Below, one piece after another: positions 1 through 60,124 of a stretch of 60,124 bases of DNA. The position numbers were made by a program, and so were the translations under genes. The notes beneath the pieces were generated by a model that saw only the letters and a list, made by a program, of their open reading frames with translations, did not search any database and was not told where the DNA came from. Source of the stretch: an uncultured virus (IMG/VR IMGVR_UViG_3300037245_003898) (Duplodnaviria > Heunggongvirae > Uroviricota > Caudoviricetes); the IMG/VR virus record IMGVR_UViG_3300037245_003898; one strand, given 5' to 3'. The first letter of the stretch is position 1. Each line of letters begins with the position of its first letter.

Positions 1-1
1 A

Positions 2-1663
2 CTCAAGACCCTTCGCAGAATGCATGGTCAGCAATGTAACCGCATCTTCAGTCTTATCTAACTCATCTGAAGTAATCAGTTCCATACTTTGTAAGTAATC
101 GGCAATACGAGCATTCGGATGAGAATCCCCGTAAACTGTTACGTCCACCAGAAGCTCGTTGACGTTATCCACTCGACGCTGCCAGTCATCGTCATGCTTG
201 CTCTGCTCTTTTATGTAGCCGTAGAAACCAGTATCATTCAGTAGCCCCTCCGCAATCGTATTCAAAGGTTCTCCCTGTTCATCCGCTGATTTGTGTTTCT
301 CAATGGCCTTAACAAAAGCAGCAAGACTTTCGCGGGCTTTGCTGGTCATTTTGATACCCGAGGCATTTTTACATGCCTCCAGCATATCAACGCCTTCTTT
401 TTGACAGTATCTCTCCAGATTGCCGATTGCTACATCCCCCACTCCCCGGGCAGGAAGGCGAATAGCTTTATTGAATGCCTGAGTATCCCGAGTATTGGCG
501 AGAAACTTGAGATATGCCATCGTGGTTTTGACTTCTTTGCGGTCGAAGAAACTGAAGCCGCCATAAATGCGATAAGGGATATCTTGCTTACGGAGTTCTA
601 TCTCGGGAAGTTTGCTCTGACTGTTAGTGCGATAAAGAATAGCGCAATCATTCCAATTAAAATCATACTTATGGCTAAGCTGCTGAATGGTTTGGGCTAT
701 TTGAGCAGACTCATCCTCTGGCGTAGCAAACTGCCAGAAACGAACTGGCTCGCCGTCCCCTTGCTCCGACAGAAGTTTAACATCCTTAGCATCTGCATTG
801 TGACGAATTAACCTTTGAGCGTGATCGAGAATCTGGGCTGTAGATCGGTAGTTACGAGGAAGAGTAATCTCTTGCACCCCTTCGAAGTCACGACGAACAT
901 GCCCAATATTTTCTGGCTTGGCCCCGCGCCAAGCAAAGATAGACTGTTGGGGGTCTCCGACTACAAAGAGGTTCTTATGGTTATCCGCAAGCAACTTGAT
1001 GGTTTCATACTGAATCGTATTGGTATCCTGCCATTCATCTACCAGGATATACTTAAAACGACTGGAAAGGACTTCAGCGGCTTTGGGTTTAGCCTTCAGC
1101 AGACGATAGGTCTGCCAAAGTATCCCTGAGAAATCCACAGCATTGAAGTTCTTGAGGGTTTCCAGATATTCCTTTACAATATCAGCCTCAATTGGCTTCA
1201 ATTCCGCTACAATCGTTTCAAACTCGATAATATCTTCACGAAAGTCATTCGCCGCTTTCATGATGCAGGTTATGCCCCAACGATTAGTTTCGTGACCCTG
1301 CATCCGAGCGATCTTCTCAATCAGTTCTCTCTGATCCCTATCGCCATAAACCGAGAACCCCGAAGATAAGCCGACTTCTTTACAGTAACGCCGAAGTATT
1401 GCAAGAAAGAAACTATGGAACGTGCTAATCCAAACTGAAGAAGCTAAATCACCAATCTCTGTGGCAACTCGCTCTCGCATCTCATTCGCAGCTTTATTAG
1501 TGAAAGTAAGACAAAGAATGTTGCTTGGGCCAACGCCTTTCTTGATAAGGTTAACGACCCGAGAGGTAAGGGTTCGAGTTTTCCCTGACCCAGGAACTGC
1601 GGTCACAATGCACGGACCACCGAAATGGTCTACAGCCTGTTGCTGCTCAGGATTCAAATTCAT
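2..1663 (-). CDS. uvrD: UvrD/PcrA/Rep SF1 DNA helicase (3' end runs off the window)
   Basis: Missing from the ORF track because it has no stop in the window. Manual translation from ATG at 1663 gives MNLNPEQQQAV...VTAVPGSGKTRTL (Walker A), LTFTNKAANEM, STFHS, LVDEWQDTN, VGDPQQSIFAWRGA, NYRST, ILYRTN and LLTMHSAKGLE. ATGA overlap with the upstream gene. Confidence 0.95.
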   Translation of the reverse strand, partial: MNLNPEQQQAVDHFGGPCIVTAVPGSGKTRTLTSRVVNLIKKGVGPSNILCLTFTNKAANEMRERVATEIGDLASSVWISTFHSFFLAILRRYCKEVGLSSGFSVYGDRDQRELIEKIARMQGHETNRWGITCIMKAANDFREDIIEFETIVAELKPIEADIVKEYLETLKNFNAVDFSGILWQTYRLLKAKPKAAEVLSSRFKYILVDEWQDTNTIQYETIKLLADNHKNLFVVGDPQQSIFAWRGAKPENIGHVRRDFEGVQEITLPRNYRSTAQILDHAQRLIRHNADAKDVKLLSEQGDGEPVRFWQFATPEDESAQIAQTIQQLSHKYDFNWNDCAILYRTNSQSKLPEIELRKQDIPYRIYGGFSFFDRKEVKTTMAYLKFLANTRDTQAFNKAIRLPARGVGDVAIGNLERYCQKEGVDMLEACKNASGIKMTSKARESLAAFVKAIEKHKSADEQGEPLNTIAEGLLNDTGFYGYIKEQSKHDDDWQRRVDNVNELLVDVTVYGDSHPNARIADYLQSMELITSDELDKTEDAVTLLTMHSAKGLE

Positions 1664-1872
1664 GTAAAACACCAATAGGTAGTACAATTATCCGAGACTG
1701 TCGTTGTCGTCCAATATCCTTGTGCGACCAACTCATCGACAATGGGTTGAGCATCTAAAAACGTCTCATAAAAACCTTTAGCGAATTCAAACTCATTGAA
1801 ATCGCTAATTTTGAAAGTCAGTTGGGGTGATTCCTCTCTTGTAAACTTCGCTTCAGTTAGATCGATTATCAC
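1660..1872 (-). CDS. hypothetical protein (70 aa)
   Basis: ORF track; 4-nt start/stop overlaps with both neighbours. Confidence 0.65.
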   Translation of the reverse strand: MIIDLTEAKFTREESPQLTFKISDFNEFEFAKGFYETFLDAQPIVDELVAQGYWTTTTVSDNCTTYWCFT

Positions 1873-2144
1873 TCTAAGTCCCTCATTTTATGACGAATGG
1901 CCCTGGGAGAGAATGTTCCCACAGGGAATTGGTGCAAGACCTTCCCATCGTCACTAACGATTTGGACAACGGGATATGCCCGCACTCCATCTACCATTCC
2001 TATTTTCCATTCATCCAGCAAATCCTGGTTCCCATCTGCATCACCATCAAACAGCTCTATTGGCAGCCCTGCCGACTGGATACGAGGAATGTAGACCTTG
2101 CAAGTAGGACAATCTTCGGATTTGATAATTCTTACTCTCATCAT
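1869..2144 (-). CDS. thioredoxin/glutaredoxin-like protein
   Basis: N-terminal CPTC (CxxC) after a beta strand, cis-Pro motif AYPVV, about 90 aa. Confidence 0.7.
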   Translation of the reverse strand: MMRVRIIKSEDCPTCKVYIPRIQSAGLPIELFDGDADGNQDLLDEWKIGMVDGVRAYPVVQIVSDDGKVLHQFPVGTFSPRAIRHKMRDLE

Positions 2145-2596
2145 CCATTCGGGGTACTTAGTTTAGCGCGTACAGCGAGTTCGTTCTCAAGTAGTTTCTT
2201 GACATCCAGCTTTCCTTCGTCCATCAGAGACCCGAGTCTCCGCTGCATCGAACCGGCTTCATCTACCAAACCATCCGAGACTTTGCCAAGCTCTTCTTCT
2301 ATCTTGCCAGTGAAAGCCTGGACATGCTCAGCATAATTCTTTTCACTGACCCTCTCTCTGCTCGGGTCGTCCTCAATTACCAGATTGAACTCTGGTCTTT
2401 TAGTTCGAAATAGTGTTGCAGTTCGTTTCATCTCTATATCAGGGACAATCGAGTTGCCCTTGAAAGTAAAATCAGTTTTGTGTAAATATACAATACGGAT
2501 ACTATCTAGAGTGAAAAAGTGGCAGTTGAGAATCAGAAATCCTGATTCCTCATCATAACGAGCATCTAAACATCTGACCTTATATGGATCTGGCAT
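2141..2596 (-). CDS. hypothetical protein
   Basis: 151-aa ORF translationally coupled to its neighbours. Confidence 0.75.
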   Translation of the reverse strand: MPDPYKVRCLDARYDEESGFLILNCHFFTLDSIRIVYLHKTDFTFKGNSIVPDIEMKRTATLFRTKRPEFNLVIEDDPSRERVSEKNYAEHVQAFTGKIEEELGKVSDGLVDEAGSMQRRLGSLMDEGKLDVKKLLENELAVRAKLSTPNG

Positions 2597-3321
2597 TAGC
2601 TGACCCCATTCTTCTTTAATTCGCCTTCGAGAACTTCAAGAAAGTCTTCTATCCGCTCTAAAGACGGATTCTGCAATCTAAGTTCACTAAGCTGAGTCAA
2701 AAAACCTTCGTCGAAAAGCTCCAAAAGAACGTGATCATGAAATGTCCTGTAACATCCCTGTGGGTCATCATGGGCTTTGATAATCCCTTTGGGCACTCCA
2801 ATTCTTGATTCACACCGTATGGTGTGCTTAAACCATTTATCCTCTTGGTCTTTTGTTATTGGCTTCTCGTCTTTCGTAGAAACCAAGTCGCATTGAGGTC
2901 TCGTCTCATAGTCCTTGCCATACCTTCCCTTTAAGTTGGCTAACCTGGAATCCCAACTCTCTTGCGGAATAACCGCATACATTCTACATGCGAACGGACG
3001 GTTGTCATATACCAGACAATGGTCTTTCCAAAATATGCACCCTTTGTCCAGTTCTGTGATCAGATGATTTCGAATAGAACGGATGACTATTTCGGCCCGC
3101 TTGTCTTTGTCCCACTTCTCGACTTCTTCCCAGACCTTCAAAAATTCGATGTAGTACATACTTGGATTCAGTGAGCGACAACACCAAATCGCGTCAGCGT
3201 CATTGGCCTTCTGGCAATTTTCACAGCCTTGAGTCTCAGGCATTTCATTATACAGAATACCTAATGAGACAATCGGGCCTCGAATGTTATTGTCTCTCGT
3301 GTCTATTCCATAAGGGTTCAT
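2596..3321 (-). CDS. YkgJ-family (CxxCxxCC) Fe-S/Zn cysteine-cluster protein
   Basis: CENC...WCC at the N-terminus and the family-typical GCIFWKDHCLVYDNRPFACRMY motif. Confidence 0.8.
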   Translation of the reverse strand: MNPYGIDTRDNNIRGPIVSLGILYNEMPETQGCENCQKANDADAIWCCRSLNPSMYYIEFLKVWEEVEKWDKDKRAEIVIRSIRNHLITELDKGCIFWKDHCLVYDNRPFACRMYAVIPQESWDSRLANLKGRYGKDYETRPQCDLVSTKDEKPITKDQEDKWFKHTIRCESRIGVPKGIIKAHDDPQGCYRTFHDHVLLELFDEGFLTQLSELRLQNPSLERIEDFLEVLEGELKKNGVS

Positions 3322-3896
3322 AAATCCTGTTCGCTGATATTATCCACAGAGGTTGGTTCCGGAGACGACTCTTTCGGTTTCACCTTAGAAGGATGAGTGC
3401 TTTCAGTCTCATCCTCATAGGAAATACTAATGCCTTCAGCGGCATCTTTCGATTCCACACCCGGGATGTCAATCTTTTGATCATGCAGACATTCGAAGAT
3501 CTTGTTCACTTCTTTCTTGACAATGACTTCTTTGGTTTCTGTAACTTGATTCTTAACTCCTTGCTCTTCCAGAAACACAAGCACTGCTTTTTCGTCTTTA
3601 ATCTTCCATGTTCTTTTTCCAGCACGACGAGTAACTTTGCCGACGCCTGGAAAATGCATAGTTTTCTTCTTGGCATCAGTCGAAATCATTGTGCGCAAGA
3701 CGACTTGCCGCAGCCTGTCGGCTCGCTCCCCCAATTCTTTGATCTCCTCGTCTATCTGCTTGGTACGATATTGTTTGAGTTCCTTAAAGAACTTAGTTTT
3801 ACTCTCTACTTCTTGAATCAATATAAGAACGTTCTCAATTTCATATTTTGAGTCCAACACGTAATCAAAACCCATGCTCTCAACATCAATGCTCAT
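3318..3896 (-). CDS. Mu Gam / siphovirus Gp157-like DNA end-binding protein
   Basis: N-terminal coiled coil followed by KKTMHFPGVGKVTRR...IKDEKAVLVFL...KEVIVKKEV...IPGVE. Confidence 0.6.
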   Translation of the reverse strand: MSIDVESMGFDYVLDSKYEIENVLILIQEVESKTKFFKELKQYRTKQIDEEIKELGERADRLRQVVLRTMISTDAKKKTMHFPGVGKVTRRAGKRTWKIKDEKAVLVFLEEQGVKNQVTETKEVIVKKEVNKIFECLHDQKIDIPGVESKDAAEGISISYEDETESTHPSKVKPKESSPEPTSVDNISEQDL

Positions 3897-3907
3897 TAGT
3901 AACTCCA

Positions 3908-3930
3908 GAAAATAAAGCCTCCAAGGGCTC
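3908..3930 (-). terminator. possible weak intrinsic terminator after spoVS-like gene
   Basis: Minus strand reads GAGCC-CTTGGA-GGCTT followed by TATTTTCT; short stem. Confidence 0.3.
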
Positions 3931-3943
3931 TATGTTGGTTAGA

Positions 3944-4447
3944 CTATGTCTCAGACACCGAGTCTGGGTCTGACATCTTATAGCCTTCAAGTGTGAAAAT
4001 AATCGCCGTTACATTGTTTACATGCTGCTCACTACGCAGAGCCCCCAAGTTGCCTTGATCAAATGATGGGGTAAAGCTTAGTCGAATGCCCTTAGTTGTG
4101 CAATATCCATTGGCAATAGACATGGCCTTGATAGCGTTATAATTAGCATTACGACCAATACAACGGATTGTGGCGTATCCATGATTCGATACCGCCATAA
4201 AGATGGCACTCGCTAAATCTTTGACGTGCTTCTTCTCAAGATGATGACGTTCATCATCGATTTTGCGCTTCAACTCTGGAATACGGACATCAGTGGTTGG
4301 AACAGATGCTCGCATAAGGGTTTTTAGCGCTGCCTCTGATGGAGCAGCAAAACGGCCTTTAGCCACCAGAAAACCAGGATCCCCTTCTTTTTCTTTGAAT
4401 GAACTCGAACGAATAATCTTCGGGGATAGTTCTGATTCGTTATTCAT
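3944..4447 (-). CDS. spoVS: SpoVS-family (Alba-like fold) protein with N-terminal extension
   Basis: LASAIFMAVSNHGYATIRCIGRNANYNAIKAMSIANGY...IRLSFTPSF...VTAIIF parallels SpoVS VAGALAGVLRERGAAEIQAIGAGALNQAVKAVAIARGF...LICIPAF...RTAIKL. Confidence 0.8.
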   Translation of the reverse strand: MNNESELSPKIIRSSSFKEKEGDPGFLVAKGRFAAPSEAALKTLMRASVPTTDVRIPELKRKIDDERHHLEKKHVKDLASAIFMAVSNHGYATIRCIGRNANYNAIKAMSIANGYCTTKGIRLSFTPSFDQGNLGALRSEQHVNNVTAIIFTLEGYKMSDPDSVSET

Positions 4448-4478
4448 AATATGTTCTCCAAGTTGTCGCCGTTCTCTT

Positions 4479-4485
4479 ATTATAC
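4479..4485 (-). promoter_or_regulatory. GTATAAT -10-type promoter upstream of spoVS-like gene
   Basis: Intergenic AGTATAATA, followed by GGAG RBS and ATG at 4447. Confidence 0.6.
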
Positions 4486-4488
4486 TCG

Positions 4489-5574
4489 TTACTCACGGAG
4501 CAACTGCTCTAACTCTTTGCAGTCTCTAATCGCACGGATTCGACGGCGCACATCTTTCTTTTCTATCTCAAGGGTCTCGGCAATATCATCAACTTCATAG
4601 CCCGATGCAATCAGCTTCAAAATGTCCCGGTCAAGTTTATCGTTGATGCATTGCTCAATGGTCCGAAACGTGTACTCATACTTTTGGGTCACCTTCCCAT
4701 CTCTAATCTCAGCGTAATCCAAATCGTCGTTGTCTGGCTTCATATCAGCTATCATGCCACTCAGGAAGGATTCTTCGTTACGAACAGCATGGTCCAGACT
4801 GTAAGGCTCAGATTGTATAAGGGCGGTTGAGTGACGAATGATAAACTCTTCCCAGCTCAAAGGTTCGGCGTACCGACTAAACTTATCAGATAACGAACGA
4901 ATATGCCCCTCGTTGATTTCAGCCACTACCCTTTTAGTAAAGGGGCATAAAACCCCCCGTGAGCCGTCCGGCAAACGCCAAGGCCAACGAACCCTGCGCT
5001 TTTCGTCGCTGTACTCTTTTGCTCTACCTGCCTGCATATCAAGCCACTTTGCTGCGGTCTTATCTCCCCAGGTGATAGCGTATACAACAGGCTTAGTAAC
5101 AACATCGTAAATCTTCCCTTTCCAGAACATGAAACGAGGTAAGTCACTTTTGCCTTTCCAGTGCTGAAGATGATTCTCGTCAATACGACCAACTTTGCGA
5201 CCACAAACAGGGCAAGTAACTGAAGGTCTTTTCTTCATGCGAAAAGAAGAAGTCTTGACATTCGACTTCCAATTCGTTAGTATTTTGTAGAACCATCGGT
5301 TGAAATTACCAAGTCTACTAAGCCCTTTGGCAATAGCATTTTGTTCGGCATGCTCAGGATTGAAAGTGTTGATGGCATGCACTAGCTTGAAATCGAACTC
5401 GGACTCAAATGTCATCCTATCCATAAAATCGGAGAGTTGAGCAAACCAGACATCTTTGTAGTTCTCGTAGTAAAACAGAATGGGTCGAAAATCATCCGAC
5501 TTACGATCATCACGATACAAGACAACCTGTTCAGTTACAGGTCTCCCATTCGAACAGTAATTGACTTTAGACAT
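4489..5574 (-). CDS. sigma70-family (SigH/ECF-like) RNA polymerase sigma factor with internal Zn-finger-like insertion
   Basis: Region 2-like KLVHAINTFNP...NFNRWFYKILTNWKSNVKTSSFRMKK, then YSLD...EESFLSGMI, then region 4 HTH DRDILKLIASGYEVDDIAETLEIEKKDVRRRIRAIR. Confidence 0.7.
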   Translation of the reverse strand: MSKVNYCSNGRPVTEQVVLYRDDRKSDDFRPILFYYENYKDVWFAQLSDFMDRMTFESEFDFKLVHAINTFNPEHAEQNAIAKGLSRLGNFNRWFYKILTNWKSNVKTSSFRMKKRPSVTCPVCGRKVGRIDENHLQHWKGKSDLPRFMFWKGKIYDVVTKPVVYAITWGDKTAAKWLDMQAGRAKEYSDEKRRVRWPWRLPDGSRGVLCPFTKRVVAEINEGHIRSLSDKFSRYAEPLSWEEFIIRHSTALIQSEPYSLDHAVRNEESFLSGMIADMKPDNDDLDYAEIRDGKVTQKYEYTFRTIEQCINDKLDRDILKLIASGYEVDDIAETLEIEKKDVRRRIRAIRDCKELEQLLRE

Positions 5575-6523
5575 CCAGATCTCCTATCCCACTCCCGACG
5601 ACCACCGGTGCTACCGCAGGGACCGGGCTCGTGACTTTCTTGCGTTTATCGTGCCGACCATTCCAACAGTCTCCTCGGAATTTACAACGCATGCATTGAT
5701 AGTGTGTTTTTGAATCAAACCCTCTTTTAGGCAAAGTCCTATTGCCCTGCGAGTTTTGAGCTTCCACCTGATTTTTTAATGTTATCGCTTCAGCCCTCTT
5801 TACCTCCAGCAGCTTGTCATCTCTGGGAATAAGGAATTCCTTCACCCCTTGGTTGTTCTTGTTCTCATAGAGAAACTTGCCAAACTTCAAACCTGATAGA
5901 TATAGATAAACCTGCATTTGAGTTATATGCGCAGATTTAGGAGCATCCAGTTTCTTGCTGTATTCGAAATCATTAATGGTTTTGAAGTCGATAACGGTAA
6001 ATCGCTCGTCTGGGTCACAGACTACGTTCTTATAGCCGCTTTCCTTGGCTGCAATTTCATTGTCAATGATGCCATCTACATGACCGCCCCACATAACCTC
6101 TCGGTCCAAAAACCCTACCTCGACATACTCAAAGCGAGTTGAGCCACATTCACATTTCTTAGGTCTAAGCACCCCCAGCTTTTCTTCAGTTCCATGTACC
6201 CTGGGAGCGTGGATATGAGCCATCCAGTTTTTGCACAGCCATCTGCCCATCAGAGCCTTCGTCCACTCCATGTACTTCCGCCAGCGATCATGCATCGAAT
6301 GGCCGTTATCGAAGATACGCTGACCTTGCGGATCAATCTTTAGGGCTCCTCGGTCGATAGTGATATAGCCTTTTGCCTCGTAGTAAGCGTAAGCTATTTT
6401 TCTCTTGCAACCGTCCCATTCACTTGGATGAAAGTGCGTATAGTCACGTTCCTTGGATTCTATTTCAGCGACGGCCTTCTCAACCAACTTTAGGTTGACA
6501 ATATCAAGTAGATTGACGATCAT
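5567..6523 (-). CDS. Cas4/RecB-like PD-(D/E)XK exonuclease with Fe-S ligands
   Basis: HPSEWDGCKRK, GHSMH, GHVDGII, VIDFKT, QMQVY, C-terminal CMRCKFRGDC. No CRISPR array or other cas genes in the window. Confidence 0.85.
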   Translation of the reverse strand: MIVNLLDIVNLKLVEKAVAEIESKERDYTHFHPSEWDGCKRKIAYAYYEAKGYITIDRGALKIDPQGQRIFDNGHSMHDRWRKYMEWTKALMGRWLCKNWMAHIHAPRVHGTEEKLGVLRPKKCECGSTRFEYVEVGFLDREVMWGGHVDGIIDNEIAAKESGYKNVVCDPDERFTVIDFKTINDFEYSKKLDAPKSAHITQMQVYLYLSGLKFGKFLYENKNNQGVKEFLIPRDDKLLEVKRAEAITLKNQVEAQNSQGNRTLPKRGFDSKTHYQCMRCKFRGDCWNGRHDKRKKVTSPVPAVAPVVVGSGIGDLDV

Positions 6524-7262
6524 AAGTGTTCTTCCGTAATTCTCGTAATTTAGCGTCTATCATTTGTTTGAGCGCGGTTACACCATGTTTCCGCAAAAAA
6601 CTATCTGGGTCAGTATTCTCGGGGAACTCAACATACGAAAATTTATTGCGATATTCGGGGAGGGGCAGAAAACCATCAAAGCCACAATAGGGCTTCATCT
6701 CATCCATGGCCTTCTTGATGCCTTTCTGCCCGGCCTGATTGTCATCCTGGTCTAAGACCAAAATGATTTCTTCGCAATACCGCTGCAAAACTGCGAACTG
6801 AATTGCACTGATATCATGAGAACACAATCCCACAGTATTACGAAATCCGTGATTGTGCATCTGCATTACATCGAATTGACCCTCAACAACCGTGGCAAAT
6901 TTCCACTTTCTCATATAGGGAATAGCATTGGGGGCTCCATATAAGAAGAAGCTCTTCTTGTAGCTCTCGTGCCAATAGACAGGGAGAGGATTTTCAGAGT
7001 CATCAATCATGCGCGATGCGACCACCACCAAATGCTTGCTGGGGTCGAATAAGGGCAGAATAATTCTGCCTCGAAGTTGATGATTGACATTTTTAGGAAC
7101 GTAGCCCACCCTAAACGCTTTCAGTATTAACTCTGACAATTGCCTTTGGCCGAGAAGATAGTCCAAACCTGGCTTACCATCATCTGACCAAAGGCACTGC
7201 TGAGATTTTTCAACTATATCTGTTCGTTCAACGGAGTCGAACGCCCTACGTAACTTCATCAT
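6504..7262 (-). CDS. dnaG: DnaG-type primase catalytic core (TOPRIM), lacking the zinc-binding domain
   Basis: DYLLGQRQLS...FRVGY, GRIILPL, KSFFLYG, VVEGQFDVM, LDQDDNQAGQKG, TDPDSFL. Confidence 0.85.
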   Translation of the reverse strand: MMKLRRAFDSVERTDIVEKSQQCLWSDDGKPGLDYLLGQRQLSELILKAFRVGYVPKNVNHQLRGRIILPLFDPSKHLVVVASRMIDDSENPLPVYWHESYKKSFFLYGAPNAIPYMRKWKFATVVEGQFDVMQMHNHGFRNTVGLCSHDISAIQFAVLQRYCEEIILVLDQDDNQAGQKGIKKAMDEMKPYCGFDGFLPLPEYRNKFSYVEFPENTDPDSFLRKHGVTALKQMIDAKLRELRKNTYDRQST

Positions 7263-8493
7263 CTAAATCAATAGCTGGAGCTAACCGTTTTGATTTGGCA
7301 GCCGCCTTGACAGGCTTAGCCTGCTTCGGCTTGTATTTATCTGCCAACTTTATTAACGTAGGAGAAATTTTGACGGGACTTTTGAGAGATTTGTTCTTCT
7401 CTCCTCTTGCGGCTTCTACGCAATCTGCGGCAAGACGTGATTCCAGCTTTTCATCACGAATCTTGGCAAGTACCGTGGATTCTCCTTTCTCTGATAAGAT
7501 GATTCCATTCGTATCCTTCCATGTCAAGGTACCATTTCGGATAGTTATGACTTTAAGGCGTCGTGCCAAATCATAGATTTTCTTCGCCTCATCAGGGAAA
7601 TACTCGCGATAGTATATCGGAACCTCGATATCCGTCCCGGGCTGAACGGGCGGCGCCTTCTTGTTTTTAACAATAGTGCATTTAGCGTAATGCCCAATCA
7701 GTTCTTTCTGTCCAATTTCATCTTCAGACCAAACTCGGCCTTTTTCTCCTCCAACCTTTTCAACGCTAATTCGTTGATGGGCAAAGAACTTCAAGGCTCG
7801 ACCGCCCGGAGTATGAAATCTGTTTTGAATATACGCGCCAGGTTGGTCTCGTAATTGGTTGATAAAAATAGCCGTGGTTTCAGTTTTTTTGCAAGCTGGG
7901 GCAATCTTCTTCAACATGGTAGACATGGACCGAGCAACTTCAGCAATACCGGACTTATCAGGGTCTTTGTGGAAATCATCAGAGAGAATACGTTCGGGCA
8001 TCAACCCTGCTACCGAATCCAGAACCACAACGTCGAACACGTTACTCGCAACTGTTTGGTACATCATCTCCAGAATCTTGTTGACGTTGTACAGTGAAAC
8101 CGAGTCTTTGTTATCCACCCCCTCAATTTGTGACAATTCAGGGAGCACCAACTTAGTCGGATCGACTCCATTCAGTATTGCTAGAGCTTCATCAAAAGCT
8201 GATTCGGCATCATACCAACAGCAGCGCATGCCTACCTTTTGAGCACAACCTACTGTCCTCAACGCCAAACTGGTTTTACCAGACCCTTCCGAGCCCATAA
8301 GCTCAATGATACCACCCTTGTAAACCCCCAATGTCCCCCTGGTGAGCAAACAGTCTAAATCATCATGACCGGTCGGAATTCCCTTAAGTTGAGCATCAGC
8401 TAAACCACGAGTGCCAAAGCCCTCACCGAAGTTGTTTTCCAGAGACCGAATCATAGCGTCGAAATATTTATCGGTGGGAATTTTGTTCGCCAT
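7246..8493 (-). CDS. recA: RecA/UvsX recombinase
   Basis: IPTGHDDLD, ELMGSEGSGKT, YDAESAFD, VVLDSVAGL, IFINQLR, TPGGRALKFFA, VKNKKAPP; GAGGAG RBS. Confidence 0.95.
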   Translation of the reverse strand: MANKIPTDKYFDAMIRSLENNFGEGFGTRGLADAQLKGIPTGHDDLDCLLTRGTLGVYKGGIIELMGSEGSGKTSLALRTVGCAQKVGMRCCWYDAESAFDEALAILNGVDPTKLVLPELSQIEGVDNKDSVSLYNVNKILEMMYQTVASNVFDVVVLDSVAGLMPERILSDDFHKDPDKSGIAEVARSMSTMLKKIAPACKKTETTAIFINQLRDQPGAYIQNRFHTPGGRALKFFAHQRISVEKVGGEKGRVWSEDEIGQKELIGHYAKCTIVKNKKAPPVQPGTDIEVPIYYREYFPDEAKKIYDLARRLKVITIRNGTLTWKDTNGIILSEKGESTVLAKIRDEKLESRLAADCVEAARGEKNKSLKSPVKISPTLIKLADKYKPKQAKPVKAAAKSKRLAPAIDLDDEVT

Positions 8494-8519
8494 GATTACT
8501 CCTCAGTTATTAGAAGGTG

Positions 8520-8550
8520 AAAAGACCGGGCAGGCGAACCCACCCGGTCT
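8520..8550 (-). terminator. intrinsic terminator / UUCG hairpin between ssb and recA
   Basis: Minus strand AGACCGGGTGGG-TTCG-CCTGCCCGGTCT-TTT: 12-bp stem with two G-U pairs, UUCG loop and a short U tract. Confidence 0.75.
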
Positions 8551-8562
8551 AGTGTGAAAGGA

Positions 8563-9234
8563 TTACCACAGGTCGGTATCGTTGATACCTGCCCCTGCTG
8601 CCTGCGTTGGAGCTGCCTGCGCTGGAGCTGCCTTTGGTAGATCTTGAGCAGCATTCGCGGGCTCATCCGTGATGGACTCACCCTTGCCCCGAGCAACAAC
8701 TTTCGAGAGAGGAACACCAGTGTACAGAGACTCCAGGTCATAGACCTCTCCGCTGTTTTTGACGCGCTCTACCTCTTCTTCTGAGAGAGGAGCAGGACGA
8801 ATGCACTGAGCATTGTACTTTCGAGCCAAACCATCACCAGTTACCTGGATGAGCCAGTCACCGCCACCCATTCCACCAGGATGAGTGTTGTTGCCCTTGG
8901 CCCACAAAGCGAACTGTTTGAAAATCATCTGTCCGCCTTCCATGATCTTGATTTTGTTGTCTTCTCGGTCAATAACGTTGACAGCGTAACGATGCTGAGG
9001 CTTGCACTCCATACCGAATTCTTCGGAAAGAAGGGCAGCCGCCGCATCAACATCTTCGGTCTCAACCACGACACTCTTGTTAGTGGGTTTCACAAAAAAC
9101 TTGAAGAATTCAAATGCCCTACCCACGGGACGAACAGTATACATTTTCCCAGATTCGAAGCGAAGGTACTTACCGCGGTTGCCACCACCTTGCTCCTCGC
9201 CACCGAGAGAGTTCCAGTCAACAATATTTGCCAT
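8563..9234 (-). CDS. T4 gp32-like single-stranded DNA-binding protein
   Basis: Start reassigned to MANIVDW (AGGAGA RBS). KYLRFESG...VRPVG, RYAVNVIDREDNKIKIMEGG, GGDWLIQVTGDG..RKY; Ala-rich linker and acidic tail INDTDLW; adjacent to recA. Confidence 0.75.
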   Translation of the reverse strand: MANIVDWNSLGGEEQGGGNRGKYLRFESGKMYTVRPVGRAFEFFKFFVKPTNKSVVVETEDVDAAAALLSEEFGMECKPQHRYAVNVIDREDNKIKIMEGGQMIFKQFALWAKGNNTHPGGMGGGDWLIQVTGDGLARKYNAQCIRPAPLSEEEVERVKNSGEVYDLESLYTGVPLSKVVARGKGESITDEPANAAQDLPKAAPAQAAPTQAAGAGINDTDLW

Positions 9235-9253
9235 TGTATTTCTCCTGTTAGAA

Positions 9254-10507
9254 TTATAATTCTGCGATGTCGTCGCTTTGATCGACACCAAAATCGACAG
9301 GTTGCGCTGTGCCCCCTGCCTGCGGGGCCGTAATTACCGAACCATCCGAAATCACATCCGGCTCCGATATACGTGGTTTCGGGGTGGGACGAGGCCTTGA
9401 CGTGGCCATCGCTGGAGCTTCAGTCCCAATCGGCGGGTCACGATGAGAAGGAACATTGATCTGCTCTTTGATTTGCAGACAAGTCAATTGTCTGCTGAGC
9501 GAATCAGAAGCAGCTTTCAACGTTGCATCCGTCTGCTTAGCTGCCTCCATAAAGCCCTTCAGTCGGTTATAGTATTGCTCAAGATCAAATAAATGCTCCA
9601 GGGTAAGACCGTCTCGCCGATGCGAACCTTTTAGTTCATGGTCTTTCCAGAGCTTTGATTTGAGCATTTCAACCTCTCGCTCCCAAACGAAAAATTGGTG
9701 ATAGCATGACATAAGGATATCTGAAACTCGCACTTTCTGTCGATAAACGTCATCGATCCTTGTTCGAACGAAATCGGGATTGACTTCATCTGAGTTAATG
9801 AATTGACGCAGATTAATCGAAGCAAGTTCCTCATACATATCATCAAGCTCAAGAATGGGAAATTCTCGAAGAATATTTGCCAGCACCATCACTTTGAATC
9901 GGTAGAAGCCTTTGTATGCTCGACTGCCATCGTAGAGAACGAAATTTGGGTACTTCTCTCTGATTTGGTGATAGGCTTTCAGATATTCCCCGCTCAGACC
10001 GAGAGGGTTATCTTCTAAATCAGCGGGTAAGGGTGAGGGCAAGGGCAAGGGCTCTTCAGATTCAGCGATAGGAGCCTTATGTTTTTCAGGTTCAGGTTCA
10101 GGCTCAGGCTCAGGCTCAGGTGTAGATTTTGTTTCATCTACCAACAGAGCTTCCGTCTCCGCAGCAAGTTTCGCTATATCAGCATCCACCTCTGCGGCTA
10201 CATCTCCTGGAATCTCCATCTCATCGGGTTCGGCAGGCTCTTCCGGTTCCACCTCGTTCATGACTTTCTGTGGCGGTGATTGCCTAGCCTCTTCCCTGGC
10301 TTTGGTAATGATTTCAGTTTCAGGGTCTATCTGTGACTGCGGTTCAGGGTCCAGCGCAGCCCTCACATCCTCCACCCGCTTATCAAACGTCTGACCAGTT
10401 TCCTCGTCAACTGTTGTGCTGTAGTCGCTGGTGCCTTCTGCATCTAATGCAGAGTCCAAATCTACATCGAATAGTTTTGCCATAGATGTAGCAGATGTAG
10501 CTTTCAT
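9254..10507 (-). CDS. hypothetical protein with acidic/Pro-rich disordered N-half and coiled-coil C-half
   Basis: 417-aa ORF with a PEPEPE tract, directly upstream of ssb-recA. Confidence 0.8.
   Translation of the reverse strand: MKATSATSMAKLFDVDLDSALDAEGTSDYSTTVDEETGQTFDKRVEDVRAALDPEPQSQIDPETEIITKAREEARQSPPQKVMNEVEPEEPAEPDEMEIPGDVAAEVDADIAKLAAETEALLVDETKSTPEPEPEPEPEPEKHKAPIAESEEPLPLPSPLPADLEDNPLGLSGEYLKAYHQIREKYPNFVLYDGSRAYKGFYRFKVMVLANILREFPILELDDMYEELASINLRQFINSDEVNPDFVRTRIDDVYRQKVRVSDILMSCYHQFFVWEREVEMLKSKLWKDHELKGSHRRDGLTLEHLFDLEQYYNRLKGFMEAAKQTDATLKAASDSLSRQLTCLQIKEQINVPSHRDPPIGTEAPAMATSRPRPTPKPRISEPDVISDGSVITAPQAGGTAQPVDFGVDQSDDIAEL
10085..10120. repeat. hexamer tandem repeat (YTCAGG)x6 encoding (PE)n
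   Basis: ttcagg ttcagg ttcagg ctcagg ctcagg ctcagg. Confidence 0.85.
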
Positions 10508-10511
10508 TGGT

Positions 10512-10904
10512 CTACTCCAGCGAATCTAATGAATCCAAATCGTTTGTTGCTGCTGGGACAGGCGTACTACACGTTTTAGCGTTATCTTTGAAGTATGCTT
10601 GCTTATGCTCAAGTCCCAACTCACCCAAAGCTCTGTCGTGAAATTCTTTGAAGTTCTTCAGCAACAAAGCTTCCCAGTTCTTCACCTTCTTTTCTCGTTC
10701 CGCAAGAGTTTGCCACTCGATATCCTCTTCGATCTCATTAATAATGACGAGAGTTTGATATCTTTCAGTGTTAAGCGTGCGATGTAAACCCTTGCGAATA
10801 CGGGTTTTACGGAATGGAAGGTCTTTGGAATCTTTTGTGGTATTTTCAGTGGAATCTTTTGTGGTATCTTCAGTTTCTTGTGGCTGCAATCCCGCATTGG
10901 GCAT
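10512..10904 (-). CDS. hypothetical protein
   Basis: 130 aa, AGGAG RBS, directly downstream of a GTATAAT promoter. Confidence 0.8.
   Translation of the reverse strand: MPNAGLQPQETEDTTKDSTENTTKDSKDLPFRKTRIRKGLHRTLNTERYQTLVIINEIEEDIEWQTLAEREKKVKNWEALLLKNFKEFHDRALGELGLEHKQAYFKDNAKTCSTPVPAATNDLDSLDSLE
10827..10874. repeat. 24-nt tandem duplication within CDS
   Basis: ggaatcttttgtggtattttcagt / ggaatcttttgtggtatcttcagt (one mismatch), encoding TEDTTKDS/TENTTKDS. Confidence 0.85.
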
Positions 10905-10932
10905 ATCAATCTCCTACTTGGTTTTCAATAAC

Positions 10933-10939
10933 ATTATAC
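10933..10939 (-). promoter_or_regulatory. GTATAAT -10-type promoter heading the ssb/recA/primase operon
   Basis: Intergenic CTGTATAATG, then AGGAG RBS. Confidence 0.65.
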
Positions 10940-10971
10940 AGTGGACTTTTCGGGTTTTAGGTAAAAATGTG

Positions 10972-10996
10972 AAAAAAGTTCAGAAATTTTTTGAAC
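10972..10996 (-). terminator. possible intrinsic terminator after dnaE C-terminal gene
   Basis: Minus strand GTTCA-AAAAATTTC-TGAAC-TTTTTT. Confidence 0.45.
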
Positions 10997-11001
10997 ACCA
11001 T

Positions 11002-12912
11002 TTATTCTTCAAAGGGATAATCGCCACCAGGACGGCCTCGATTCCGCTTCTGATCTTTCTTTATGGTCTCAAAATCTCTCAGTAATTGCTTGCGAGTTTT
11101 CTCTTTACCAAACAAACCCGCATCGTAAAGAGCTTCTACAACTTTGGTATTCACATTAGGACCGACTTTGCGAGCAAACGAAAAAAACAAGTCCTTCCCT
11201 TTGTAGGGTTGATGCTTGATGATGTCTTCAGCGGCTTTGTCTCCAACGCCCTTGATAATCAGAGGCCTCAGAATTTCTGATTCACCAACAATCGTATATG
11301 CAAGCTTGGACCTATTGAGATCAGGATGCAAAATCTTCAAACTGTAGTTAGCATGAGCGTCACGCTCGTATTTAGCTACGTCATCAAAGTTGCGGCGAGT
11401 AGCATCTACTGACAGACGAGCCGTAATAAACTCGATAGGGAAGTGAGCTTTGAGATAAGCAGTCTTGAAGCTTTCATAAGCATAGGAGGTTGCATGGGAC
11501 TTATTAAAGGCATATCCACCGAACTTCTCCATGTCAGCCCAAATCTTTTCCGTCACAGCCGGAGGGATTTCATTTTTCTTACAACCCTTGAAGAACGGTT
11601 CTTTATATTTGTCAATCAAATTTCGTTTCTTCTTGGCACATCCTTTCATAAAAGCATAACCATCCGAAGCAGTCAGGTCAGCTAATACCATAAACGCTTG
11701 CATCACCTGTTCTTGATAAGACAAAATACCAAACGTCCTGCGAGTTATTTTCTCTAACAAAGGATGGCCATACCTGACTTGTTCTCTGCCATGCTTTCGC
11801 CGAGCAAACATGGGGATATAATCTTTGGGGCCAGGGCGATACATCGCAATTGCGACAATCAAATCATCGAATGATGAGATACCAATCTGCTGTAGGGTCT
11901 GCTTCATGCCGGTATTTTCAAGCTGAAAGCACCCATCCGTCTTGCCCCCTTTGAGCAAGTCCAACGTGGGTTGATCATCGAGTGGCAAATTGCCCAAGTC
12001 AATATCTATCCCATGTCGATCCAGAACTAACTGATGAGCGCGGTTGACGGCTGTCTTTGTAGACAGACCCAAAATATCGAACTTAATGAGTCCCAATAGC
12101 TCAACTTCAAACATCGTCCATTGGGTCGCGATGGTTTTTTCCTTGCCAGAATCCATATCACCACGGGTGACATGTAGCGGACAAATACGCTCCAATGGCT
12201 CAGGTGAAATAAGCATTCCGGCAGCATGGCTGCCGAATGCAGAGATGCCCCCTTCCATATGACGAGCCACTCTATAGACTTCAGGATATTCCTGCATATA
12301 GCGGCCAAAGACATCGTATTCTTCCGATGCTGCTTTCACGCTATTCACAAAAGAACCATCGACCCTTTTCATCAAACTAGGCAGACAGGACAAAACCTTT
12401 TGCTCAAGTTGAAAATTCAGGCTACGATCATCTTTAACGCGTTTACCAGACCTATCGAAGACAACAGAATTCTCGGGGTCCAAAACTTTGATGACCCTGC
12501 GAACGGCTGCTTTGGTCTTCAATTGCTGAACAGTCCCAATCTTAGCTACTTTGTCACTTCCGTATTTCTGAATGAGATACTCATCGATCAGGTGGCGAAG
12601 CTCATAATCAAAATCCATATCAATATCAGGAAAGCCAGCGCGACCGTAGGTACGTCGTTTCGGGATATAAATAGGGCGAGAGAGATCATGAGACTGCGTA
12701 GTCGTTCCCAAGTAGAATAAGACTGCGGAGTTTGATTCATTCTTATCTCCTCTCCGCTTTGGATTTTTTTCCACGGTTATCAAATGATGCTGGACATCTT
12801 CCAAAAGAGATGATTCCTCAAGATACTGCAACTCTTCTTTCACCCGTTGCATATCTGCATCAGGGCGATTAGCCGTTATCGTTTCCCAAAACTTCTTAGA
12901 TAGTTCTTCCAT
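11002..12912 (-). CDS. dnaE: DNA polymerase III alpha, C-terminal part (palm/thumb/fingers/HhH)
   Basis: FPDIDMDF, HAAGMLIS, GLIKFDILGL, GCFQLE, AMYRPGP, YQEQVM, GYAFNKSHA, YLKAHFP, IKGVG. Ends without the OB-fold/CTD. Confidence 0.95.
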   Translation of the reverse strand: MEELSKKFWETITANRPDADMQRVKEELQYLEESSLLEDVQHHLITVEKNPKRRGDKNESNSAVLFYLGTTTQSHDLSRPIYIPKRRTYGRAGFPDIDMDFDYELRHLIDEYLIQKYGSDKVAKIGTVQQLKTKAAVRRVIKVLDPENSVVFDRSGKRVKDDRSLNFQLEQKVLSCLPSLMKRVDGSFVNSVKAASEEYDVFGRYMQEYPEVYRVARHMEGGISAFGSHAAGMLISPEPLERICPLHVTRGDMDSGKEKTIATQWTMFEVELLGLIKFDILGLSTKTAVNRAHQLVLDRHGIDIDLGNLPLDDQPTLDLLKGGKTDGCFQLENTGMKQTLQQIGISSFDDLIVAIAMYRPGPKDYIPMFARRKHGREQVRYGHPLLEKITRRTFGILSYQEQVMQAFMVLADLTASDGYAFMKGCAKKKRNLIDKYKEPFFKGCKKNEIPPAVTEKIWADMEKFGGYAFNKSHATSYAYESFKTAYLKAHFPIEFITARLSVDATRRNFDDVAKYERDAHANYSLKILHPDLNRSKLAYTIVGESEILRPLIIKGVGDKAAEDIIKHQPYKGKDLFFSFARKVGPNVNTKVVEALYDAGLFGKEKTRKQLLRDFETIKKDQKRNRGRPGGDYPFEE

Positions 12913-13980
12913 TTATAATTTACCACCAGCGCCAGGATTGACGTTTATCCAAAACAGTTTATTGAAGATTTCATCCATGTCATAACAGGTTGACGGAATA
13001 TGCGGAATATGATGATCATCAAGAAACTGTTTGATTCTCCCCTCTATCTCCGCCGCCTCGGCCTTGGATTGATAACGAACATTATTATCTACGTAATCCT
13101 GAAGTGACAGAAACACTAGGTTGCTATAGCTTTCAATGTCAAACAAAGCCCGTTTGTACATCTTGGCGCAATACAAAGCAACTTGTGGCGAGAATTTCTC
13201 TCTATTCAAATACATGAGATAAATGTACGCCAGAAACGATGGACAATCTGAAACTACGATCCCTGCGGAATCTGCATCTTCCTCACGCTCATGCTGCCCA
13301 TGCCAGATGAAAAACTGATCCTGGAAAGTGGGAGTGCGATGATATTTCTGTATAAACGTAGTTGCGAACTCAGCTACATGAAAAGCGTTACCGCCGAATT
13401 CAGTATTCACTCGGTGAGCAATAACGCTAGCCGTCTCAGACTTGCCGCTGCTTGGCCCTCCACAAATTCCAATCTTTCTCATGAAATATTCAAATGTGCT
13501 CAATGGACAGGGCTGAAGTTCAACTCCAAACACTCGTCGAGAAATATCTGCGGGCAGAGGATACAAACTTTCACTCATCGCCTCGATTTCTATAACGGCG
13601 AGACGCATTGGTTTTTCAACGATATCAAGGATTACTTTCATATTAGCATCATTAGGACGGCCAATCTTACTTGTATCCACAGGCACATCATATCGCTTCT
13701 TAGAAATGCTCAGCTTAGCCTTTTCGGCCAATACCTGAGCAGCTTCCCAGCTTATCTCTTCTTCTTGTTCAATGCGGTAGCCATCGGCTTTGTTGCCTTC
13801 TTTACGCGTAATTACCGCTGTATGCCGGTCCTCTGACATACGCACTCGAAGTCCACAAGAAAGATATTGATCGTTGATTATCCTTTTGGGATTTTCGGGC
13901 CAAGGGATATTCTGATCGGCAAAGAACTTCTTAGCTCCGTCCCAAGTAAACACATATGATTGTTCATGTTCAATCATCAC
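12913..13980 (-). CDS. CYTH-like triphosphatase domain fused to NadR/Ttd14-like (AAA_28) P-loop NTPase/kinase
   Basis: N-half: IEHEQSYV, LRVR, ITRK, RIEQEEEI, KKRY, VIEIE (CYTH). C-half: KIGICGGPSSGKS, VAEFAT, VVSDCP. Confidence 0.75.
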   Translation of the reverse strand: MMIEHEQSYVFTWDGAKKFFADQNIPWPENPKRIINDQYLSCGLRVRMSEDRHTAVITRKEGNKADGYRIEQEEEISWEAAQVLAEKAKLSISKKRYDVPVDTSKIGRPNDANMKVILDIVEKPMRLAVIEIEAMSESLYPLPADISRRVFGVELQPCPLSTFEYFMRKIGICGGPSSGKSETASVIAHRVNTEFGGNAFHVAEFATTFIQKYHRTPTFQDQFFIWHGQHEREEDADSAGIVVSDCPSFLAYIYLMYLNREKFSPQVALYCAKMYKRALFDIESYSNLVFLSLQDYVDNNVRYQSKAEAAEIEGRIKQFLDDHHIPHIPSTCYDMDEIFNKLFWINVNPGAGGKL

Positions 13981-14209
13981 ATTCCCTCACTTCCAAAACT
14001 ATAATCCGCATTTCCATCCCTTGATAATCAGGATTATGCTCATACTGTTTTTTAGCACTCTTGGCCCAATCCAGGGTGGTGAATGTAGTATTAAGAAGCT
14101 CAATAGCTCCATGCCCATCTTCATAAGCAATGCCATAAGCCACACCATCGCGATACACATTACTTAGCGATGAGCGACGAGAATCTGAAGCTAAAAGATC
14201 AACAATCAT
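13970..14209 (-). CDS. hypothetical protein (79 aa)
   Basis: ORF with overlapping start/stop junctions inside the split dnaE locus. Confidence 0.65.
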   Translation of the reverse strand: MIVDLLASDSRRSSLSNVYRDGVAYGIAYEDGHGAIELLNTTFTTLDWAKSAKKQYEHNPDYQGMEMRIIVLEVRECDD

Positions 14210-15549
14210 TCTGTATAAACTTCTGGTTTTATTCCTAAGTCGTCCTCAGAAATGAACTTTTTCGAATCAAATCCTAGGAAACGCTCCCAAAGAAGATCTT
14301 GTTCAAGCGGGTCTACGCCTTCGGTAATACCAAGGCATTTCAGCAACAGCGATCCAAAACCAGAACCACGAATTCCCGCCGCAATCTTGTTCTCTTTCGC
14401 AAATCTCATAATGTCTTCAACAATCAGGAAATAAGTGCTAAAATCATATCGCTTCGTATCCCAGATTAGCTTGATATCATCCAACTCTAGTTTTAACCGC
14501 TCATGGTGACGAGTAGAATTGTCAAAACCAATCTTCTTCAAACCCTGCCATGCTAAAACTGAGAGATACTCATAAGGATCACTATAGCCGTCAGGAAGGT
14601 CAAAGCGAGGCAGGAGCATTTGCTCGCCGAGCACGATATCTGAGTAATCGCATTTCTCGGCCAATTCTACCGTATTGCTCAAAACGGACGGAATATGACC
14701 AAAAATCTTAGCCATTTCTTCTTTGGACTTAAAGTAGAACTCCTCGTATGGAAACTTCAGGCGCTTCGGATCTTTGATGAGACGACCACTGGACATGCAC
14801 ATCAAAACTTCATGAAATTCAGCATCTTGCTTTCTTACATAATGACAGTCGTTTGTCGCTATGATTTTGATATCCAGTTCTTTAGCCAGTTTCTGTATAT
14901 CAGATAGAATTCGCCCTTCGCTCTCCAACCCGTGATACATCATCTCCAAGTAGAAATCTTCCCCGTAGATATCTTTGAACAATGTTGCCGCTTTCTTGGC
15001 CTTATCATATTCGTCAATGGAAAGATTCCAGTTGATAACATTACTCAAACAAGCCGATGTGCAGATAACCCCCTCTGAAAGCTCGGCCAACAATCCAAAA
15101 TCCAAACGAGGGTCATAGTAATAACCGTCCAGCGATGCCCGGTGAGATAGGGTGCTAACGTTCTGGAAACCCTTGTGATTCTTAGCAATGATATTGATAT
15201 GACGATTGCCCTTTCGCCCGTCCTGTTGTCCAGGCACATCATATGACGTGCCATCAGGACGATGCATAACAGTGTCATTTTTGGACTTGCATTTATGATT
15301 CCGCGCCTGATAAGCCTCCATCCCTAAAATCGGTTTGATATCTTGCCGGCGACATTCTTTGAGAAACACAATCGCCCCAGCGAAAGTGCCGTGGTCAGTC
15401 ATTCCTACGGCCTTCATACCCATTGCCTTGGCGGTTGAGACGAGACCGGGAATCTTCTCTCCGTCTCGCTCGATATCACAGATAGAAGAAAGTCCATCAA
15501 ATTTTGAGTATTGCGTATGATTATGTATATGGACAAAATCAGGGGTCAT
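14206..15549 (-). CDS. dnaE: DNA polymerase III alpha, N-terminal part (PHP domain plus start of palm)
   Basis: FVHIHNHTQYS, MTDHG, KPILGMEAY, TSACL, ATNDCHY, YFKSKEEM, YFLIVED, RGSGFGSL, LLWERFL. Confidence 0.95.
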   Translation of the reverse strand: MTPDFVHIHNHTQYSKFDGLSSICDIERDGEKIPGLVSTAKAMGMKAVGMTDHGTFAGAIVFLKECRRQDIKPILGMEAYQARNHKCKSKNDTVMHRPDGTSYDVPGQQDGRKGNRHINIIAKNHKGFQNVSTLSHRASLDGYYYDPRLDFGLLAELSEGVICTSACLSNVINWNLSIDEYDKAKKAATLFKDIYGEDFYLEMMYHGLESEGRILSDIQKLAKELDIKIIATNDCHYVRKQDAEFHEVLMCMSSGRLIKDPKRLKFPYEEFYFKSKEEMAKIFGHIPSVLSNTVELAEKCDYSDIVLGEQMLLPRFDLPDGYSDPYEYLSVLAWQGLKKIGFDNSTRHHERLKLELDDIKLIWDTKRYDFSTYFLIVEDIMRFAKENKIAAGIRGSGFGSLLLKCLGITEGVDPLEQDLLWERFLGFDSKKFISEDDLGIKPEVYTE

Positions 15550-15567
15550 GTGCTAAATCTCTTTCTC

Positions 15568-15574
15568 ATTATAC
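15568..15574 (-). promoter_or_regulatory. GTATAAT -10-type promoter upstream of dnaE-N
   Basis: Intergenic CTGTATAATG, 18 nt before ATG at 15549. Confidence 0.6.
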
Positions 15575-15589
15575 AGTGTGGCCCGGCAA

Positions 15590-16195
15590 CTAAATCTTCA
15601 AAGTCCGTTTAACCTGGACGGAGGTTTCGATATACGGAATACCTACAGCAGTCGCCAGATTGTGCTTCTTCGCTTGAGCGGCAGTCAGGAATAAATCAGT
15701 GTGATGGTTTTTTTGAACAAAACTCCACCAAAAGCCTTTCTTTTGACCCGTGTTCTTATCAAGCATCTCAAAGAGAAGCTTATTTAACCGTTCTACCTCT
15801 TTGGCATCATTTTGAATATCGACGTGTTTCCCCCAGAAACCACCAGAGATCTCGTGAATCATAACTGTTGATGTCGGAGCGATATATCTTTCTGTTCCGC
15901 AAGAGAAAAGCATGGCTCCGCAACTCATGGCTTTTGCCTGACACACAGTTATCACTTTGACATCAAGGCTCCTAACAAAATCAGCCATACCCAGCAGGGT
16001 ATAGACTTCGCCTCCATACGAATCGATAACAATGGGCAAGAACTCTTGCCCATGTCGCAAAACCTTGTCGCATTCTTCCATAAATGTCTTCAGAGTATAG
16101 GATTCAAACTTGTTGACTGTGACATACAGCGGTTCTTCAGGAAACTCGATGTTTTTCAGATGTTGACAAGGCAGACGTTTCTCACGCATCTTCAT
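15590..16195 (-). CDS. clpP: ClpP-family serine protease
   Basis: IDSYGGEV, AMSCGAML (catalytic Ser), VMIHEISG (His), TDLFLTAAQAKKHNL (Asp). Confidence 0.9.
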   Translation of the reverse strand: MKMREKRLPCQHLKNIEFPEEPLYVTVNKFESYTLKTFMEECDKVLRHGQEFLPIVIDSYGGEVYTLLGMADFVRSLDVKVITVCQAKAMSCGAMLFSCGTERYIAPTSTVMIHEISGGFWGKHVDIQNDAKEVERLNKLLFEMLDKNTGQKKGFWWSFVQKNHHTDLFLTAAQAKKHNLATAVGIPYIETSVQVKRTLKI

Positions 16196-16535
16196 CCTCC
16201 AGAATGGTCACTGGCTCCAGCATCATCCAGCGGCTGACTCTCGGTTTTATACGCACAATATCCGAATCAAAGTTATGAACTTCTAAACGCTTGATCTCGC
16301 TATAGCAGACTTTACGAACCATTGACGCAGTGTTAGTTATAGCCCGGAATCTAAAACACTCATCACCCAATTCTAAGATACGAGCCAACTCCATCTTCGG
16401 TCCATCATTCAACTGAAGACAGCAATCCAACTCTTTATCGGTAAGAACGGATAGAATGGCCTTTATATCAGCAACATCATCAACCATTTGGTCGGTGGTT
16501 TTGGAGATAACAGTTCTAAACTTAATGTATCTCAT
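16182..16535 (-). CDS. hypothetical protein
   Basis: 117-aa ORF in operon context. Confidence 0.7.
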   Translation of the reverse strand: MRYIKFRTVISKTTDQMVDDVADIKAILSVLTDKELDCCLQLNDGPKMELARILELGDECFRFRAITNTASMVRKVCYSEIKRLEVHNFDSDIVRIKPRVSRWMMLEPVTILEDEDA

Positions 16536-16551
16536 TGCGTTTGTCGATCAC

Positions 16552-17445
16552 TCACGGCGTCAACCCCACCAGCTTCGCCAACCGTTGCCGGACCACACTA
16601 ATGTCGTTCTCAATCTCCGAAACAGCCGAGTGGATTTGCTCCAACTCGGACTGTTCCAATTTCTTCACTGCTTTCAGGATGTCTACGAGAATCCGCGAGG
16701 CTTCCGGCCAGCGTTTTTGCCCAGGATAAACGACCAGTTCGCGACCTGCCAACTCCAGGACAGCGGGCAGTTGTTCATCATCCCACCATCTGCGATGGTG
16801 AGCTGGGCCATAGAAATACGCCATAAGCAACGTCGGCTTACTGACAATCGCTTGCAGTTGCTTATCAGCAGCGATCCGTGACGCACTTTTTACCGCCTGC
16901 TCCGATTGATACCGCTGGTCGAGAAACCGCACGTCACTCAGCGCCCATTCAACGACTTGACAGACGACTTTGTTCTTGATCTGTTGGTCGGGGTTCCCGA
17001 AAATACTGGGATACCACAGGTATTCCAGGTCGCGCGGCAGAAACTTCAAACACTTTCTCAGCGCGGTGAGATCGACAGTTTGTTTTCCGTTGATGTACGC
17101 CTTCATGGCGGTCTCGTTTTCGAGCACCATTGATGTGTCGCCCGAAATGTCCATGATCTGCCGCACTTCCTTCAAGACCAGCTTCCACCCCGAGGCAGAA
17201 TCAAATTGGGATTCGAGATGCTTCCGAGTCTTCAGACCGGGAATGATACGCATTCCCGGAACACGTTGGCGTAGCGTCGCGTACAGTGCAGCGTGCCCCG
17301 GGCTGGTCGAGACAATCGCTGTGTCCGCGACCTCCTGCCAGATCAGCAACCCAGCAACGATCCGGTCAACGACGCTTTTTTGTTCGGTGTTACACTCGAC
17401 CCAGGGAATGGCCTTTGCATAATCTAATCGGTGTGATTTACACAT
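16552..17445 (-). CDS. hypothetical protein (GC-rich relative to flanks; C-terminal coiled coil)
   Basis: 297-aa ORF. Hand-counted 60-nt lines give 50-67% GC versus about 40% in a line of the adjacent MTase gene. Confidence 0.75.
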   Translation of the reverse strand: MCKSHRLDYAKAIPWVECNTEQKSVVDRIVAGLLIWQEVADTAIVSTSPGHAALYATLRQRVPGMRIIPGLKTRKHLESQFDSASGWKLVLKEVRQIMDISGDTSMVLENETAMKAYINGKQTVDLTALRKCLKFLPRDLEYLWYPSIFGNPDQQIKNKVVCQVVEWALSDVRFLDQRYQSEQAVKSASRIAADKQLQAIVSKPTLLMAYFYGPAHHRRWWDDEQLPAVLELAGRELVVYPGQKRWPEASRILVDILKAVKKLEQSELEQIHSAVSEIENDISVVRQRLAKLVGLTP

Positions 17446-18218
17446 TTATTTATCTCCACATCGGAATATAACCCAAAACGCTTCTTCATGGTGCTGATAG
17501 CTTTGGGGTTGTTATCTATAAGAACAAAGTTTCGGTTGAGATTGTGGGCGGCAAAACCCAAAGTTCCACTGCCCGCGAAAAAATCCAGCAACAAGTCATC
17601 TTCTCGGGAATGGACCTTCACTATTCTGTCGATTACACCCAAGGGCTTCTGAGTGGGATAGCCTGTCTTCTCTCTTCCATTGGTTGCTACGATAGTATGC
17701 CACCATACGTCTGTCGGAGTTTTGCCCCTTTTGGTTTTCGCTTCACCGACCAAGCCAGGGGCCATATATGGAATTCTGTCCATCTCATCATAATTGAATG
17801 TATAGTTCTGGGGATCTTTTACATACCATAGAATAGTATCATGTTTGCAGGACCATTTCTTAGTCGAACGAGCCCCATAATCATAAGCCCAGATAATCTC
17901 ATTCATGAATGAGCTGCGACCGAACACACTGTCAAGCCAAATCTTACAATAATGGACTTCTCGGTAATCCAAATGACAAAAGAAAGAGCCCGCAGGGGAT
18001 AATAGTCTATAGGCTTCTTGTAACCTGGGTCTCATAAATGCTTCAAAGTCATCAAATTGATCTTCATATGAAATGGTCTTGCGAACTTGCTTCTTCCCAG
18101 TGTTAAATGGGGGATCGATATAGATTAGATCGAATATTCCCGAGGGCATCTCAGGCAAGACATTCATATTGTCCGCGTGAATTATACGCCGAACTGGCTG
18201 AGGTAGACCAAGTGACAT
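17424..18218 (-). CDS. DNA amino-methyltransferase, beta class (N6_N4_Mtase)
   Basis: IYIDPPFN precedes YPTQKP and LDFFAGSGT. Confidence 0.93.
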   Translation of the reverse strand: MSLGLPQPVRRIIHADNMNVLPEMPSGIFDLIYIDPPFNTGKKQVRKTISYEDQFDDFEAFMRPRLQEAYRLLSPAGSFFCHLDYREVHYCKIWLDSVFGRSSFMNEIIWAYDYGARSTKKWSCKHDTILWYVKDPQNYTFNYDEMDRIPYMAPGLVGEAKTKRGKTPTDVWWHTIVATNGREKTGYPTQKPLGVIDRIVKVHSREDDLLLDFFAGSGTLGFAAHNLNRNFVLIDNNPKAISTMKKRFGLYSDVEINKCVNHTD

Positions 18219-18223
18219 ATGGT

Positions 18224-18230
18224 ATTATAC
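18224..18230 (-). promoter_or_regulatory. GTATAAT promoter 5 nt before ATG (leaderless-type)
   Basis: GGTATAAT-ACCAT-ATG; no SD sequence. Confidence 0.6.
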
Positions 18231-18241
18231 CATTAGCCCGG

Positions 18242-18631
18242 CTACTTCTTGGCTCTTTTTACTTGCTGGAGATATCGCCGATAAGAATCATCTGAGCGCT
18301 TACGTTTAGATGTCTTCTTGCCCCTTTGAATTCGGGCCTGAACCTCGGCAGGACTGGCGGTTTGACGTTTCGGGACGGTAGGAGCATTAGAGTGGCCATC
18401 GCCCGGCCCAACTTTGTGGCGAACTCCATTCTGATCTCTCCAATATTTGGCGAGCAAGCAATCATTGTATTGGTTCATTTGCTTACCTTTCATAATGAAA
18501 GCCCCGCCTCCTGAGATTAGACGCTCAATGGAGCTACCGCAGTCGGAACAAACTGTAAGCGCATCTTCTTTGATGCCATGGAAGATTTCGATGACGCCAC
18601 ACTTGTCACAATTGTATTCGTAGGTAGGCAT
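18242..18631 (-). CDS. FmdB-family zinc-ribbon protein
   Basis: MPTYEYNCDKCG...CSDCGS..ERLISGGGAFIMKG. Confidence 0.85.
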   Translation of the reverse strand: MPTYEYNCDKCGVIEIFHGIKEDALTVCSDCGSSIERLISGGGAFIMKGKQMNQYNDCLLAKYWRDQNGVRHKVGPGDGHSNAPTVPKRQTASPAEVQARIQRGKKTSKRKRSDDSYRRYLQQVKRAKK

Positions 18632-19455
18632 TAGTCAAAATTTAGGGACTGAAACCTGATAGAGGTATCGTAGTCCACATCCTCTGCCGATGCTGATCGA
18701 CAGCCATACTTATTATAGCTTTCAATCATTATATCAGCTTTGTCCTCAGCGGCTTTTATAGCGATGGAGACAAGAGCTTCTGCGTGTCGGTTCAAAAAAT
18801 CCTGGTACTGGTATCGGTCGTAATCCTCTTCCCATGGAATTACTGGCAGACTCTTCGCTGTCTTTAATTTGATGAAAACCTCAGCCATCTCCTGTTTAGA
18901 AGACAAAACATCATTCAAACAGAACTGTAAAAAATGCCTTCGGATGATAACGTCATCTGTCATCCCCTCTTGGCGGTAAAAGTCAATACAATGAGTGTAG
19001 ACAAACTCTTCTTCCGCATATTCGTATTTCTGTGTAGCTCTTCCCATAGAGCTGGAGACTGCATGCAAAACTTCATGAACCAAAATGTCCACCATCGCTA
19101 ATCGAGTCCAAGTCGCATTTAGAAGAGCGTTACTAAATTTACCTTTTCCAGTTTCCCTTTTGTCCAAGGATCCCTGATTCAAAACGAAGATGATTTTCAG
19201 GGCATCAATGTAACAGCCGCCTATGTTGTCAAAGTCCACAGCTTTCAGCGCATTCAGAGATGTCTGATAGATTTTGACATGTGACAAATCTATAGTAGGG
19301 AACTTTTCGTCCACATAATTTACAATCGAAGGGAAGTGCGATAGCGGAATCTCAACCGTTTCTCTGTGCCGGATTACCTTCTGGGCCTTCGACCTCATTT
19401 CCTTCAGTCGCTGCTCTCGGGCTAGTGATATAAGATCCCATGGTATCATCCGCAT
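18631..19455 (-). CDS. putative HEXXH zinc metalloprotein
   Basis: ILVHEVLHAV followed by EEEF; start codon uncertain because of overlap with the upstream ORF. Confidence 0.6.
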   Translation of the reverse strand: MRMIPWDLISLAREQRLKEMRSKAQKVIRHRETVEIPLSHFPSIVNYVDEKFPTIDLSHVKIYQTSLNALKAVDFDNIGGCYIDALKIIFVLNQGSLDKRETGKGKFSNALLNATWTRLAMVDILVHEVLHAVSSSMGRATQKYEYAEEEFVYTHCIDFYRQEGMTDDVIIRRHFLQFCLNDVLSSKQEMAEVFIKLKTAKSLPVIPWEEDYDRYQYQDFLNRHAEALVSIAIKAAEDKADIMIESYNKYGCRSASAEDVDYDTSIRFQSLNFD

Positions 19456-19675
19456 CTCCAGACAAATATCCGTTGCATTGCACGACTTGACAAACAGAGT
19501 TATTCACCACCCACAAACGCCAATTAACCTGACTTCCTAGCGCACTGATCGACTGTTTGCGGATTGGGTTATCACAATCGGGCTGAACACAGTTATTACA
19601 AAGTGGCTCTTTTACCCCCCTGGGCTCTACGATCAGTTTATCTATCGGGACCAACTTGCAGTCAAAAGCAGCCAT
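19352..19675 (-). CDS. hypothetical Cys-containing protein
   Basis: CNNCVQPDC...QCNGY; TAATG coupling with the upstream gene. Confidence 0.6.
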   Translation of the reverse strand: MAAFDCKLVPIDKLIVEPRGVKEPLCNNCVQPDCDNPIRKQSISALGSQVNWRLWVVNNSVCQVVQCNGYLSGDADDTMGSYITSPRAATEGNEVEGPEGNPAQRNG

Positions 19676-20319
19676 TAGAGAATATCACCTGCTCCCACCC
19701 GTTTGACTCTTTCCCCAATAGGCCCTTTTTTGACATACTGAGGAGGAGGAACTTCTTCTCTATCCTTGGCATCCTTCTTCCATTGAGGAATATACTCCCC
19801 ATCCACGTCATCAAGTTTCCAGGGCTTAGGAGTATCAGGGGCCTCTGCGGTGGCAGTAGAAGGGTCTACTCCTGAACGCATTTCCGCTGTTCCCACCGAT
19901 CCGTCCCAAGTGTTATCTTTCGGAGGGGAAAAGGACTGGACTGGGAGAGTATTGTCGTCATAGTTTCGCATGGACTCTTTGACTTGAGAATGAGCCGCAG
20001 TCCCCTGTGCCCCTCGATGATCAGTAACATTCGGATGGCGCAATCCTCTACCTGGTCGCCCTCCAGAGCTAATACGGGCTTTGCTTGAAATCTGCCGTTT
20101 ACCAGTGATATCCAGATACCATTCATAAAGCCCTTCGACCATCGCTGCATCGACAGTCACAATCGGCTGCTCGGCTTGAACCTGGTCCCCAGTTTGCAAC
20201 TGCCATTGAATATAACAGCGTTCACCATGCTGAGTTACGGTGCAATCGTAAACCTCTCCATCAGGGCTTTGGTATTCGCCCTCATATTTATGAAGTGTCG
20301 TTTTTCTCTTGAGTGACAT
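19675..20319 (-). CDS. hypothetical protein
   Basis: 214-aa ORF, coupled junctions. Confidence 0.75.
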   Translation of the reverse strand: MSLKRKTTLHKYEGEYQSPDGEVYDCTVTQHGERCYIQWQLQTGDQVQAEQPIVTVDAAMVEGLYEWYLDITGKRQISSKARISSGGRPGRGLRHPNVTDHRGAQGTAAHSQVKESMRNYDDNTLPVQSFSPPKDNTWDGSVGTAEMRSGVDPSTATAEAPDTPKPWKLDDVDGEYIPQWKKDAKDREEVPPPQYVKKGPIGERVKRVGAGDIL

Positions 20320-20747
20320 TAGTCTTCTTCCTCTAACTTGGTAAATGCCTTTTTGAATCTATCGATTTCTTCCTTCTCGTGGACGACGAGAACTTCGCTA
20401 TAAACAACCCCTGCTCTAAAAAGCCTGAGCCAGAAAGTAAAACCAGTAGGATTAGCAACCAAATCTTTGTGAACCTGAAGACTCCAACCCTTGTCTTTAC
20501 ACCAGTCTCTAAGCTCAATGATATCATCTTCAGGAACTTCCATAATAGGAGGGTGATCTGTCTCCATAATGATGACTCGACCATCCCACCAAAAATGTAG
20601 CAGATAACGGGCCATCACTGGGCCTGCATCCACAATAGTCTCACTACGAAGCATCCATTCAATACCGCCATCTATCCTCATAAGTTCCTTGACAGCATCA
20701 TAGGAGCCGTCAGCTTCTATTAACGTTCTATCAGAAAATTCAATCAT
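20319..20747 (-). CDS. hypothetical protein
   Basis: 142-aa ORF, coupled junctions. Confidence 0.75.
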   Translation of the reverse strand: MIEFSDRTLIEADGSYDAVKELMRIDGGIEWMLRSETIVDAGPVMARYLLHFWWDGRVIIMETDHPPIMEVPEDDIIELRDWCKDKGWSLQVHKDLVANPTGFTFWLRLFRAGVVYSEVLVVHEKEEIDRFKKAFTKLEEED

Positions 20748-21528
20748 CTAAAGCCTCTGGCATCACTACTCCACGAGTAACAGCCTGGTCTAAAGCATGT
20801 TCCCTTTTCCATTCCTCTGGAGACATTTTCATGCGCGGATCTTCGTCAACCACTGAACGCCATGTCTTTGCTATCTTTCCCATGTCTTCCGCGAATTGAT
20901 AAGGAATATGCTCCTTTGCTTTGTCGTTCTCACACCTCATTACATATGACGGATGATACGTCGCCATAGACCATACTTGGAGTGCAGACAAAAATTTCCA
21001 CGTCCCTCGATTAGCAGTGATACCCCGCTCACCTCGGATGAAATCCAGCGCTTGACCGCCCAATGTCACCAAAACTTTGGGACGCAGAAGGGCTATCTCT
21101 CGTCGAAGCCAATTCTTAGAACACCAATGAACAACATCCCGAGCCTGAACCTGTTTGGTACCTTCCTGCTTATAAATCTCATATGGCCCAGCCGAATCCC
21201 TTGGAAATACATTGTTCAAAGGACGACAAACGAGTACGTTACTAATTATGGAATTCCTCCTGGTAAAAGCCGCATGTTTGCGAAGTTCTTGACGAAGCCG
21301 CTGACCCGCTCGACCGATAAAGGGGCGAACCTGTTCCGTTTCATCTTTACCCAAAGCTTCACCTACAAACATAAAGGTCGGATCAACAGCATTTCCTTCA
21401 CTTTGACCTACCTGCTTGTAGTGCTTGTGGATTGAGCATTTACGGCAAGCATCTTTCTTCGTCGCGAACTTCTTGTATTGATCGGAAATACAAGTAAAGT
21501 TCCGTACTAAAACAGCTTCCAATTCCAT
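20740..21528 (-). CDS. uracil-DNA glycosylase family 4 (Fe-S, SPO1-type)
   Basis: CRKC, MFVGEALGKDE...RPFIGRAGQRL, SNVLVCRP, VTLGG, TYHPSY. Confidence 0.9.
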   Translation of the reverse strand: MELEAVLVRNFTCISDQYKKFATKKDACRKCSIHKHYKQVGQSEGNAVDPTFMFVGEALGKDETEQVRPFIGRAGQRLRQELRKHAAFTRRNSIISNVLVCRPLNNVFPRDSAGPYEIYKQEGTKQVQARDVVHWCSKNWLRREIALLRPKVLVTLGGQALDFIRGERGITANRGTWKFLSALQVWSMATYHPSYVMRCENDKAKEHIPYQFAEDMGKIAKTWRSVVDEDPRMKMSPEEWKREHALDQAVTRGVVMPEALDD

Positions 21529-21545
21529 GGATACGCTCCAAATCT

Positions 21546-21552
21546 ATTATAC
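21546..21552 (-). promoter_or_regulatory. GTATAAT -10-type promoter upstream of UDG
   Basis: Intergenic TTGTATAATA, then GGAG RBS and ATG at 21528. Confidence 0.6.
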
Positions 21553-21559
21553 AACACGC

Positions 21560-22426
21560 CTAACCTCGTTCATCGTAGTTCCAGACGAAGTATTCACTCA
21601 CGGGATCTCTCTTCTTCTTAGTCGAGGTGCCCGTTTTGGAATGATGCGTAATAGCATCGATATACCGTCTGACTTTCTCGGACTTCTGACGAAACCCTTC
21701 ACAATGAGATCTAATAAAATCGCAATCGTTGTTGGTCATAAGGAAGTGAACACCCTGAGAATCGAGTTTACGCAGGAACCCCATCAGACTCTTGTGATCT
21801 TTTTCCTTCCATCCATCCGCCGTATACCCTGTGAAATTGGCCGTCTTCGATAATGGATAATAAGGAGGGTCCAAGAACACAAAGTCACCTGCCTTCGGTG
21901 ATATCTCGTCGTAATCTGTCGTTAGGAGGTCTGCCTTGCGCAGTAACTCTGAACAACGCTTTAAGTTGTTAGATGCCAAACCAGAGCTTTGCCCAGGATC
22001 GAAAGGAACGTTGAAAACTCCCTTCTTGTTCGTTCTCCACATTCCACCATAAGCTCTACGATTTAGATATATAAACGCAGCAGCAGCATCCACACCAGGA
22101 GCGATCTTTTGGGCTGTTTTTTCTCGCAATTCCTTAAAGAGAGCCTCACCATCAGTGTGGCAGCCAAATTCGGCAAGCTGTCGCTTAAGCGGTCTCAGAT
22201 GATAAGCTACAACCCAGTGGCAGTTCATAAGCCAGTCATTCTGATCGGACAGATAGTATTTACGTTCTATCTCCAAATCATCATCATCGAGGGCTATGTG
22301 GAAAAAGACTGCCCCACTCCCCAGAAACGGCTCGTAATAGTCTCCGAACTGTTTCGGGAATAGAGGTCGCAATAAATGGAGAAGCTTCCTTTTGTTGCCT
22401 ACCCACTTCAGATAAGTCAGAGTCAT
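21560..22426 (-). CDS. Dam-like (D12 class) DNA adenine methyltransferase
   Basis: LKWVGNKR, YYEPFLGSGAVF, FIYLNR.AYGGMWRTNKKGVFNVPF, FLDPPY. Start placed at the TGATG junction with a GGAGG RBS. Confidence 0.93.
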   Translation of the reverse strand: MTLTYLKWVGNKRKLLHLLRPLFPKQFGDYYEPFLGSGAVFFHIALDDDDLEIERKYYLSDQNDWLMNCHWVVAYHLRPLKRQLAEFGCHTDGEALFKELREKTAQKIAPGVDAAAAFIYLNRRAYGGMWRTNKKGVFNVPFDPGQSSGLASNNLKRCSELLRKADLLTTDYDEISPKAGDFVFLDPPYYPLSKTANFTGYTADGWKEKDHKSLMGFLRKLDSQGVHFLMTNNDCDFIRSHCEGFRQKSEKVRRYIDAITHHSKTGTSTKKKRDPVSEYFVWNYDERG

Positions 22427-23232
22427 CAGACCCTCCAAGCGTAGCGCTTTACATGCTTGGAAGAGGTCTTCGCAAGAGTGTCAATTTCACTCATGGGAAC
22501 TAAATATCCTATCGTGGTATATGTCGGATTAGGCACAACGCGTGCCGAGTAACGTTTATAATTCTTCTTGATATAATCCAATAGAACTGTCTTGTCCATA
22601 ACATACATTACATACGCACTTATATTCATTTCATCCATAAATGCATCATGTTGCTCTCGCAAAACACTTAGACCCGCTGCATCTATTCCTTCTTTTGACA
22701 TACCCGCGCTGGCAGTTTGCTTCTTGATAACCGCTTCTTTGCCCTTAAACGAGCCACCTGGAGCAGTCACGCACCAATAGATAACCAGATGATCTAAATC
22801 TTTGATTCCCCAGCCATCACGTTTCTTAGGCAGACCTGACGACTCTCCTGAAACCAACCTGGACATAATAGTGTCTAAAACACACTTAGCCTCTTCCGCC
22901 TTGCCTGATTTATCATAACCGAATAGACGAGCAATATCACAATCAGGGAACCTCGACAAATCGCCACGTTCAACCTGGGAAGCAGGTTCGAAAAACACAT
23001 TATGAGTCGCATAGATTCGCTTGAGCGCCCACCAGTCGGTCTTCACATCCACAGAAAACTCCAAACCATTGACCACAAAAATCCGAAAATCATCTGGAGA
23101 TGGACCATCTGTTCTGTCCAATTCCACACGTATAATTTTCTGCATGTGCAACGCCATCGGAGATAAAGAAGCAAATTCTCCCTTGATGCCGTCCTGGTAG
23201 TCCGTTTGAAAGTTAGCTATCTTCTGTAGCAT
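22426..23232 (-). CDS. putative PD-(D/E)XK restriction-like nuclease
   Basis: KGE...PDDFRI...SVDVKTD...NVFFE pattern. Start reassigned to MLQKIA (GGAGG RBS). Coupled to the Dam-like gene. Confidence 0.5.
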   Translation of the reverse strand: MLQKIANFQTDYQDGIKGEFASLSPMALHMQKIIRVELDRTDGPSPDDFRIFVVNGLEFSVDVKTDWWALKRIYATHNVFFEPASQVERGDLSRFPDCDIARLFGYDKSGKAEEAKCVLDTIMSRLVSGESSGLPKKRDGWGIKDLDHLVIYWCVTAPGGSFKGKEAVIKKQTASAGMSKEGIDAAGLSVLREQHDAFMDEMNISAYVMYVMDKTVLLDYIKKNYKRYSARVVPNPTYTTIGYLVPMSEIDTLAKTSSKHVKRYAWRV

Positions 23233-23533
23233 CAGGGGCCTCCCAGGACATCGCCGACATGTCCAAAACATCCTTTGCCCATGGAATTATCTCAGCATCG
23301 TACATCTCACGGAACCTGATGACCGCCTCATCCAGAGTTTTGTATTGATGCGTTATAGTCGCCACGGAAACAGCCTTAGCTACCACCAAAGGGGTAGAAA
23401 ACCACAGAGAGTATTTCTTCGTGGTGGGTTTAAAAAAGATAGTGCCTAATACGATATCTCCGTGTTTTAGTTGCCACTTCCGCCCGGTAGTATCAGGCAT
23501 TGGCAAAACTTGCCATTTGATTTTACAGTCCAT
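23213..23533 (-). CDS. hypothetical protein
   Basis: 106 aa, AGGAG RBS. Confidence 0.7.
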   Translation of the reverse strand: MDCKIKWQVLPMPDTTGRKWQLKHGDIVLGTIFFKPTTKKYSLWFSTPLVVAKAVSVATITHQYKTLDEAVIRFREMYDAEIIPWAKDVLDMSAMSWEAPDATEDS

Positions 23534-24455
23534 AGCTCGCTCCTACCTTATACATTCCTGAAGCAAGAGCGTTCGTGAGTTTAACACGAGTAGCCTGCCA
23601 GAAATCGTCAATAGTAAAGTTTTGATCATATATTCGCCGAAAAATGTAATCCTCGGTTCTGTGAAATAGTTCTTTGGTATCCGAGATAAAATGACATAGC
23701 TCGATATCAACTCCCCCGCGAAGTCTGTCTATCAGCTCGGTGGCGTAGATATTTTGAGCGCGAGGCAACAAAGCGAATGGGATATCAGCTTCGTACAACC
23801 CAATATTGAAACACCCCTGTTCATCCAGAAAATAAGAATGACGACTGGCCCCGTAATCCACCAACTTGGATGCCTCCACGAACTCATCTTCAAATATTAT
23901 CCCCTTTTTTAAAGCCACAAATCCACAATTAATGGGGATTCGCTCTGAAGTCAGTATTTCGTTAGCATATAGGTTGCCGCAAACTTCTTCTGAGAAATAG
24001 GCACAACGATCTGCGATCAACACTACATCTAAGTTGGTCTCAAGCTGATCAATAAGAGATTGCGGCTTACTCAGACAAATAATATCCGTATCAACATGAA
24101 TTTCCGTTCGATCTTCATCGTAGCGAAATGGAATCCATTTCCACCAGACTCCTGTATCAGGCTTGAAGTGATACAGCATCTTGAATTCGTTAGCATCAAC
24201 GATATCCACCCGTTTCAACAGCGAAGGACGAGTTCGCTTGAATGCCTCCTTGAAGAACTCAAGGTTATCACCATTGTAGAAAACAACGAATCTACACTTC
24301 GGAAACCATCGTTGAAAACTCAGAATCGATGTTTTTGCCATTCTTAGAAAACGGACAAAACCGTCGGTGCTAAAATGAGACATCGATGATGTGTTCGAAT
24401 CACCAATTGCCCATCGAAACAGTATGTTTTTGATTTTGCTAATGTCTACAATCAT
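23523..24455 (-). CDS. GT-A fold glycosyltransferase-like protein
   Basis: IHVDTDIICL (DxD), INCGFV, DEQGCFN, LCHF, resembling GT8-like motifs. Confidence 0.6.
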   Translation of the reverse strand: MIVDISKIKNILFRWAIGDSNTSSMSHFSTDGFVRFLRMAKTSILSFQRWFPKCRFVVFYNGDNLEFFKEAFKRTRPSLLKRVDIVDANEFKMLYHFKPDTGVWWKWIPFRYDEDRTEIHVDTDIICLSKPQSLIDQLETNLDVVLIADRCAYFSEEVCGNLYANEILTSERIPINCGFVALKKGIIFEDEFVEASKLVDYGASRHSYFLDEQGCFNIGLYEADIPFALLPRAQNIYATELIDRLRGGVDIELCHFISDTKELFHRTEDYIFRRIYDQNFTIDDFWQATRVKLTNALASGMYKVGASYGL

Positions 24456-25462
24456 GTTTCAAATATATCCATAGTGCCTGGTCTACCAACGCGCTCTGCT
24501 AACCTCTTCTTCGCAGTTTCGTAGCTGGCTTCGTGATTCTCGTATCCCACGAATTTCCTTTTCAGGTACTTGCAAGCAACGCCAGTAGAACCCGTTCCTG
24601 CAAACGGGTCTAAGACATATACATCTTCGCCCAACTGAGATGGCTTAGGAGTGACCAGCCTAATAAGGTGCCGCATCAGCCATACAGGTTTTACAGTGTC
24701 ATGTACATTATACCGTCGCTTCTCGACCTTATTGGGCTTCGGAACCATAAAAATATGGTCATACTCTGCAAACAAAGGGTCTAACCAAAGAAGATTGCCG
24801 GGCCATCTGCCGTCTGGATGGACATTGGCCATCTTTTTGCCACCAGCATTGGCCGAGAAGTAGTTCTTATTTCCGTAGTCTGACTCAGCAAAATGCAAGA
24901 AACTTTCCAGTGCTTTTTTGTCATCATCAGATGCATAAGGGATGCGACAATCATCAATATTGAGTGCCCCAACTTTCCATTTGATCAGATTTTCGGCCAT
25001 CGTCCCTTCAGGTGGCTTCTGAGCCAGCACAATGGGTTCCCAGGATGTCTTCAAGTTATTAGCGAACCCCTTCCACTTCTTGCCTTCATCAGTATTGGGC
25101 TCATAGGGGTACTGCTGGTAATCAACATCCGCGCCAAGGAAACGATCAACGGCTTTGTCTGCATTGTGCGGACGAGGGTTCCCTGTGGCATACCCCCAAC
25201 ATAAACAGTCCTTGATAATGAAACCCGCATCCTCAAGTTGCAGAGCCATACGGTGATACAGGCGAGCGTGACCGAAGGACATAATAATTCCACCAGGGCG
25301 CAACACTTCAAAACATGCGTTCCAAATCTCCTGCGGGGGCAAAACCTTATCCCAACTATGCCCTAAAATCCCCATGGAATAAGGAGGGTCTGTGACCACC
25401 GCATGGATGGAATTGGGCTCGTTATCTTCGAGCAACTTCCGACTATCTTTGAAGTGTATCAT
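24452..25462 (-). CDS. DNA amino-methyltransferase, beta class
   Basis: VVTDPPY, GRWPGN, HDTVKPVWLM, LDPFAGTGSTG. Confidence 0.93.
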   Translation of the reverse strand: MIHFKDSRKLLEDNEPNSIHAVVTDPPYSMGILGHSWDKVLPPQEIWNACFEVLRPGGIIMSFGHARLYHRMALQLEDAGFIIKDCLCWGYATGNPRPHNADKAVDRFLGADVDYQQYPYEPNTDEGKKWKGFANNLKTSWEPIVLAQKPPEGTMAENLIKWKVGALNIDDCRIPYASDDDKKALESFLHFAESDYGNKNYFSANAGGKKMANVHPDGRWPGNLLWLDPLFAEYDHIFMVPKPNKVEKRRYNVHDTVKPVWLMRHLIRLVTPKPSQLGEDVYVLDPFAGTGSTGVACKYLKRKFVGYENHEASYETAKKRLAERVGRPGTMDIFET

Positions 25463-26580
25463 GCCTTTCCAATTAGCACATGTGGAAAATCATACGCAAT
25501 TCGCTCATAAGCCACATCACAGTATTTCTTACTGATATCCACGGAGACAGAATTACGGCCTGCTGTGATCGCTCCGATTGATGTACTTCCTATACCACCG
25601 AAGGGATCAAGAACCGTGTCACCACACTGAGAGTAAAGTTTGATTACCCTTCGAGCCAACTCGGGCGGGAATGGGCAAGGATGCTGGGCCACATTCTTTT
25701 TACCAACGCCAAATATCTTCTTAACAGGGCGTATCTTCCATACCCCTATTACACTCTCAACAAAATCTGTCTTTTGAATATCATCTTTACCCTGCTCACG
25801 ATCTCCTGGTTTCTGGAAAACAAAAACATATTCGAACAAATCTACTATCGATGGATTCTTCGAGCTACGATATGAGCCCCAGGCGTTAGTGCTTTCCTCT
25901 CGGCCTTTGTACCAAATATGGACTCCACGATACTTATACCCACGTTTCTTGCATAGCAGTTCGTGGAGCAAAACGACAACAGGATATCGCTCGCCTGTCC
26001 CCAGCCCTATATCTCGGATGTTTACAACAATCCTACATCCTTTGTTTAGAAGAGTATCACAAGAGCCAAAGCTCTCATCCAGGAACTCTTTGTATTTCTC
26101 GAAAGAAAGCTTATCATTCCATTCATCGTATTCAATATCCGCGTTATACGGAGGAGATGTAAATATTAAATCCACAGTACGACGATCCCGCCTTACCTCG
26201 ACCGGACCTCTCTTGGCTTTTATACGATGCAGCACCTTGGCTTCACGGATATCCCCAGCTACAAACAAATGTGTCGATTTATCCTTCTCTTTGCCGTTGG
26301 CTTTATTGAACTTTTTTACTTCTGATTCATACTCATCGTTAAGCTCATCCTCTATTTCCTTGGATTCCATCAACTGATTGGCCTGATTCAGAAACAACTC
26401 TCGACCATTAGCCTCTTTTATAGCCCTGAACGAGTTAAGAGCCTGCTGAATATCATCATCGGTAAGCTTTGATGGTTTAGGTTTCGGCTTAGCCCGCTTG
26501 GTTTTCTGGTGCCCAAACTTAGTTGTCGAGACAGGCTCCCATTCGCTATCGTTATGCGGCATAAACTTGTCCTCCAACAA
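25459..26580 (-). CDS. DNA N4-cytosine (SPPY) methyltransferase, beta class, with N-terminal extension
   Basis: IFTSPPYN, HPCPFPPEL, LDPFGGIGST. Confidence 0.9.
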   Translation of the reverse strand: MLEDKFMPHNDSEWEPVSTTKFGHQKTKRAKPKPKPSKLTDDDIQQALNSFRAIKEANGRELFLNQANQLMESKEIEDELNDEYESEVKKFNKANGKEKDKSTHLFVAGDIREAKVLHRIKAKRGPVEVRRDRRTVDLIFTSPPYNADIEYDEWNDKLSFEKYKEFLDESFGSCDTLLNKGCRIVVNIRDIGLGTGERYPVVVLLHELLCKKRGYKYRGVHIWYKGREESTNAWGSYRSSKNPSIVDLFEYVFVFQKPGDREQGKDDIQKTDFVESVIGVWKIRPVKKIFGVGKKNVAQHPCPFPPELARRVIKLYSQCGDTVLDPFGGIGSTSIGAITAGRNSVSVDISKKYCDVAYERIAYDFPHVLIGKA

Positions 26581-27187
26581 GCGGAATTATCTGTTCAATT
26601 AACACAGGATGAAAAGCATCGCCAGGTGGTCTCGGAGCAATAAGCTCTATTACTCCCGCTCCTTGCTTCTTGGCTTTGCGTTCCAGTTCATAACGCAAAG
26701 AAACTGTACCCTCATGGCCAACCGCAAGCATATACATCGTGCCATCCCATCTTTTGTAGTACAAATCCACTCTCCCCTTCCCTATATCAGCCTCGATGTC
26801 TTGATAAATAACCGCCTGATAATCAAGACAGATGATGTCCGCCGCCACTTTATATTCCCGCAGGTTTCCTGTCCAAATTTGTCGGGCCTTAGCAGCGAGC
26901 GCTTCTTCAGCGGTAGGTGGACGCCCAAGACGAGGGATGGTGTATTGCTCATGGCCAGAGACCTTACCATCGTGCTTGTTTATCTCTGCCATAAACTCAG
27001 GCATACCGGGGATCACCCCTGCTTGTCTAATCATCTGGGATAGCAACGGAGCCGCAGGAGGATCAAGTCTGTAATTCTCCTTCGAAATAGCAAACATCTT
27101 GTAGTCAAAGCGATATGTATCTATCACAATATTTAGGCTAGGCATATACGCTTTGATCAATAGCCTTGGTAATTCTTGCAAACTCAT
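26552..27187 (-). CDS. putative restriction-endonuclease-like (TaqI-like) protein
   Basis: KARQIWTGNLREY...DIEADIGKGRVDL pattern; overlaps the N4C MTase start. Weak recognition. Confidence 0.4.
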   Translation of the reverse strand: MSLQELPRLLIKAYMPSLNIVIDTYRFDYKMFAISKENYRLDPPAAPLLSQMIRQAGVIPGMPEFMAEINKHDGKVSGHEQYTIPRLGRPPTAEEALAAKARQIWTGNLREYKVAADIICLDYQAVIYQDIEADIGKGRVDLYYKRWDGTMYMLAVGHEGTVSLRYELERKAKKQGAGVIELIAPRPPGDAFHPVLIEQIIPLVGGQVYAA

Positions 27188-27798
27188 TCTGTTTCCTGGT
27201 ATTGTTGTTCAAGAGCTTTTCTATGTAACCGAGAAAATTTGTCTCGTCGTAATCGCAGTATTGAAGAGAGTATCTCAAAGCACGCATCAACAGCTTCAAA
27301 ATTCAAATTCAAAATAAAACTGTCCAATGTCTCATAGAACTTATCTACTATCGTCACCTCAGATTCCGCCAGGTCAACGCTTTCGAGGTAATAACGACAG
27401 CGCGTCCCTATCGTTAATAGCTTCTGAGCCATATCTGCCGTAGACCCGCCGTGCGAAAGTCGCTTATCTAATAGGTCTATCTGGAGACGGACATCCTCTT
27501 CTAATGAAACCTCCAGCCCTTCGCCCAGGATCTCCACTGCTTCGCGATAAGGAACTTCTTCCAAAGCCGCTACCAAATGAACAATACTATAACCTCGTTG
27601 GCAGCCAAAGCAGTGGAAGTTTTCAAACTCAGCGTTCGTCCAAACCATGAAGCTCGGTTTGGTTTCCTTGTGATCCACAAACGGGCATAGATAGCTAAAG
27701 CGACCACCTGACAGTTGCCTGACAGGCTTATGCCCTTTCCTCTCTAGGTAATCGACGATGGATTTCGTCTTCAGGATTTGATAGACGAGCGAATCCAT
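27184..27798 (-). CDS. DnaG-type CHC2 zinc-binding domain protein (primase N-terminal part)
   Basis: SIVDYL...CPFVDHKETKPSFMV...FHCFGCQRGYSIVHLVAALEEVPYREAVEIL, then a helical C-terminus with no TOPRIM. Confidence 0.85.
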   Translation of the reverse strand: MDSLVYQILKTKSIVDYLERKGHKPVRQLSGGRFSYLCPFVDHKETKPSFMVWTNAEFENFHCFGCQRGYSIVHLVAALEEVPYREAVEILGEGLEVSLEEDVRLQIDLLDKRLSHGGSTADMAQKLLTIGTRCRYYLESVDLAESEVTIVDKFYETLDSFILNLNFEAVDACFEILSSILRLRRDKFSRLHRKALEQQYQETE

Positions 27799-28430
27799 TA
27801 AACTACCAGTTCAGTGTATATATCCTGGAAAGTCAACTCTTGGTCTTCCAGAAGATTGAACGCCTTCTTGAACTTCCAGCCATCCTTATTTTCGAAGAGA
27901 ACTAGAGCACCTTTACGAAACCAAAACTTCACCAGTGAAACCTGATTCACCCCCAACATCGTGTTGCAGGCGACCTGGCAGGCAAAAGGATGTGAAACAG
28001 CCAAAACCCTTTTGTTGCTATTACATAGAGCCTCAAGCGCATTCATAATCCTCCGGCGGACCTGGGCCACTGATTCCCCACCCTCAGCACAAATACGAGT
28101 ATGGTTGAATAAATCTGAATCAATGTTCATTTTAGAACCATTCAAAACCCCAAAGCTACGCTCTTTTAGAGAATCGAGGTATTTCACCTTGATAGCCGCC
28201 AAATATGAGCTATTGGACTTCACCCGAATGTTATGAATCAACTTAGCCAAACGCACAGCAGGACTAGCAGCCATAGCATCTACTCTGCCCATATGCTTAT
28301 GAATATTTTTGGCGATGACCAGTGATTGCTTTTCTCCGTTTCGAGTGGCCGCTCCATCAGAATCGCCAGACACCAGACCCGCTTCGTCTAGCTCGGATTC
28401 AACGTCGTTCAATAATGCTAGCAGTGCCAT
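27798..28430 (-). CDS. histidine phosphatase (PGM) superfamily protein lacking the catalytic RHG motif
   Basis: SPAVR, LKERSFGVLNG, GGESVAQVRRRI and LAVSH are present, but the RHG position reads LNDV. Confidence 0.7.
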   Translation of the reverse strand: MALLALLNDVESELDEAGLVSGDSDGAATRNGEKQSLVIAKNIHKHMGRVDAMAASPAVRLAKLIHNIRVKSNSSYLAAIKVKYLDSLKERSFGVLNGSKMNIDSDLFNHTRICAEGGESVAQVRRRIMNALEALCNSNKRVLAVSHPFACQVACNTMLGVNQVSLVKFWFRKGALVLFENKDGWKFKKAFNLLEDQELTFQDIYTELVV

Positions 28431-29929
28431 TATAAACTCGCTAAAGGATCAGTCTCTATACTGTCCAAATCGTCCAAATCACAACCCTGGAAAATAACAG
28501 GTTCATCCGCTTTTTCTACTTCAGCTACAATTTCGGAAGTAGGTCTATTCAGATCGAGTTCCAAATCTACTTCACTCGTCATCGCTAACGTTTCACTCGT
28601 GCTGGTTATGAGATACCGAGCAGGATCCACGTTCAACTCTCCTGTCACTCCCGATGGTCCGTGACGAGCCTTGATAACATGAATTTTGATCTTATCTTTC
28701 TCATCAGCAATCCGCACCAAACCGAAGATAGTATCCGCTACTGCCGAGTAATTGTGTGAACCATAGATAGCAGTCGAATCCAAAGCCGATTCGTCACCAT
28801 CCCTAAGTGCCTTGATAGCTGCCCGATTCATTTGGGCCGCACTAATAATATGGAAACCACATTGCTTCCCCAGGGCTCTCAGAGAATGCAACATCTCGCC
28901 GATCTCAATAGTGCGAGATTGATAGCGGGCATCAGTTTTCACAATGTCAGCGTAGTCAATCACAACGACTTTGGGCTGGAATCCAATTACCCGCTTTTCT
29001 ATTTCTCGTCGCAACAGAGTAATCTCGAATCGCTGATTAGCATCGAGAACAGCAAAATGCGGGTTATTCCAGAAATCTGCCTGTCGTATCTTCTCTAACT
29101 GTTCATTTGGCAGTGTTTCAGGTGAAGGCTTGGCCAACAGCCTATTATCAACTCCTGCCCTGTTGCACACTATTCGGCCAACCAAATCTCGCCAGGGCAT
29201 CTCCAGTGGGACAAACAGCACATTATGTCCCTCTTCAGATATATTCAGAGCGATATTGAGCATCAGGTTGGTTTTGTGGCCACCAACATCAGCGACAACC
29301 AAAGTAAGATGCATTGGCCGGAATCCCACGTTGATAGCATCATCAACCTCGGGAATTTTGCAGGTAATCGCAGTCTCAGGATGGGCTCGGTCGTATTCCA
29401 ACTGACCCATATAATCATCCTTCAGCTCATCCAGTGATGAAAAGACAGTCTCTTTAGTCTCCGTGGAAACCAGAGCAGTATCAATGTTGTCCCTGAGATT
29501 CTTAATGGCAAACATGAACCCCTTTTTGTCAGCATCCAAGTTTGCTTGCTGAAGATACTTACGAAGAGCCCGGCCAGCAAACCCTTCCATCAGCAGTTTC
29601 TTCAGGTATCCAAGTTCGTCTTTATCCGCATGAGCCTTGAGATCACATTTGTCATAGACGTTCATGCGAGGTATGAGGTTCTTTTTGTCACCTGTCGCCC
29701 TAATAGCTTCTTGGTAGCCATTACGGGTCAGCAGTCGCTTTCCATTGGCCCGAACGTACTCCTCGTATATTGATTGAACCAAAGGTTTATGAACATCTTC
29801 AAAGAAATCAACTCGATAACCATCGTTTAGTAACTCATCCACGACATCGCGATATCGCAGCATCAGGTGGATAACTTTCATCTCCACCTCTAAATGGCGT
29901 TCGAAAGATTTCCCGACTTTATCAGACAA
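28430..29929 (-). CDS. dnaB: DnaB-like replicative helicase
   Basis: ADVGGHKT (variant Walker A), VLFVPLEM, VVIDYAD, SAAQMNR, ADTIFGL, IKARHGP. Confidence 0.88.
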   Translation of the reverse strand: MSDKVGKSFERHLEVEMKVIHLMLRYRDVVDELLNDGYRVDFFEDVHKPLVQSIYEEYVRANGKRLLTRNGYQEAIRATGDKKNLIPRMNVYDKCDLKAHADKDELGYLKKLLMEGFAGRALRKYLQQANLDADKKGFMFAIKNLRDNIDTALVSTETKETVFSSLDELKDDYMGQLEYDRAHPETAITCKIPEVDDAINVGFRPMHLTLVVADVGGHKTNLMLNIALNISEEGHNVLFVPLEMPWRDLVGRIVCNRAGVDNRLLAKPSPETLPNEQLEKIRQADFWNNPHFAVLDANQRFEITLLRREIEKRVIGFQPKVVVIDYADIVKTDARYQSRTIEIGEMLHSLRALGKQCGFHIISAAQMNRAAIKALRDGDESALDSTAIYGSHNYSAVADTIFGLVRIADEKDKIKIHVIKARHGPSGVTGELNVDPARYLITSTSETLAMTSEVDLELDLNRPTSEIVAEVEKADEPVIFQGCDLDDLDSIETDPLASL

Positions 29930-30758
29930 CTTTACCCGCCTCTTTCTCTAGGTTGATAACTACATTCCCTGGATCACGCATCAGAGTGTAAAAATCCTCG
30001 CCCCACTGCTCTCGAACTAAATCCGCTGGTCCAGGAGTATTACAAGCCACTAGAAACCGGCTGGCGCATACCACTATGGTTGGTTTATAGAATCTCTTCG
30101 AGAACAAAATATTCAGAGATGTCATATCAGGAGGCGCTCGATGGTCCCCTACAGATGGTTTCAAATCCACCCCGTCTACAAACAAGAAATCGGATTCACC
30201 CCAATCTTCAAGACGATCACGGTCAATGCTTTTCGCTACGTCTCCGGTTCTATTAGTCGCCCAACGCGCTGCCTCAGTTAGCTCTACAGCCCTGACCCAA
30301 TGGAAACTTGTTTTATGCTGTTTGATTGCAGATGCATAAAAAACTTCTTTGAGAAGGAGGGCTGCCACGAGGCTGCGGCCCGACCCCGAATCACCGGCGA
30401 TAATAACATTCTTTCCATCATGCATATGCCCTAAAATAACTGAGTTTTTCTTCCTGTTTTTCGCAAGATTGGGGTCTGGTTGACCGAAGCAATAAATGAG
30501 GGCTTTAGCTTTCGCTTCAACAAAACTGGCGTCTGTAAGTTTCTTGCCAGAATCGTTGATACCCACAAAGTCATCCCAGCCTTTGAACTTCAAACTCTCA
30601 GGATAAATTTGAATCTGGTCCAAACGCCATTTAGCTGTTGCATTAAACTGACAGCCACAAGTAACCCACACTCCTTCGCGATTGACTCGTTTCGCTCCTT
30701 TGCAAGTAGGGCATTTACGGGCGTGAAAGGCCGAGTAGTCATCGTAAGTTAGCTTCAC
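29922..30758 (-). CDS. DnaC/IstB-like helicase loader with N-terminal zinc motif
   Basis: CPTCKG...VTCGC, IIAGDSGSGRS, FLFVDGV, KPTIV; directly upstream of dnaB. Confidence 0.7.
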   Translation of the reverse strand: MKLTYDDYSAFHARKCPTCKGAKRVNREGVWVTCGCQFNATAKWRLDQIQIYPESLKFKGWDDFVGINDSGKKLTDASFVEAKAKALIYCFGQPDPNLAKNRKKNSVILGHMHDGKNVIIAGDSGSGRSLVAALLLKEVFYASAIKQHKTSFHWVRAVELTEAARWATNRTGDVAKSIDRDRLEDWGESDFLFVDGVDLKPSVGDHRAPPDMTSLNILFSKRFYKPTIVVCASRFLVACNTPGPADLVREQWGEDFYTLMRDPGNVVINLEKEAGKVV

Positions 30759-32497
30759 AAATCATCTTCCGTAAAATTGAGACCGCCAGCATCACCGGAA
30801 ACAGAAAAATCTTTTGAGATTGATTCAATAACCTTAGCATTAGCGAGAACAGCCCGGCCTCCAGTTCCTTCTTCACCTAAAGCCCACTCACGCATAGCTT
30901 CGATGTCTTCTCGCCGACTATTATACAGAGGTTGGAATTTCCCTAATTCAGCAACAACGTCTTCAGTGGTTATAGGTCGGCGACCATCAGAGAACGCAGT
31001 AAATAGTGCATTGTTGATTCCCTTTTCGAGTTCTGCCGGACTGTAATTCTCACTGGCTTCAGCTATTTTGTTCAGTTCAAATGTGTCAGGGTCTCGTTGT
31101 TTTCTAGCCAACAGACATGCAGTTACTTCCGCTCGCTGGTCAATATTTGGGAGATCAACGAAGAAGATTTCATCCAGTCGTCCCGCCCGCATGAACTCAG
31201 GTGGGATATCAGTTACATTGTTGGCAGTGCAGACAACGAACACCGGCTTAACTTTATCTTGCATCCAAGTCAAAAGAGTTCCAAAAACCCGATTGGTAAC
31301 ACCACTATCAGTCATGTTGGAACTCTTTACTCCACCGATTCCCTTTTCAATCTCGTCCACCCATAAAATCGCGGGAGCTACAGCTTCTGCAATCTTGATG
31401 ACATTGCGCATGTTTTGTTCGGATTCACCAACCAGTGACGTAAAGATAGCCCCCATGTCCAACCGCAACAAAGGCATTTCATAGTAAGATGCCAGAGCAT
31501 CACAAGACATCGATTTGCCTGTTCCCGGCACTCCCACTAATAAAATCCCCTTGGGAACTTCTAAGCCAAATTTCGCAGCATCCTCGCTGAATCCTTCTTT
31601 GCGTATCTTAAGCCATTGCTTTAGTGCGGCCAAACCACCAATGTTATTGAAGCTGAAACGGGGGTCTCGACATTCCAAAATGCCATTCTTGCGGATAAGC
31701 TGCTTCTTCTCCTCTAAAATAGTTGGTATATTAAAGTCTTTGTGCTTGACCAGAGTCTTGGCAAATGCGTTTTCTGCTTCTGTTAGTGTCAAACCTGAAA
31801 CTGCGTTAAGCAGATCTTCCTCTCGTTTCTGAGCCGACTTCAGAGCGTCAGGATACTGAACTGGAATATCCTTTACGATAGCATGCAAAGATCGTTGCAA
31901 CTCGGCCTTAGATGGATAAGGAAAATCCACCACTGTCATTTCTGGACGCAAACCTTGAGGACAGATAAAAGCGTGAGAGATAATCACTATCGAACAAGCG
32001 GATGGAATGCCCGCAAACTCCTTCAGCATCCGCTCGATAACAGGAACCCCTCTATCCCATAAGAAATGATGCAGATCATAGAACAGATAGATGTAGCCAT
32101 TGAAGGCTCGGGTTTTCTTGTCCCGCATGACTTTGTTGTCTTCTCGGGCCTGGTCTACTACCCACCCTACTGCTGCCTCGGGAATTTTGTGGATTTCATT
32201 ATTGGCCGCATTGACTTGTTTATTATCGTCCGTGTCAATCATGCCACGAGACATATCCCATTGAAACAGCTTGTAATTCTCTGCGGCTGCAACCAGTTTG
32301 AAGCAATCGGCTACTCGCCGTTCTTCATTCGTGATAACATAGAGGAGCTTGTACCGACTGTTCGTTAAATAGGCGACTTCGAGACCAACTGCTCCATCGC
32401 CCATCTCTTGTAATAGCTTCTTATGCTTAGCCCGCTTCTCTTTGTCCGTCTGAGTGACTGGCTTCGGCTTTAGCTTTAACTTTGGCTTCTGAGGCAT
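30755..32497 (-). CDS. Ycf46-like AAA+ ATPase
   Basis: VITNEERR, EKKQLIRKNGILE, IGGLAALKQWL, GVPGTGKS, LWVDEIEKG, TANN...PPEFMRAGRLDEIFFVDLP, IEAMREWA. Confidence 0.9.
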   Translation of the reverse strand: MPQKPKLKLKPKPVTQTDKEKRAKHKKLLQEMGDGAVGLEVAYLTNSRYKLLYVITNEERRVADCFKLVAAAENYKLFQWDMSRGMIDTDDNKQVNAANNEIHKIPEAAVGWVVDQAREDNKVMRDKKTRAFNGYIYLFYDLHHFLWDRGVPVIERMLKEFAGIPSACSIVIISHAFICPQGLRPEMTVVDFPYPSKAELQRSLHAIVKDIPVQYPDALKSAQKREEDLLNAVSGLTLTEAENAFAKTLVKHKDFNIPTILEEKKQLIRKNGILECRDPRFSFNNIGGLAALKQWLKIRKEGFSEDAAKFGLEVPKGILLVGVPGTGKSMSCDALASYYEMPLLRLDMGAIFTSLVGESEQNMRNVIKIAEAVAPAILWVDEIEKGIGGVKSSNMTDSGVTNRVFGTLLTWMQDKVKPVFVVCTANNVTDIPPEFMRAGRLDEIFFVDLPNIDQRAEVTACLLARKQRDPDTFELNKIAEASENYSPAELEKGINNALFTAFSDGRRPITTEDVVAELGKFQPLYNSRREDIEAMREWALGEEGTGGRAVLANAKVIESISKDFSVSGDAGGLNFTEDDL

Positions 32498-32996
32498 GTT
32501 TTCCGTCCGTAGCTTTTCTGGGTTGTACTATCACACTTACATGCCGAGGATTCTTCCGTGGAGAATTAGGCTTAAGATCATACTCGAAATGGCCGAGTAT
32601 CTCGTTTAATTTTGCAGTGGCTAATTCGGGATGGGCTCGTTCTCTACCTCTCATTTCCACTACAATACGAACATCAAAACCTTTATCGAAAAACTTCTTA
32701 ATGTGAGAGACCTTGACATGTTGGTCATGTTCGTCGATACGCATACCAAACTTCATCTCTTTCAGATGATGTGCATGGTTTTGCTGCTTTTTGGCCTTTG
32801 CTTTCTTCTTTTGGTCATAGAGCCATTTGCCTCGATCGAGAATTTTGCAAATCGAGTTTGCCCCTTGCTTCGATACCTGAACCAGATCCAATCCTTCTTC
32901 CCTGGCCAAATCTTCGGCCTTTCGGAAGTCCATTTTACCTAACATTTCGCCATCTGATTTCAGAACAATAACTTCAGAACTTAGTCTGTCTTGCAT
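32427..32996 (-). CDS. infC: translation initiation factor IF-3
   Basis: DGEMLGKM...AEDLAREEGLDLVQVS...ICKILDRGKWLYDQKKK, LKEMKFGMRIDEHD...K..HIKKFFDKG..V...MRGRERAHPELA. Confidence 0.92.
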   Translation of the reverse strand: MQDRLSSEVIVLKSDGEMLGKMDFRKAEDLAREEGLDLVQVSKQGANSICKILDRGKWLYDQKKKAKAKKQQNHAHHLKEMKFGMRIDEHDQHVKVSHIKKFFDKGFDVRIVVEMRGRERAHPELATAKLNEILGHFEYDLKPNSPRKNPRHVSVIVQPRKATDGKHASEAKVKAKAEASHSDGQREAG

Positions 32997-32999
32997 TAG

Positions 33000-33803
33000 T
33001 CAGCCTTTGAAGTAACCGCGATAGTTGATTCCTGAATAGTCCCGAATTCGATGGAACTCCAGTGCGGGCCGTGCGATAGAAATGAAGTCAACCATGTCTT
33101 CAGAGGGGTAGGTCGCGCCTGCGATAGTGCGCTCCATGGTTTCTTGCACAGCGTTTTTAGGAAAGTTTTGTAGAGCCTGTGATATACGCATCAGCCAATT
33201 GCTGTCATTCTTTTCTCGCAAAATACTCGCTGTCATAACGATACCTTTGGAACGCAGAAGCATCGATAAACCGCCCATGCGATACAGAGTCTGCGCATCG
33301 ACCTCCTTATGGGTCGTAGCAGGAGGCGCAGACACAGACGATTTTTCGGTAGCGGTTCCAAACTTTAGCTTGATAAATTGGTCAAGAAAACGTTCATTCG
33401 ACAAGGATTTCACGTATACAGGTTGTCCGAACAGCTTACGAGCGTGGGTTTCTGTCCACCAGTCCAAATAGTCTCGCATAATAGTGTTGTTCATCTGTTC
33501 ATCAACTCGTCTCACAAGCTCATCATAGAGAAATGCCATGTCTTCTCTATCACGAGCGCCAACTCGTTCCAAAGACATACTCTGATTGGACAGGGCTTCA
33601 ACGAGATATTTGACGAAATCAGACGGCTCCCATTGACGGAAAGGCTTCTTTCGAGGTTTTCTGGTAATCTTGGAGGCCATTCTTGAAATAGCGTCATTGC
33701 TGACATCTATCAGAGATGGTTCAATCTCCCTCATTACCTTGCGTTTACGTTTCGGTGGAATACTCATTCGCATTGCTTGGACAATCAACTGAGATTCATC
33801 CAC
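33000..33803 (-). CDS. hypothetical protein
   Basis: 267 aa, GTG start with AGGAGG RBS, downstream of a GTATAAT promoter. Confidence 0.8.
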   Translation of the reverse strand: MDESQLIVQAMRMSIPPKRKRKVMREIEPSLIDVSNDAISRMASKITRKPRKKPFRQWEPSDFVKYLVEALSNQSMSLERVGARDREDMAFLYDELVRRVDEQMNNTIMRDYLDWWTETHARKLFGQPVYVKSLSNERFLDQFIKLKFGTATEKSSVSAPPATTHKEVDAQTLYRMGGLSMLLRSKGIVMTASILREKNDSNWLMRISQALQNFPKNAVQETMERTIAGATYPSEDMVDFISIARPALEFHRIRDYSGINYRGYFKG

Positions 33804-33822
33804 AGTTCATAACCTCCTAAAC

Positions 33823-33829
33823 ATTATAC
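33823..33829 (-). promoter_or_regulatory. GTATAAT -10-type promoter heading the infC/AAA/dnaC/dnaB operon
   Basis: Intergenic TTGTATAATG, then AGGAGG. Confidence 0.65.
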
Positions 33830-33849
33830 AACTTTTCAGACCGGGCATC

Positions 33850-34704
33850 CTATTCAAATTCCTCAATCAGTTGGTTACGGACCCGATGTGGACTCTGGCC
33901 CCGCACGAGTAGCACTTCCGTGGCTTTGTCTTTTTCGTCCCGAGTCTGCAAATGCTTGAACACCGATTTTCGATAAATACGACAGCCCGCCGACACATAT
34001 GCTTTTATCAAAGGAGAATCTTCTGCCTTTGTCTCCCCTCCATAATAGCTCACACAGAATGACCCCTGGACCGCTTTCAAGATTTTCAGTAGTTCTTTAT
34101 GGTCAAATCCTTTATTTTTGTTCACCTCGTAGTAACAGCCCTCAACGCCTTCATACGGAGGATCAACGTAAAAAACGGTATCCTTGTGATCCCATTTTGC
34201 AATAAGAGAGCGATAATCCAAATTCTCCAGATAAACATTTTTCCACCGCCTGGCGACTTTCAGAATATTGGCTGGCAGACGGTTCCAGGTTTCATAGTTG
34301 ATCTCGCCGTCCCGGGTGATACTCCATGTCCCGTCCATTTTCGCGCCAAAGGACTGACGGTTAGCTATCAAGTACACGAGGGCCTGATCAAGCTCAGGAA
34401 GCCCTCTGAAGGCCACACTGTCTTTGGCGATAGCGAAGGCCTCAGCATAGTAACGACGAGCATACGGAGTAAGATACACCACATGTGCCAAATCTTTAGG
34501 GCGGTCCCGTAATATCTTGAAAAAGACATAAAGCTTCTCATCAACGTCGTTGTAGACATATCGGAGCTTAGGGCGTCTCTGGGCTACCGAGTCCAAGACC
34601 ACCCCAGAACCCCCGAATACATCTACGAAGTTTCTCCCGAGAGGGATATGACAAGTAATCCAACGAGCTATCTTAGCCTTGCCTCCCACTCTCTTGAGAA
34701 TCAT
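33850..34704 (-). CDS. Dam-like (D12 class) DNA adenine methyltransferase
   Basis: KRVGGK, FVDVFGGSGVV, YNDVD, LENLDY, FYVDPPY, ATEVLL. Confidence 0.93.
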   Translation of the reverse strand: MILKRVGGKAKIARWITCHIPLGRNFVDVFGGSGVVLDSVAQRRPKLRYVYNDVDEKLYVFFKILRDRPKDLAHVVYLTPYARRYYAEAFAIAKDSVAFRGLPELDQALVYLIANRQSFGAKMDGTWSITRDGEINYETWNRLPANILKVARRWKNVYLENLDYRSLIAKWDHKDTVFYVDPPYEGVEGCYYEVNKNKGFDHKELLKILKAVQGSFCVSYYGGETKAEDSPLIKAYVSAGCRIYRKSVFKHLQTRDEKDKATEVLLVRGQSPHRVRNQLIEEFE

Positions 34705-34722
34705 AGTTCATTTCTCCAAAAT
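34694..34722 (+). promoter_or_regulatory. candidate sigma70-like promoter for the + strand structured RNA
   Basis: TTGAGA (34694-34699), 17-nt spacer, CAAAAT (34717-34722); predicted start at about G34729. Confidence 0.4.
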
Positions 34723-34728
34723 GTTCGC

Positions 34729-35060
34729 GAGGCGGCGTCCCTCGTGGTCAATAACAATCTTCACCACTGAATCCTCTCACTTACTTTGTGAGAACTCTGT
34801 CAGTACGCATGGCAGAATTAGGAGAGTATGAATCTGCAACGCAGAGACCACTTCGAGCAGGATGTCGCCGCTTTGGGAACAAATATCCCACAGATGCCTG
34901 CATTAGGGACTGCCTCCAGCCGTGCCTGCCTGTAACTCCTAGGTAGGACGCTTCCACTGGCCCCTTATATCTCCTGGCTTTGTACGAGCTTCTCCCTCGC
35001 CTCGTTTGCGATCCGAGGACGATCCCACCGTCTTTGAGCGTGGTAGAGACGGTGCCAGAA
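34729..35060 (+). ncRNA. candidate large structured non-coding RNA of unknown class
   Basis: The only long gap without a credible ORF. A closing helix (34729-34742 with 34905-34916) encloses four hairpins, and four more hairpins follow. G-U wobbles consistently favour the + strand. Confidence 0.6.
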
Positions 35061-35078
35061 ACCACCTGACAGCTATGT

Positions 35079-35252
35079 TTACTTTGGCGCTTCAACGTTA
35101 CACTCTATATCATGCTCTCTCAGGACTCGCCACGCACTGAGGATTATCACGTTGGCTGTGTTGAGATCGACTGTTATGTATTCTGCGATCCTGCTGAGTA
35201 TTTCATTAGGGATACTCTCTGTCTTTTGTTGCTGAAGCAAATCGATTATCAT
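35079..35252 (-). CDS. small hypothetical protein (57 aa, below the ORF-track cutoff)
   Basis: Manual translation MIIDLLQQQKTESIPNEILSRIAEYITVDLNTANVIILSAWRVLREHDIECNVEAPK*, starting 13 nt after the MTase stop. Confidence 0.55.
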   Translation of the reverse strand: MIIDLLQQQKTESIPNEILSRIAEYITVDLNTANVIILSAWRVLREHDIECNVEAPK

Positions 35253-35265
35253 TATCTGCGTCCAA

Positions 35266-36711
35266 TCAAACGTTCCTGGCTATTATTAGATACTCACAGC
35301 TCTTGTTGGTCCTACCTTGTTTGGACCTATAGAGATAACGATACTCGTCATCTAGAACTACAATTTCCACATTTTTCTTGTATTCCCTGATGATCTCCGA
35401 GATGTATTCGATATCTTTCCAGCTATTGTCGTTGTAACTAAACAACCACATAGGGATATGATGGGCCGCTTCTAGCATTTCCCTGAAATGCTCTTCGTAG
35501 TGTTTGCGTCCTACGAATCTTTTGGCGTTAGCCTGGATATGAGGCAAAGACTCCAGAGGTTGACTGTAGATATACTCTTCTAGAAAACGGTATATCTCAG
35601 CATAGTTACTCGATGAACCTCCGTAGGGAGGGTCAAAATAGACGCAATCTACCCGGCAGAAGTCGCTCTGAAGCAGATCGATAACATCCATATTCACTGC
35701 GATACAGCTTCCTGGTACCTTCAAATCTGCGAACGTCCACCATTTCATTCCCTGTCCTGGCTTCCCTTCGGTTCCTCCCGTTCCTGCTCGGGTAAAGAAA
35801 TCCATTTCTGTGGAGCCTTCGTTTGTCCAGTGTTTTTTGAGCTGATTTTTCTGGTGAGCAAGACGAACATCAGTCTCGGCGAGAGCTTGTCCCCTGTGAA
35901 ATCGACCCTGCACCATACAATCCCTAAGAACATGTTGTTGAAGATTAGCCAAAAAAGCAGCCCTTTTGATTTTGCTGTTATATTCTGCTGTGGCTTTGTT
36001 TGACTTCATACCTTGCACGAAGTCGTTCACATATTTTGCAAACCACTTCTCAAAATTGAGGTCCATGTTTTTGTCGTAGTAGATGCCGATACGGCGATCT
36101 TGGTCTCCGTATTCCGCTTCTTGTCGTCTTCGGTGTGTCATTAGATCGTGGCTTTGGTCCACATTCCCAAAAGGAAGCCTAAGAATCACAGCCGTATTGG
36201 CCGCCAGGCTCAGGCTTTGGCCATAAAGCCCCGCAAGCTCATCGACATTGGCTCTGAAATTATCGAGGTGGCGGCATTCCTTTAGGGTGAACTTGTTGAA
36301 GCGACAGTTTTTACCCGGCGGCCTGTACTGTTTACCGAGGTAATTGTCCTCAACGAATGTTCCTTTATGAGCATTTTCGTTATGAAGCAAGAATCGTTTC
36401 TCTTCTTCGGTGAGTTTGATTCCTGGATTCTCGACAAAGGCGACTGAGTTAATATACGATGAAGTTAACAAATCGTTTGCCAGAACTCTTTTGCCCATCA
36501 TTTTGAAGAGCAGCGTTACGGCGGCGCTACCTGAGAAGGCGTCGAGAACGCTATCGAACTGGACATCGTGTTCAAGTAGAGTTTCGTAAAGTTGAAATAG
36601 GAGTTTCTTTTTGTTTCCTGTGTAAGGCAGAGGTAGTTTTTCGATTCGTTTAATAGGTAGAGCCATTGATGGAACAAGTGCATCTTCGGTATACATTTGT
36701 AGTTTCTTCAC
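35266..36711 (-). CDS. D12-class DNA adenine methyltransferase with long central insertion
   Basis: LPYTGNKKKL, LDAFSGSAAV, VLANDL, VYFDPPY, FSYN, EYLII. Confidence 0.88.
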   Translation of the reverse strand: MKKLQMYTEDALVPSMALPIKRIEKLPLPYTGNKKKLLFQLYETLLEHDVQFDSVLDAFSGSAAVTLLFKMMGKRVLANDLLTSSYINSVAFVENPGIKLTEEEKRFLLHNENAHKGTFVEDNYLGKQYRPPGKNCRFNKFTLKECRHLDNFRANVDELAGLYGQSLSLAANTAVILRLPFGNVDQSHDLMTHRRRQEAEYGDQDRRIGIYYDKNMDLNFEKWFAKYVNDFVQGMKSNKATAEYNSKIKRAAFLANLQQHVLRDCMVQGRFHRGQALAETDVRLAHQKNQLKKHWTNEGSTEMDFFTRAGTGGTEGKPGQGMKWWTFADLKVPGSCIAVNMDVIDLLQSDFCRVDCVYFDPPYGGSSSNYAEIYRFLEEYIYSQPLESLPHIQANAKRFVGRKHYEEHFREMLEAAHHIPMWLFSYNDNSWKDIEYISEIIREYKKNVEIVVLDDEYRYLYRSKQGRTNKSCEYLIIARNV

Positions 36712-38267
36712 GAAAGATCCTCAATGTGCTCAATCCTGTAAGCGGGCTCAGTGCGGTACATCTTCTCTCTGGTATTGGCATGGTCTAACAGATACTTATC
36801 GTGGATTACTGGGTCAATAGCAGTTGCAGTGCTTTTCACTGTTCCGTCTGGGTATGTAAATGGACGTGAAATTCGTCCAATTCGCTGCATTGCCCTTACT
36901 TGGGATTTTCCCTGGCCCGCGAGAATTACGGTATCCAGAGGTCGGACATCGATACCCTCATCGAATATGGTCGTGCTGACGATGCAGCTAATCTGCCGAC
37001 CTCTTAGTTGTTTGAGGCTTTTACTGCGTTTGATTTTGGTGCTCTTACCTGATAAAAACTGAGCACCTTTGATCATATGAGCTAGTTCTTTTCCATGGTC
37101 AATTTGCTGGACGAGGACAAGCACCAAACGGTCGTTACCGATGTAGGCATTCGCAATATTGGCTATGCAGCCGTTGTAGTAGTCATTCTCGACAACTTTG
37201 TCTTTGTAGATCGACTGCCATTGTTTAAATTTGGTCCGCTTGCCTTTGATATGAACCATCTTTATGTTAGGTCGGACAAGCCATTTGTCGGGATGCTCGA
37301 TTAGCTCAGTTGCAGTGATAACAGCGATCTTTTTGCCAAAACATGCTTGGATCATCATGTCATCGCCCTCATCTCTGTAGGGCGTAGCAGATGTTCCGTA
37401 TGTGTAATAAGCTGACTTTAGTTCACGAGCAACGAGTTGGCATGTATCGGCTCTCCAATGTTGGACTTCATCACAGATAGCTCCTCGGGCTTCACGGATA
37501 ACTTCCCGGATGTCCGCTCGGTACTGACCGATAGGCGTTTTATCATCTGAGTCCTCGCCGTCGAATTTGGTTTGCTTATCCCAACTCTTGCCTAGTGCTC
37601 TTACAGCAGTCTGGATGGTGCATACATTGACATCTTGGATATCAACAACACCCCCGCCCATCTGGCCGACTTTCAGACGAGAGCCATGGAATCGCAGTGC
37701 GGCCTCAAAACTTTCTTTAGCCTGCTCTAGCAAATCAATAGATGTCACGAAGAATATGAATGGAGCAACTCGCAGTTGCTCAATGATTCCAGCCGCCATG
37801 ATGGTTTTTCCCGAACCCGTAGCCGCCTGGATGATTCCTCGACTTTTGTTGCAAGCTGAATGAATAACCCTAAGCTGATAGTCTCGGTAAGTATACTCTC
37901 CCGACGCTGTTACATCAAAATTGGGTTCTGGTTTTTCGCGATAATCGAATATCTGAACGGGAATGTTGTGTTTGCTAAAGTAAGCTTGAGCGAGTGACAG
38001 TAAGCCTGTGGGAAAAAATGTTCCATTACGGTTACTTGACCAAAACTGCGGCTTCCATCCACTCCAGGCTCGTTTTATTGGATTTCCTTCGGCGTCTTTG
38101 ATCCAGCGCTGAAAGGCAGGGCTGAACATATAGCCCTGTGGACGAAAAGAGAGTTCTCGTTCAAGCTCTTTGAGCTGAGGGGCCAGAAGAGGCGCAGGCT
38201 CCTTGGGGTCACTAACCGTCGTGAATATGTTGCCGATCTTCAGGTTTAGAGGTTGATTCATTATCAC
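36708..38267 (-). CDS. SF2 (UvsW/XPB-like) DNA helicase
   Basis: YRDYQ, AATGSGKT, CDEVQH, SATPYRD, FDEGIDV, QRIGRISR. Confidence 0.92.
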   Translation of the reverse strand: MIMNQPLNLKIGNIFTTVSDPKEPAPLLAPQLKELERELSFRPQGYMFSPAFQRWIKDAEGNPIKRAWSGWKPQFWSSNRNGTFFPTGLLSLAQAYFSKHNIPVQIFDYREKPEPNFDVTASGEYTYRDYQLRVIHSACNKSRGIIQAATGSGKTIMAAGIIEQLRVAPFIFFVTSIDLLEQAKESFEAALRFHGSRLKVGQMGGGVVDIQDVNVCTIQTAVRALGKSWDKQTKFDGEDSDDKTPIGQYRADIREVIREARGAICDEVQHWRADTCQLVARELKSAYYTYGTSATPYRDEGDDMMIQACFGKKIAVITATELIEHPDKWLVRPNIKMVHIKGKRTKFKQWQSIYKDKVVENDYYNGCIANIANAYIGNDRLVLVLVQQIDHGKELAHMIKGAQFLSGKSTKIKRSKSLKQLRGRQISCIVSTTIFDEGIDVRPLDTVILAGQGKSQVRAMQRIGRISRPFTYPDGTVKSTATAIDPVIHDKYLLDHANTREKMYRTEPAYRIEHIEDLS

Positions 38268-38421
38268 ATTTGCTTGCGCATTCAGGACATATTCCTAACT
38301 GGCAACCTGCTTCACCACACTTGGTCATTCCTAGTGTTGGTTGTCCGCATCTGCTGCACTTGCTAAGTGAGTGGCTCACCTGGACGTTCTGGTTTTTCGA
38401 ATTTATTCTCTTTACCAACAC
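38212..38421 (-). CDS. small Cys-rich (zinc-finger-like) protein
   Basis: CSRC...CGEAGC...CPEC. Confidence 0.5.
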   Translation of the reverse strand: MLVKRINSKNQNVQVSHSLSKCSRCGQPTLGMTKCGEAGCQLGICPECASKCDNESTSKPEDRQHIHDG

Positions 38422-38596
38422 GTTTCCGCTTCCTTTTGCGTTTGGACTCTTCAGTCGGAGCTAATAGGAGCATTCCTTGCCCGGGAAACAGAGGTCCGGA
38501 CAGATTCTGTCCACCATCTGGAGTTCCACGGGAGTTAGGCTCATGCCCCGATAGCTGAGCTGTCCTCTGCATCGCTCGGATCAGCCAATTTATCAC
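38363..38596 (-). CDS. small hypothetical basic protein
   Basis: 77 aa with KRKRKRKR; fills the gap between neighbours with overlaps. Confidence 0.45.
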   Translation of the reverse strand: MINWLIRAMQRTAQLSGHEPNSRGTPDGGQNLSGPLFPGQGMLLLAPTEESKRKRKRKRVGKENKFEKPERPGEPLT

Positions 38597-38798
38597 TGTC
38601 TGTATCCCTTGCCTGAATGAGACTACTCAAGAGATTGTCAAATTTAGTGAGAATCCCCTGAAGTTTTCGATCCGCATCAATCGGTTTACCGTTGACCAGA
38701 TTTTTTGCTGTCAATACCTCTGTACGAAGCCGATGAACATGCATGATTACTTGTCCAACGAGATCGTCAGGTATCTTTGGTAGTTCTACTGTTTCCAT
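38541..38798 (-). CDS. hypothetical protein
   Basis: 85-aa helical ORF. Confidence 0.65.
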   Translation of the reverse strand: METVELPKIPDDLVGQVIMHVHRLRTEVLTAKNLVNGKPIDADRKLQGILTKFDNLLSSLIQARDTDSDKLADPSDAEDSSAIGA

Positions 38799-39937
38799 GC
38801 TCTTTCATCCTTCATAATTACTTCAATAAGCTTCCCTGGCTCAATTGCATTATGATCATACAACTCTCGGGCTGTTTCGAGCATCTCTTCAAAGTTTAAC
38901 TGGGACTTCTTCTTGGTTTTGGCTTTCTCGTCCATCAGCATTTGGAGCTTATCTTCGTACGGTTTAACGAGTTCACTGGCAGGCCACATAGACCCTCGCA
39001 TGGGAGAAAGCTGCTTTTCAATGAGTCCCATAAGCAATGACCACTGGCTCCATTGGCGGAAAACTTGTGGCGTTTGAGCGTCGGCTGCTGTTTTGATGCT
39101 CTGCCACAGATATTTATCAGCCCGGAGTACTTCTCTTTGTCTCTCTTGAGACAGTTTTGTTTCCTCTGGTGTCAGGGTTGACGCTGATGCCAGGTACATA
39201 ACAAAATCAGTCACGAAAGACGGATCTCCCTTTAGTGTTTTCAGAATAAGAACTAAATTTGGGAGAATATTATCTGACCCGTCCCCGTTTAACAGAATGT
39301 TATTAATCACTTTATCGGCCTTGGGTTTTTCTATAGCTAGTTCTAGATATTTAGCCAATAAGGCTGCCTGTCGGGCTGCGGAGTTGTGAATATTACAGTT
39401 CACCAACAAAAGTGGAAAGTCGTTCGAAGATAGTTCTGTGTTGGGAAGGTTATAGAGTTTCTGAAATTTCGAGCGATTTTCGATAACCCGGCAGGCATCT
39501 GTGAAGCGGCACGGCATGTACAAAACGCCGTGACTACCGATATGTCCCACCAAAGGCTCGATTATTTCATGAACAATAAAAGCCGGAGCAGGAACTTTAT
39601 CAAAGCTCATAAAAACAGGTGGCCCAGTCAGTTCTTTTGGCTCGAAATCAGCATAAACATAATCCTTGACAGCATAGAAAAGACCAAGAGCCAATTTATC
39701 CTGCCCAAAGCCACTGGAAAACTTGGCCAAAAGACGATAAAGCACGTTATATATGAACTTAGTTATAGATGACGGGTTATTATAGATAATCTTCCCTGGG
39801 CGCAAAGTTACTGTATCAGCTTCACCCTTCATGACGACTTCGATATCGTAATCAAGCAAAGCTGAGATTTCGTCAGGATCGAGGCTGATCTCATTTAGCA
39901 AAAAATACCTAGGAAATTGTAAATCTTTAATTTTCAT
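38786..39937 (-). CDS. hypothetical protein
   Basis: Long ORF; likely start MKIKDL at 39937. Confidence 0.8.
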   Translation of the reverse strand: MKIKDLQFPRYFLLNEISLDPDEISALLDYDIEVVMKGEADTVTLRPGKIIYNNPSSITKFIYNVLYRLLAKFSSGFGQDKLALGLFYAVKDYVYADFEPKELTGPPVFMSFDKVPAPAFIVHEIIEPLVGHIGSHGVLYMPCRFTDACRVIENRSKFQKLYNLPNTELSSNDFPLLLVNCNIHNSAARQAALLAKYLELAIEKPKADKVINNILLNGDGSDNILPNLVLILKTLKGDPSFVTDFVMYLASASTLTPEETKLSQERQREVLRADKYLWQSIKTAADAQTPQVFRQWSQWSLLMGLIEKQLSPMRGSMWPASELVKPYEDKLQMLMDEKAKTKKKSQLNFEEMLETARELYDHNAIEPGKLIEVIMKDERAWKQ

Positions 39938-40355
39938 CAGGTTCGAGCCACTCTGTGGCCCCAATTCCTTTTAGGAAGTCGATATGACTGTCACATTCTT
40001 TGAGCTTATCGAGGAACTCTTCTACCTCTGCATCCGTTATTTCTGTAGACGAAATGCCGTCTCTCTCACGGCTTCGAGCCTGCTGAATGCGGCGTTTGTT
40101 TTGAGTTTCTTCGAGCAACATGCAACAGAGTTCTTCAACGGTACCTTTCATATGACCTCCAAAGCTCTTCATGGCCCTATGATCACAACTGGGACATTTA
40201 TGCTCGATATAAAGAGTAGAGGCACCCTCTAGCTCTCTGATTCCGATGGCAATTATGTCCTTCTTCTTGATTCGCGCCGAGCATTTGCTGCATTTTGTGT
40301 GACTCAGATAACGAATGATCCAAGAAGGAACGTTCTGATGAAATGGAGTTCCCAT
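39927..40355 (-). CDS. zinc-ribbon-containing hypothetical protein
   Basis: CSKC...CPSC; start reassigned to MGTPFH (AAGGAG RBS). Confidence 0.75.
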   Translation of the reverse strand: MGTPFHQNVPSWIIRYLSHTKCSKCSARIKKKDIIAIGIRELEGASTLYIEHKCPSCDHRAMKSFGGHMKGTVEELCCMLLEETQNKRRIQQARSRERDGISSTEITDAEVEEFLDKLKECDSHIDFLKGIGATEWLEPDEN

Positions 40356-40392
40356 TTGGTTACTCCTTAAGCTCTTATTCTTATCCATTCTA

Positions 40393-41160
40393 CTAATCCT
40401 CAAAAATATCCTGCTCAAAGAGTTCTGCGCTCAGTACAGGATCTGAAAAATGTTTTCTTCTAAACTGAGCCCACACGATGTCTGTGGCTCCTATCATTGT
40501 TTTATTTTCAGTTCTTGTCACCCCTTTGGGGTTGATTCTATATTTAATGAGAGGCTCTTGAATATTTGCCATAAGACAACCGTGACATAACAGTCTGCAC
40601 CATAATTCGAAATCAGCCACCGTTCTTAATTTAGGGTTCAAGGAATAACCACCATGATTTAAAACGGTTTCCCTGCGATACATGCTAGATGGGTCAATAA
40701 TAGGGTTTAGTTTATATCGGGTGATAACAGAGAAGGCTCCCTTCGTATCAGGAGGAGGGTAAACCATGCTGCCGATTTCCTCTCCTGTCTGGCTGATACG
40801 AAAAGCATAGCTTCCAATGAAAGAAACTTTTTCATGTAGATCTAGGAACTTTACCTCTTTCTCTAGCCGTTCAGGGAGACTGATATCATCAGCATCATGT
40901 ATGGCAATATATTCTCCCTTTGCAGCCATAAGCCCTCGGTTGCGTCCATAAACGTGACCTTGGTTCCTGTCATTCTCAATAAGAACAACATTGTTATATC
41001 GGGATTGATATTCTTTGAGAATGTCGCCTGTCCTGTCAGTAGAACCATCATTCACAAGAATTAACTCAAAATCCTGAAAAGTTTGAGTAAAGATAGAATC
41101 GAGACTATCTCTAACGAACTCTTCTGCATCATAGGCAGTAGTGATAATAGATACTTTCAT
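40393..41160 (-). CDS. glycosyltransferase family 2
   Basis: VSIITTAYD, LILVNDGSTD, RNRGL...GEYIAIHDADD, DFELW. Confidence 0.93.
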   Translation of the reverse strand: MKVSIITTAYDAEEFVRDSLDSIFTQTFQDFELILVNDGSTDRTGDILKEYQSRYNNVVLIENDRNQGHVYGRNRGLMAAKGEYIAIHDADDISLPERLEKEVKFLDLHEKVSFIGSYAFRISQTGEEIGSMVYPPPDTKGAFSVITRYKLNPIIDPSSMYRRETVLNHGGYSLNPKLRTVADFELWCRLLCHGCLMANIQEPLIKYRINPKGVTRTENKTMIGATDIVWAQFRRKHFSDPVLSAELFEQDIFED

Positions 41161-42266
41161 TATCTCTCAATTACGCTTGCATACTGTGGCAGAATCTTCT
41201 CCCAACTTAGTTGGTTTATTATTTGCTGCCGTCCTTGTTCGCCCACAGTAGGGTTGTTATGAAGTCTGTGGATGGCTGCCGAGAACAGTTTTTTTACCCG
41301 ATCATCGATGACGCTATAGTAGTTCGTATTACGTACCGCAGGGATAAAATGGCCTCCTGCTAAATCTTTAGAGTTGCCGACATCAGCGGAAACCCACGGT
41401 AACCCGGCTGCCATTGCCTCTAATAATACAATAGGAGCCACCTCTTTTTCGCTCGGGAAAACGAATACATTGCTATTGTTAAAGAACCCTACGACATCAC
41501 TTCTTGAAATGTTCTTTTTAAGGATAACACTTATATTTGGGTGGAGTTTTAGCTTGCAGTGTTTCTTCCATTCGGCTTCGAGTTTGGCTCCCACCGCAAA
41601 GTTGATATCCGCAGCAACTTGGATATACACAAACTCCTTTTTCTTCGGGAGCAGGTTTAGAATGTCCACGAGATGATGTTGACCTTTGCCAGGGAAGAAG
41701 TTGGACACGTTTAATAACCAAGGTTTGTCACTTAGATTAGGAAGCAAATCGTGACGAGAAAGAGTGTTGTTTTGGAATTCATCCAAATCCACTCCGTTGG
41801 GAATAATTACTGTTTTGTTTTTAAGTTTAGTTACGGAACATAACTTATAGTCACGGTCATGTTTAGAGTGGCAAATCAAACGGTCTAGTTTTTTAGGACA
41901 ACGATATAGAAGAAAATTTACATAGTTTCTGTTCGCATACAGCCAATTCGCTCCGCAGAGAGCAATGATGATTCTCTTGGTATCGTAGTTGAGAATTTGT
42001 CGAGTGAAATCGAAGACATCGCTATAGATGAATATCACATCGGGTTTGATTTCGCCCAAAGCAACTTCGAACTCCCTATAGCGATTTGCTATATATTCAA
42101 TGATACGGAAATTAGGGTAGTCTCTGGAATCCCGTCCTCTCACTCTTCTGGTGCCGACAAAAACTTCGTGACCCCGTTGGGCAAGATATTCTGCGATCTT
42201 GCCCGTCACAGCCTCGCATCCACCAATCTCAGGGGCGAAGTGATTCGAGCAAATCAGGATTTTCAC
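41160..42266 (-). CDS. glycosyltransferase family 4 (GT-B)
   Basis: MKILICSNHFAPEIGG, IIPNGVD, KGQ, VFPSEKEVAPIVLLEAMAAGLPWVSADVG. Confidence 0.92.
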   Translation of the reverse strand: MKILICSNHFAPEIGGCEAVTGKIAEYLAQRGHEVFVGTRRVRGRDSRDYPNFRIIEYIANRYREFEVALGEIKPDVIFIYSDVFDFTRQILNYDTKRIIIALCGANWLYANRNYVNFLLYRCPKKLDRLICHSKHDRDYKLCSVTKLKNKTVIIPNGVDLDEFQNNTLSRHDLLPNLSDKPWLLNVSNFFPGKGQHHLVDILNLLPKKKEFVYIQVAADINFAVGAKLEAEWKKHCKLKLHPNISVILKKNISRSDVVGFFNNSNVFVFPSEKEVAPIVLLEAMAAGLPWVSADVGNSKDLAGGHFIPAVRNTNYYSVIDDRVKKLFSAAIHRLHNNPTVGEQGRQQIINQLSWEKILPQYASVIER

Positions 42267-42454
42267 AGTTTGCTACCCCATTTTGCCGCTCGGTTTTTCT
42301 CCGTCCGATAGAGCGAATCCCGGATATCCAGTAGAACCTCTAGAACGAGTAGCTGTAAGGCAAGCTCAGGAGTATCGTCTCCGGTTTTGGTGATCTGTAC
42401 AGCTTGTTCTTCAACCGTGTTACGCAATCGGTCTTGGCGTTCACTCATAATCAC
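42263..42454 (-). CDS. small hypothetical protein
   Basis: 63 aa containing LEVLLDIRD; coupled junctions. Confidence 0.6.
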   Translation of the reverse strand: MIMSERQDRLRNTVEEQAVQITKTGDDTPELALQLLVLEVLLDIRDSLYRTEKNRAAKWGSKL

Positions 42455-42716
42455 ACTGATCCAGATATTCGATAGTATCTACATTACGAGCGTTATATCT
42501 GCCCGCTAGTCGATCTCCCTTCCACACTTGAAGCCAGTAGACGCTATACTCACCAAGATATTGCTCTTTGCAGTCAATACGAGTAACGTCATCTTCCCCA
42601 ATCTCAACAGTGTCAAGAAAATCACCAGCTACCCACCAGCCAATTCGTGTGATAAGACTATCATCTAATCTGAACTGCTCTTTCGCCACTTGTCTTTGGG
42701 ATACATTCTTGCCCAT
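42441..42716 (-). CDS. hypothetical protein
   Basis: 91-aa ORF. Confidence 0.6.
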   Translation of the reverse strand: MGKNVSQRQVAKEQFRLDDSLITRIGWWVAGDFLDTVEIGEDDVTRIDCKEQYLGEYSVYWLQVWKGDRLAGRYNARNVDTIEYLDQCDYE

Positions 42717-43642
42717 TCTTCTTTCTCCCTAATAGAGCCACCCGTAGTCTCTCCTCGCAGACGAAGCGGGGTGACTTCGGTGCCATCAATTTCTTTAATG
42801 CAGCCCTCCTCAAGGAGCGTATCAAGTTTGTCCGCTGAATACGTTTCAGTCTTACGACGTACTATCGTGGGTAAGTGAACCCACATAATCTTATATCTAT
42901 CACGGGGCAACGGCATAGCATGCTGAGCCCCACCGACAGTTGTGGAAAGGGTAGGCAGATTGAAATTGAGCCTTCCAGCCCAATCTGAGCCTAAGTCAAG
43001 TTTTATTGCTTTGAACAAAAGCCCGACTTTCTCGTCCATGACCTTTTCAACCGCCGATGCGTTCTTCTGCCATTTTGCGGTCATCTCTTGCGCAAAATCA
43101 CGTTCAGACTTGGGGCGCCAAATGGGGTTTAGATCAGAATAGCTGACGATATATATGCGAGATTCTCCTTCAACATTCGCCAAAAATCCTGTTTTCAGTT
43201 TCTTTACATGACTGATTCGTTTTATCTCCTGTGTGGAACTTAACTCGTTGAAATTCCACACGAAGTGTACCAAATCAAGATTATACTCGACGATTTTTTC
43301 AGAGAACTCTTCTCTGTTCCAAGTAAGCAAAGGAGATTCACGCTCCTCTTCGGTCATTAAATGCTGCCTAAACAACGGATGGAACTGAAGGGATAAAGTT
43401 GATTGAGTTAACAGATTCTCTGCTATTGGGTCGGTTCTGTCCAGCCATTCTATACATTTGGCTGGATCATGATAGTTGCCACTGTCATCTACGAGTGGAT
43501 TTGCTTTTTTCTCCCAAAATGCATCATGTCGCTGTATTCTGGCAATTTCTTCCTCAGGAGTGGACGCTCCTCGATGATTCTCTCCAACTATTTTTGAACT
43601 AACTACGCCAAATACGGTTTGTCGTATTTCTATTTTACTCAT
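42665..43642 (-). CDS. hypothetical protein
   Basis: 325-aa ORF. Confidence 0.8.
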   Translation of the reverse strand: MSKIEIRQTVFGVVSSKIVGENHRGASTPEEEIARIQRHDAFWEKKANPLVDDSGNYHDPAKCIEWLDRTDPIAENLLTQSTLSLQFHPLFRQHLMTEEERESPLLTWNREEFSEKIVEYNLDLVHFVWNFNELSSTQEIKRISHVKKLKTGFLANVEGESRIYIVSYSDLNPIWRPKSERDFAQEMTAKWQKNASAVEKVMDEKVGLLFKAIKLDLGSDWAGRLNFNLPTLSTTVGGAQHAMPLPRDRYKIMWVHLPTIVRRKTETYSADKLDTLLEEGCIKEIDGTEVTPLRLRGETTGGSIREKEEWARMYPKDKWRKSSSD

Positions 43643-43898
43643 TGTGTTTCCTCACTGGGAATTTGGGACGATCTAAAAGTGTGCCTGAAATCTTCACTCG
43701 ACGTTCGGACGAAATACTCATAATCAGTTTACCATCCTCCCATTTCTGCTCGGGTTTCGCGCTGAGTTCCAGGTGGAACTTATCAAGCTCGAATGTCTGT
43801 GGTTGCTGGTTGAACTCGGGGTTGAATTCGATGGTTACCCTGATTTTAGAGGGGGTGGCACCTTTTTCGAGTTGTTTAAGCATTGCTTCGGAAATCAT
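43635..43898 (-). CDS. hypothetical protein
   Basis: 87 aa, GGAG RBS, ATGA overlap. Confidence 0.7.
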   Translation of the reverse strand: MISEAMLKQLEKGATPSKIRVTIEFNPEFNQQPQTFELDKFHLELSAKPEQKWEDGKLIMSISSERRVKISGTLLDRPKFPVRKHNE

Positions 43899-44659
43899 GT
43901 TTTATCTCCCGGCATTTGAAGTGGTTTCGGAAAATATGGATGCCACTTCTCAATAAACGCTCTCCAGCTTTTCAAAAACTGAGCGTTCTTTTTAAACAAA
44001 GTCTGATTATCGAATGTCTGGTGGGCCAAATGCTCAATCGGGCAATCGTGACACCAACCAAGTTTGTAACCAGCTTTGATAAGTCGGAAAGAGAAATCAG
44101 GATCTTCGAAATACGCCGGACTGAAGCGTTCATCGAAAAGACCGACTTTATCATACACCTCTTTCTTTATGAGCATTCCTCCGCAACCGATGTACGTGAA
44201 ACGCTCTCTAACGTTAGTGCAGCGCCGAAACGGATAATATGCTCGGCCATGAGTGGCGGACCCCATAACAACTGCACCACCTGCCCCTGGGGGATGCAGG
44301 CACCAAGCCTCGGGGCCAACTATATCATATTCTCCTTCAATCATCATATCGAAAAGTTTGTCCAACCAGTCTTCTTTCACGTACTGGTCGTTATCGATAT
44401 TAAGGAAATATTTGGATTTGACTTCTTTCGCTCCGAGATTACGACCCTCAATAACCCCTAAGTTTTTACCAGGACTCAGAACTGTCCACTGCCCTTTGTT
44501 TCGTCCTTCTGATAGAAATTCCGCTGTACCGTCTGTGCTGCCGTTATCTACAAAAATGAGACGGAAATTATCGGTATATTTGAACAGTCTATCGATAAAA
44601 CCTTTGGTTATAGGGAGTTGATTATGAACGAGACAGATGATATCAGTTTGCTCATGCAT
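43895..44659 (-). CDS. glycosyltransferase family 2
   Basis: LIFVDNGSTDGT, NLGVIEGRNLG, LNIDND, VGLFDERFSPAYFEDPDFSFR. Confidence 0.93.
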   Translation of the reverse strand: MHEQTDIICLVHNQLPITKGFIDRLFKYTDNFRLIFVDNGSTDGTAEFLSEGRNKGQWTVLSPGKNLGVIEGRNLGAKEVKSKYFLNIDNDQYVKEDWLDKLFDMMIEGEYDIVGPEAWCLHPPGAGGAVVMGSATHGRAYYPFRRCTNVRERFTYIGCGGMLIKKEVYDKVGLFDERFSPAYFEDPDFSFRLIKAGYKLGWCHDCPIEHLAHQTFDNQTLFKKNAQFLKSWRAFIEKWHPYFPKPLQMPGDKT

Positions 44660-44664
44660 GCGTT

Positions 44665-44671
44665 ATTATAC
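44665..44671 (-). promoter_or_regulatory. GTATAAT promoter 5 nt before ATG (leaderless-type)
   Basis: TAA-AGA-GTATAAT-AACGC-ATG in a 15-nt gap; no SD sequence. Confidence 0.6.
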
Positions 44672-44674
44672 TCT

Positions 44675-47600
44675 TTAAGCACTGATTGTGACAATATTAC
44701 TGACCACTGGGGCTCCTAAATCCAGGCCATCATACGGCGTTACCTGGACGTACCAGTATTCGCCCGCTCGTGTATAAAATGGAGGAGTAACCATTTCGCC
44801 CCTGAGATCCTGGACCTCGGCAAAGTCCTGCCCATTTGGAGAGTTAAACCATTTGATTTCGCTTTGATCAATTTGAATGCCGTTATCAACATCCAAATCA
44901 TCTAAAGTATACGACAAGGTCAACGTAGACTGAGCATTAGGAATAAGCGGTTCTATTTGAACGTTGTTTGCTATTGGGATACTATTAACAACAGTAATCG
45001 TAGAACTTGTCACAGTAGCTCCTGTTATAAGCACCGTCTTCGGGGTCACTTCAACCTGAATCTGGTTGCCAATAGTATGAGCACTCACACCTGCAATTTG
45101 TTCACCCGGAGCGATTGATTTAGGGTCGAAGTAAGGATCAGACTCAAGTTCCGAGAAAACACCCTCTTTGAATAACCGGCCATTAACATACCATTTGATA
45201 ACAGTCCCGACTTCTAGGGCGCTAGGCCCCGTGTCTTCAACTTCAAAGTCATACTGAACAACAAACGAGCTTGATGTGTCATATCGGTTGTTGATAACTC
45301 CGTTCCTAAAGGGGACTATCCTGACATCATCAGCACCTGGAGGACGAGCAACTACTATAACCGCAGGAGAGTAAACAGGAGAACCAAAAGATCTGCCATC
45401 ACTTGGGATGACGATATAATGGATTTTATCGTTAGGAACAAGTTTGTTACCAGACAGCAAATCACTATCAGACCACGATAGGTTATTTTGAATCTCAAAC
45501 AACTGTTGCCCGTTTTTGTACCAAGATATCAGAGATCCGCTCTCATCGTCATTGTTCAGGTCAATGAAGTCATACAAAGCAAAGATAGTATCCGAAGAAT
45601 TCGGATTCTGCGGCGAGATAGTCACATTAAGAACAGACGGGGCCACCTGGCTGATTAGGGCAGGTTTTTCATCGTTCGTACTATATATGAAACCAACGCC
45701 CTCCATGGTGATTGAATCAGAATGACGACGGTTTCTCAGGCGAAGTCCGACTCTCATTTTATCTTCGTTGGTGACAGTTATTTTGAATACCCTATCAGGC
45801 GGTTGCCGAGTATCGAAGTAGATTTCCCCTTCTCTCGGGTATAAGCGGAAACCAGTAAATACTGGGATTTCGACATTAGCATGGGCTCCACTTGGATCTA
45901 CTTGTACGATGTCAACCCTTGCTTCCGGATCCCATGACCCATAGGTGGTTTGGTATCGAATGTTATCATCTGTGGTTAGGGGCTCCGTTGGTACTGCTGA
46001 ATCAGCGTCTTCATCTCGCTCCAGCAAAAATGTCTTGCCGAATTCCTCAACGATGGGCCTTGCAGAACTATAGAAGTCAGCCCACTGATGGGAGTCAGAT
46101 GTGGCAACCCCAAGCTCAACAACGGATGCGGTAGGGATATCTCCTTCAAAAGCCATCGCTACTTGCTGAGCGTTAGTAAGGACATCTTCTGTATCTACAA
46201 AAAGTAAATCTTGTCTTTCTTGAGAAGTTTCCCAGGTTATACTGCGAAGCTTAGGAATTCCTGTGGCTGTTGCATCGTATTCCTCTGTGATCCCGGTTGT
46301 GAAACCCGTAGATAAGACAACTTCGAACTCAATGTACTGAGCGAAAAAATCTACAAAATCATGATTACCGCTACCTGTGAACCTTTCAGTCCAGTCAGTG
46401 TAATTGAATCCATCATCGCTGCTGCGGAGTCTTACTCTCCCTTGAGTATTATCGGGCAGGAAGAAGTCTAAACTCATAGCAGTAATTGACGACAGTTCGC
46501 TTAAATCCAATATATTAGTGTAGATGCCATATCCTAAACCACCTGTAGCCCCTCCCAAAGTGAGATTAAGAATCCAGTCTAGGAAAGATGTTGATACCAA
46601 CGTGCTTGATTGACCTCCTGTGTCTTTGGTAAGAGCATCCACATCAGATGATTCCGTTCTCTCTAACATTGCAGCCACACTAACAGGATAAGAAGTGCTA
46701 AATACTGTGTAAACGATAGGAGTGTTTCTATCCCCATCTATTGAGTTGACCTCTTCGGTGGCTGTGAATCTGCTGGTGAGAGACAAGTTCTCAGAATTAT
46801 CTGAGCAGATATAGATGACTTTCTTTTTATCCGCGAAAGTGTCACCGGCCATTGTCTGAGCGCCTTCGGTTAAGGCGTCATAAAGTTGACTAGAACCGAA
46901 TGGTATTTCGTAATCAATCGTATCGAGCAAAGTCAACGCATTTGATATAGTGTTAGTGCTGCCAGTCAGATGGCGCTTGATTTGTGGCACCCACGCCTCA
47001 ATATTGTAATAGTTAGTAGCAACGGTCGGAAGCTGATCCCTGATATCAGGCTGCGTTGGAAGCAATGTATCACAGAAAAGACATTGACCTGAACCTCGGT
47101 AATCCCCTCCCCCTGTCGGAGGGTTGCCTCCATCGTCATCGTCATCAGGCGGAGGCGGATCAGGGGGAAGCACGGGAGCCGCAGCATGTTCCAGAACAAA
47201 ACATGAAGCACTTGCCCCACCTGAACTTCCTCCTAACCCACCAGGATCGACACCACCACCGGGCTCATCCTCTCCGTCTCCTTCATCAGGCTCCTCCGGT
47301 GGTGGTGTTAGATAACCTCGGATTCTACTGTTGATTTCATCTTGTACTGCCAAATCAAACTCACTGACAGTTTGACCGAAGTAGATATCATCCAGCACTG
47401 TCAAAAACGTCTCTATGTCATAGAGTGGGCGCAACACTCCCGAGTTGACCACAGTTGGTGGAATCTCGACAGTCTCTAGCACATCCCCAAGGGCTGCGAG
47501 TTCTTCTCTGGTTAGATCGCCAGCGAATCTTTCATCAGTATCATCTGGAGTGTTTTGCAGTATTTGCTGAATAAACTCTGCAAGTCGCTGAAGATCAGCT

Positions 47601-50600
47601 AAGGGGTCTTCTGAACGAGGAAGCAGTGTGACACCCCCAACTCCATTCTCGACAACAGTTTCGTTTGTAGAGTATAAAACGGGGAATAAAAATATCCGCT
47701 CATTAAGTTTGCTGGCAGCATTGCGTTGGAAAGTGTCGCTGTTGGGGTCTATAATTTGGTTCTGAGCCTCGATTAGCCGAGCGATATCCAGCTCATCCTC
47801 AGCGTCAGGTAGATCCGGCACTCCCTCCCCAAACTCCCCGCCCAGAGCCCGTATAGCCGCTCGTTCAGCCAAAAACCCTATCAGAGCATCATCTACTTCG
47901 GGAACTCTCACTCGGCCTCTTACATCCACTCTCACGGGGTCTTCTATTATTTCGCCAGCATCGTTTGTTAATGTCAGTAGCAGACCGCCACTCTGAACGC
48001 CCAGGGTTTCAACTTGTTCAGGCATTTGAAGAACGTTGATTTGGACCCAACCTGATGCATGACCACTTTTTAGCCCGCCTGATAAGTAAATATCATCACC
48101 AAGAGCAATTGCTCTAAAGTGGCTGCGTCCGCTGTTAAAAGGAGTTCTTCTTTCGTAGAAGTTGTTACTGGACAGATCTATCGACTCATTACGGTTGAGG
48201 GTTGTAGACTGATTCTGGTTGCTGCCTCCCATGAAATAGGCTATATCCTGATGAGGAATATATACACATTGTCCATGATCTCTGCCTAGTGGAAGAACTG
48301 CCCATTCATCGTCTAGAGTGTCAGAAATGTCCATCCGCCAAGTAGAACCATCCAGATATTCGGTCTCAAGTATAAACTTGAATCCGGTAAGAGGGTAATA
48401 AAAAGCAGGAATAATAACGCCATCGCGGATTTCTGTTTCTTTCTCAGCCACAAATGCCATCTGTTCATCAATTGAGAGATTCTGATAATAGGCCGAGGTT
48501 AAAATAAATGACCTGAACTCATTTAGCAGTTCGTTTATTTTCGCCAAACGCTCGGCTTCGATTACCTCAGCGGGTTTAGGTATAGACCCGCCGTAAACGT
48601 AATAGCTGGACGTTTTGTCTCTCAAGAAGGCGAATGGAGTTATTCTTTTGTACATATCACTATTTGATGGTTCTATTTCAATCCACTCGTCGTCGGCTAT
48701 GGAATATCTAAGTATTTTATCGTTTAGCTCACCTGCTTTGCTATCGTTTACCAAATCCAGGATACCGCAAGTCACGTAGATATATCCGTTTTTGACTTGA
48801 GCATCACCGAAAGCCACTCCATAACCCTCGGGCATCGGTGCCAAGGTTGGATTCCAAGTTTCAGTGACAATATCAAATGCTTCAGTTTTTCTCGAAACTT
48901 CAAGCTGGCTATTGACAGTGACTTCAACTCCACCAATACAATAGATGTAATCCCCTGAGCTGACTGTCATTCCGTAACAACGAGGAGCAGGCATGTCTGT
49001 AGTGAATTCCCACTCCATGCTATTGGCGTTGTATACTTCACAGGTGGGAGTGATAGTAGTGGTGGCGTTATCACCTTTGACTGACCATCCACCCATCACA
49101 TAAATCAGGTCTGCTGTGCCAGGGTTGTTGCTGGCCATGAAGTGACCCATGCGATTAATGAGTCCTGCCGTTACTCTTTCATAAACATCGTCAACAGTGT
49201 CGTAAACGATAGCTTCACTATTGGCCGCTGATTCTTGTTCTGGGACATCTTCGGGATCTGGATTGGGGTCTGGTGGGTCGGTGATATCTTGGGCAATAGA
49301 GTTGCTCAATGTAATGCAACGAGTAATCTGACGGTCAACTGTTCCAAGTTTGTCATAACGACAAGTGACGTTAATCGTGGCGGTGAATTCTATGTTAGCT
49401 ATAGGTTCAATAGTGAAGTAGGCCAATGATCGAACATCACCAGTCGGGTTAATGTCAGGGTCGTTAATCTGTTGAGTGTAGATAACGCCACCAAGAGCCG
49501 GATCGCAGTAGTCTGGAATTCCAGCACAATCAGATAAGGTCACAACTCCCGAGTCATCATCTGGAATACTAAGTTCTATTATTGTCCCGTCAGGAACTGG
49601 CTCTTCTGCAAATGTGGCCTCAACCACGAAAGTGATACGAGTTTCATATTGGAACTCTACAATACGCTCGCCATTGGCTCTCGCATCAACGATTCTTACG
49701 TCTAAGGGCTCTTGGAATCCCGCGTATATTGGAGGCACGCCTGTTTCGTATTCGCCTCCGCCGAACAGCGTTATTTGCTGGTTTCCTGCCACGAGCGTTA
49801 CGCGTCCGCTGACAACCTCCACATTGTCCCATCGTACTCCCTCCGTAGGATAACATCCACTACTATCACAATAGCCTACCCACTCGCAAGGGCTAACTCC
49901 TTCTCCTCCACCGCCTGAACCTTCGCCTCCACCGGTACCTGATTCACAATCCATTTGTTTGGGGGCTGAGCCATCCCCCATGAACCGATTGAGTCGTAAG
50001 TAGAAGTCGGTTATTAATCCGTCCAGAGGGATATTCGCTACAGGGGTACTACCAGTCTCATCGGGTTCTACTGATTCGTATGTTAGCGGGGTTAATTCTC
50101 CAGTATAAGGGTCTTCATCGAATGTCACATCCCACAGGATCTCTCCTGGGGCAGAAATCTGAGCGATATATCCTTCAGGAATCTCCAATAACTGCTCTTC
50201 TTCTGTGCAGTTGATGAAACATTGCCAACCCGGCATCTCTGTAGCCAAAGCTGCATTCCGAGCAATCTGGAATTTCACAAGATGCTCCCCATCTGCCCAG
50301 GTGAAATAATGTGGATTACTCATCTGAGCCCCTATGGGTTGCGGGTTGGCTCCGTTTATGAAGAAATGACGATTAGCAAATTCTTTTTCTTCGCAAGAGT
50401 ATCCGAATCGGGCAGAGTCCTTGGCGGTTTGTTCCTCAACGATTGTGCTGGCGTGAATCTCATATTCTTCTGCCAAACAGCACCGCTCGGCTCTGGTAAG
50501 CGCTCCATCACCGCCTGTACATACAAGATTTATCCAATTGATCTCAAGGTTACCCACTGGGCCAAAAAACACATTACGAGCTACGCCAGAGATGGTGGCC

Positions 50601-53600
50601 GAGTAAATTCCTGTAATTAGCGGGAGTTCTTCGGTGCTATAGAATGGACGATCTTTACCGTTCTCTTTCTTGACTAACTCCCATTTAACTAAAGTCCCAT
50701 CAGTAACGGGAACTCTGTTATTGGGGTCCGGGTCGTCAGGATCCACTTGCCAGACAGTGGCAAATTGCTCTGCCACTTCGATTCCATCAGCATATGGTTT
50801 GGCAGCATCCAGTCGTATGAACAGACTATCGATAAATCTTATCTCATGAATTGCATCTACAAAGAATCCCACAAAGTCCAATGAAACATATAGGTCAACA
50901 AAATCAGGCAATTGGGGAGCGGGAACCTCAATATCAACAATGCTCTTAGAAATAAGTCTACCAGTTGGAACTCCATTGTAGTCCAGCTCTTCCTGGGTCA
51001 CAGCAGATGTCGAATAAACCCCCTCATCCATGAATGTGCGTTCAGATCTGATCGTAAGCGGGTTGGTCGAATCATGACTAAATAATTGAACAGTTACAGG
51101 AGTTCCGTCTGGGAGGGATTCTCCTTTGAATTGTAATTCTATTCGACAGACATAAGGTATCGTGGACCTGGCGTATCCTCCATTGAAACTCACGGGTTTA
51201 CAATCGTCTTGTTCGCCAGATTCATTGCAATAACAAATGGAGTCCAGTGAATCAATATTATCGTCTTCCCCACATCCAACGGAGATATGACGATTGGACT
51301 TGTTGACGGCAGTTATTTCGATAGGATGCTGGAAAGTGACAGTAACAATTTCTGTGTTGAATTCAAAGAGGTTTTCGCCTTCTGGATTGTCAGGGTTGGA
51401 GACTTTGTACTGGGCACCTATGTTCATGATGTAGCGCTCTCGACGAGCTAATATATCTCTGTCACCTGTAGGAGTGACGATGCCTTTGATAAGACCACTT
51501 TCGATTGTTGCATAAGTGAGGGATGTTTCTGCCTCTTCTTCATCGTTGTTGCAGTTTTCGTCAAGAGGAACACTAAAGTTAATTCTCGGATCACCTCCGT
51601 CAAGTGCATCTTCACAAGGAGTTCTCGGATTGAAGTTGTCACTATAGTCACCTAGTCCACCACCGACCCCTAGTTCTTGGCCATCATTTACTAGGGATCT
51701 TTTCTCAATAGTTGTACAAACCAGCAGGTTCATATCATCAATGTCTTGTAGCTTGCCGCCCTGCTTGTTGAGAAGATTAACGAAAACAAGAGCAGCTTCA
51801 CTAAGCCATAAGTCTAAGCGAGAGTTTTTGACAGTTGGGTTTTTCCACTGTAGAGAAAGCGTAATAGGGTTGATCACCTGAAGATGGAGATCAGAGATAT
51901 CTGCTGGAGGAAATACTAACTCCGACGTGGCTGTCGGAATTCCCACCAGATGTTGAGGCGCCGAAATTCTTCCCAAATTATCATAAGTCACTATCGTATA
52001 GAAATGAGAGATACCGTTAGTCAGCGTGATTTGAGCACCATCACAGTTTTTGCCTGATTCACGGTGAACGAGAGATTCACCAGTTGTATCTGCTATCAGG
52101 CCACCGTCACTAATTTGCAACTCTCCATTGGGAGAAACTCCAACAGTTGGAAAACGGTCAATCCCGAAATATACTTTAGTTCCTACCCATCTTGAATCGG
52201 TGGGGTTCCTCCATTGTAGGAATAACTTCCGGTCTCCTTCGAGAATAGTTTCGTTCTGGACTGCGCCAAGGGCAGGATTTGGAGCATCGTTAGTGGACTT
52301 TGGTATATGAATAGACAGAGCCCGAGCTTCGCTGCGATCACAAATCGCGCCCGAGGAGTTGACTGTGAAAACTCGATAGTAGTATTCCTCATTGTGAATA
52401 AAATCATTGGCATCTATATAATAGAATTCACCCTCACTTGCAGCAACAGTTGTTACCACTTCTCCGTCTTCATCGTGCCATGGAATCGAGAGATACTTAC
52501 GAACTATTTTGACGTATCCACCTTCGTAATCGAAATCGTTGCCAATGATCCAACTTAGTAAGACTTCTCGCTGTTTGTTATCAGGAGGAGTTAAAGCACT
52601 GTCATACAGAGGCTGATTGAATATTTCGCTCTCAGTTACATAAAGTGCTTCCCAATAAGCCGCGTCACGCTCCATTGTATGGATGCTAATCTGAGCTAGC
52701 GAACCAAAGAAGTCGCTTCCGGCCCAAGTTGTAGCAGAATTTGTGGGCTTAGCTCCAATGTACAGTTTTTCAAAGCCTCTGGTGTCAATGCCCGGACCAA
52801 AACCTACTCCGGTCACATTCACTCCATTGATATAAACAGTCAAGATATAGTTGGCCTGAGATAACGCCATAGACACCATCGTCCACTCTTTCTCAGGGAT
52901 AGGAGCGCTCGCAAGGCTACCTGAGAGCCCAGTAGTAATATCTGTGCTGTGGTTTACTGCTAGAACTCCAGTAGAATCAATTCCAACAACCCAACCGATG
53001 GTATTAGAGTTCTCATCCGCTGTCCCAATGACCCACTGATCAGTGGTATTGGCATATCTATAGATCCAGAAATTCAAAGAGAATGCATGAGCACCGCTTC
53101 CCGAGCCTTCTACCCAGGCCATATTGTCTGTGGCATCGACCTCGATGATATCGAATTCCCCATCGAATCTAACGCCAGCAGGTTTCCTGAGACCTCCTTG
53201 ATCATCATGAGAGCCACTTGCAGAATCTCCAGCCCAAAAACTATGTTCAACTACCTCGCTACCAATTGTGCCGTGGTTGCCTTGTCCAGACGAATCAAAG
53301 ACTAAATAACCCAATTCTTCTTTGAAGTTATAAATCAGCTCAGTGTTATTATCTCTTGCTACGCCAGGCAATATCCTAGGAACAGCAGTAGCGAAATTGA
53401 CACCTTGGGGAAGGATTCGATCTTGGGGTGTTCCCGTTATAAAATAGCCGGGGCTGTAATGCCGCTCTCCGTTGAACGACCATACTCCATAATAGTATAG
53501 CTGCCCATCTGTTAGTGGGGTGTCTTGAGCAGCTTGAATAATTCCTTCTGATACGACTATGCCATCAGCAGGATGAAGAGGAAATCTATCAGTCCTACGG

Positions 53601-54067
53601 ACAACTCTTACTCCTGCGAAATCGTAAACTGAGTCCTCAAAAGTGCTCTGAATAAACTCCTGAGCGTCCAATCCATCCTCAGTAAGAAATCCGATGCCTG
53701 CTCGGGCTGTAAATAAGTTGGTGTTTGTTAGAACCCCACCAAAACCAATAACGTTGGTAGTGATAGCCGCTGGATAAGTTTCATCCAGTTTTGTCAAGAG
53801 CCGCTTCAGATAAGTATACCTATCAGCGTTATTGTCGTTCCAGGTCATTGAGCCCGATTCATCCACGATAAGAGTCAAAATGCGATCTTCTAGCTCAAGT
53901 TGCAAATGGTTCGTAACATCTTCGGGGCCTGTTCTGAAATGTTCGCCTTCTCTAAAATCGTTGGTGACGATGGTAGATGCAGCCGGAGATTTGGTTTCTA
54001 GCGTGCCATAAGGAGTTATGGCTTCACTTAAAGTATGAAGTTCAAATGAAAAATTTAGATCACTCAT
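44675..54067 (-). CDS. giant multidomain virion/adhesin-like protein (split vWA, FN3-like, LamG, Kelch, Ig-like repeats), 3130 aa
   Basis: VDESGSM (MIDAS); VVRR..FP..P.DG FN3-like repeats; LamG (FDG, SLNFWIY, WTMV, VYING, LYIGA, FFGSLAQISI); Kelch (IYVMGG, IYCIGG, IYLSGG); second vWA half; three C-terminal Ig-like repeats (I.P..P...ISWYKNG). Confidence 0.85.
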   Translation of the reverse strand: MSDLNFSFELHTLSEAITPYGTLETKSPAASTIVTNDFREGEHFRTGPEDVTNHLQLELEDRILTLIVDESGSMTWNDNNADRYTYLKRLLTKLDETYPAAITTNVIGFGGVLTNTNLFTARAGIGFLTEDGLDAQEFIQSTFEDSVYDFAGVRVVRRTDRFPLHPADGIVVSEGIIQAAQDTPLTDGQLYYYGVWSFNGERHYSPGYFITGTPQDRILPQGVNFATAVPRILPGVARDNNTELIYNFKEELGYLVFDSSGQGNHGTIGSEVVEHSFWAGDSASGSHDDQGGLRKPAGVRFDGEFDIIEVDATDNMAWVEGSGSGAHAFSLNFWIYRYANTTDQWVIGTADENSNTIGWVVGIDSTGVLAVNHSTDITTGLSGSLASAPIPEKEWTMVSMALSQANYILTVYINGVNVTGVGFGPGIDTRGFEKLYIGAKPTNSATTWAGSDFFGSLAQISIHTMERDAAYWEALYVTESEIFNQPLYDSALTPPDNKQREVLLSWIIGNDFDYEGGYVKIVRKYLSIPWHDEDGEVVTTVAASEGEFYYIDANDFIHNEEYYYRVFTVNSSGAICDRSEARALSIHIPKSTNDAPNPALGAVQNETILEGDRKLFLQWRNPTDSRWVGTKVYFGIDRFPTVGVSPNGELQISDGGLIADTTGESLVHRESGKNCDGAQITLTNGISHFYTIVTYDNLGRISAPQHLVGIPTATSELVFPPADISDLHLQVINPITLSLQWKNPTVKNSRLDLWLSEAALVFVNLLNKQGGKLQDIDDMNLLVCTTIEKRSLVNDGQELGVGGGLGDYSDNFNPRTPCEDALDGGDPRINFSVPLDENCNNDEEEAETSLTYATIESGLIKGIVTPTGDRDILARRERYIMNIGAQYKVSNPDNPEGENLFEFNTEIVTVTFQHPIEITAVNKSNRHISVGCGEDDNIDSLDSICYCNESGEQDDCKPVSFNGGYARSTIPYVCRIELQFKGESLPDGTPVTVQLFSHDSTNPLTIRSERTFMDEGVYSTSAVTQEELDYNGVPTGRLISKSIVDIEVPAPQLPDFVDLYVSLDFVGFFVDAIHEIRFIDSLFIRLDAAKPYADGIEVAEQFATVWQVDPDDPDPNNRVPVTDGTLVKWELVKKENGKDRPFYSTEELPLITGIYSATISGVARNVFFGPVGNLEINWINLVCTGGDGALTRAERCCLAEEYEIHASTIVEEQTAKDSARFGYSCEEKEFANRHFFINGANPQPIGAQMSNPHYFTWADGEHLVKFQIARNAALATEMPGWQCFINCTEEEQLLEIPEGYIAQISAPGEILWDVTFDEDPYTGELTPLTYESVEPDETGSTPVANIPLDGLITDFYLRLNRFMGDGSAPKQMDCESGTGGGEGSGGGGEGVSPCEWVGYCDSSGCYPTEGVRWDNVEVVSGRVTLVAGNQQITLFGGGEYETGVPPIYAGFQEPLDVRIVDARANGERIVEFQYETRITFVVEATFAEEPVPDGTIIELSIPDDDSGVVTLSDCAGIPDYCDPALGGVIYTQQINDPDINPTGDVRSLAYFTIEPIANIEFTATINVTCRYDKLGTVDRQITRCITLSNSIAQDITDPPDPNPDPEDVPEQESAANSEAIVYDTVDDVYERVTAGLINRMGHFMASNNPGTADLIYVMGGWSVKGDNATTTITPTCEVYNANSMEWEFTTDMPAPRCYGMTVSSGDYIYCIGGVEVTVNSQLEVSRKTEAFDIVTETWNPTLAPMPEGYGVAFGDAQVKNGYIYVTCGILDLVNDSKAGELNDKILRYSIADDEWIEIEPSNSDMYKRITPFAFLRDKTSSYYVYGGSIPKPAEVIEAERLAKINELLNEFRSFILTSAYYQNLSIDEQMAFVAEKETEIRDGVIIPAFYYPLTGFKFILETEYLDGSTWRMDISDTLDDEWAVLPLGRDHGQCVYIPHQDIAYFMGGSNQNQSTTLNRNESIDLSSNNFYERRTPFNSGRSHFRAIALGDDIYLSGGLKSGHASGWVQINVLQMPEQVETLGVQSGGLLLTLTNDAGEIIEDPVRVDVRGRVRVPEVDDALIGFLAERAAIRALGGEFGEGVPDLPDAEDELDIARLIEAQNQIIDPNSDTFQRNAASKLNERIFLFPVLYSTNETVVENGVGGVTLLPRSEDPLADLQRLAEFIQQILQNTPDDTDERFAGDLTREELAALGDVLETVEIPPTVVNSGVLRPLYDIETFLTVLDDIYFGQTVSEFDLAVQDEINSRIRGYLTPPPEEPDEGDGEDEPGGGVDPGGLGGSSGGASASCFVLEHAAAPVLPPDPPPPDDDDDGGNPPTGGGDYRGSGQCLFCDTLLPTQPDIRDQLPTVATNYYNIEAWVPQIKRHLTGSTNTISNALTLLDTIDYEIPFGSSQLYDALTEGAQTMAGDTFADKKKVIYICSDNSENLSLTSRFTATEEVNSIDGDRNTPIVYTVFSTSYPVSVAAMLERTESSDVDALTKDTGGQSSTLVSTSFLDWILNLTLGGATGGLGYGIYTNILDLSELSSITAMSLDFFLPDNTQGRVRLRSSDDGFNYTDWTERFTGSGNHDFVDFFAQYIEFEVVLSTGFTTGITEEYDATATGIPKLRSITWETSQERQDLLFVDTEDVLTNAQQVAMAFEGDIPTASVVELGVATSDSHQWADFYSSARPIVEEFGKTFLLERDEDADSAVPTEPLTTDDNIRYQTTYGSWDPEARVDIVQVDPSGAHANVEIPVFTGFRLYPREGEIYFDTRQPPDRVFKITVTNEDKMRVGLRLRNRRHSDSITMEGVGFIYSTNDEKPALISQVAPSVLNVTISPQNPNSSDTIFALYDFIDLNNDDESGSLISWYKNGQQLFEIQNNLSWSDSDLLSGNKLVPNDKIHYIVIPSDGRSFGSPVYSPAVIVVARPPGADDVRIVPFRNGVINNRYDTSSSFVVQYDFEVEDTGPSALEVGTVIKWYVNGRLFKEGVFSELESDPYFDPKSIAPGEQIAGVSAHTIGNQIQVEVTPKTVLITGATVTSSTITVVNSIPIANNVQIEPLIPNAQSTLTLSYTLDDLDVDNGIQIDQSEIKWFNSPNGQDFAEVQDLRGEMVTPPFYTRAGEYWYVQVTPYDGLDLGAPVVSNIVTISA

Positions 54068-54076
54068 ACGAAACCT

Positions 54077-55237
54077 TTATGGATAAGCCGAGCTATCAAA
54101 TTGGTTGTCTGCGGCACCAAATTGTCCAATAAATACATCACCATCGGAGTCATAACCCAACCTTCCTTCTACTGAGTCTAAACCAGTGGTGAATTCAGAC
54201 ATCAAGAACCCATAACCAACAAATGCTATATTAGCTGCTCCGTCACCAGATGTTAATGACGTTCCAACCAAGATTGGATTGCCAGCGATTCTTACCGTGT
54301 TTCCTACTGGATCGGAGTTTAGAAATATCGATGCGGTAGAATGGGTAAATTCTCCCCCCACAATTGTGTTGGTTGCACTACCAACTAAAAGTAGTTCTAT
54401 TTGTGAATCTATCACCCGACAATTTATGAAAGTCGTATTCCTTACGAGTTCGAGAGACCCTCCTTCTATGATGCAGTTATGAAGAAGAACTCCTGTAGAC
54501 TGGCTCAAAACGAAAGGATGTCCATTAGACTGGTAGAATTCACAGTGATAATACTTAGCTGTGACAATACTTTTATTGCCCTCTTGAGCGTTTCTAAATA
54601 CACAATTTTTGAATTCTCCAGTTTTTACGTCGCTATTACAGAAATACGAGCCAGTGGGCCAATAGCAATCTTCGAATCTACCATAAACGTTAATCGCTCC
54701 TCCCCCTTTCTCAGAAGATGGACTTGAAGTGCTGGCTAAAACGCATTGCTCCACGGAACTTCCTGCGGGAGTAACTGAGTTTGTTTGCGACAGAGCGAAA
54801 CTCGTCTTGCTCCCGCCATCACTGGTGTTTGTAATTTTAAGGTTACGAATAACAACGTTATCCGCTGTTTGATGCAATAACCCCTGATTGGAGGCTGTTA
54901 CATTTCCTGTAATACTACATGAATATCTATCTAAACCAACTAGGTTTATGTATGCTGTATCCAAGATCAACTGGCTACTTAAAGTATATGTTGCTGGAGG
55001 GAAAAGTAAAGTCACAATGTTGGCACTGGTCGGAGATTGGGCCTTAGCGGTAACGTAGGCCGACGCCAAATTCGATGTTTCCAGTTCTGATATGACACCA
55101 TTGACTGACATTTTTATTTGTGATCTACTGATTAGAATGTCTTCAATATATCTGCGAATATCATTAGTGTCAGAAGCAGCAATGGTATCACCACTACTTA
55201 CACTACCTAGTTCGTTTGATTGAGACGGTAAGGACAT
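54077..55237 (-). CDS. tail-spike-like protein with pectin-lyase-like beta-helix
   Basis: TLLFPPATYTL...INLVG...SITG...VVIRNLKITN followed by repeated F.NC/F.DC units. Confidence 0.65.
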   Translation of the reverse strand: MSLPSQSNELGSVSSGDTIAASDTNDIRRYIEDILISRSQIKMSVNGVISELETSNLASAYVTAKAQSPTSANIVTLLFPPATYTLSSQLILDTAYINLVGLDRYSCSITGNVTASNQGLLHQTADNVVIRNLKITNTSDGGSKTSFALSQTNSVTPAGSSVEQCVLASTSSPSSEKGGGAINVYGRFEDCYWPTGSYFCNSDVKTGEFKNCVFRNAQEGNKSIVTAKYYHCEFYQSNGHPFVLSQSTGVLLHNCIIEGGSLELVRNTTFINCRVIDSQIELLLVGSATNTIVGGEFTHSTASIFLNSDPVGNTVRIAGNPILVGTSLTSGDGAANIAFVGYGFLMSEFTTGLDSVEGRLGYDSDGDVFIGQFGAADNQFDSSAYP

Positions 55238-55249
55238 AGTTCTTTCCTT

Positions 55250-56278
55250 TCAAGAATATATACTAAAACCATAGAATGATTCACCATATACGCTCGGATT
55301 ACTTTGTAAATTCATGTAAGTTTGTCCGTAATCTATACTAATAAACGCATCCCCAACGCTATCATCCGAAAAGATATAGTTCCATGCCGCAAAATTGTCT
55401 TTGTTTCCACCGATTTGCCAAAATTCAATGGATAACGGGACATCAAATAAAATTCCAGATAGAGTGTCGGAATTACGGATTTCGTAATTGTACTTACCCG
55501 AAGACGGGATATTTACCGAAGACAACCAGGCTGTCACCGTGTTGGCACCATCATTTAATCGCAGGGCCGTCATGTAAGGAGCCGTCGATAGGTCAAGTGG
55601 TTCCAAGTAATCTTCGGCGTGGAGTTGCGTTTCAAACTCTAGGTTGCTGGTGAAATACCATTGATCAAGAATGACAATGTTACTGCGATCACTCAGATAT
55701 ACTTCGAAAGAATACAAGCCTCCTGCTTCAACATATACACTCCCGAATTTCGTCCAACGAGGAACTCTCTCCCAGCCCGATGAGTGATCTCCCAAAGTGA
55801 ATTGCCGAAGATGAGTGGTATCTCCGTTAAACCCCCAGAATATTCCTGTTCCACTTACATACCCAAAACCCCAGATATCATAATTCCCTCTTGCGGGAAA
55901 AACCAAATCATATTTCAAATACGGAGCATTATTGACGGCATCAATCGAAATAGAATAATCATCAGGTTGTAGAGTGTTTTCAATGGCAGTCCCACTGGTC
56001 GTGAAGCCCTCATGGGCATGATCAACAGGCTGGAATACCCATTGGTCTCGTCCATTCTGCCAATTTGACGCCTGGAACGAGATGGTATCTCCTAACCCTT
56101 CCACAACAGTCGTTCGATCAGTTGCTGTAACCGTTAGGTTCAAAGAAACTTTATCAATGGTAGTGTCGATATACGGATCTTCGACATCCTGACGCAAAAC
56201 AACTCCTGCCACATAAGCCGCGTTCGCGGGATACAGAGCGTTTGTTTTGCCGTCAGCGCTGATTGTGGACATTGACAT
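55250..56278 (-). CDS. putative virion protein with carbohydrate-binding-like beta-sandwich
   Basis: YLKYDLVFPARGNYDIW...GLYSFEVY...VILDQWYFT; located in the structural gene block. Confidence 0.55.
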   Translation of the reverse strand: MSMSTISADGKTNALYPANAAYVAGVVLRQDVEDPYIDTTIDKVSLNLTVTATDRTTVVEGLGDTISFQASNWQNGRDQWVFQPVDHAHEGFTTSGTAIENTLQPDDYSISIDAVNNAPYLKYDLVFPARGNYDIWGFGYVSGTGIFWGFNGDTTHLRQFTLGDHSSGWERVPRWTKFGSVYVEAGGLYSFEVYLSDRSNIVILDQWYFTSNLEFETQLHAEDYLEPLDLSTAPYMTALRLNDGANTVTAWLSSVNIPSSGKYNYEIRNSDTLSGILFDVPLSIEFWQIGGNKDNFAAWNYIFSDDSVGDAFISIDYGQTYMNLQSNPSVYGESFYGFSIYS

Positions 56279-59200
56279 TACCCAAATACTCCTTGCCCAG
56301 GTGTTACATCAATCAAACGAACCTGGTCATAAGAAAAAACATAGAGCCAATGCTCATCCGATGTCTCATAAAGCAGCAACTTGTGGATTGCTCCAAAGTC
56401 GTCTATAAGATAGTTCTTCCAGACATTCCCATCGCCCTCTTCCTCGTCAAAGAACCTGTAAATCTTTGAGTTGCTGCCACAGCAGTAAAGTGCGTCCGTT
56501 CCGATAGCTATATCATTGACCTCGACAGCAACAGATGTTTGAATATCGTCGTCGATCTCTTCTAGCCCGAAAGAGATGCTATCAGACAGGATAGAGTTAC
56601 CATCATTATAGAGCCCTACATCAGTCCCCACGAACGTCAAATCTTTGTAACGAGCAAAAGCATTAACTACGGTGGCCCCGTTGTTGGTTATTCGTCCCGT
56701 AGAAAAGAACTCAAGACCCATATTTGAGCGGTAGAAATAACGATCCGACTCCGCAACCAAAAATGTTGATTGATGGATCTTTCGGACAGGAGACTGAAAA
56801 GCTGTCGTGGCTGCTGCGTTTGCGTTTAACAAAGTGGCTGCATACCATTGACCAAAGTTGTTATCAGAATAGTATATGCCACTTTCCGATCCTGAGACTA
56901 AGTTGCCACCGATGATACGTAAATTGTAGAACCTCTCGGGCAAGTCAATGACCTCCTCTGCTGTCCAGGTGGTTCCAAAATTGTCTGTTTTGTACAAAAT
57001 CCCTTCTCTGGTGCTTGGATTCTCAACAACAACATATACCGTATCTGTTCTGAATATGTAGATATCCCAGATGTAAAGCCCTTCTATCCCCCCAGGAAGA
57101 ACGACATCTTCTAAGTTGAGTTTTCCATCAGATTCAATTCTGTACTGAAGGATGTTAGCATCGGTTGCTACCCATATTTTGTTGTTAAAATAAGGATCTT
57201 CTATGAATAAAGCAATGGAGTTAGCGAATCTCGATGAGGTCAGTTGGCTAATTCGCACAATTGTGTCATAATCTACAGTGGAATTCAGGGTATCATACCA
57301 GGCGTTGGTATAAGCAGCATAATATTTGCTCTGGATGTTCGAAGCATTATATCGGTCAAACATGTAATTGTGCTGGCCTTCCATGAAAATGCCCGCTTTG
57401 ATAAAGTTGGTATATGCGGCTCTCGCCAAGTGGGATGTGAGCCCTGAGTTGACCCCCTCCATCGCTGTCTCTAGCTCTCGATGAGTATGCTCCCCAGTGT
57501 TTTGTACATTGGCGTTGAAGATTGTGGCTTGCATCTTCTCAAACTTATGAAAAGTGAATTTCGCTCGGTCTTCCGGGCTGGTGGCATTGGCGTAAGCCTG
57601 CAAGAAATCTACGGAACCTGTAGTAACATCAATTGTGATGCTCGTTGCATCGTCCGCTTCGAAATCTTCCTTCTCTTCCAGAAGAGCAGCGCGGCTACCA
57701 GCGACCCTGTCTACCCTTCCGAGTCCCGTAGACAGTATGGGTGGAAGTTCTAAAATTACTCTCTCGCCATCTACTTCTCGGTCACGAAGGCTGGGGATAA
57801 TTAGCTTAAGAAAGCGGCTATAGTCATCCATGAACTGGATCAAATTAGTGGTATTGACCCCATTCTCTCCTGTGTCATCGTTAACAGTGGATATGGTTGT
57901 TATGTCAGCCAGAACTGCATTTTTATATGTGGTAGCATCAGGTTGTAAACTGTTGAAGTCTGTCAATTCGGGCAAGGTTTGTATTTGGCCATCGATGGCC
58001 TGTAACTCAGAAATAATGTCAGCGTCACTTAAGTCCCAGTCAAGCCAGGTGGGAAAACCATTGCGATAAATAAACACATCAGCTTCCGGCTGGGTAAAGG
58101 CCCAGCCTCCGTTTACGGCAATCCATATCCGTCGAGGCAAATAGGCTGCCGTAACAGTTGTGTTGACCTCCACTGGCTCTCGAAAACAAACCACGTTGTT
58201 GAACGAGTTATAGATGAAACCCAATGTTCTTTCTGTGTCATCCACAAAGAAACTTGGCATTTCTTTATTCCATTCTCGTTTCAGCTTAAGAACGTTGCTT
58301 TCGGATGATGTCATGAGCCTGTTTTCTTGACCGAGAAACAGTTTCTCTCCCAGCTCCCCCATGTCAACTGCATCTAACCCAAAAACAACCCCTGTGAATC
58401 CATTGCGGTTAAGATCGGCAAGGGTTCTTTCAAATGTAACATCAATAGTCCCAGGTGCAGTAAGCGTGTCTTGGCTGTTTGTATATATTCCCGAACCAGT
58501 AGATACATAAAGCCTTCCGACAAATAGCTCCATCATCCATATGTCGAACACTTCATGTTGCTCTTCGAAGTCTGCTATTGTTTGAAAGTTCATATCTGTT
58601 TCAAGCTTACGGAGAATGTGTTTTCTTGTGCAAGCCAGGATGACTTCCGTGTCAGGGTTGCTACTAATATCAAACATCTGATAAGCAACTAACCCAGCAG
58701 TATCCATGCCAGTATCAATCCAAGTGCGTCCTTTGTTGGTGGTTTTGTATACTCCGACTTCAGTTGACACCCAAATCTCATCGATACCTGAAGATGGCTG
58801 ATAGTGATATAACGCATACGCATCAGTAGAGAAGGCGTTGATTGGTTGTGTTTGTCTGAACTGAGCAAATCTATTTAGCAGAGTTACTTCCAGCCAATAA
58901 ACCCCCTTCTCAGTGGAAATATACATATCGCGGTCAGCATCTTCAGTGATATCACGAATATACTGAACACCCGTTGTCCCGCCGATCACAAACCAATATG
59001 CGGGATCCACTGCCAACAACACCTCATTCGCTGTGATGGCCCACAAAAAATTGTTTGTCGAGCGGTAGAACTTATGAACAGGGGTAGTTGTCAAACGAGC
59101 AAGAGTCCAATTAACACCAAAGTCCCGCGATACCAAAATCCCTTGGCTTGTACCCGCAACTAAGACATCGCTGAGTTGCTCTATCTCATCGATGTAAATC

Positions 59201-60123
59201 ACAAATGGTCCAGTCGCATTGGCATCGTCAGGATTTACAGTAAACCCAATATGTTCGAGGACTCCATATCCTCGACCAAGTACACCGTCGCCATCCTGGT
59301 AGCTTTTGATACCTGCCCGAGTAAGATCGATATCGATTTCTTGCCAATCATCGCTGGCAGGGATTAGTTGTCCTTTGGGGGCTCTGTTGCCAAAATCATC
59401 AGTGAGCACATCGGATAGGCCCACCCATTCAATTGGACCCGTAGTCCCTCCATCCTCTCCGACTGTGGCTGTCGTCTGACCTGTCTCTCGGATTCCCAAG
59501 GTTAGATATACTGATGCGTTATCATTCAGAATACGGAAACGCAAGCGTTTGCCTAAATCGACAATGGGGTTGGGTTTGATGGCTGTATCTTCTGTGGTTA
59601 CTCTGATCCACCGTGTTGGTGAATCATCCGCAAACTCAAAAGCCAATCTATAGGATTTGTTGCTCTGGAAACCTCCTGTGTCGCTATCTACTCCCGCCGA
59701 CGCAACCGTATAACTAATCTCCAGTTTGGGTTGCAGCGTCCCATAGGATTCCGCAGTTCTGTGGTGATTTGCAGTTGTTGTTCCCAAAGTCTCTATCTTA
59801 AAGATAATGTGACGACCTTCAAAATAACCTTCATCGGCCATAAAAGTCTGAATCAGGCTGGTCACCTCAACAGTGGTGTTATCACTTTGTTCTCCTGCGG
59901 TCCAAGCAGGAGGAACCCAATTCACAGTACCAACAGTCGAAACTGCGGTGATTGTTTCAGAGGAGAGATCTACGCTATCTGCAAAACCTGCGGGATTCAG
60001 GATAGATACCTGTAGTCTTACATTGTCGCCTGCCGAAGCCTCTGTGTCATGAGCAGTGAGTATCAAATTGGCTGATGAAATCAGACTGTATCGTAGAGCA
60101 TTGACAGGGAATCGAAGATAAGT
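56278..60123 (-). CDS. large virion protein with BNR/beta-propeller repeats (5' end beyond window)
   Basis: The frame stays open upstream of 60066 to the window edge (TYLRFPVN...SSANLILTA). Asp-box-like motifs SRDFGVNW, TTNKGRTW, TDNFGTTW, SDNNFGQW. Confidence 0.8.
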   Translation of the reverse strand, partial: TYLRFPVNALRYSLISSANLILTAHDTEASAGDNVRLQVSILNPAGFADSVDLSSETITAVSTVGTVNWVPPAWTAGEQSDNTTVEVTSLIQTFMADEGYFEGRHIIFKIETLGTTTANHHRTAESYGTLQPKLEISYTVASAGVDSDTGGFQSNKSYRLAFEFADDSPTRWIRVTTEDTAIKPNPIVDLGKRLRFRILNDNASVYLTLGIRETGQTTATVGEDGGTTGPIEWVGLSDVLTDDFGNRAPKGQLIPASDDWQEIDIDLTRAGIKSYQDGDGVLGRGYGVLEHIGFTVNPDDANATGPFVIYIDEIEQLSDVLVAGTSQGILVSRDFGVNWTLARLTTTPVHKFYRSTNNFLWAITANEVLLAVDPAYWFVIGGTTGVQYIRDITEDADRDMYISTEKGVYWLEVTLLNRFAQFRQTQPINAFSTDAYALYHYQPSSGIDEIWVSTEVGVYKTTNKGRTWIDTGMDTAGLVAYQMFDISSNPDTEVILACTRKHILRKLETDMNFQTIADFEEQHEVFDIWMMELFVGRLYVSTGSGIYTNSQDTLTAPGTIDVTFERTLADLNRNGFTGVVFGLDAVDMGELGEKLFLGQENRLMTSSESNVLKLKREWNKEMPSFFVDDTERTLGFIYNSFNNVVCFREPVEVNTTVTAAYLPRRIWIAVNGGWAFTQPEADVFIYRNGFPTWLDWDLSDADIISELQAIDGQIQTLPELTDFNSLQPDATTYKNAVLADITTISTVNDDTGENGVNTTNLIQFMDDYSRFLKLIIPSLRDREVDGERVILELPPILSTGLGRVDRVAGSRAALLEEKEDFEADDATSITIDVTTGSVDFLQAYANATSPEDRAKFTFHKFEKMQATIFNANVQNTGEHTHRELETAMEGVNSGLTSHLARAAYTNFIKAGIFMEGQHNYMFDRYNASNIQSKYYAAYTNAWYDTLNSTVDYDTIVRISQLTSSRFANSIALFIEDPYFNNKIWVATDANILQYRIESDGKLNLEDVVLPGGIEGLYIWDIYIFRTDTVYVVVENPSTREGILYKTDNFGTTWTAEEVIDLPERFYNLRIIGGNLVSGSESGIYYSDNNFGQWYAATLLNANAAATTAFQSPVRKIHQSTFLVAESDRYFYRSNMGLEFFSTGRITNNGATVVNAFARYKDLTFVGTDVGLYNDGNSILSDSISFGLEEIDDDIQTSVAVEVNDIAIGTDALYCCGSNSKIYRFFDEEEGDGNVWKNYLIDDFGAIHKLLLYETSDEHWLYVFSYDQVRLIDVTPGQGVFG

Positions 60124-60124
60124 T

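Follow-up and report, generated by a model that had tools for sequence, protein, structure and literature searches.

A noncoding element of about 350 bases in the genome of a large marine-sediment phage is, judging from the comparison of related sequences, probably a real and new family of structured RNA. The element (34705-35078, assigned to neither strand) fills the gap between the stop codon of a small gene, orf57, and the start of a Dam-like methylase gene in the open reading frame list of the window, by which we mean the whole 60,124-nucleotide stretch of DNA that was analysed. It is noncoding, is more conserved than the coding DNA on its flanks, lies at the same position in four phage contigs, and contains four helices (P1, H5, H8 and H9) in which changed letters keep their pairing. 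We favor the reading that it is a structured RNA of a rare family in a small clade of large marine-sediment phages, with the + strand as the slightly favoured sense and with action in trans, and we give this reading as a whole a probability of about 0.4. We infer that the element would work as RNA rather than as single-stranded DNA, in the + sense and in trans, and any partner that we name below is put forward in the same spirit.

The element is part of a replication module, with a helicase and a methylase on one side and orf267, IF3, an AAA ATPase and a DnaB-like helicase on the other. Its constant upstream neighbour is MT481 (35266-36711, - strand), a long-form D12-class adenine methylase (PF02086 at 1.8e-11): the element comes directly after a long-form MT481 in all four copies, with orf57 added in two of them, and before either orf267 or inserted cargo. 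The adjoining MT481 homologue is 83% identical in amino acid sequence in L002 (from a C-terminal piece) and 63-64% identical in L030, and in L094 it is likewise a C-terminal piece. MT481 has insertions of about 100 amino acids relative to short forms of the methylase, and in all four short-form loci the element is lacking and the gap in its place does not exceed about 20 nt, a four-against-four association between loci that are also phylogenetically separated. The C-terminal end of MT481 homologues falls at the same residues and motif with or without the element. The small conserved gene orf57 (35079-35252, - strand) is 77% identical in amino acids to positions 271-444 of L002, where its start overlaps the MT481 stop, and is absent from L030 and L094; no family was found for it, a match to MinE being sub-threshold only.

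The preliminary description had presented the element as divergent from the Dam-like gene (33850-34704, - strand; PF02086 at 1.3e-21). That adjacency is incidental. The Dam-like gene is the downstream neighbour in the window only; the element abuts orf267 in L030 and L094, with the L030 Dam gene about 10 kb away, and in L002 another ORF stands between element and Dam. Amino acid identity of Dam to its L002 counterpart is 63%, as against 77-83% for the other neighbours. Genes have been gained or lost on both sides of the element (orf57, Dam and the extra L002 ORF). No Pfam, PHROG or PDB relative was found for orf267, and no family for the extra L002 ORF.

Reading frames are not kept across the element, in agreement with its original description as noncoding. 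Similarity to L002 is about the same in all six frames and similarity to L030 is significant in none of them, and the indels that separate the window from L002 within the element measure 1, 3, 6, 1, 13 and 3 nt. A 104-amino-acid ORF on the - strand is not conserved as a protein: the 13-nt indel shifts its frame in L002, it has no counterpart in L030, and a search of 5.8 billion proteins returned a single match, the frameshifted ORF of L002 itself. A 36-amino-acid ORF on the + strand, from the ATG at 34828, is in frame in L002; we rejected it as coding on the evidence of L030, where the nucleotides are conserved but the frame is displaced by an insertion of 2 nt and the start codon is absent (read partly by eye). 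The element has a G+C content of 0.54-0.56 against about 0.45 in its surroundings, and its + strand is C-rich rather than G-rich.

The L002 homologue was found by blastn (83.6% identity over 554 nt) and the L030 copy by nhmmer (E = 6e-9), and the L094 copy is recognised by weak similarity (nhmmer E = 0.043, blastn E = 0.019) together with synteny. The comparative evidence therefore comes from four sequences (window, L002, L030 and L094), a number that does not give R-scape-grade statistics. The window and L002 agree at 321 of 350 positions of the element (91.7%), rising to 221 of 232 (95.3%) in its 3' domain, against about 80% for flanking coding DNA (79.5% for the MT481 C-terminal coding stretch, 80.5% for orf57) and 66.3% for Dam. 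The claim that the element is conserved above the neighbouring genes is borne out by these figures. In a near-identical strain (run X2), 28 differences fall in 423 nt of MT481, whereas stretches of the element have 5 over 352 nt and 1 over 177 nt. Eleven differences between the window and L002 lie in 34846-35078; by our own count none of them disrupts a pair of P1, H5, H6, H8 or H9, with five of them falling in the loops of hairpins and two preserving a pair. At the 64% methylase identity of L030, and at lower identity, the element persists as unchanged blocks of 10-13 nt with indels between them.

Further copies are scarce. Short divergent contigs from two runs match 34873-34923 only. An exact-pattern scan of viral contigs with two window motifs gave no matches, a two-block pattern recovered only the contig of L030 itself, and an 18-mer scan of genome contigs gave four matches, none of which extended beyond 18-20 nt and which we attribute to chance. 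With Dam alone and MT481 alone as protein guides no relatives were found in viral contigs, and scans guided by an MT481 alignment led to the L030 contig and to L106 only. L106, whose methylase is 40% identical, shows a noncoding gap of 562 nt in the corresponding position; we did not accept it as a member because this gap has no detectable similarity to any copy. The phage GenBank collection contained no DNA match.

The structure that we propose has two parts, all of whose coordinates are given on the + strand. The first would be an extended, imperfect helix, P1, enclosing a domain whose size varies freely. Its 5' strand (34731-34749) comprises P1a (34731-37, GGCGGCG), P1b (34738-40, UCC) and P1c (34744-49, GUGGUC), and its 3' strand (34846-34872) comprises P1c (34846-51, GACCAC), P1b (34860-62, GGA) and P1a (34866-72, CGCCGCU). 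P1 was not among the helices of the preliminary description, and it competes with the hairpin at 34744-67 and with part of the closing helix that were proposed there. It appears in the minimum free energy (MFE) structure of the window (RNAfold), in that of L030 alone and in the RNAalifold consensus. In P1a and P1b together, 39 of 40 cells are paired across the four sequences and three of ten pairs have double changes; 9 of 500 shuffles scored as high, and slid controls were 27-69% paired. P1c adds two compensatory changes, from C-G to U-A in L030 and from U-A to C-G in L094. The domain inside P1 (34750-34845) is 96 nt long in the window, 105 nt in L002, about 170 nt in L030 (read by eye) and 252 nt in L094, and cannot be aligned with L030 or L094. 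Local hairpins within it lie at 34775-93, 34796-34816 and 34833-45; in L002 the first has shifted register to CCUCUC/GAGAGG and the UCUGC/GCAGA stem of the last is replaced by CUCCG/CGGAG.

The second part, the 3' domain (34873-35078), would consist of four hairpins joined by highly conserved linkers. H5 (34874-34890; UGGGA, loop ACAAAUA, UCCCA) has an invariant stem and an A to G loop change in L002, becomes CGGA/UCCG with one G-C to C-G change in L030, and is CAGG/CCUG with a longer loop in L094. H8 (35000-35018, CCUCG/CGAGG) differs in L002 by a loop change only (35009 C to A), has its whole stem replaced by CCUACA/UGUAGG at the same place in L030, before a conserved ACGAUCC, and has a weak counterpart, CUCAG/UUGGG, in L094. 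H9 (35026-35054, 11 bp, with the core CCGUC/GACGG at 35028-32 and 35048-52) shows U-G to U-A and a loop 3 nt longer in L002; the core is kept in L030 and is CCGUG/CACGG, with C-G to G-C, in L094. These three hairpins had all been proposed at the outset, and each keeps its pairing through changed letters in L030 or L094. H6 (34925-34947, CCUGCCU/AGGUAGG, with a G-U pair on the + strand) is as first described in the window; its stem is unchanged and its loop 13 nt longer in L002, and its place in a divergent 151-nt contig (X2 record 4) is taken by a different self-complementary stem, CUUAUA...UAUAAG, seen by eye in a 30-letter loose end. Separate folding of the window and of L030 predicts P1, H5 and H8 in each. 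In L030 and L094 the supported helices were found partly by eye. Global folding of a block-wise alignment of three sequences gave a consensus that was unstable in the 3' domain, and MAFFT misplaced the 5' strands of L030 and L094 in the H8-H9 part; because these alignments are unreliable there, support for H8 and H9 was taken from script pair tables.

The most conserved core (34858-34888) holds CAGGATGTCGCCG (34858-70) and GGAACAAATATCC (34876-88), both of which are present in the window, L002 and L030 if one purine position is allowed to vary. Two further blocks, GCCCCTTATA and TTTGTACGAG (34960-34988, 9 nt apart), are identical and equally spaced in the same three sequences; each occurs once in the window, and they are therefore not a repeated promoter motif.

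All of the complementarities listed in the preliminary description exist in the window at the coordinates given there, as checked by script. It had placed some of the hairpins in a five-way junction, the exact form of which is not supported: in L002 the outer half of the closing helix and one of the inner stems are broken, and the rival helix P1 covaries better. The inner half of the closing helix (GUCCCU, 34737-34742, with AGGGAC, 34905-10) has six Watson-Crick pairs out of six in both the window and L002, pairs with changes in L030 (AUUCC/GGGAU, G-C to A-U and C-G to U-G) and is down to three pairs in L094 (by eye). The outer half (GAGGCG, 34729-34, with UGCCUC, 34911-16) has five Watson-Crick pairs and one G-U in the window and is mismatched at three of six positions in L002. 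The partner sequence of the inner stem at 34812-37 is absent in L002 (by eye), and the hairpin at 34976-90 has just 3 bp and no counterpart in L030. The inner closing helix overlaps P1b, so that the two compete, and it would be a pseudoknot if P1a forms. A second long-range contact, a candidate loop pseudoknot or kissing interaction, is kept in part: UAGGAGA (34819-34825) and UCUCCUG (34970-76) form 7 pairs in the window, 7 in L002, 6 in L030 and about 5 in L094 (AAGGA/UCCUU, by eye), with both sides invariant and hence no covariation, and the additional match to CTCCT (34936-40) is lost in L002. The two halves of the element may be tied together as pseudoknots through 34737-42 with 34905-10 and through 34819-25 with 34970-76.

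The element matches no known RNA family that we searched, as had been anticipated. With Rfam 15 there were no matches at the gathering score in the whole window, and at E up to 10 there were only unrelated chance matches that differed between homologues (RMST_1 at E 4.2; SCARNA7 at E 1.6; snoR28, whalefall-1 and RRE at E 2-4). ARAGORN reported no tRNA or tmRNA gene in the window, and no model for RNase P RNA, 6S RNA or SRP RNA matched; CCAGAAACC resembles the CR-IV motif of RNase P and is not kept in L094. Compensatory substitutions of the kind expected of a structured noncoding RNA are present in P1a and P1b, P1c, H5, H8 and H9 across the four sequences. Phage group I introns resemble the element in being 250-500 nt long, with many hairpins and variable peripheral extensions, in their phage setting, and in that the L002 neighbour, an unannotated ORF, could be of endonuclease type. 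However, searches of both strands of the window, L002 and L030 at E up to 10 gave no match to an Intron_gpI or subtype model, no host gene is interrupted (MT481, orf57, Dam and orf267 are complete ORFs), and the order of paired segments does not fit a P7/P3 core (by eye, against the consensus).

There is precedent for large RNAs of this general kind. GOLLD and ROOL are large 'ornate' noncoding RNAs of bacteria and phages, of unknown function, hundreds of nucleotides long and with multiple helices (10.1101/2024.12.08.627333, PMC5737381). The element resembles them in size class, in its multi-helix fold, in its occurrence in phage or prophage metagenome DNA, in having no coding function and in its conserved linkers ringed by variable peripheral helices. 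GOLLD and ROOL usually adjoin tRNA genes, whereas there is no tRNA in the 60 kb of the window; moreover, the element shows no sequence or structure match to them at E up to 10, is smaller than GOLLD, is known from four contigs and may be antisense to genes. The omega RNA of IscB/TnpB (HEARO in Rfam) offers another parallel, being a structured RNA a few hundred nucleotides long and always beside one protein gene, and the extra insertions of MT481 relative to relatives without the RNA extend that parallel; it differs in that the neighbour here is a methylase and not a nuclease, that there is no HEARO match and that no guide-like variable end was identified.

With regard to the strand, the element had been credited with a promoter of its own, TTGAGA-N17-CAAAAT on the + strand (34694-34722). 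We do not count this site, which matches at 9 of 12 positions, as part of the element. Its first hexamer belongs to the Dam coding sequence, the site as a whole overlaps the region of the Dam start codon, and its sequence is replaced in L002 and L030. Three such sites occur in the region against 3.2 expected, which is the chance rate, in a scan for sigma-70 promoters that does not cover phage-specific ones, and no conserved + strand promoter or terminator was found among the homologues. What survives of the idea of an undescribed large noncoding RNA is its noncoding nature, its conservation, its covarying helices and its distinctness from Rfam families; its own promoter, the exact junction and the Dam link fall away.

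We slightly favor the + strand as the sense strand on the basis of G-U pairs, A-rich loops, consistently lower z-scores and the RNAalifold covariation term. The G-U pairs lie inside H6, H9 and the hairpin at 34796-816 and would be A-C mismatches on the - strand; the conserved loops ACAARUA and GAAACC are A-rich on +; and RNAalifold gave a covariation term of -4.5 with five double-change pairs on + and of -1.5 with one on -. Folding energy is not exceptional and sets the element apart from shuffles at most weakly. The z-scores for the window were -1.85 and -1.96 on + (4 of 150 shuffles as good) and -0.14 and -0.06 on -, and the corresponding + and - values were -1.22 and -0.76 for L002, -0.34 and +0.42 for L030, and +0.51 and +1.21 for L094. 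The z-score is lower on + in all four sequences; only the window + strand comes near -2, and the + values of L030 and L094 are no different from shuffles. Most covarying pairs are Watson-Crick on both strands and say nothing about sense. The sequencing runs listed for 33800-35800 included none of RNA.

A possible, though to our minds somewhat less likely, reading of the same structure is that it functions on the - strand as a long intercistronic leader in a polycistronic mRNA, where it would control the next gene (Dam here, a short leader ORF plus orf267 in L030) at the level of translation, processing or stability. With all window genes on the - strand, transcription of the stretch in the - sense almost certainly occurs in any case; a terminator-like site was not found between orf57 and Dam; P1, H5, H8 and the core of H9 are Watson-Crick and could form on either strand; and the raw MFE of the window is slightly lower on - (-122.2 vs -119.3). 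A strain variant at 34789 (T to C) also fits - better, giving A-C on + and a U-G pair on -. The block ATTTCTCC..ATGTTC (34710-26), which stands beside P1 in both the window and L030, reads on the - strand as the ribosome binding site of the next gene (GAACAU-N-GGAGAAAU, 6-9 nt before the start codon, by eye) and fits such a leader. Regulation might run through UCUCCUA, which could pair alternatively with an internal AGGAGA or with the real Shine-Dalgarno sequence just 3' of P1, in the manner of phage cis-acting leaders and riboswitch-like elements that likewise lie directly upstream of a ribosome binding site with Shine-Dalgarno-like and anti-Shine-Dalgarno-like segments. Against this, (i) the - strand z-scores are near zero or positive in three of the four sequences, with L002 at -0.76, and the wobble pattern described above favors the other strand; (ii) the downstream gene differs from contig to contig; (iii) the ribosome binding block has decayed to GGCGGA in L002 despite an element that is 92% identical; (iv) a translational operator of 350-570 nt would be very large, and far longer than known ones; and (v) no riboswitch, leader or other cis-regulatory family was matched in the Rfam searches.

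It is unlikely that the element acts as DNA, whether as a replication origin (a structured single-stranded DNA origin was raised early on) or primosome-assembly site that adopts hairpins in single-stranded form, as a recombination hot spot for swapping cargo, or with P1 as the inverted ends of a mobile element. Its position in the replication module and the gain and loss of genes on both sides would suit such a role, and covarying inverted repeats could be two binding sites for one protein. Yet the element contains no iterons or repeats and is G+C-rich rather than A+T-rich, and the stems of H8, H6 and 34833-45 are replaced by unrelated sequence, which preserves pairing and not a protein-recognition sequence. 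A mobile element is further disfavoured by the conservation pattern, the interior between the P1 arms being the least conserved part, and by copy number: no paralogue or repeated motif was found elsewhere in the window, and about 1.4 Mb of related phage DNA held one copy per contig.

We consider it improbable that the element has no function of its own, being a young spacer or gene remnant conserved through recent ancestry or recombination, with chance hairpins picked out by eye. The sequences are few, those of L030 and L094 fold like shuffles, and the region is mosaic, so that the differences in identity (63% for Dam against 77-83%) could reflect recombination. Nevertheless, the unchanged blocks persist down to L030 and beyond, the compensatory changes in P1 exceed both shuffled and slid controls, differences avoid paired positions, and neither a reading frame nor a trace of any known gene could be detected.

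In our preferred reading, a structured RNA of + sense, the element would be a separate accessory noncoding RNA gene antisense to phage genes. The RNA might serve as a folded scaffold or decoy, binding protein rather than base-pairing with a target, and MT481 would be the first candidate partner as it is always adjacent. It is very improbable that the element is specifically an RNA partner of MT481, directing methylation or regulating it as a scaffold, guide or substrate that is bound by the insertions of about 100 amino acids, or, as a variant, a new class of ribozyme, and such a role, if true, would be without precedent for a D12-class methylase.

Public data contain 236 long-form relatives of MT481 at E <= 1e-40, as well as more than 100 clusters at 60-87% identity, many of them on contigs of 10-580 kb, so that a covariation analysis settling structure and strand is within reach. 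The fixed position after one methylase, the two-domain architecture with possible pseudoknots, and a neighbourhood in which methylase and possible restriction genes turn over make the element tractable for biochemistry. The phages that carry it are very large, uncultured and from marine sediment, and also carry translation genes. If real, the element would extend the short list of large structured phage RNAs by a new family.

The noncoding gap at 34705-35078 of the window (the element; its 3' domain is 34873-35078) is most likely a conserved, structured RNA belonging to a new and rare family, and we put the probability that it is a structured RNA, in either sense, at roughly 0.7. Conservation is higher in the element than in the surrounding genes. 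Between the window and L002, a related contig locus, nucleotide identity is 91.7% for the element and 95.3% for its 3' domain, as against 79.5% for the C-terminal coding stretch of the adenine methylase gene MT481, 80.5% for orf57 and 66.3% for Dam. A near-identical strain from other samples (run X2) differs from the window at 28 of 423 nt in MT481 and at 6 of 529 nt in 34558-35092. That the element has no function is improbable. The preliminary description had taken the region to be noncoding, and this was borne out: L002 carries a frameshift in the 104-aa - strand ORF, L030, a more divergent locus, has no equivalent of it, and the only match to it in a search of 5.8 billion proteins is the ORF of L002 itself. 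The element differs between the window and L002 by indels of 1, 3, 6, 1, 13 and 3 nt, all six frames being about equally similar, and a six-frame comparison with L030 gave no significant frame. Against L030, identical blocks of 10-13 nt alternate with unalignable segments of differing length; the blocks unchanged there are CAGGATGTCGCCG, GGAACAARTATCC, GCCCCTTATA and TTTGTACGAG.

The helix with the best support is P1, a long imperfect helix in which the RNAfold minimum-energy structure pairs 34731-49 (GGCGGCG-UCC-CUC-GUGGUC) with 34846-72 (GACCAC..GAG..GGA..CGCCGC), and which is also present in the separate minimum-energy fold of L030. Its P1a segment is GGCGGCG/CGCCGCU in the window, AACGGCG/CGCCGUU in L002, AACGGCA/CGCCGUU in L030 and AAUGGCU/AGCCAUU in L094, a weaker fourth homologue; P1c is GUGGUC/GACCAC in both the window and L002, GUGGUU/AACCAC in L030 and GUGGC/GCCAC in L094. 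Across P1a and P1b, 39 of 40 cells of the MAFFT alignment are paired and three of ten pairs are changed on both sides, in a set of four sequences that carries no formal covariation statistic and in which helix assignment for L030 and L094 was partly by eye; 9 of 500 shuffles reach this level, and slid controls were 27-69% paired with at most one double-change pair. The domain enclosed by P1 (96 nt in the window, 105 nt in L002, 252 nt in L094 and, by eye, about 170 nt in L030) is poorly conserved in sequence, and its hairpins change with compensation from the window to L002 (UCUGC/GCAGA to CUCCG/CGGAG, and UCUCAC/GUGAGA to CCUCUC/GAGAGG). Of the 11 differences between these two sequences in 34846-35078, none by our count disrupts pairing in P1 or in hairpins H5, H6, H8 or H9; five lie in hairpin loops and two keep pairing. 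L030 also carries an insertion of about 78 nt (~6091-6190, element sense) in which the P1c 3' strand occurs twice together with its flank, as GAUCACAUUCAAG and AACCACAUUCGAC, which looks like a local duplication.

All of the complementarities listed in the preliminary description are present where it placed them, and several of its hairpins are kept in the relatives. H5 (34874-90) shows a G-C to C-G change in L030 and a different stem in L094; H8 (35000-18) has a wholly different stem, CCUACA/UGUAGG, in L030; the CCGUC/GACGG core of H9 (35026-54) is kept in L030, reads CCGUG/CACGG in L094 and has a U-G to U-A change in L002; and H6 (34925-47) has an unchanged stem with a loop 13 nt larger in L002 and, by eye, CUUAUA...UAUAAG in X2 record 4. 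The five-way junction that was to hold them gives way to P1 in the minimum-energy fold, and neither its outer closing helix (three of six pairs mismatched in L002) nor the inner stem 34812-37 (partner absent from L002) is kept. The inner closing helix GUCCCU/AGGGAC fares better in L030 (AUUCC/GGGAU, with one compensatory pair and one wobble) than in L094, where just three pairs form; it overlaps P1b and crosses P1a, and would therefore form either a pseudoknot or an alternative to P1. The hairpin proposed at 34976-90 has only 3 bp and is not kept. The proposed loop pairing of UAGGAGA (34819-25) with UCUCCUG (34970-76) is conserved (7, 7 and 6 pairs) and shows no covariation because it is invariant. 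As to the expected folding advantage over shuffles, the + strand of the window is only marginally above chance by energy alone (z = -1.85 and -1.96; 4 of 150 shuffles as good), its - strand is near 0, and on + the relatives show nothing remarkable (L002 -1.22, L030 -0.34, L094 +0.51).

The window is a piece of a large phage-like contig (the protein database places its proteins on one of 122 kb), and all its ORFs of at least 200 aa lie on the - strand. The element sits in a DNA-metabolism module read on that strand, in the order ResIII/DEAD helicase (36708-38267), MT481 (35266-36711; a 481-aa D12-class methylase), the 57-aa orf57 (35079-35252), the element, a Dam-like methylase of 284 aa (33850-34704), the unannotated 267-aa orf267, an IF3 homologue, a 580-aa AAA ATPase and a DnaB-like helicase. 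The protein-database entry for the Dam-like gene (P0001, 248 aa) omits the first 36 residues of the ORF; the longer form is probably correct, since the alignments of relatives such as P0002 (284 aa) begin at the first methionine. In at least 12 related viral contigs the IF3 homologue (window 32427-32996, -; PHROG 9787, 2.2e-32) lies beside the AAA ATPase gene. Elsewhere on the - strand, two separate ORFs make up the DNA polymerase (11002-15549), 14206-15549 matching positions 43-435 of PHROG 405 and 11002-12912 matching 439-940. They are separated by a 355-aa ORF (12913-13980), thymidylate-kinase-like in its C-terminal half, and by a gap of 225 nt (13981-14205); no intron family was found in this region at Rfam gathering scores. 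A second long gap directly upstream of the helicase gene (38268-38785; 518 nt, G+C 0.47) holds no - strand ORF of 90 aa or more, and a 3130-aa ORF (44675-54067, -) has just two weak matches to PHROGs of unknown function, at residues 1616-1788.

Homologues came from two scans. Among 18 metagenome loci collected with an alignment of Dam relatives, L002 carries the element (blastn 83.6% over 554 nt; nhmmer 2e-114), and among 80 viral-contig loci (~1.4 Mb) collected with the AAA ATPase, L030 carries a divergent copy (nhmmer 6e-9). The match of L094 to a three-copy profile is weak (nhmmer E = 0.043), with a 23-nt blastn match to L030 (E = 0.019); its position is exactly syntenic. In gene-strand order, MT481, orf57, element, Dam and orf267 in the window correspond to MT481, orf57, element, an extra unannotated ORF, Dam and orf267 in L002 (and L001), and to MT481, element and orf267 in L030 and L094, Dam lying about 10 kb off in L030. 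The constant neighbours are therefore MT481 and orf267, and not the Dam-like gene to which the element had been linked; on both flanks, genes have been gained or lost. Four more distant loci (L024, L028, L031 and L037) have the same gene order with gaps no longer than about 20 nt, and therefore no element. They encode a short methylase (364-393 aa) that lacks the ~100 aa of insertions found between the catalytic motifs of the long form (475-481 aa), so that the element is confined to long-form loci (four versus four). Two short divergent contigs (X2 record 4, X5 record 8) match only the core 34873-34923, and the sequencing runs listed for the region are all of marine or marine-sediment DNA, with no RNA run among them.

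The extra ORF of L002 (770-1522, +; probable start near 899) has no Pfam match; by eye it has a restriction-endonuclease-like D...EVETK motif, so it and the Dam-like gene may make up a restriction-modification pair. Between the window and L002, Dam is 63% identical in amino acids, against 77-83% for its neighbours, as would be expected of a cassette exchanged at this locus. At L106 (4297-5311), a more distant relative, a 459-aa, 40%-identical methylase is directly followed by a 562-nt noncoding gap and then an ORF resembling RNase H by eye; the gap has no detectable similarity to the element but may represent a highly diverged copy. On a 557-kb contig named at NCBI as a Promethearchaeota (Asgard archaeon) MAG lies a long-form methylase with 66% identity (P0072), and other relatives are on contigs of 400-580 kb. 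This points either to archaeal bins that have taken up such very large phage-like contigs or to an uncommon host range. In the window itself, the IF3 and DnaB-like genes are bacterial in type.

The odds on the two senses are about even, + being slightly preferred. In favor of +, (i) folding z is lower on + than on - in all four sequences; (ii) RNAalifold gives a covariation term of -4.5 with five double-change pairs on + and of -1.5 with one on -; (iii) G-U pairs within H6, H9 and 34796-816 become A-C mismatches on - and (iv) the conserved loops are A-rich on +. A free-standing + sense RNA is our leading, tentative reading. The element may instead be an intercistronic leader in the - sense, which we regard as somewhat less likely. 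In favor of -, all genes are on that strand, so transcription is expected there; a block next to P1 that the window shares with L030 has, when read on -, the form of a ribosome-binding site for the downstream gene; the variant 34789 T>C pairs as U-G on - but is an A-C mismatch on +; and no conserved + promoter or terminator was found. The promoter previously proposed (TTGAGA-N17-CAAAAT) matches at 9 of 12 positions, and three such sites occur in the 2.5-kb region where shuffles predict 3.2. A role at the DNA level, as an origin, a recombination hot spot or the inverted ends of a mobile element, is improbable given a single copy with no repeats, stems replaced by unrelated sequences and high G+C (0.54-0.56 within 34800-35100 versus about 0.45 in the surroundings).

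The suggestion that the element may be undescribed stood: the whole window has no match in Rfam 15 at gathering scores, and at E up to 10 there were only unrelated chance matches that differ between the window and its homologues. ARAGORN found no tRNA or tmRNA, the GenBank phage collection holds no similar DNA, and a group I intron was rejected, there being neither a core match nor an interrupted gene. Neither Rfam nor phage DNA gave a described relative, nor did literature searches that did not target this sequence. The element is like GOLLD and ROOL in kind, as large orphan RNAs of phages and bacteria, but it belongs to neither, nor to any other Rfam family.

The mechanism we favor is that the folded element would bind a protein and serve as its scaffold or decoy, with MT481 as the first candidate partner because of its strict linkage to the element. 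On the boldest reading only, omega RNA/HEARO, which are encoded beside their protein partner, would offer an analogy. What is new is an orphan structured noncoding element of phage, otherwise of a known sort; to specialists, who have seen many such motifs found, it would be a sound candidate motif and no surprise.
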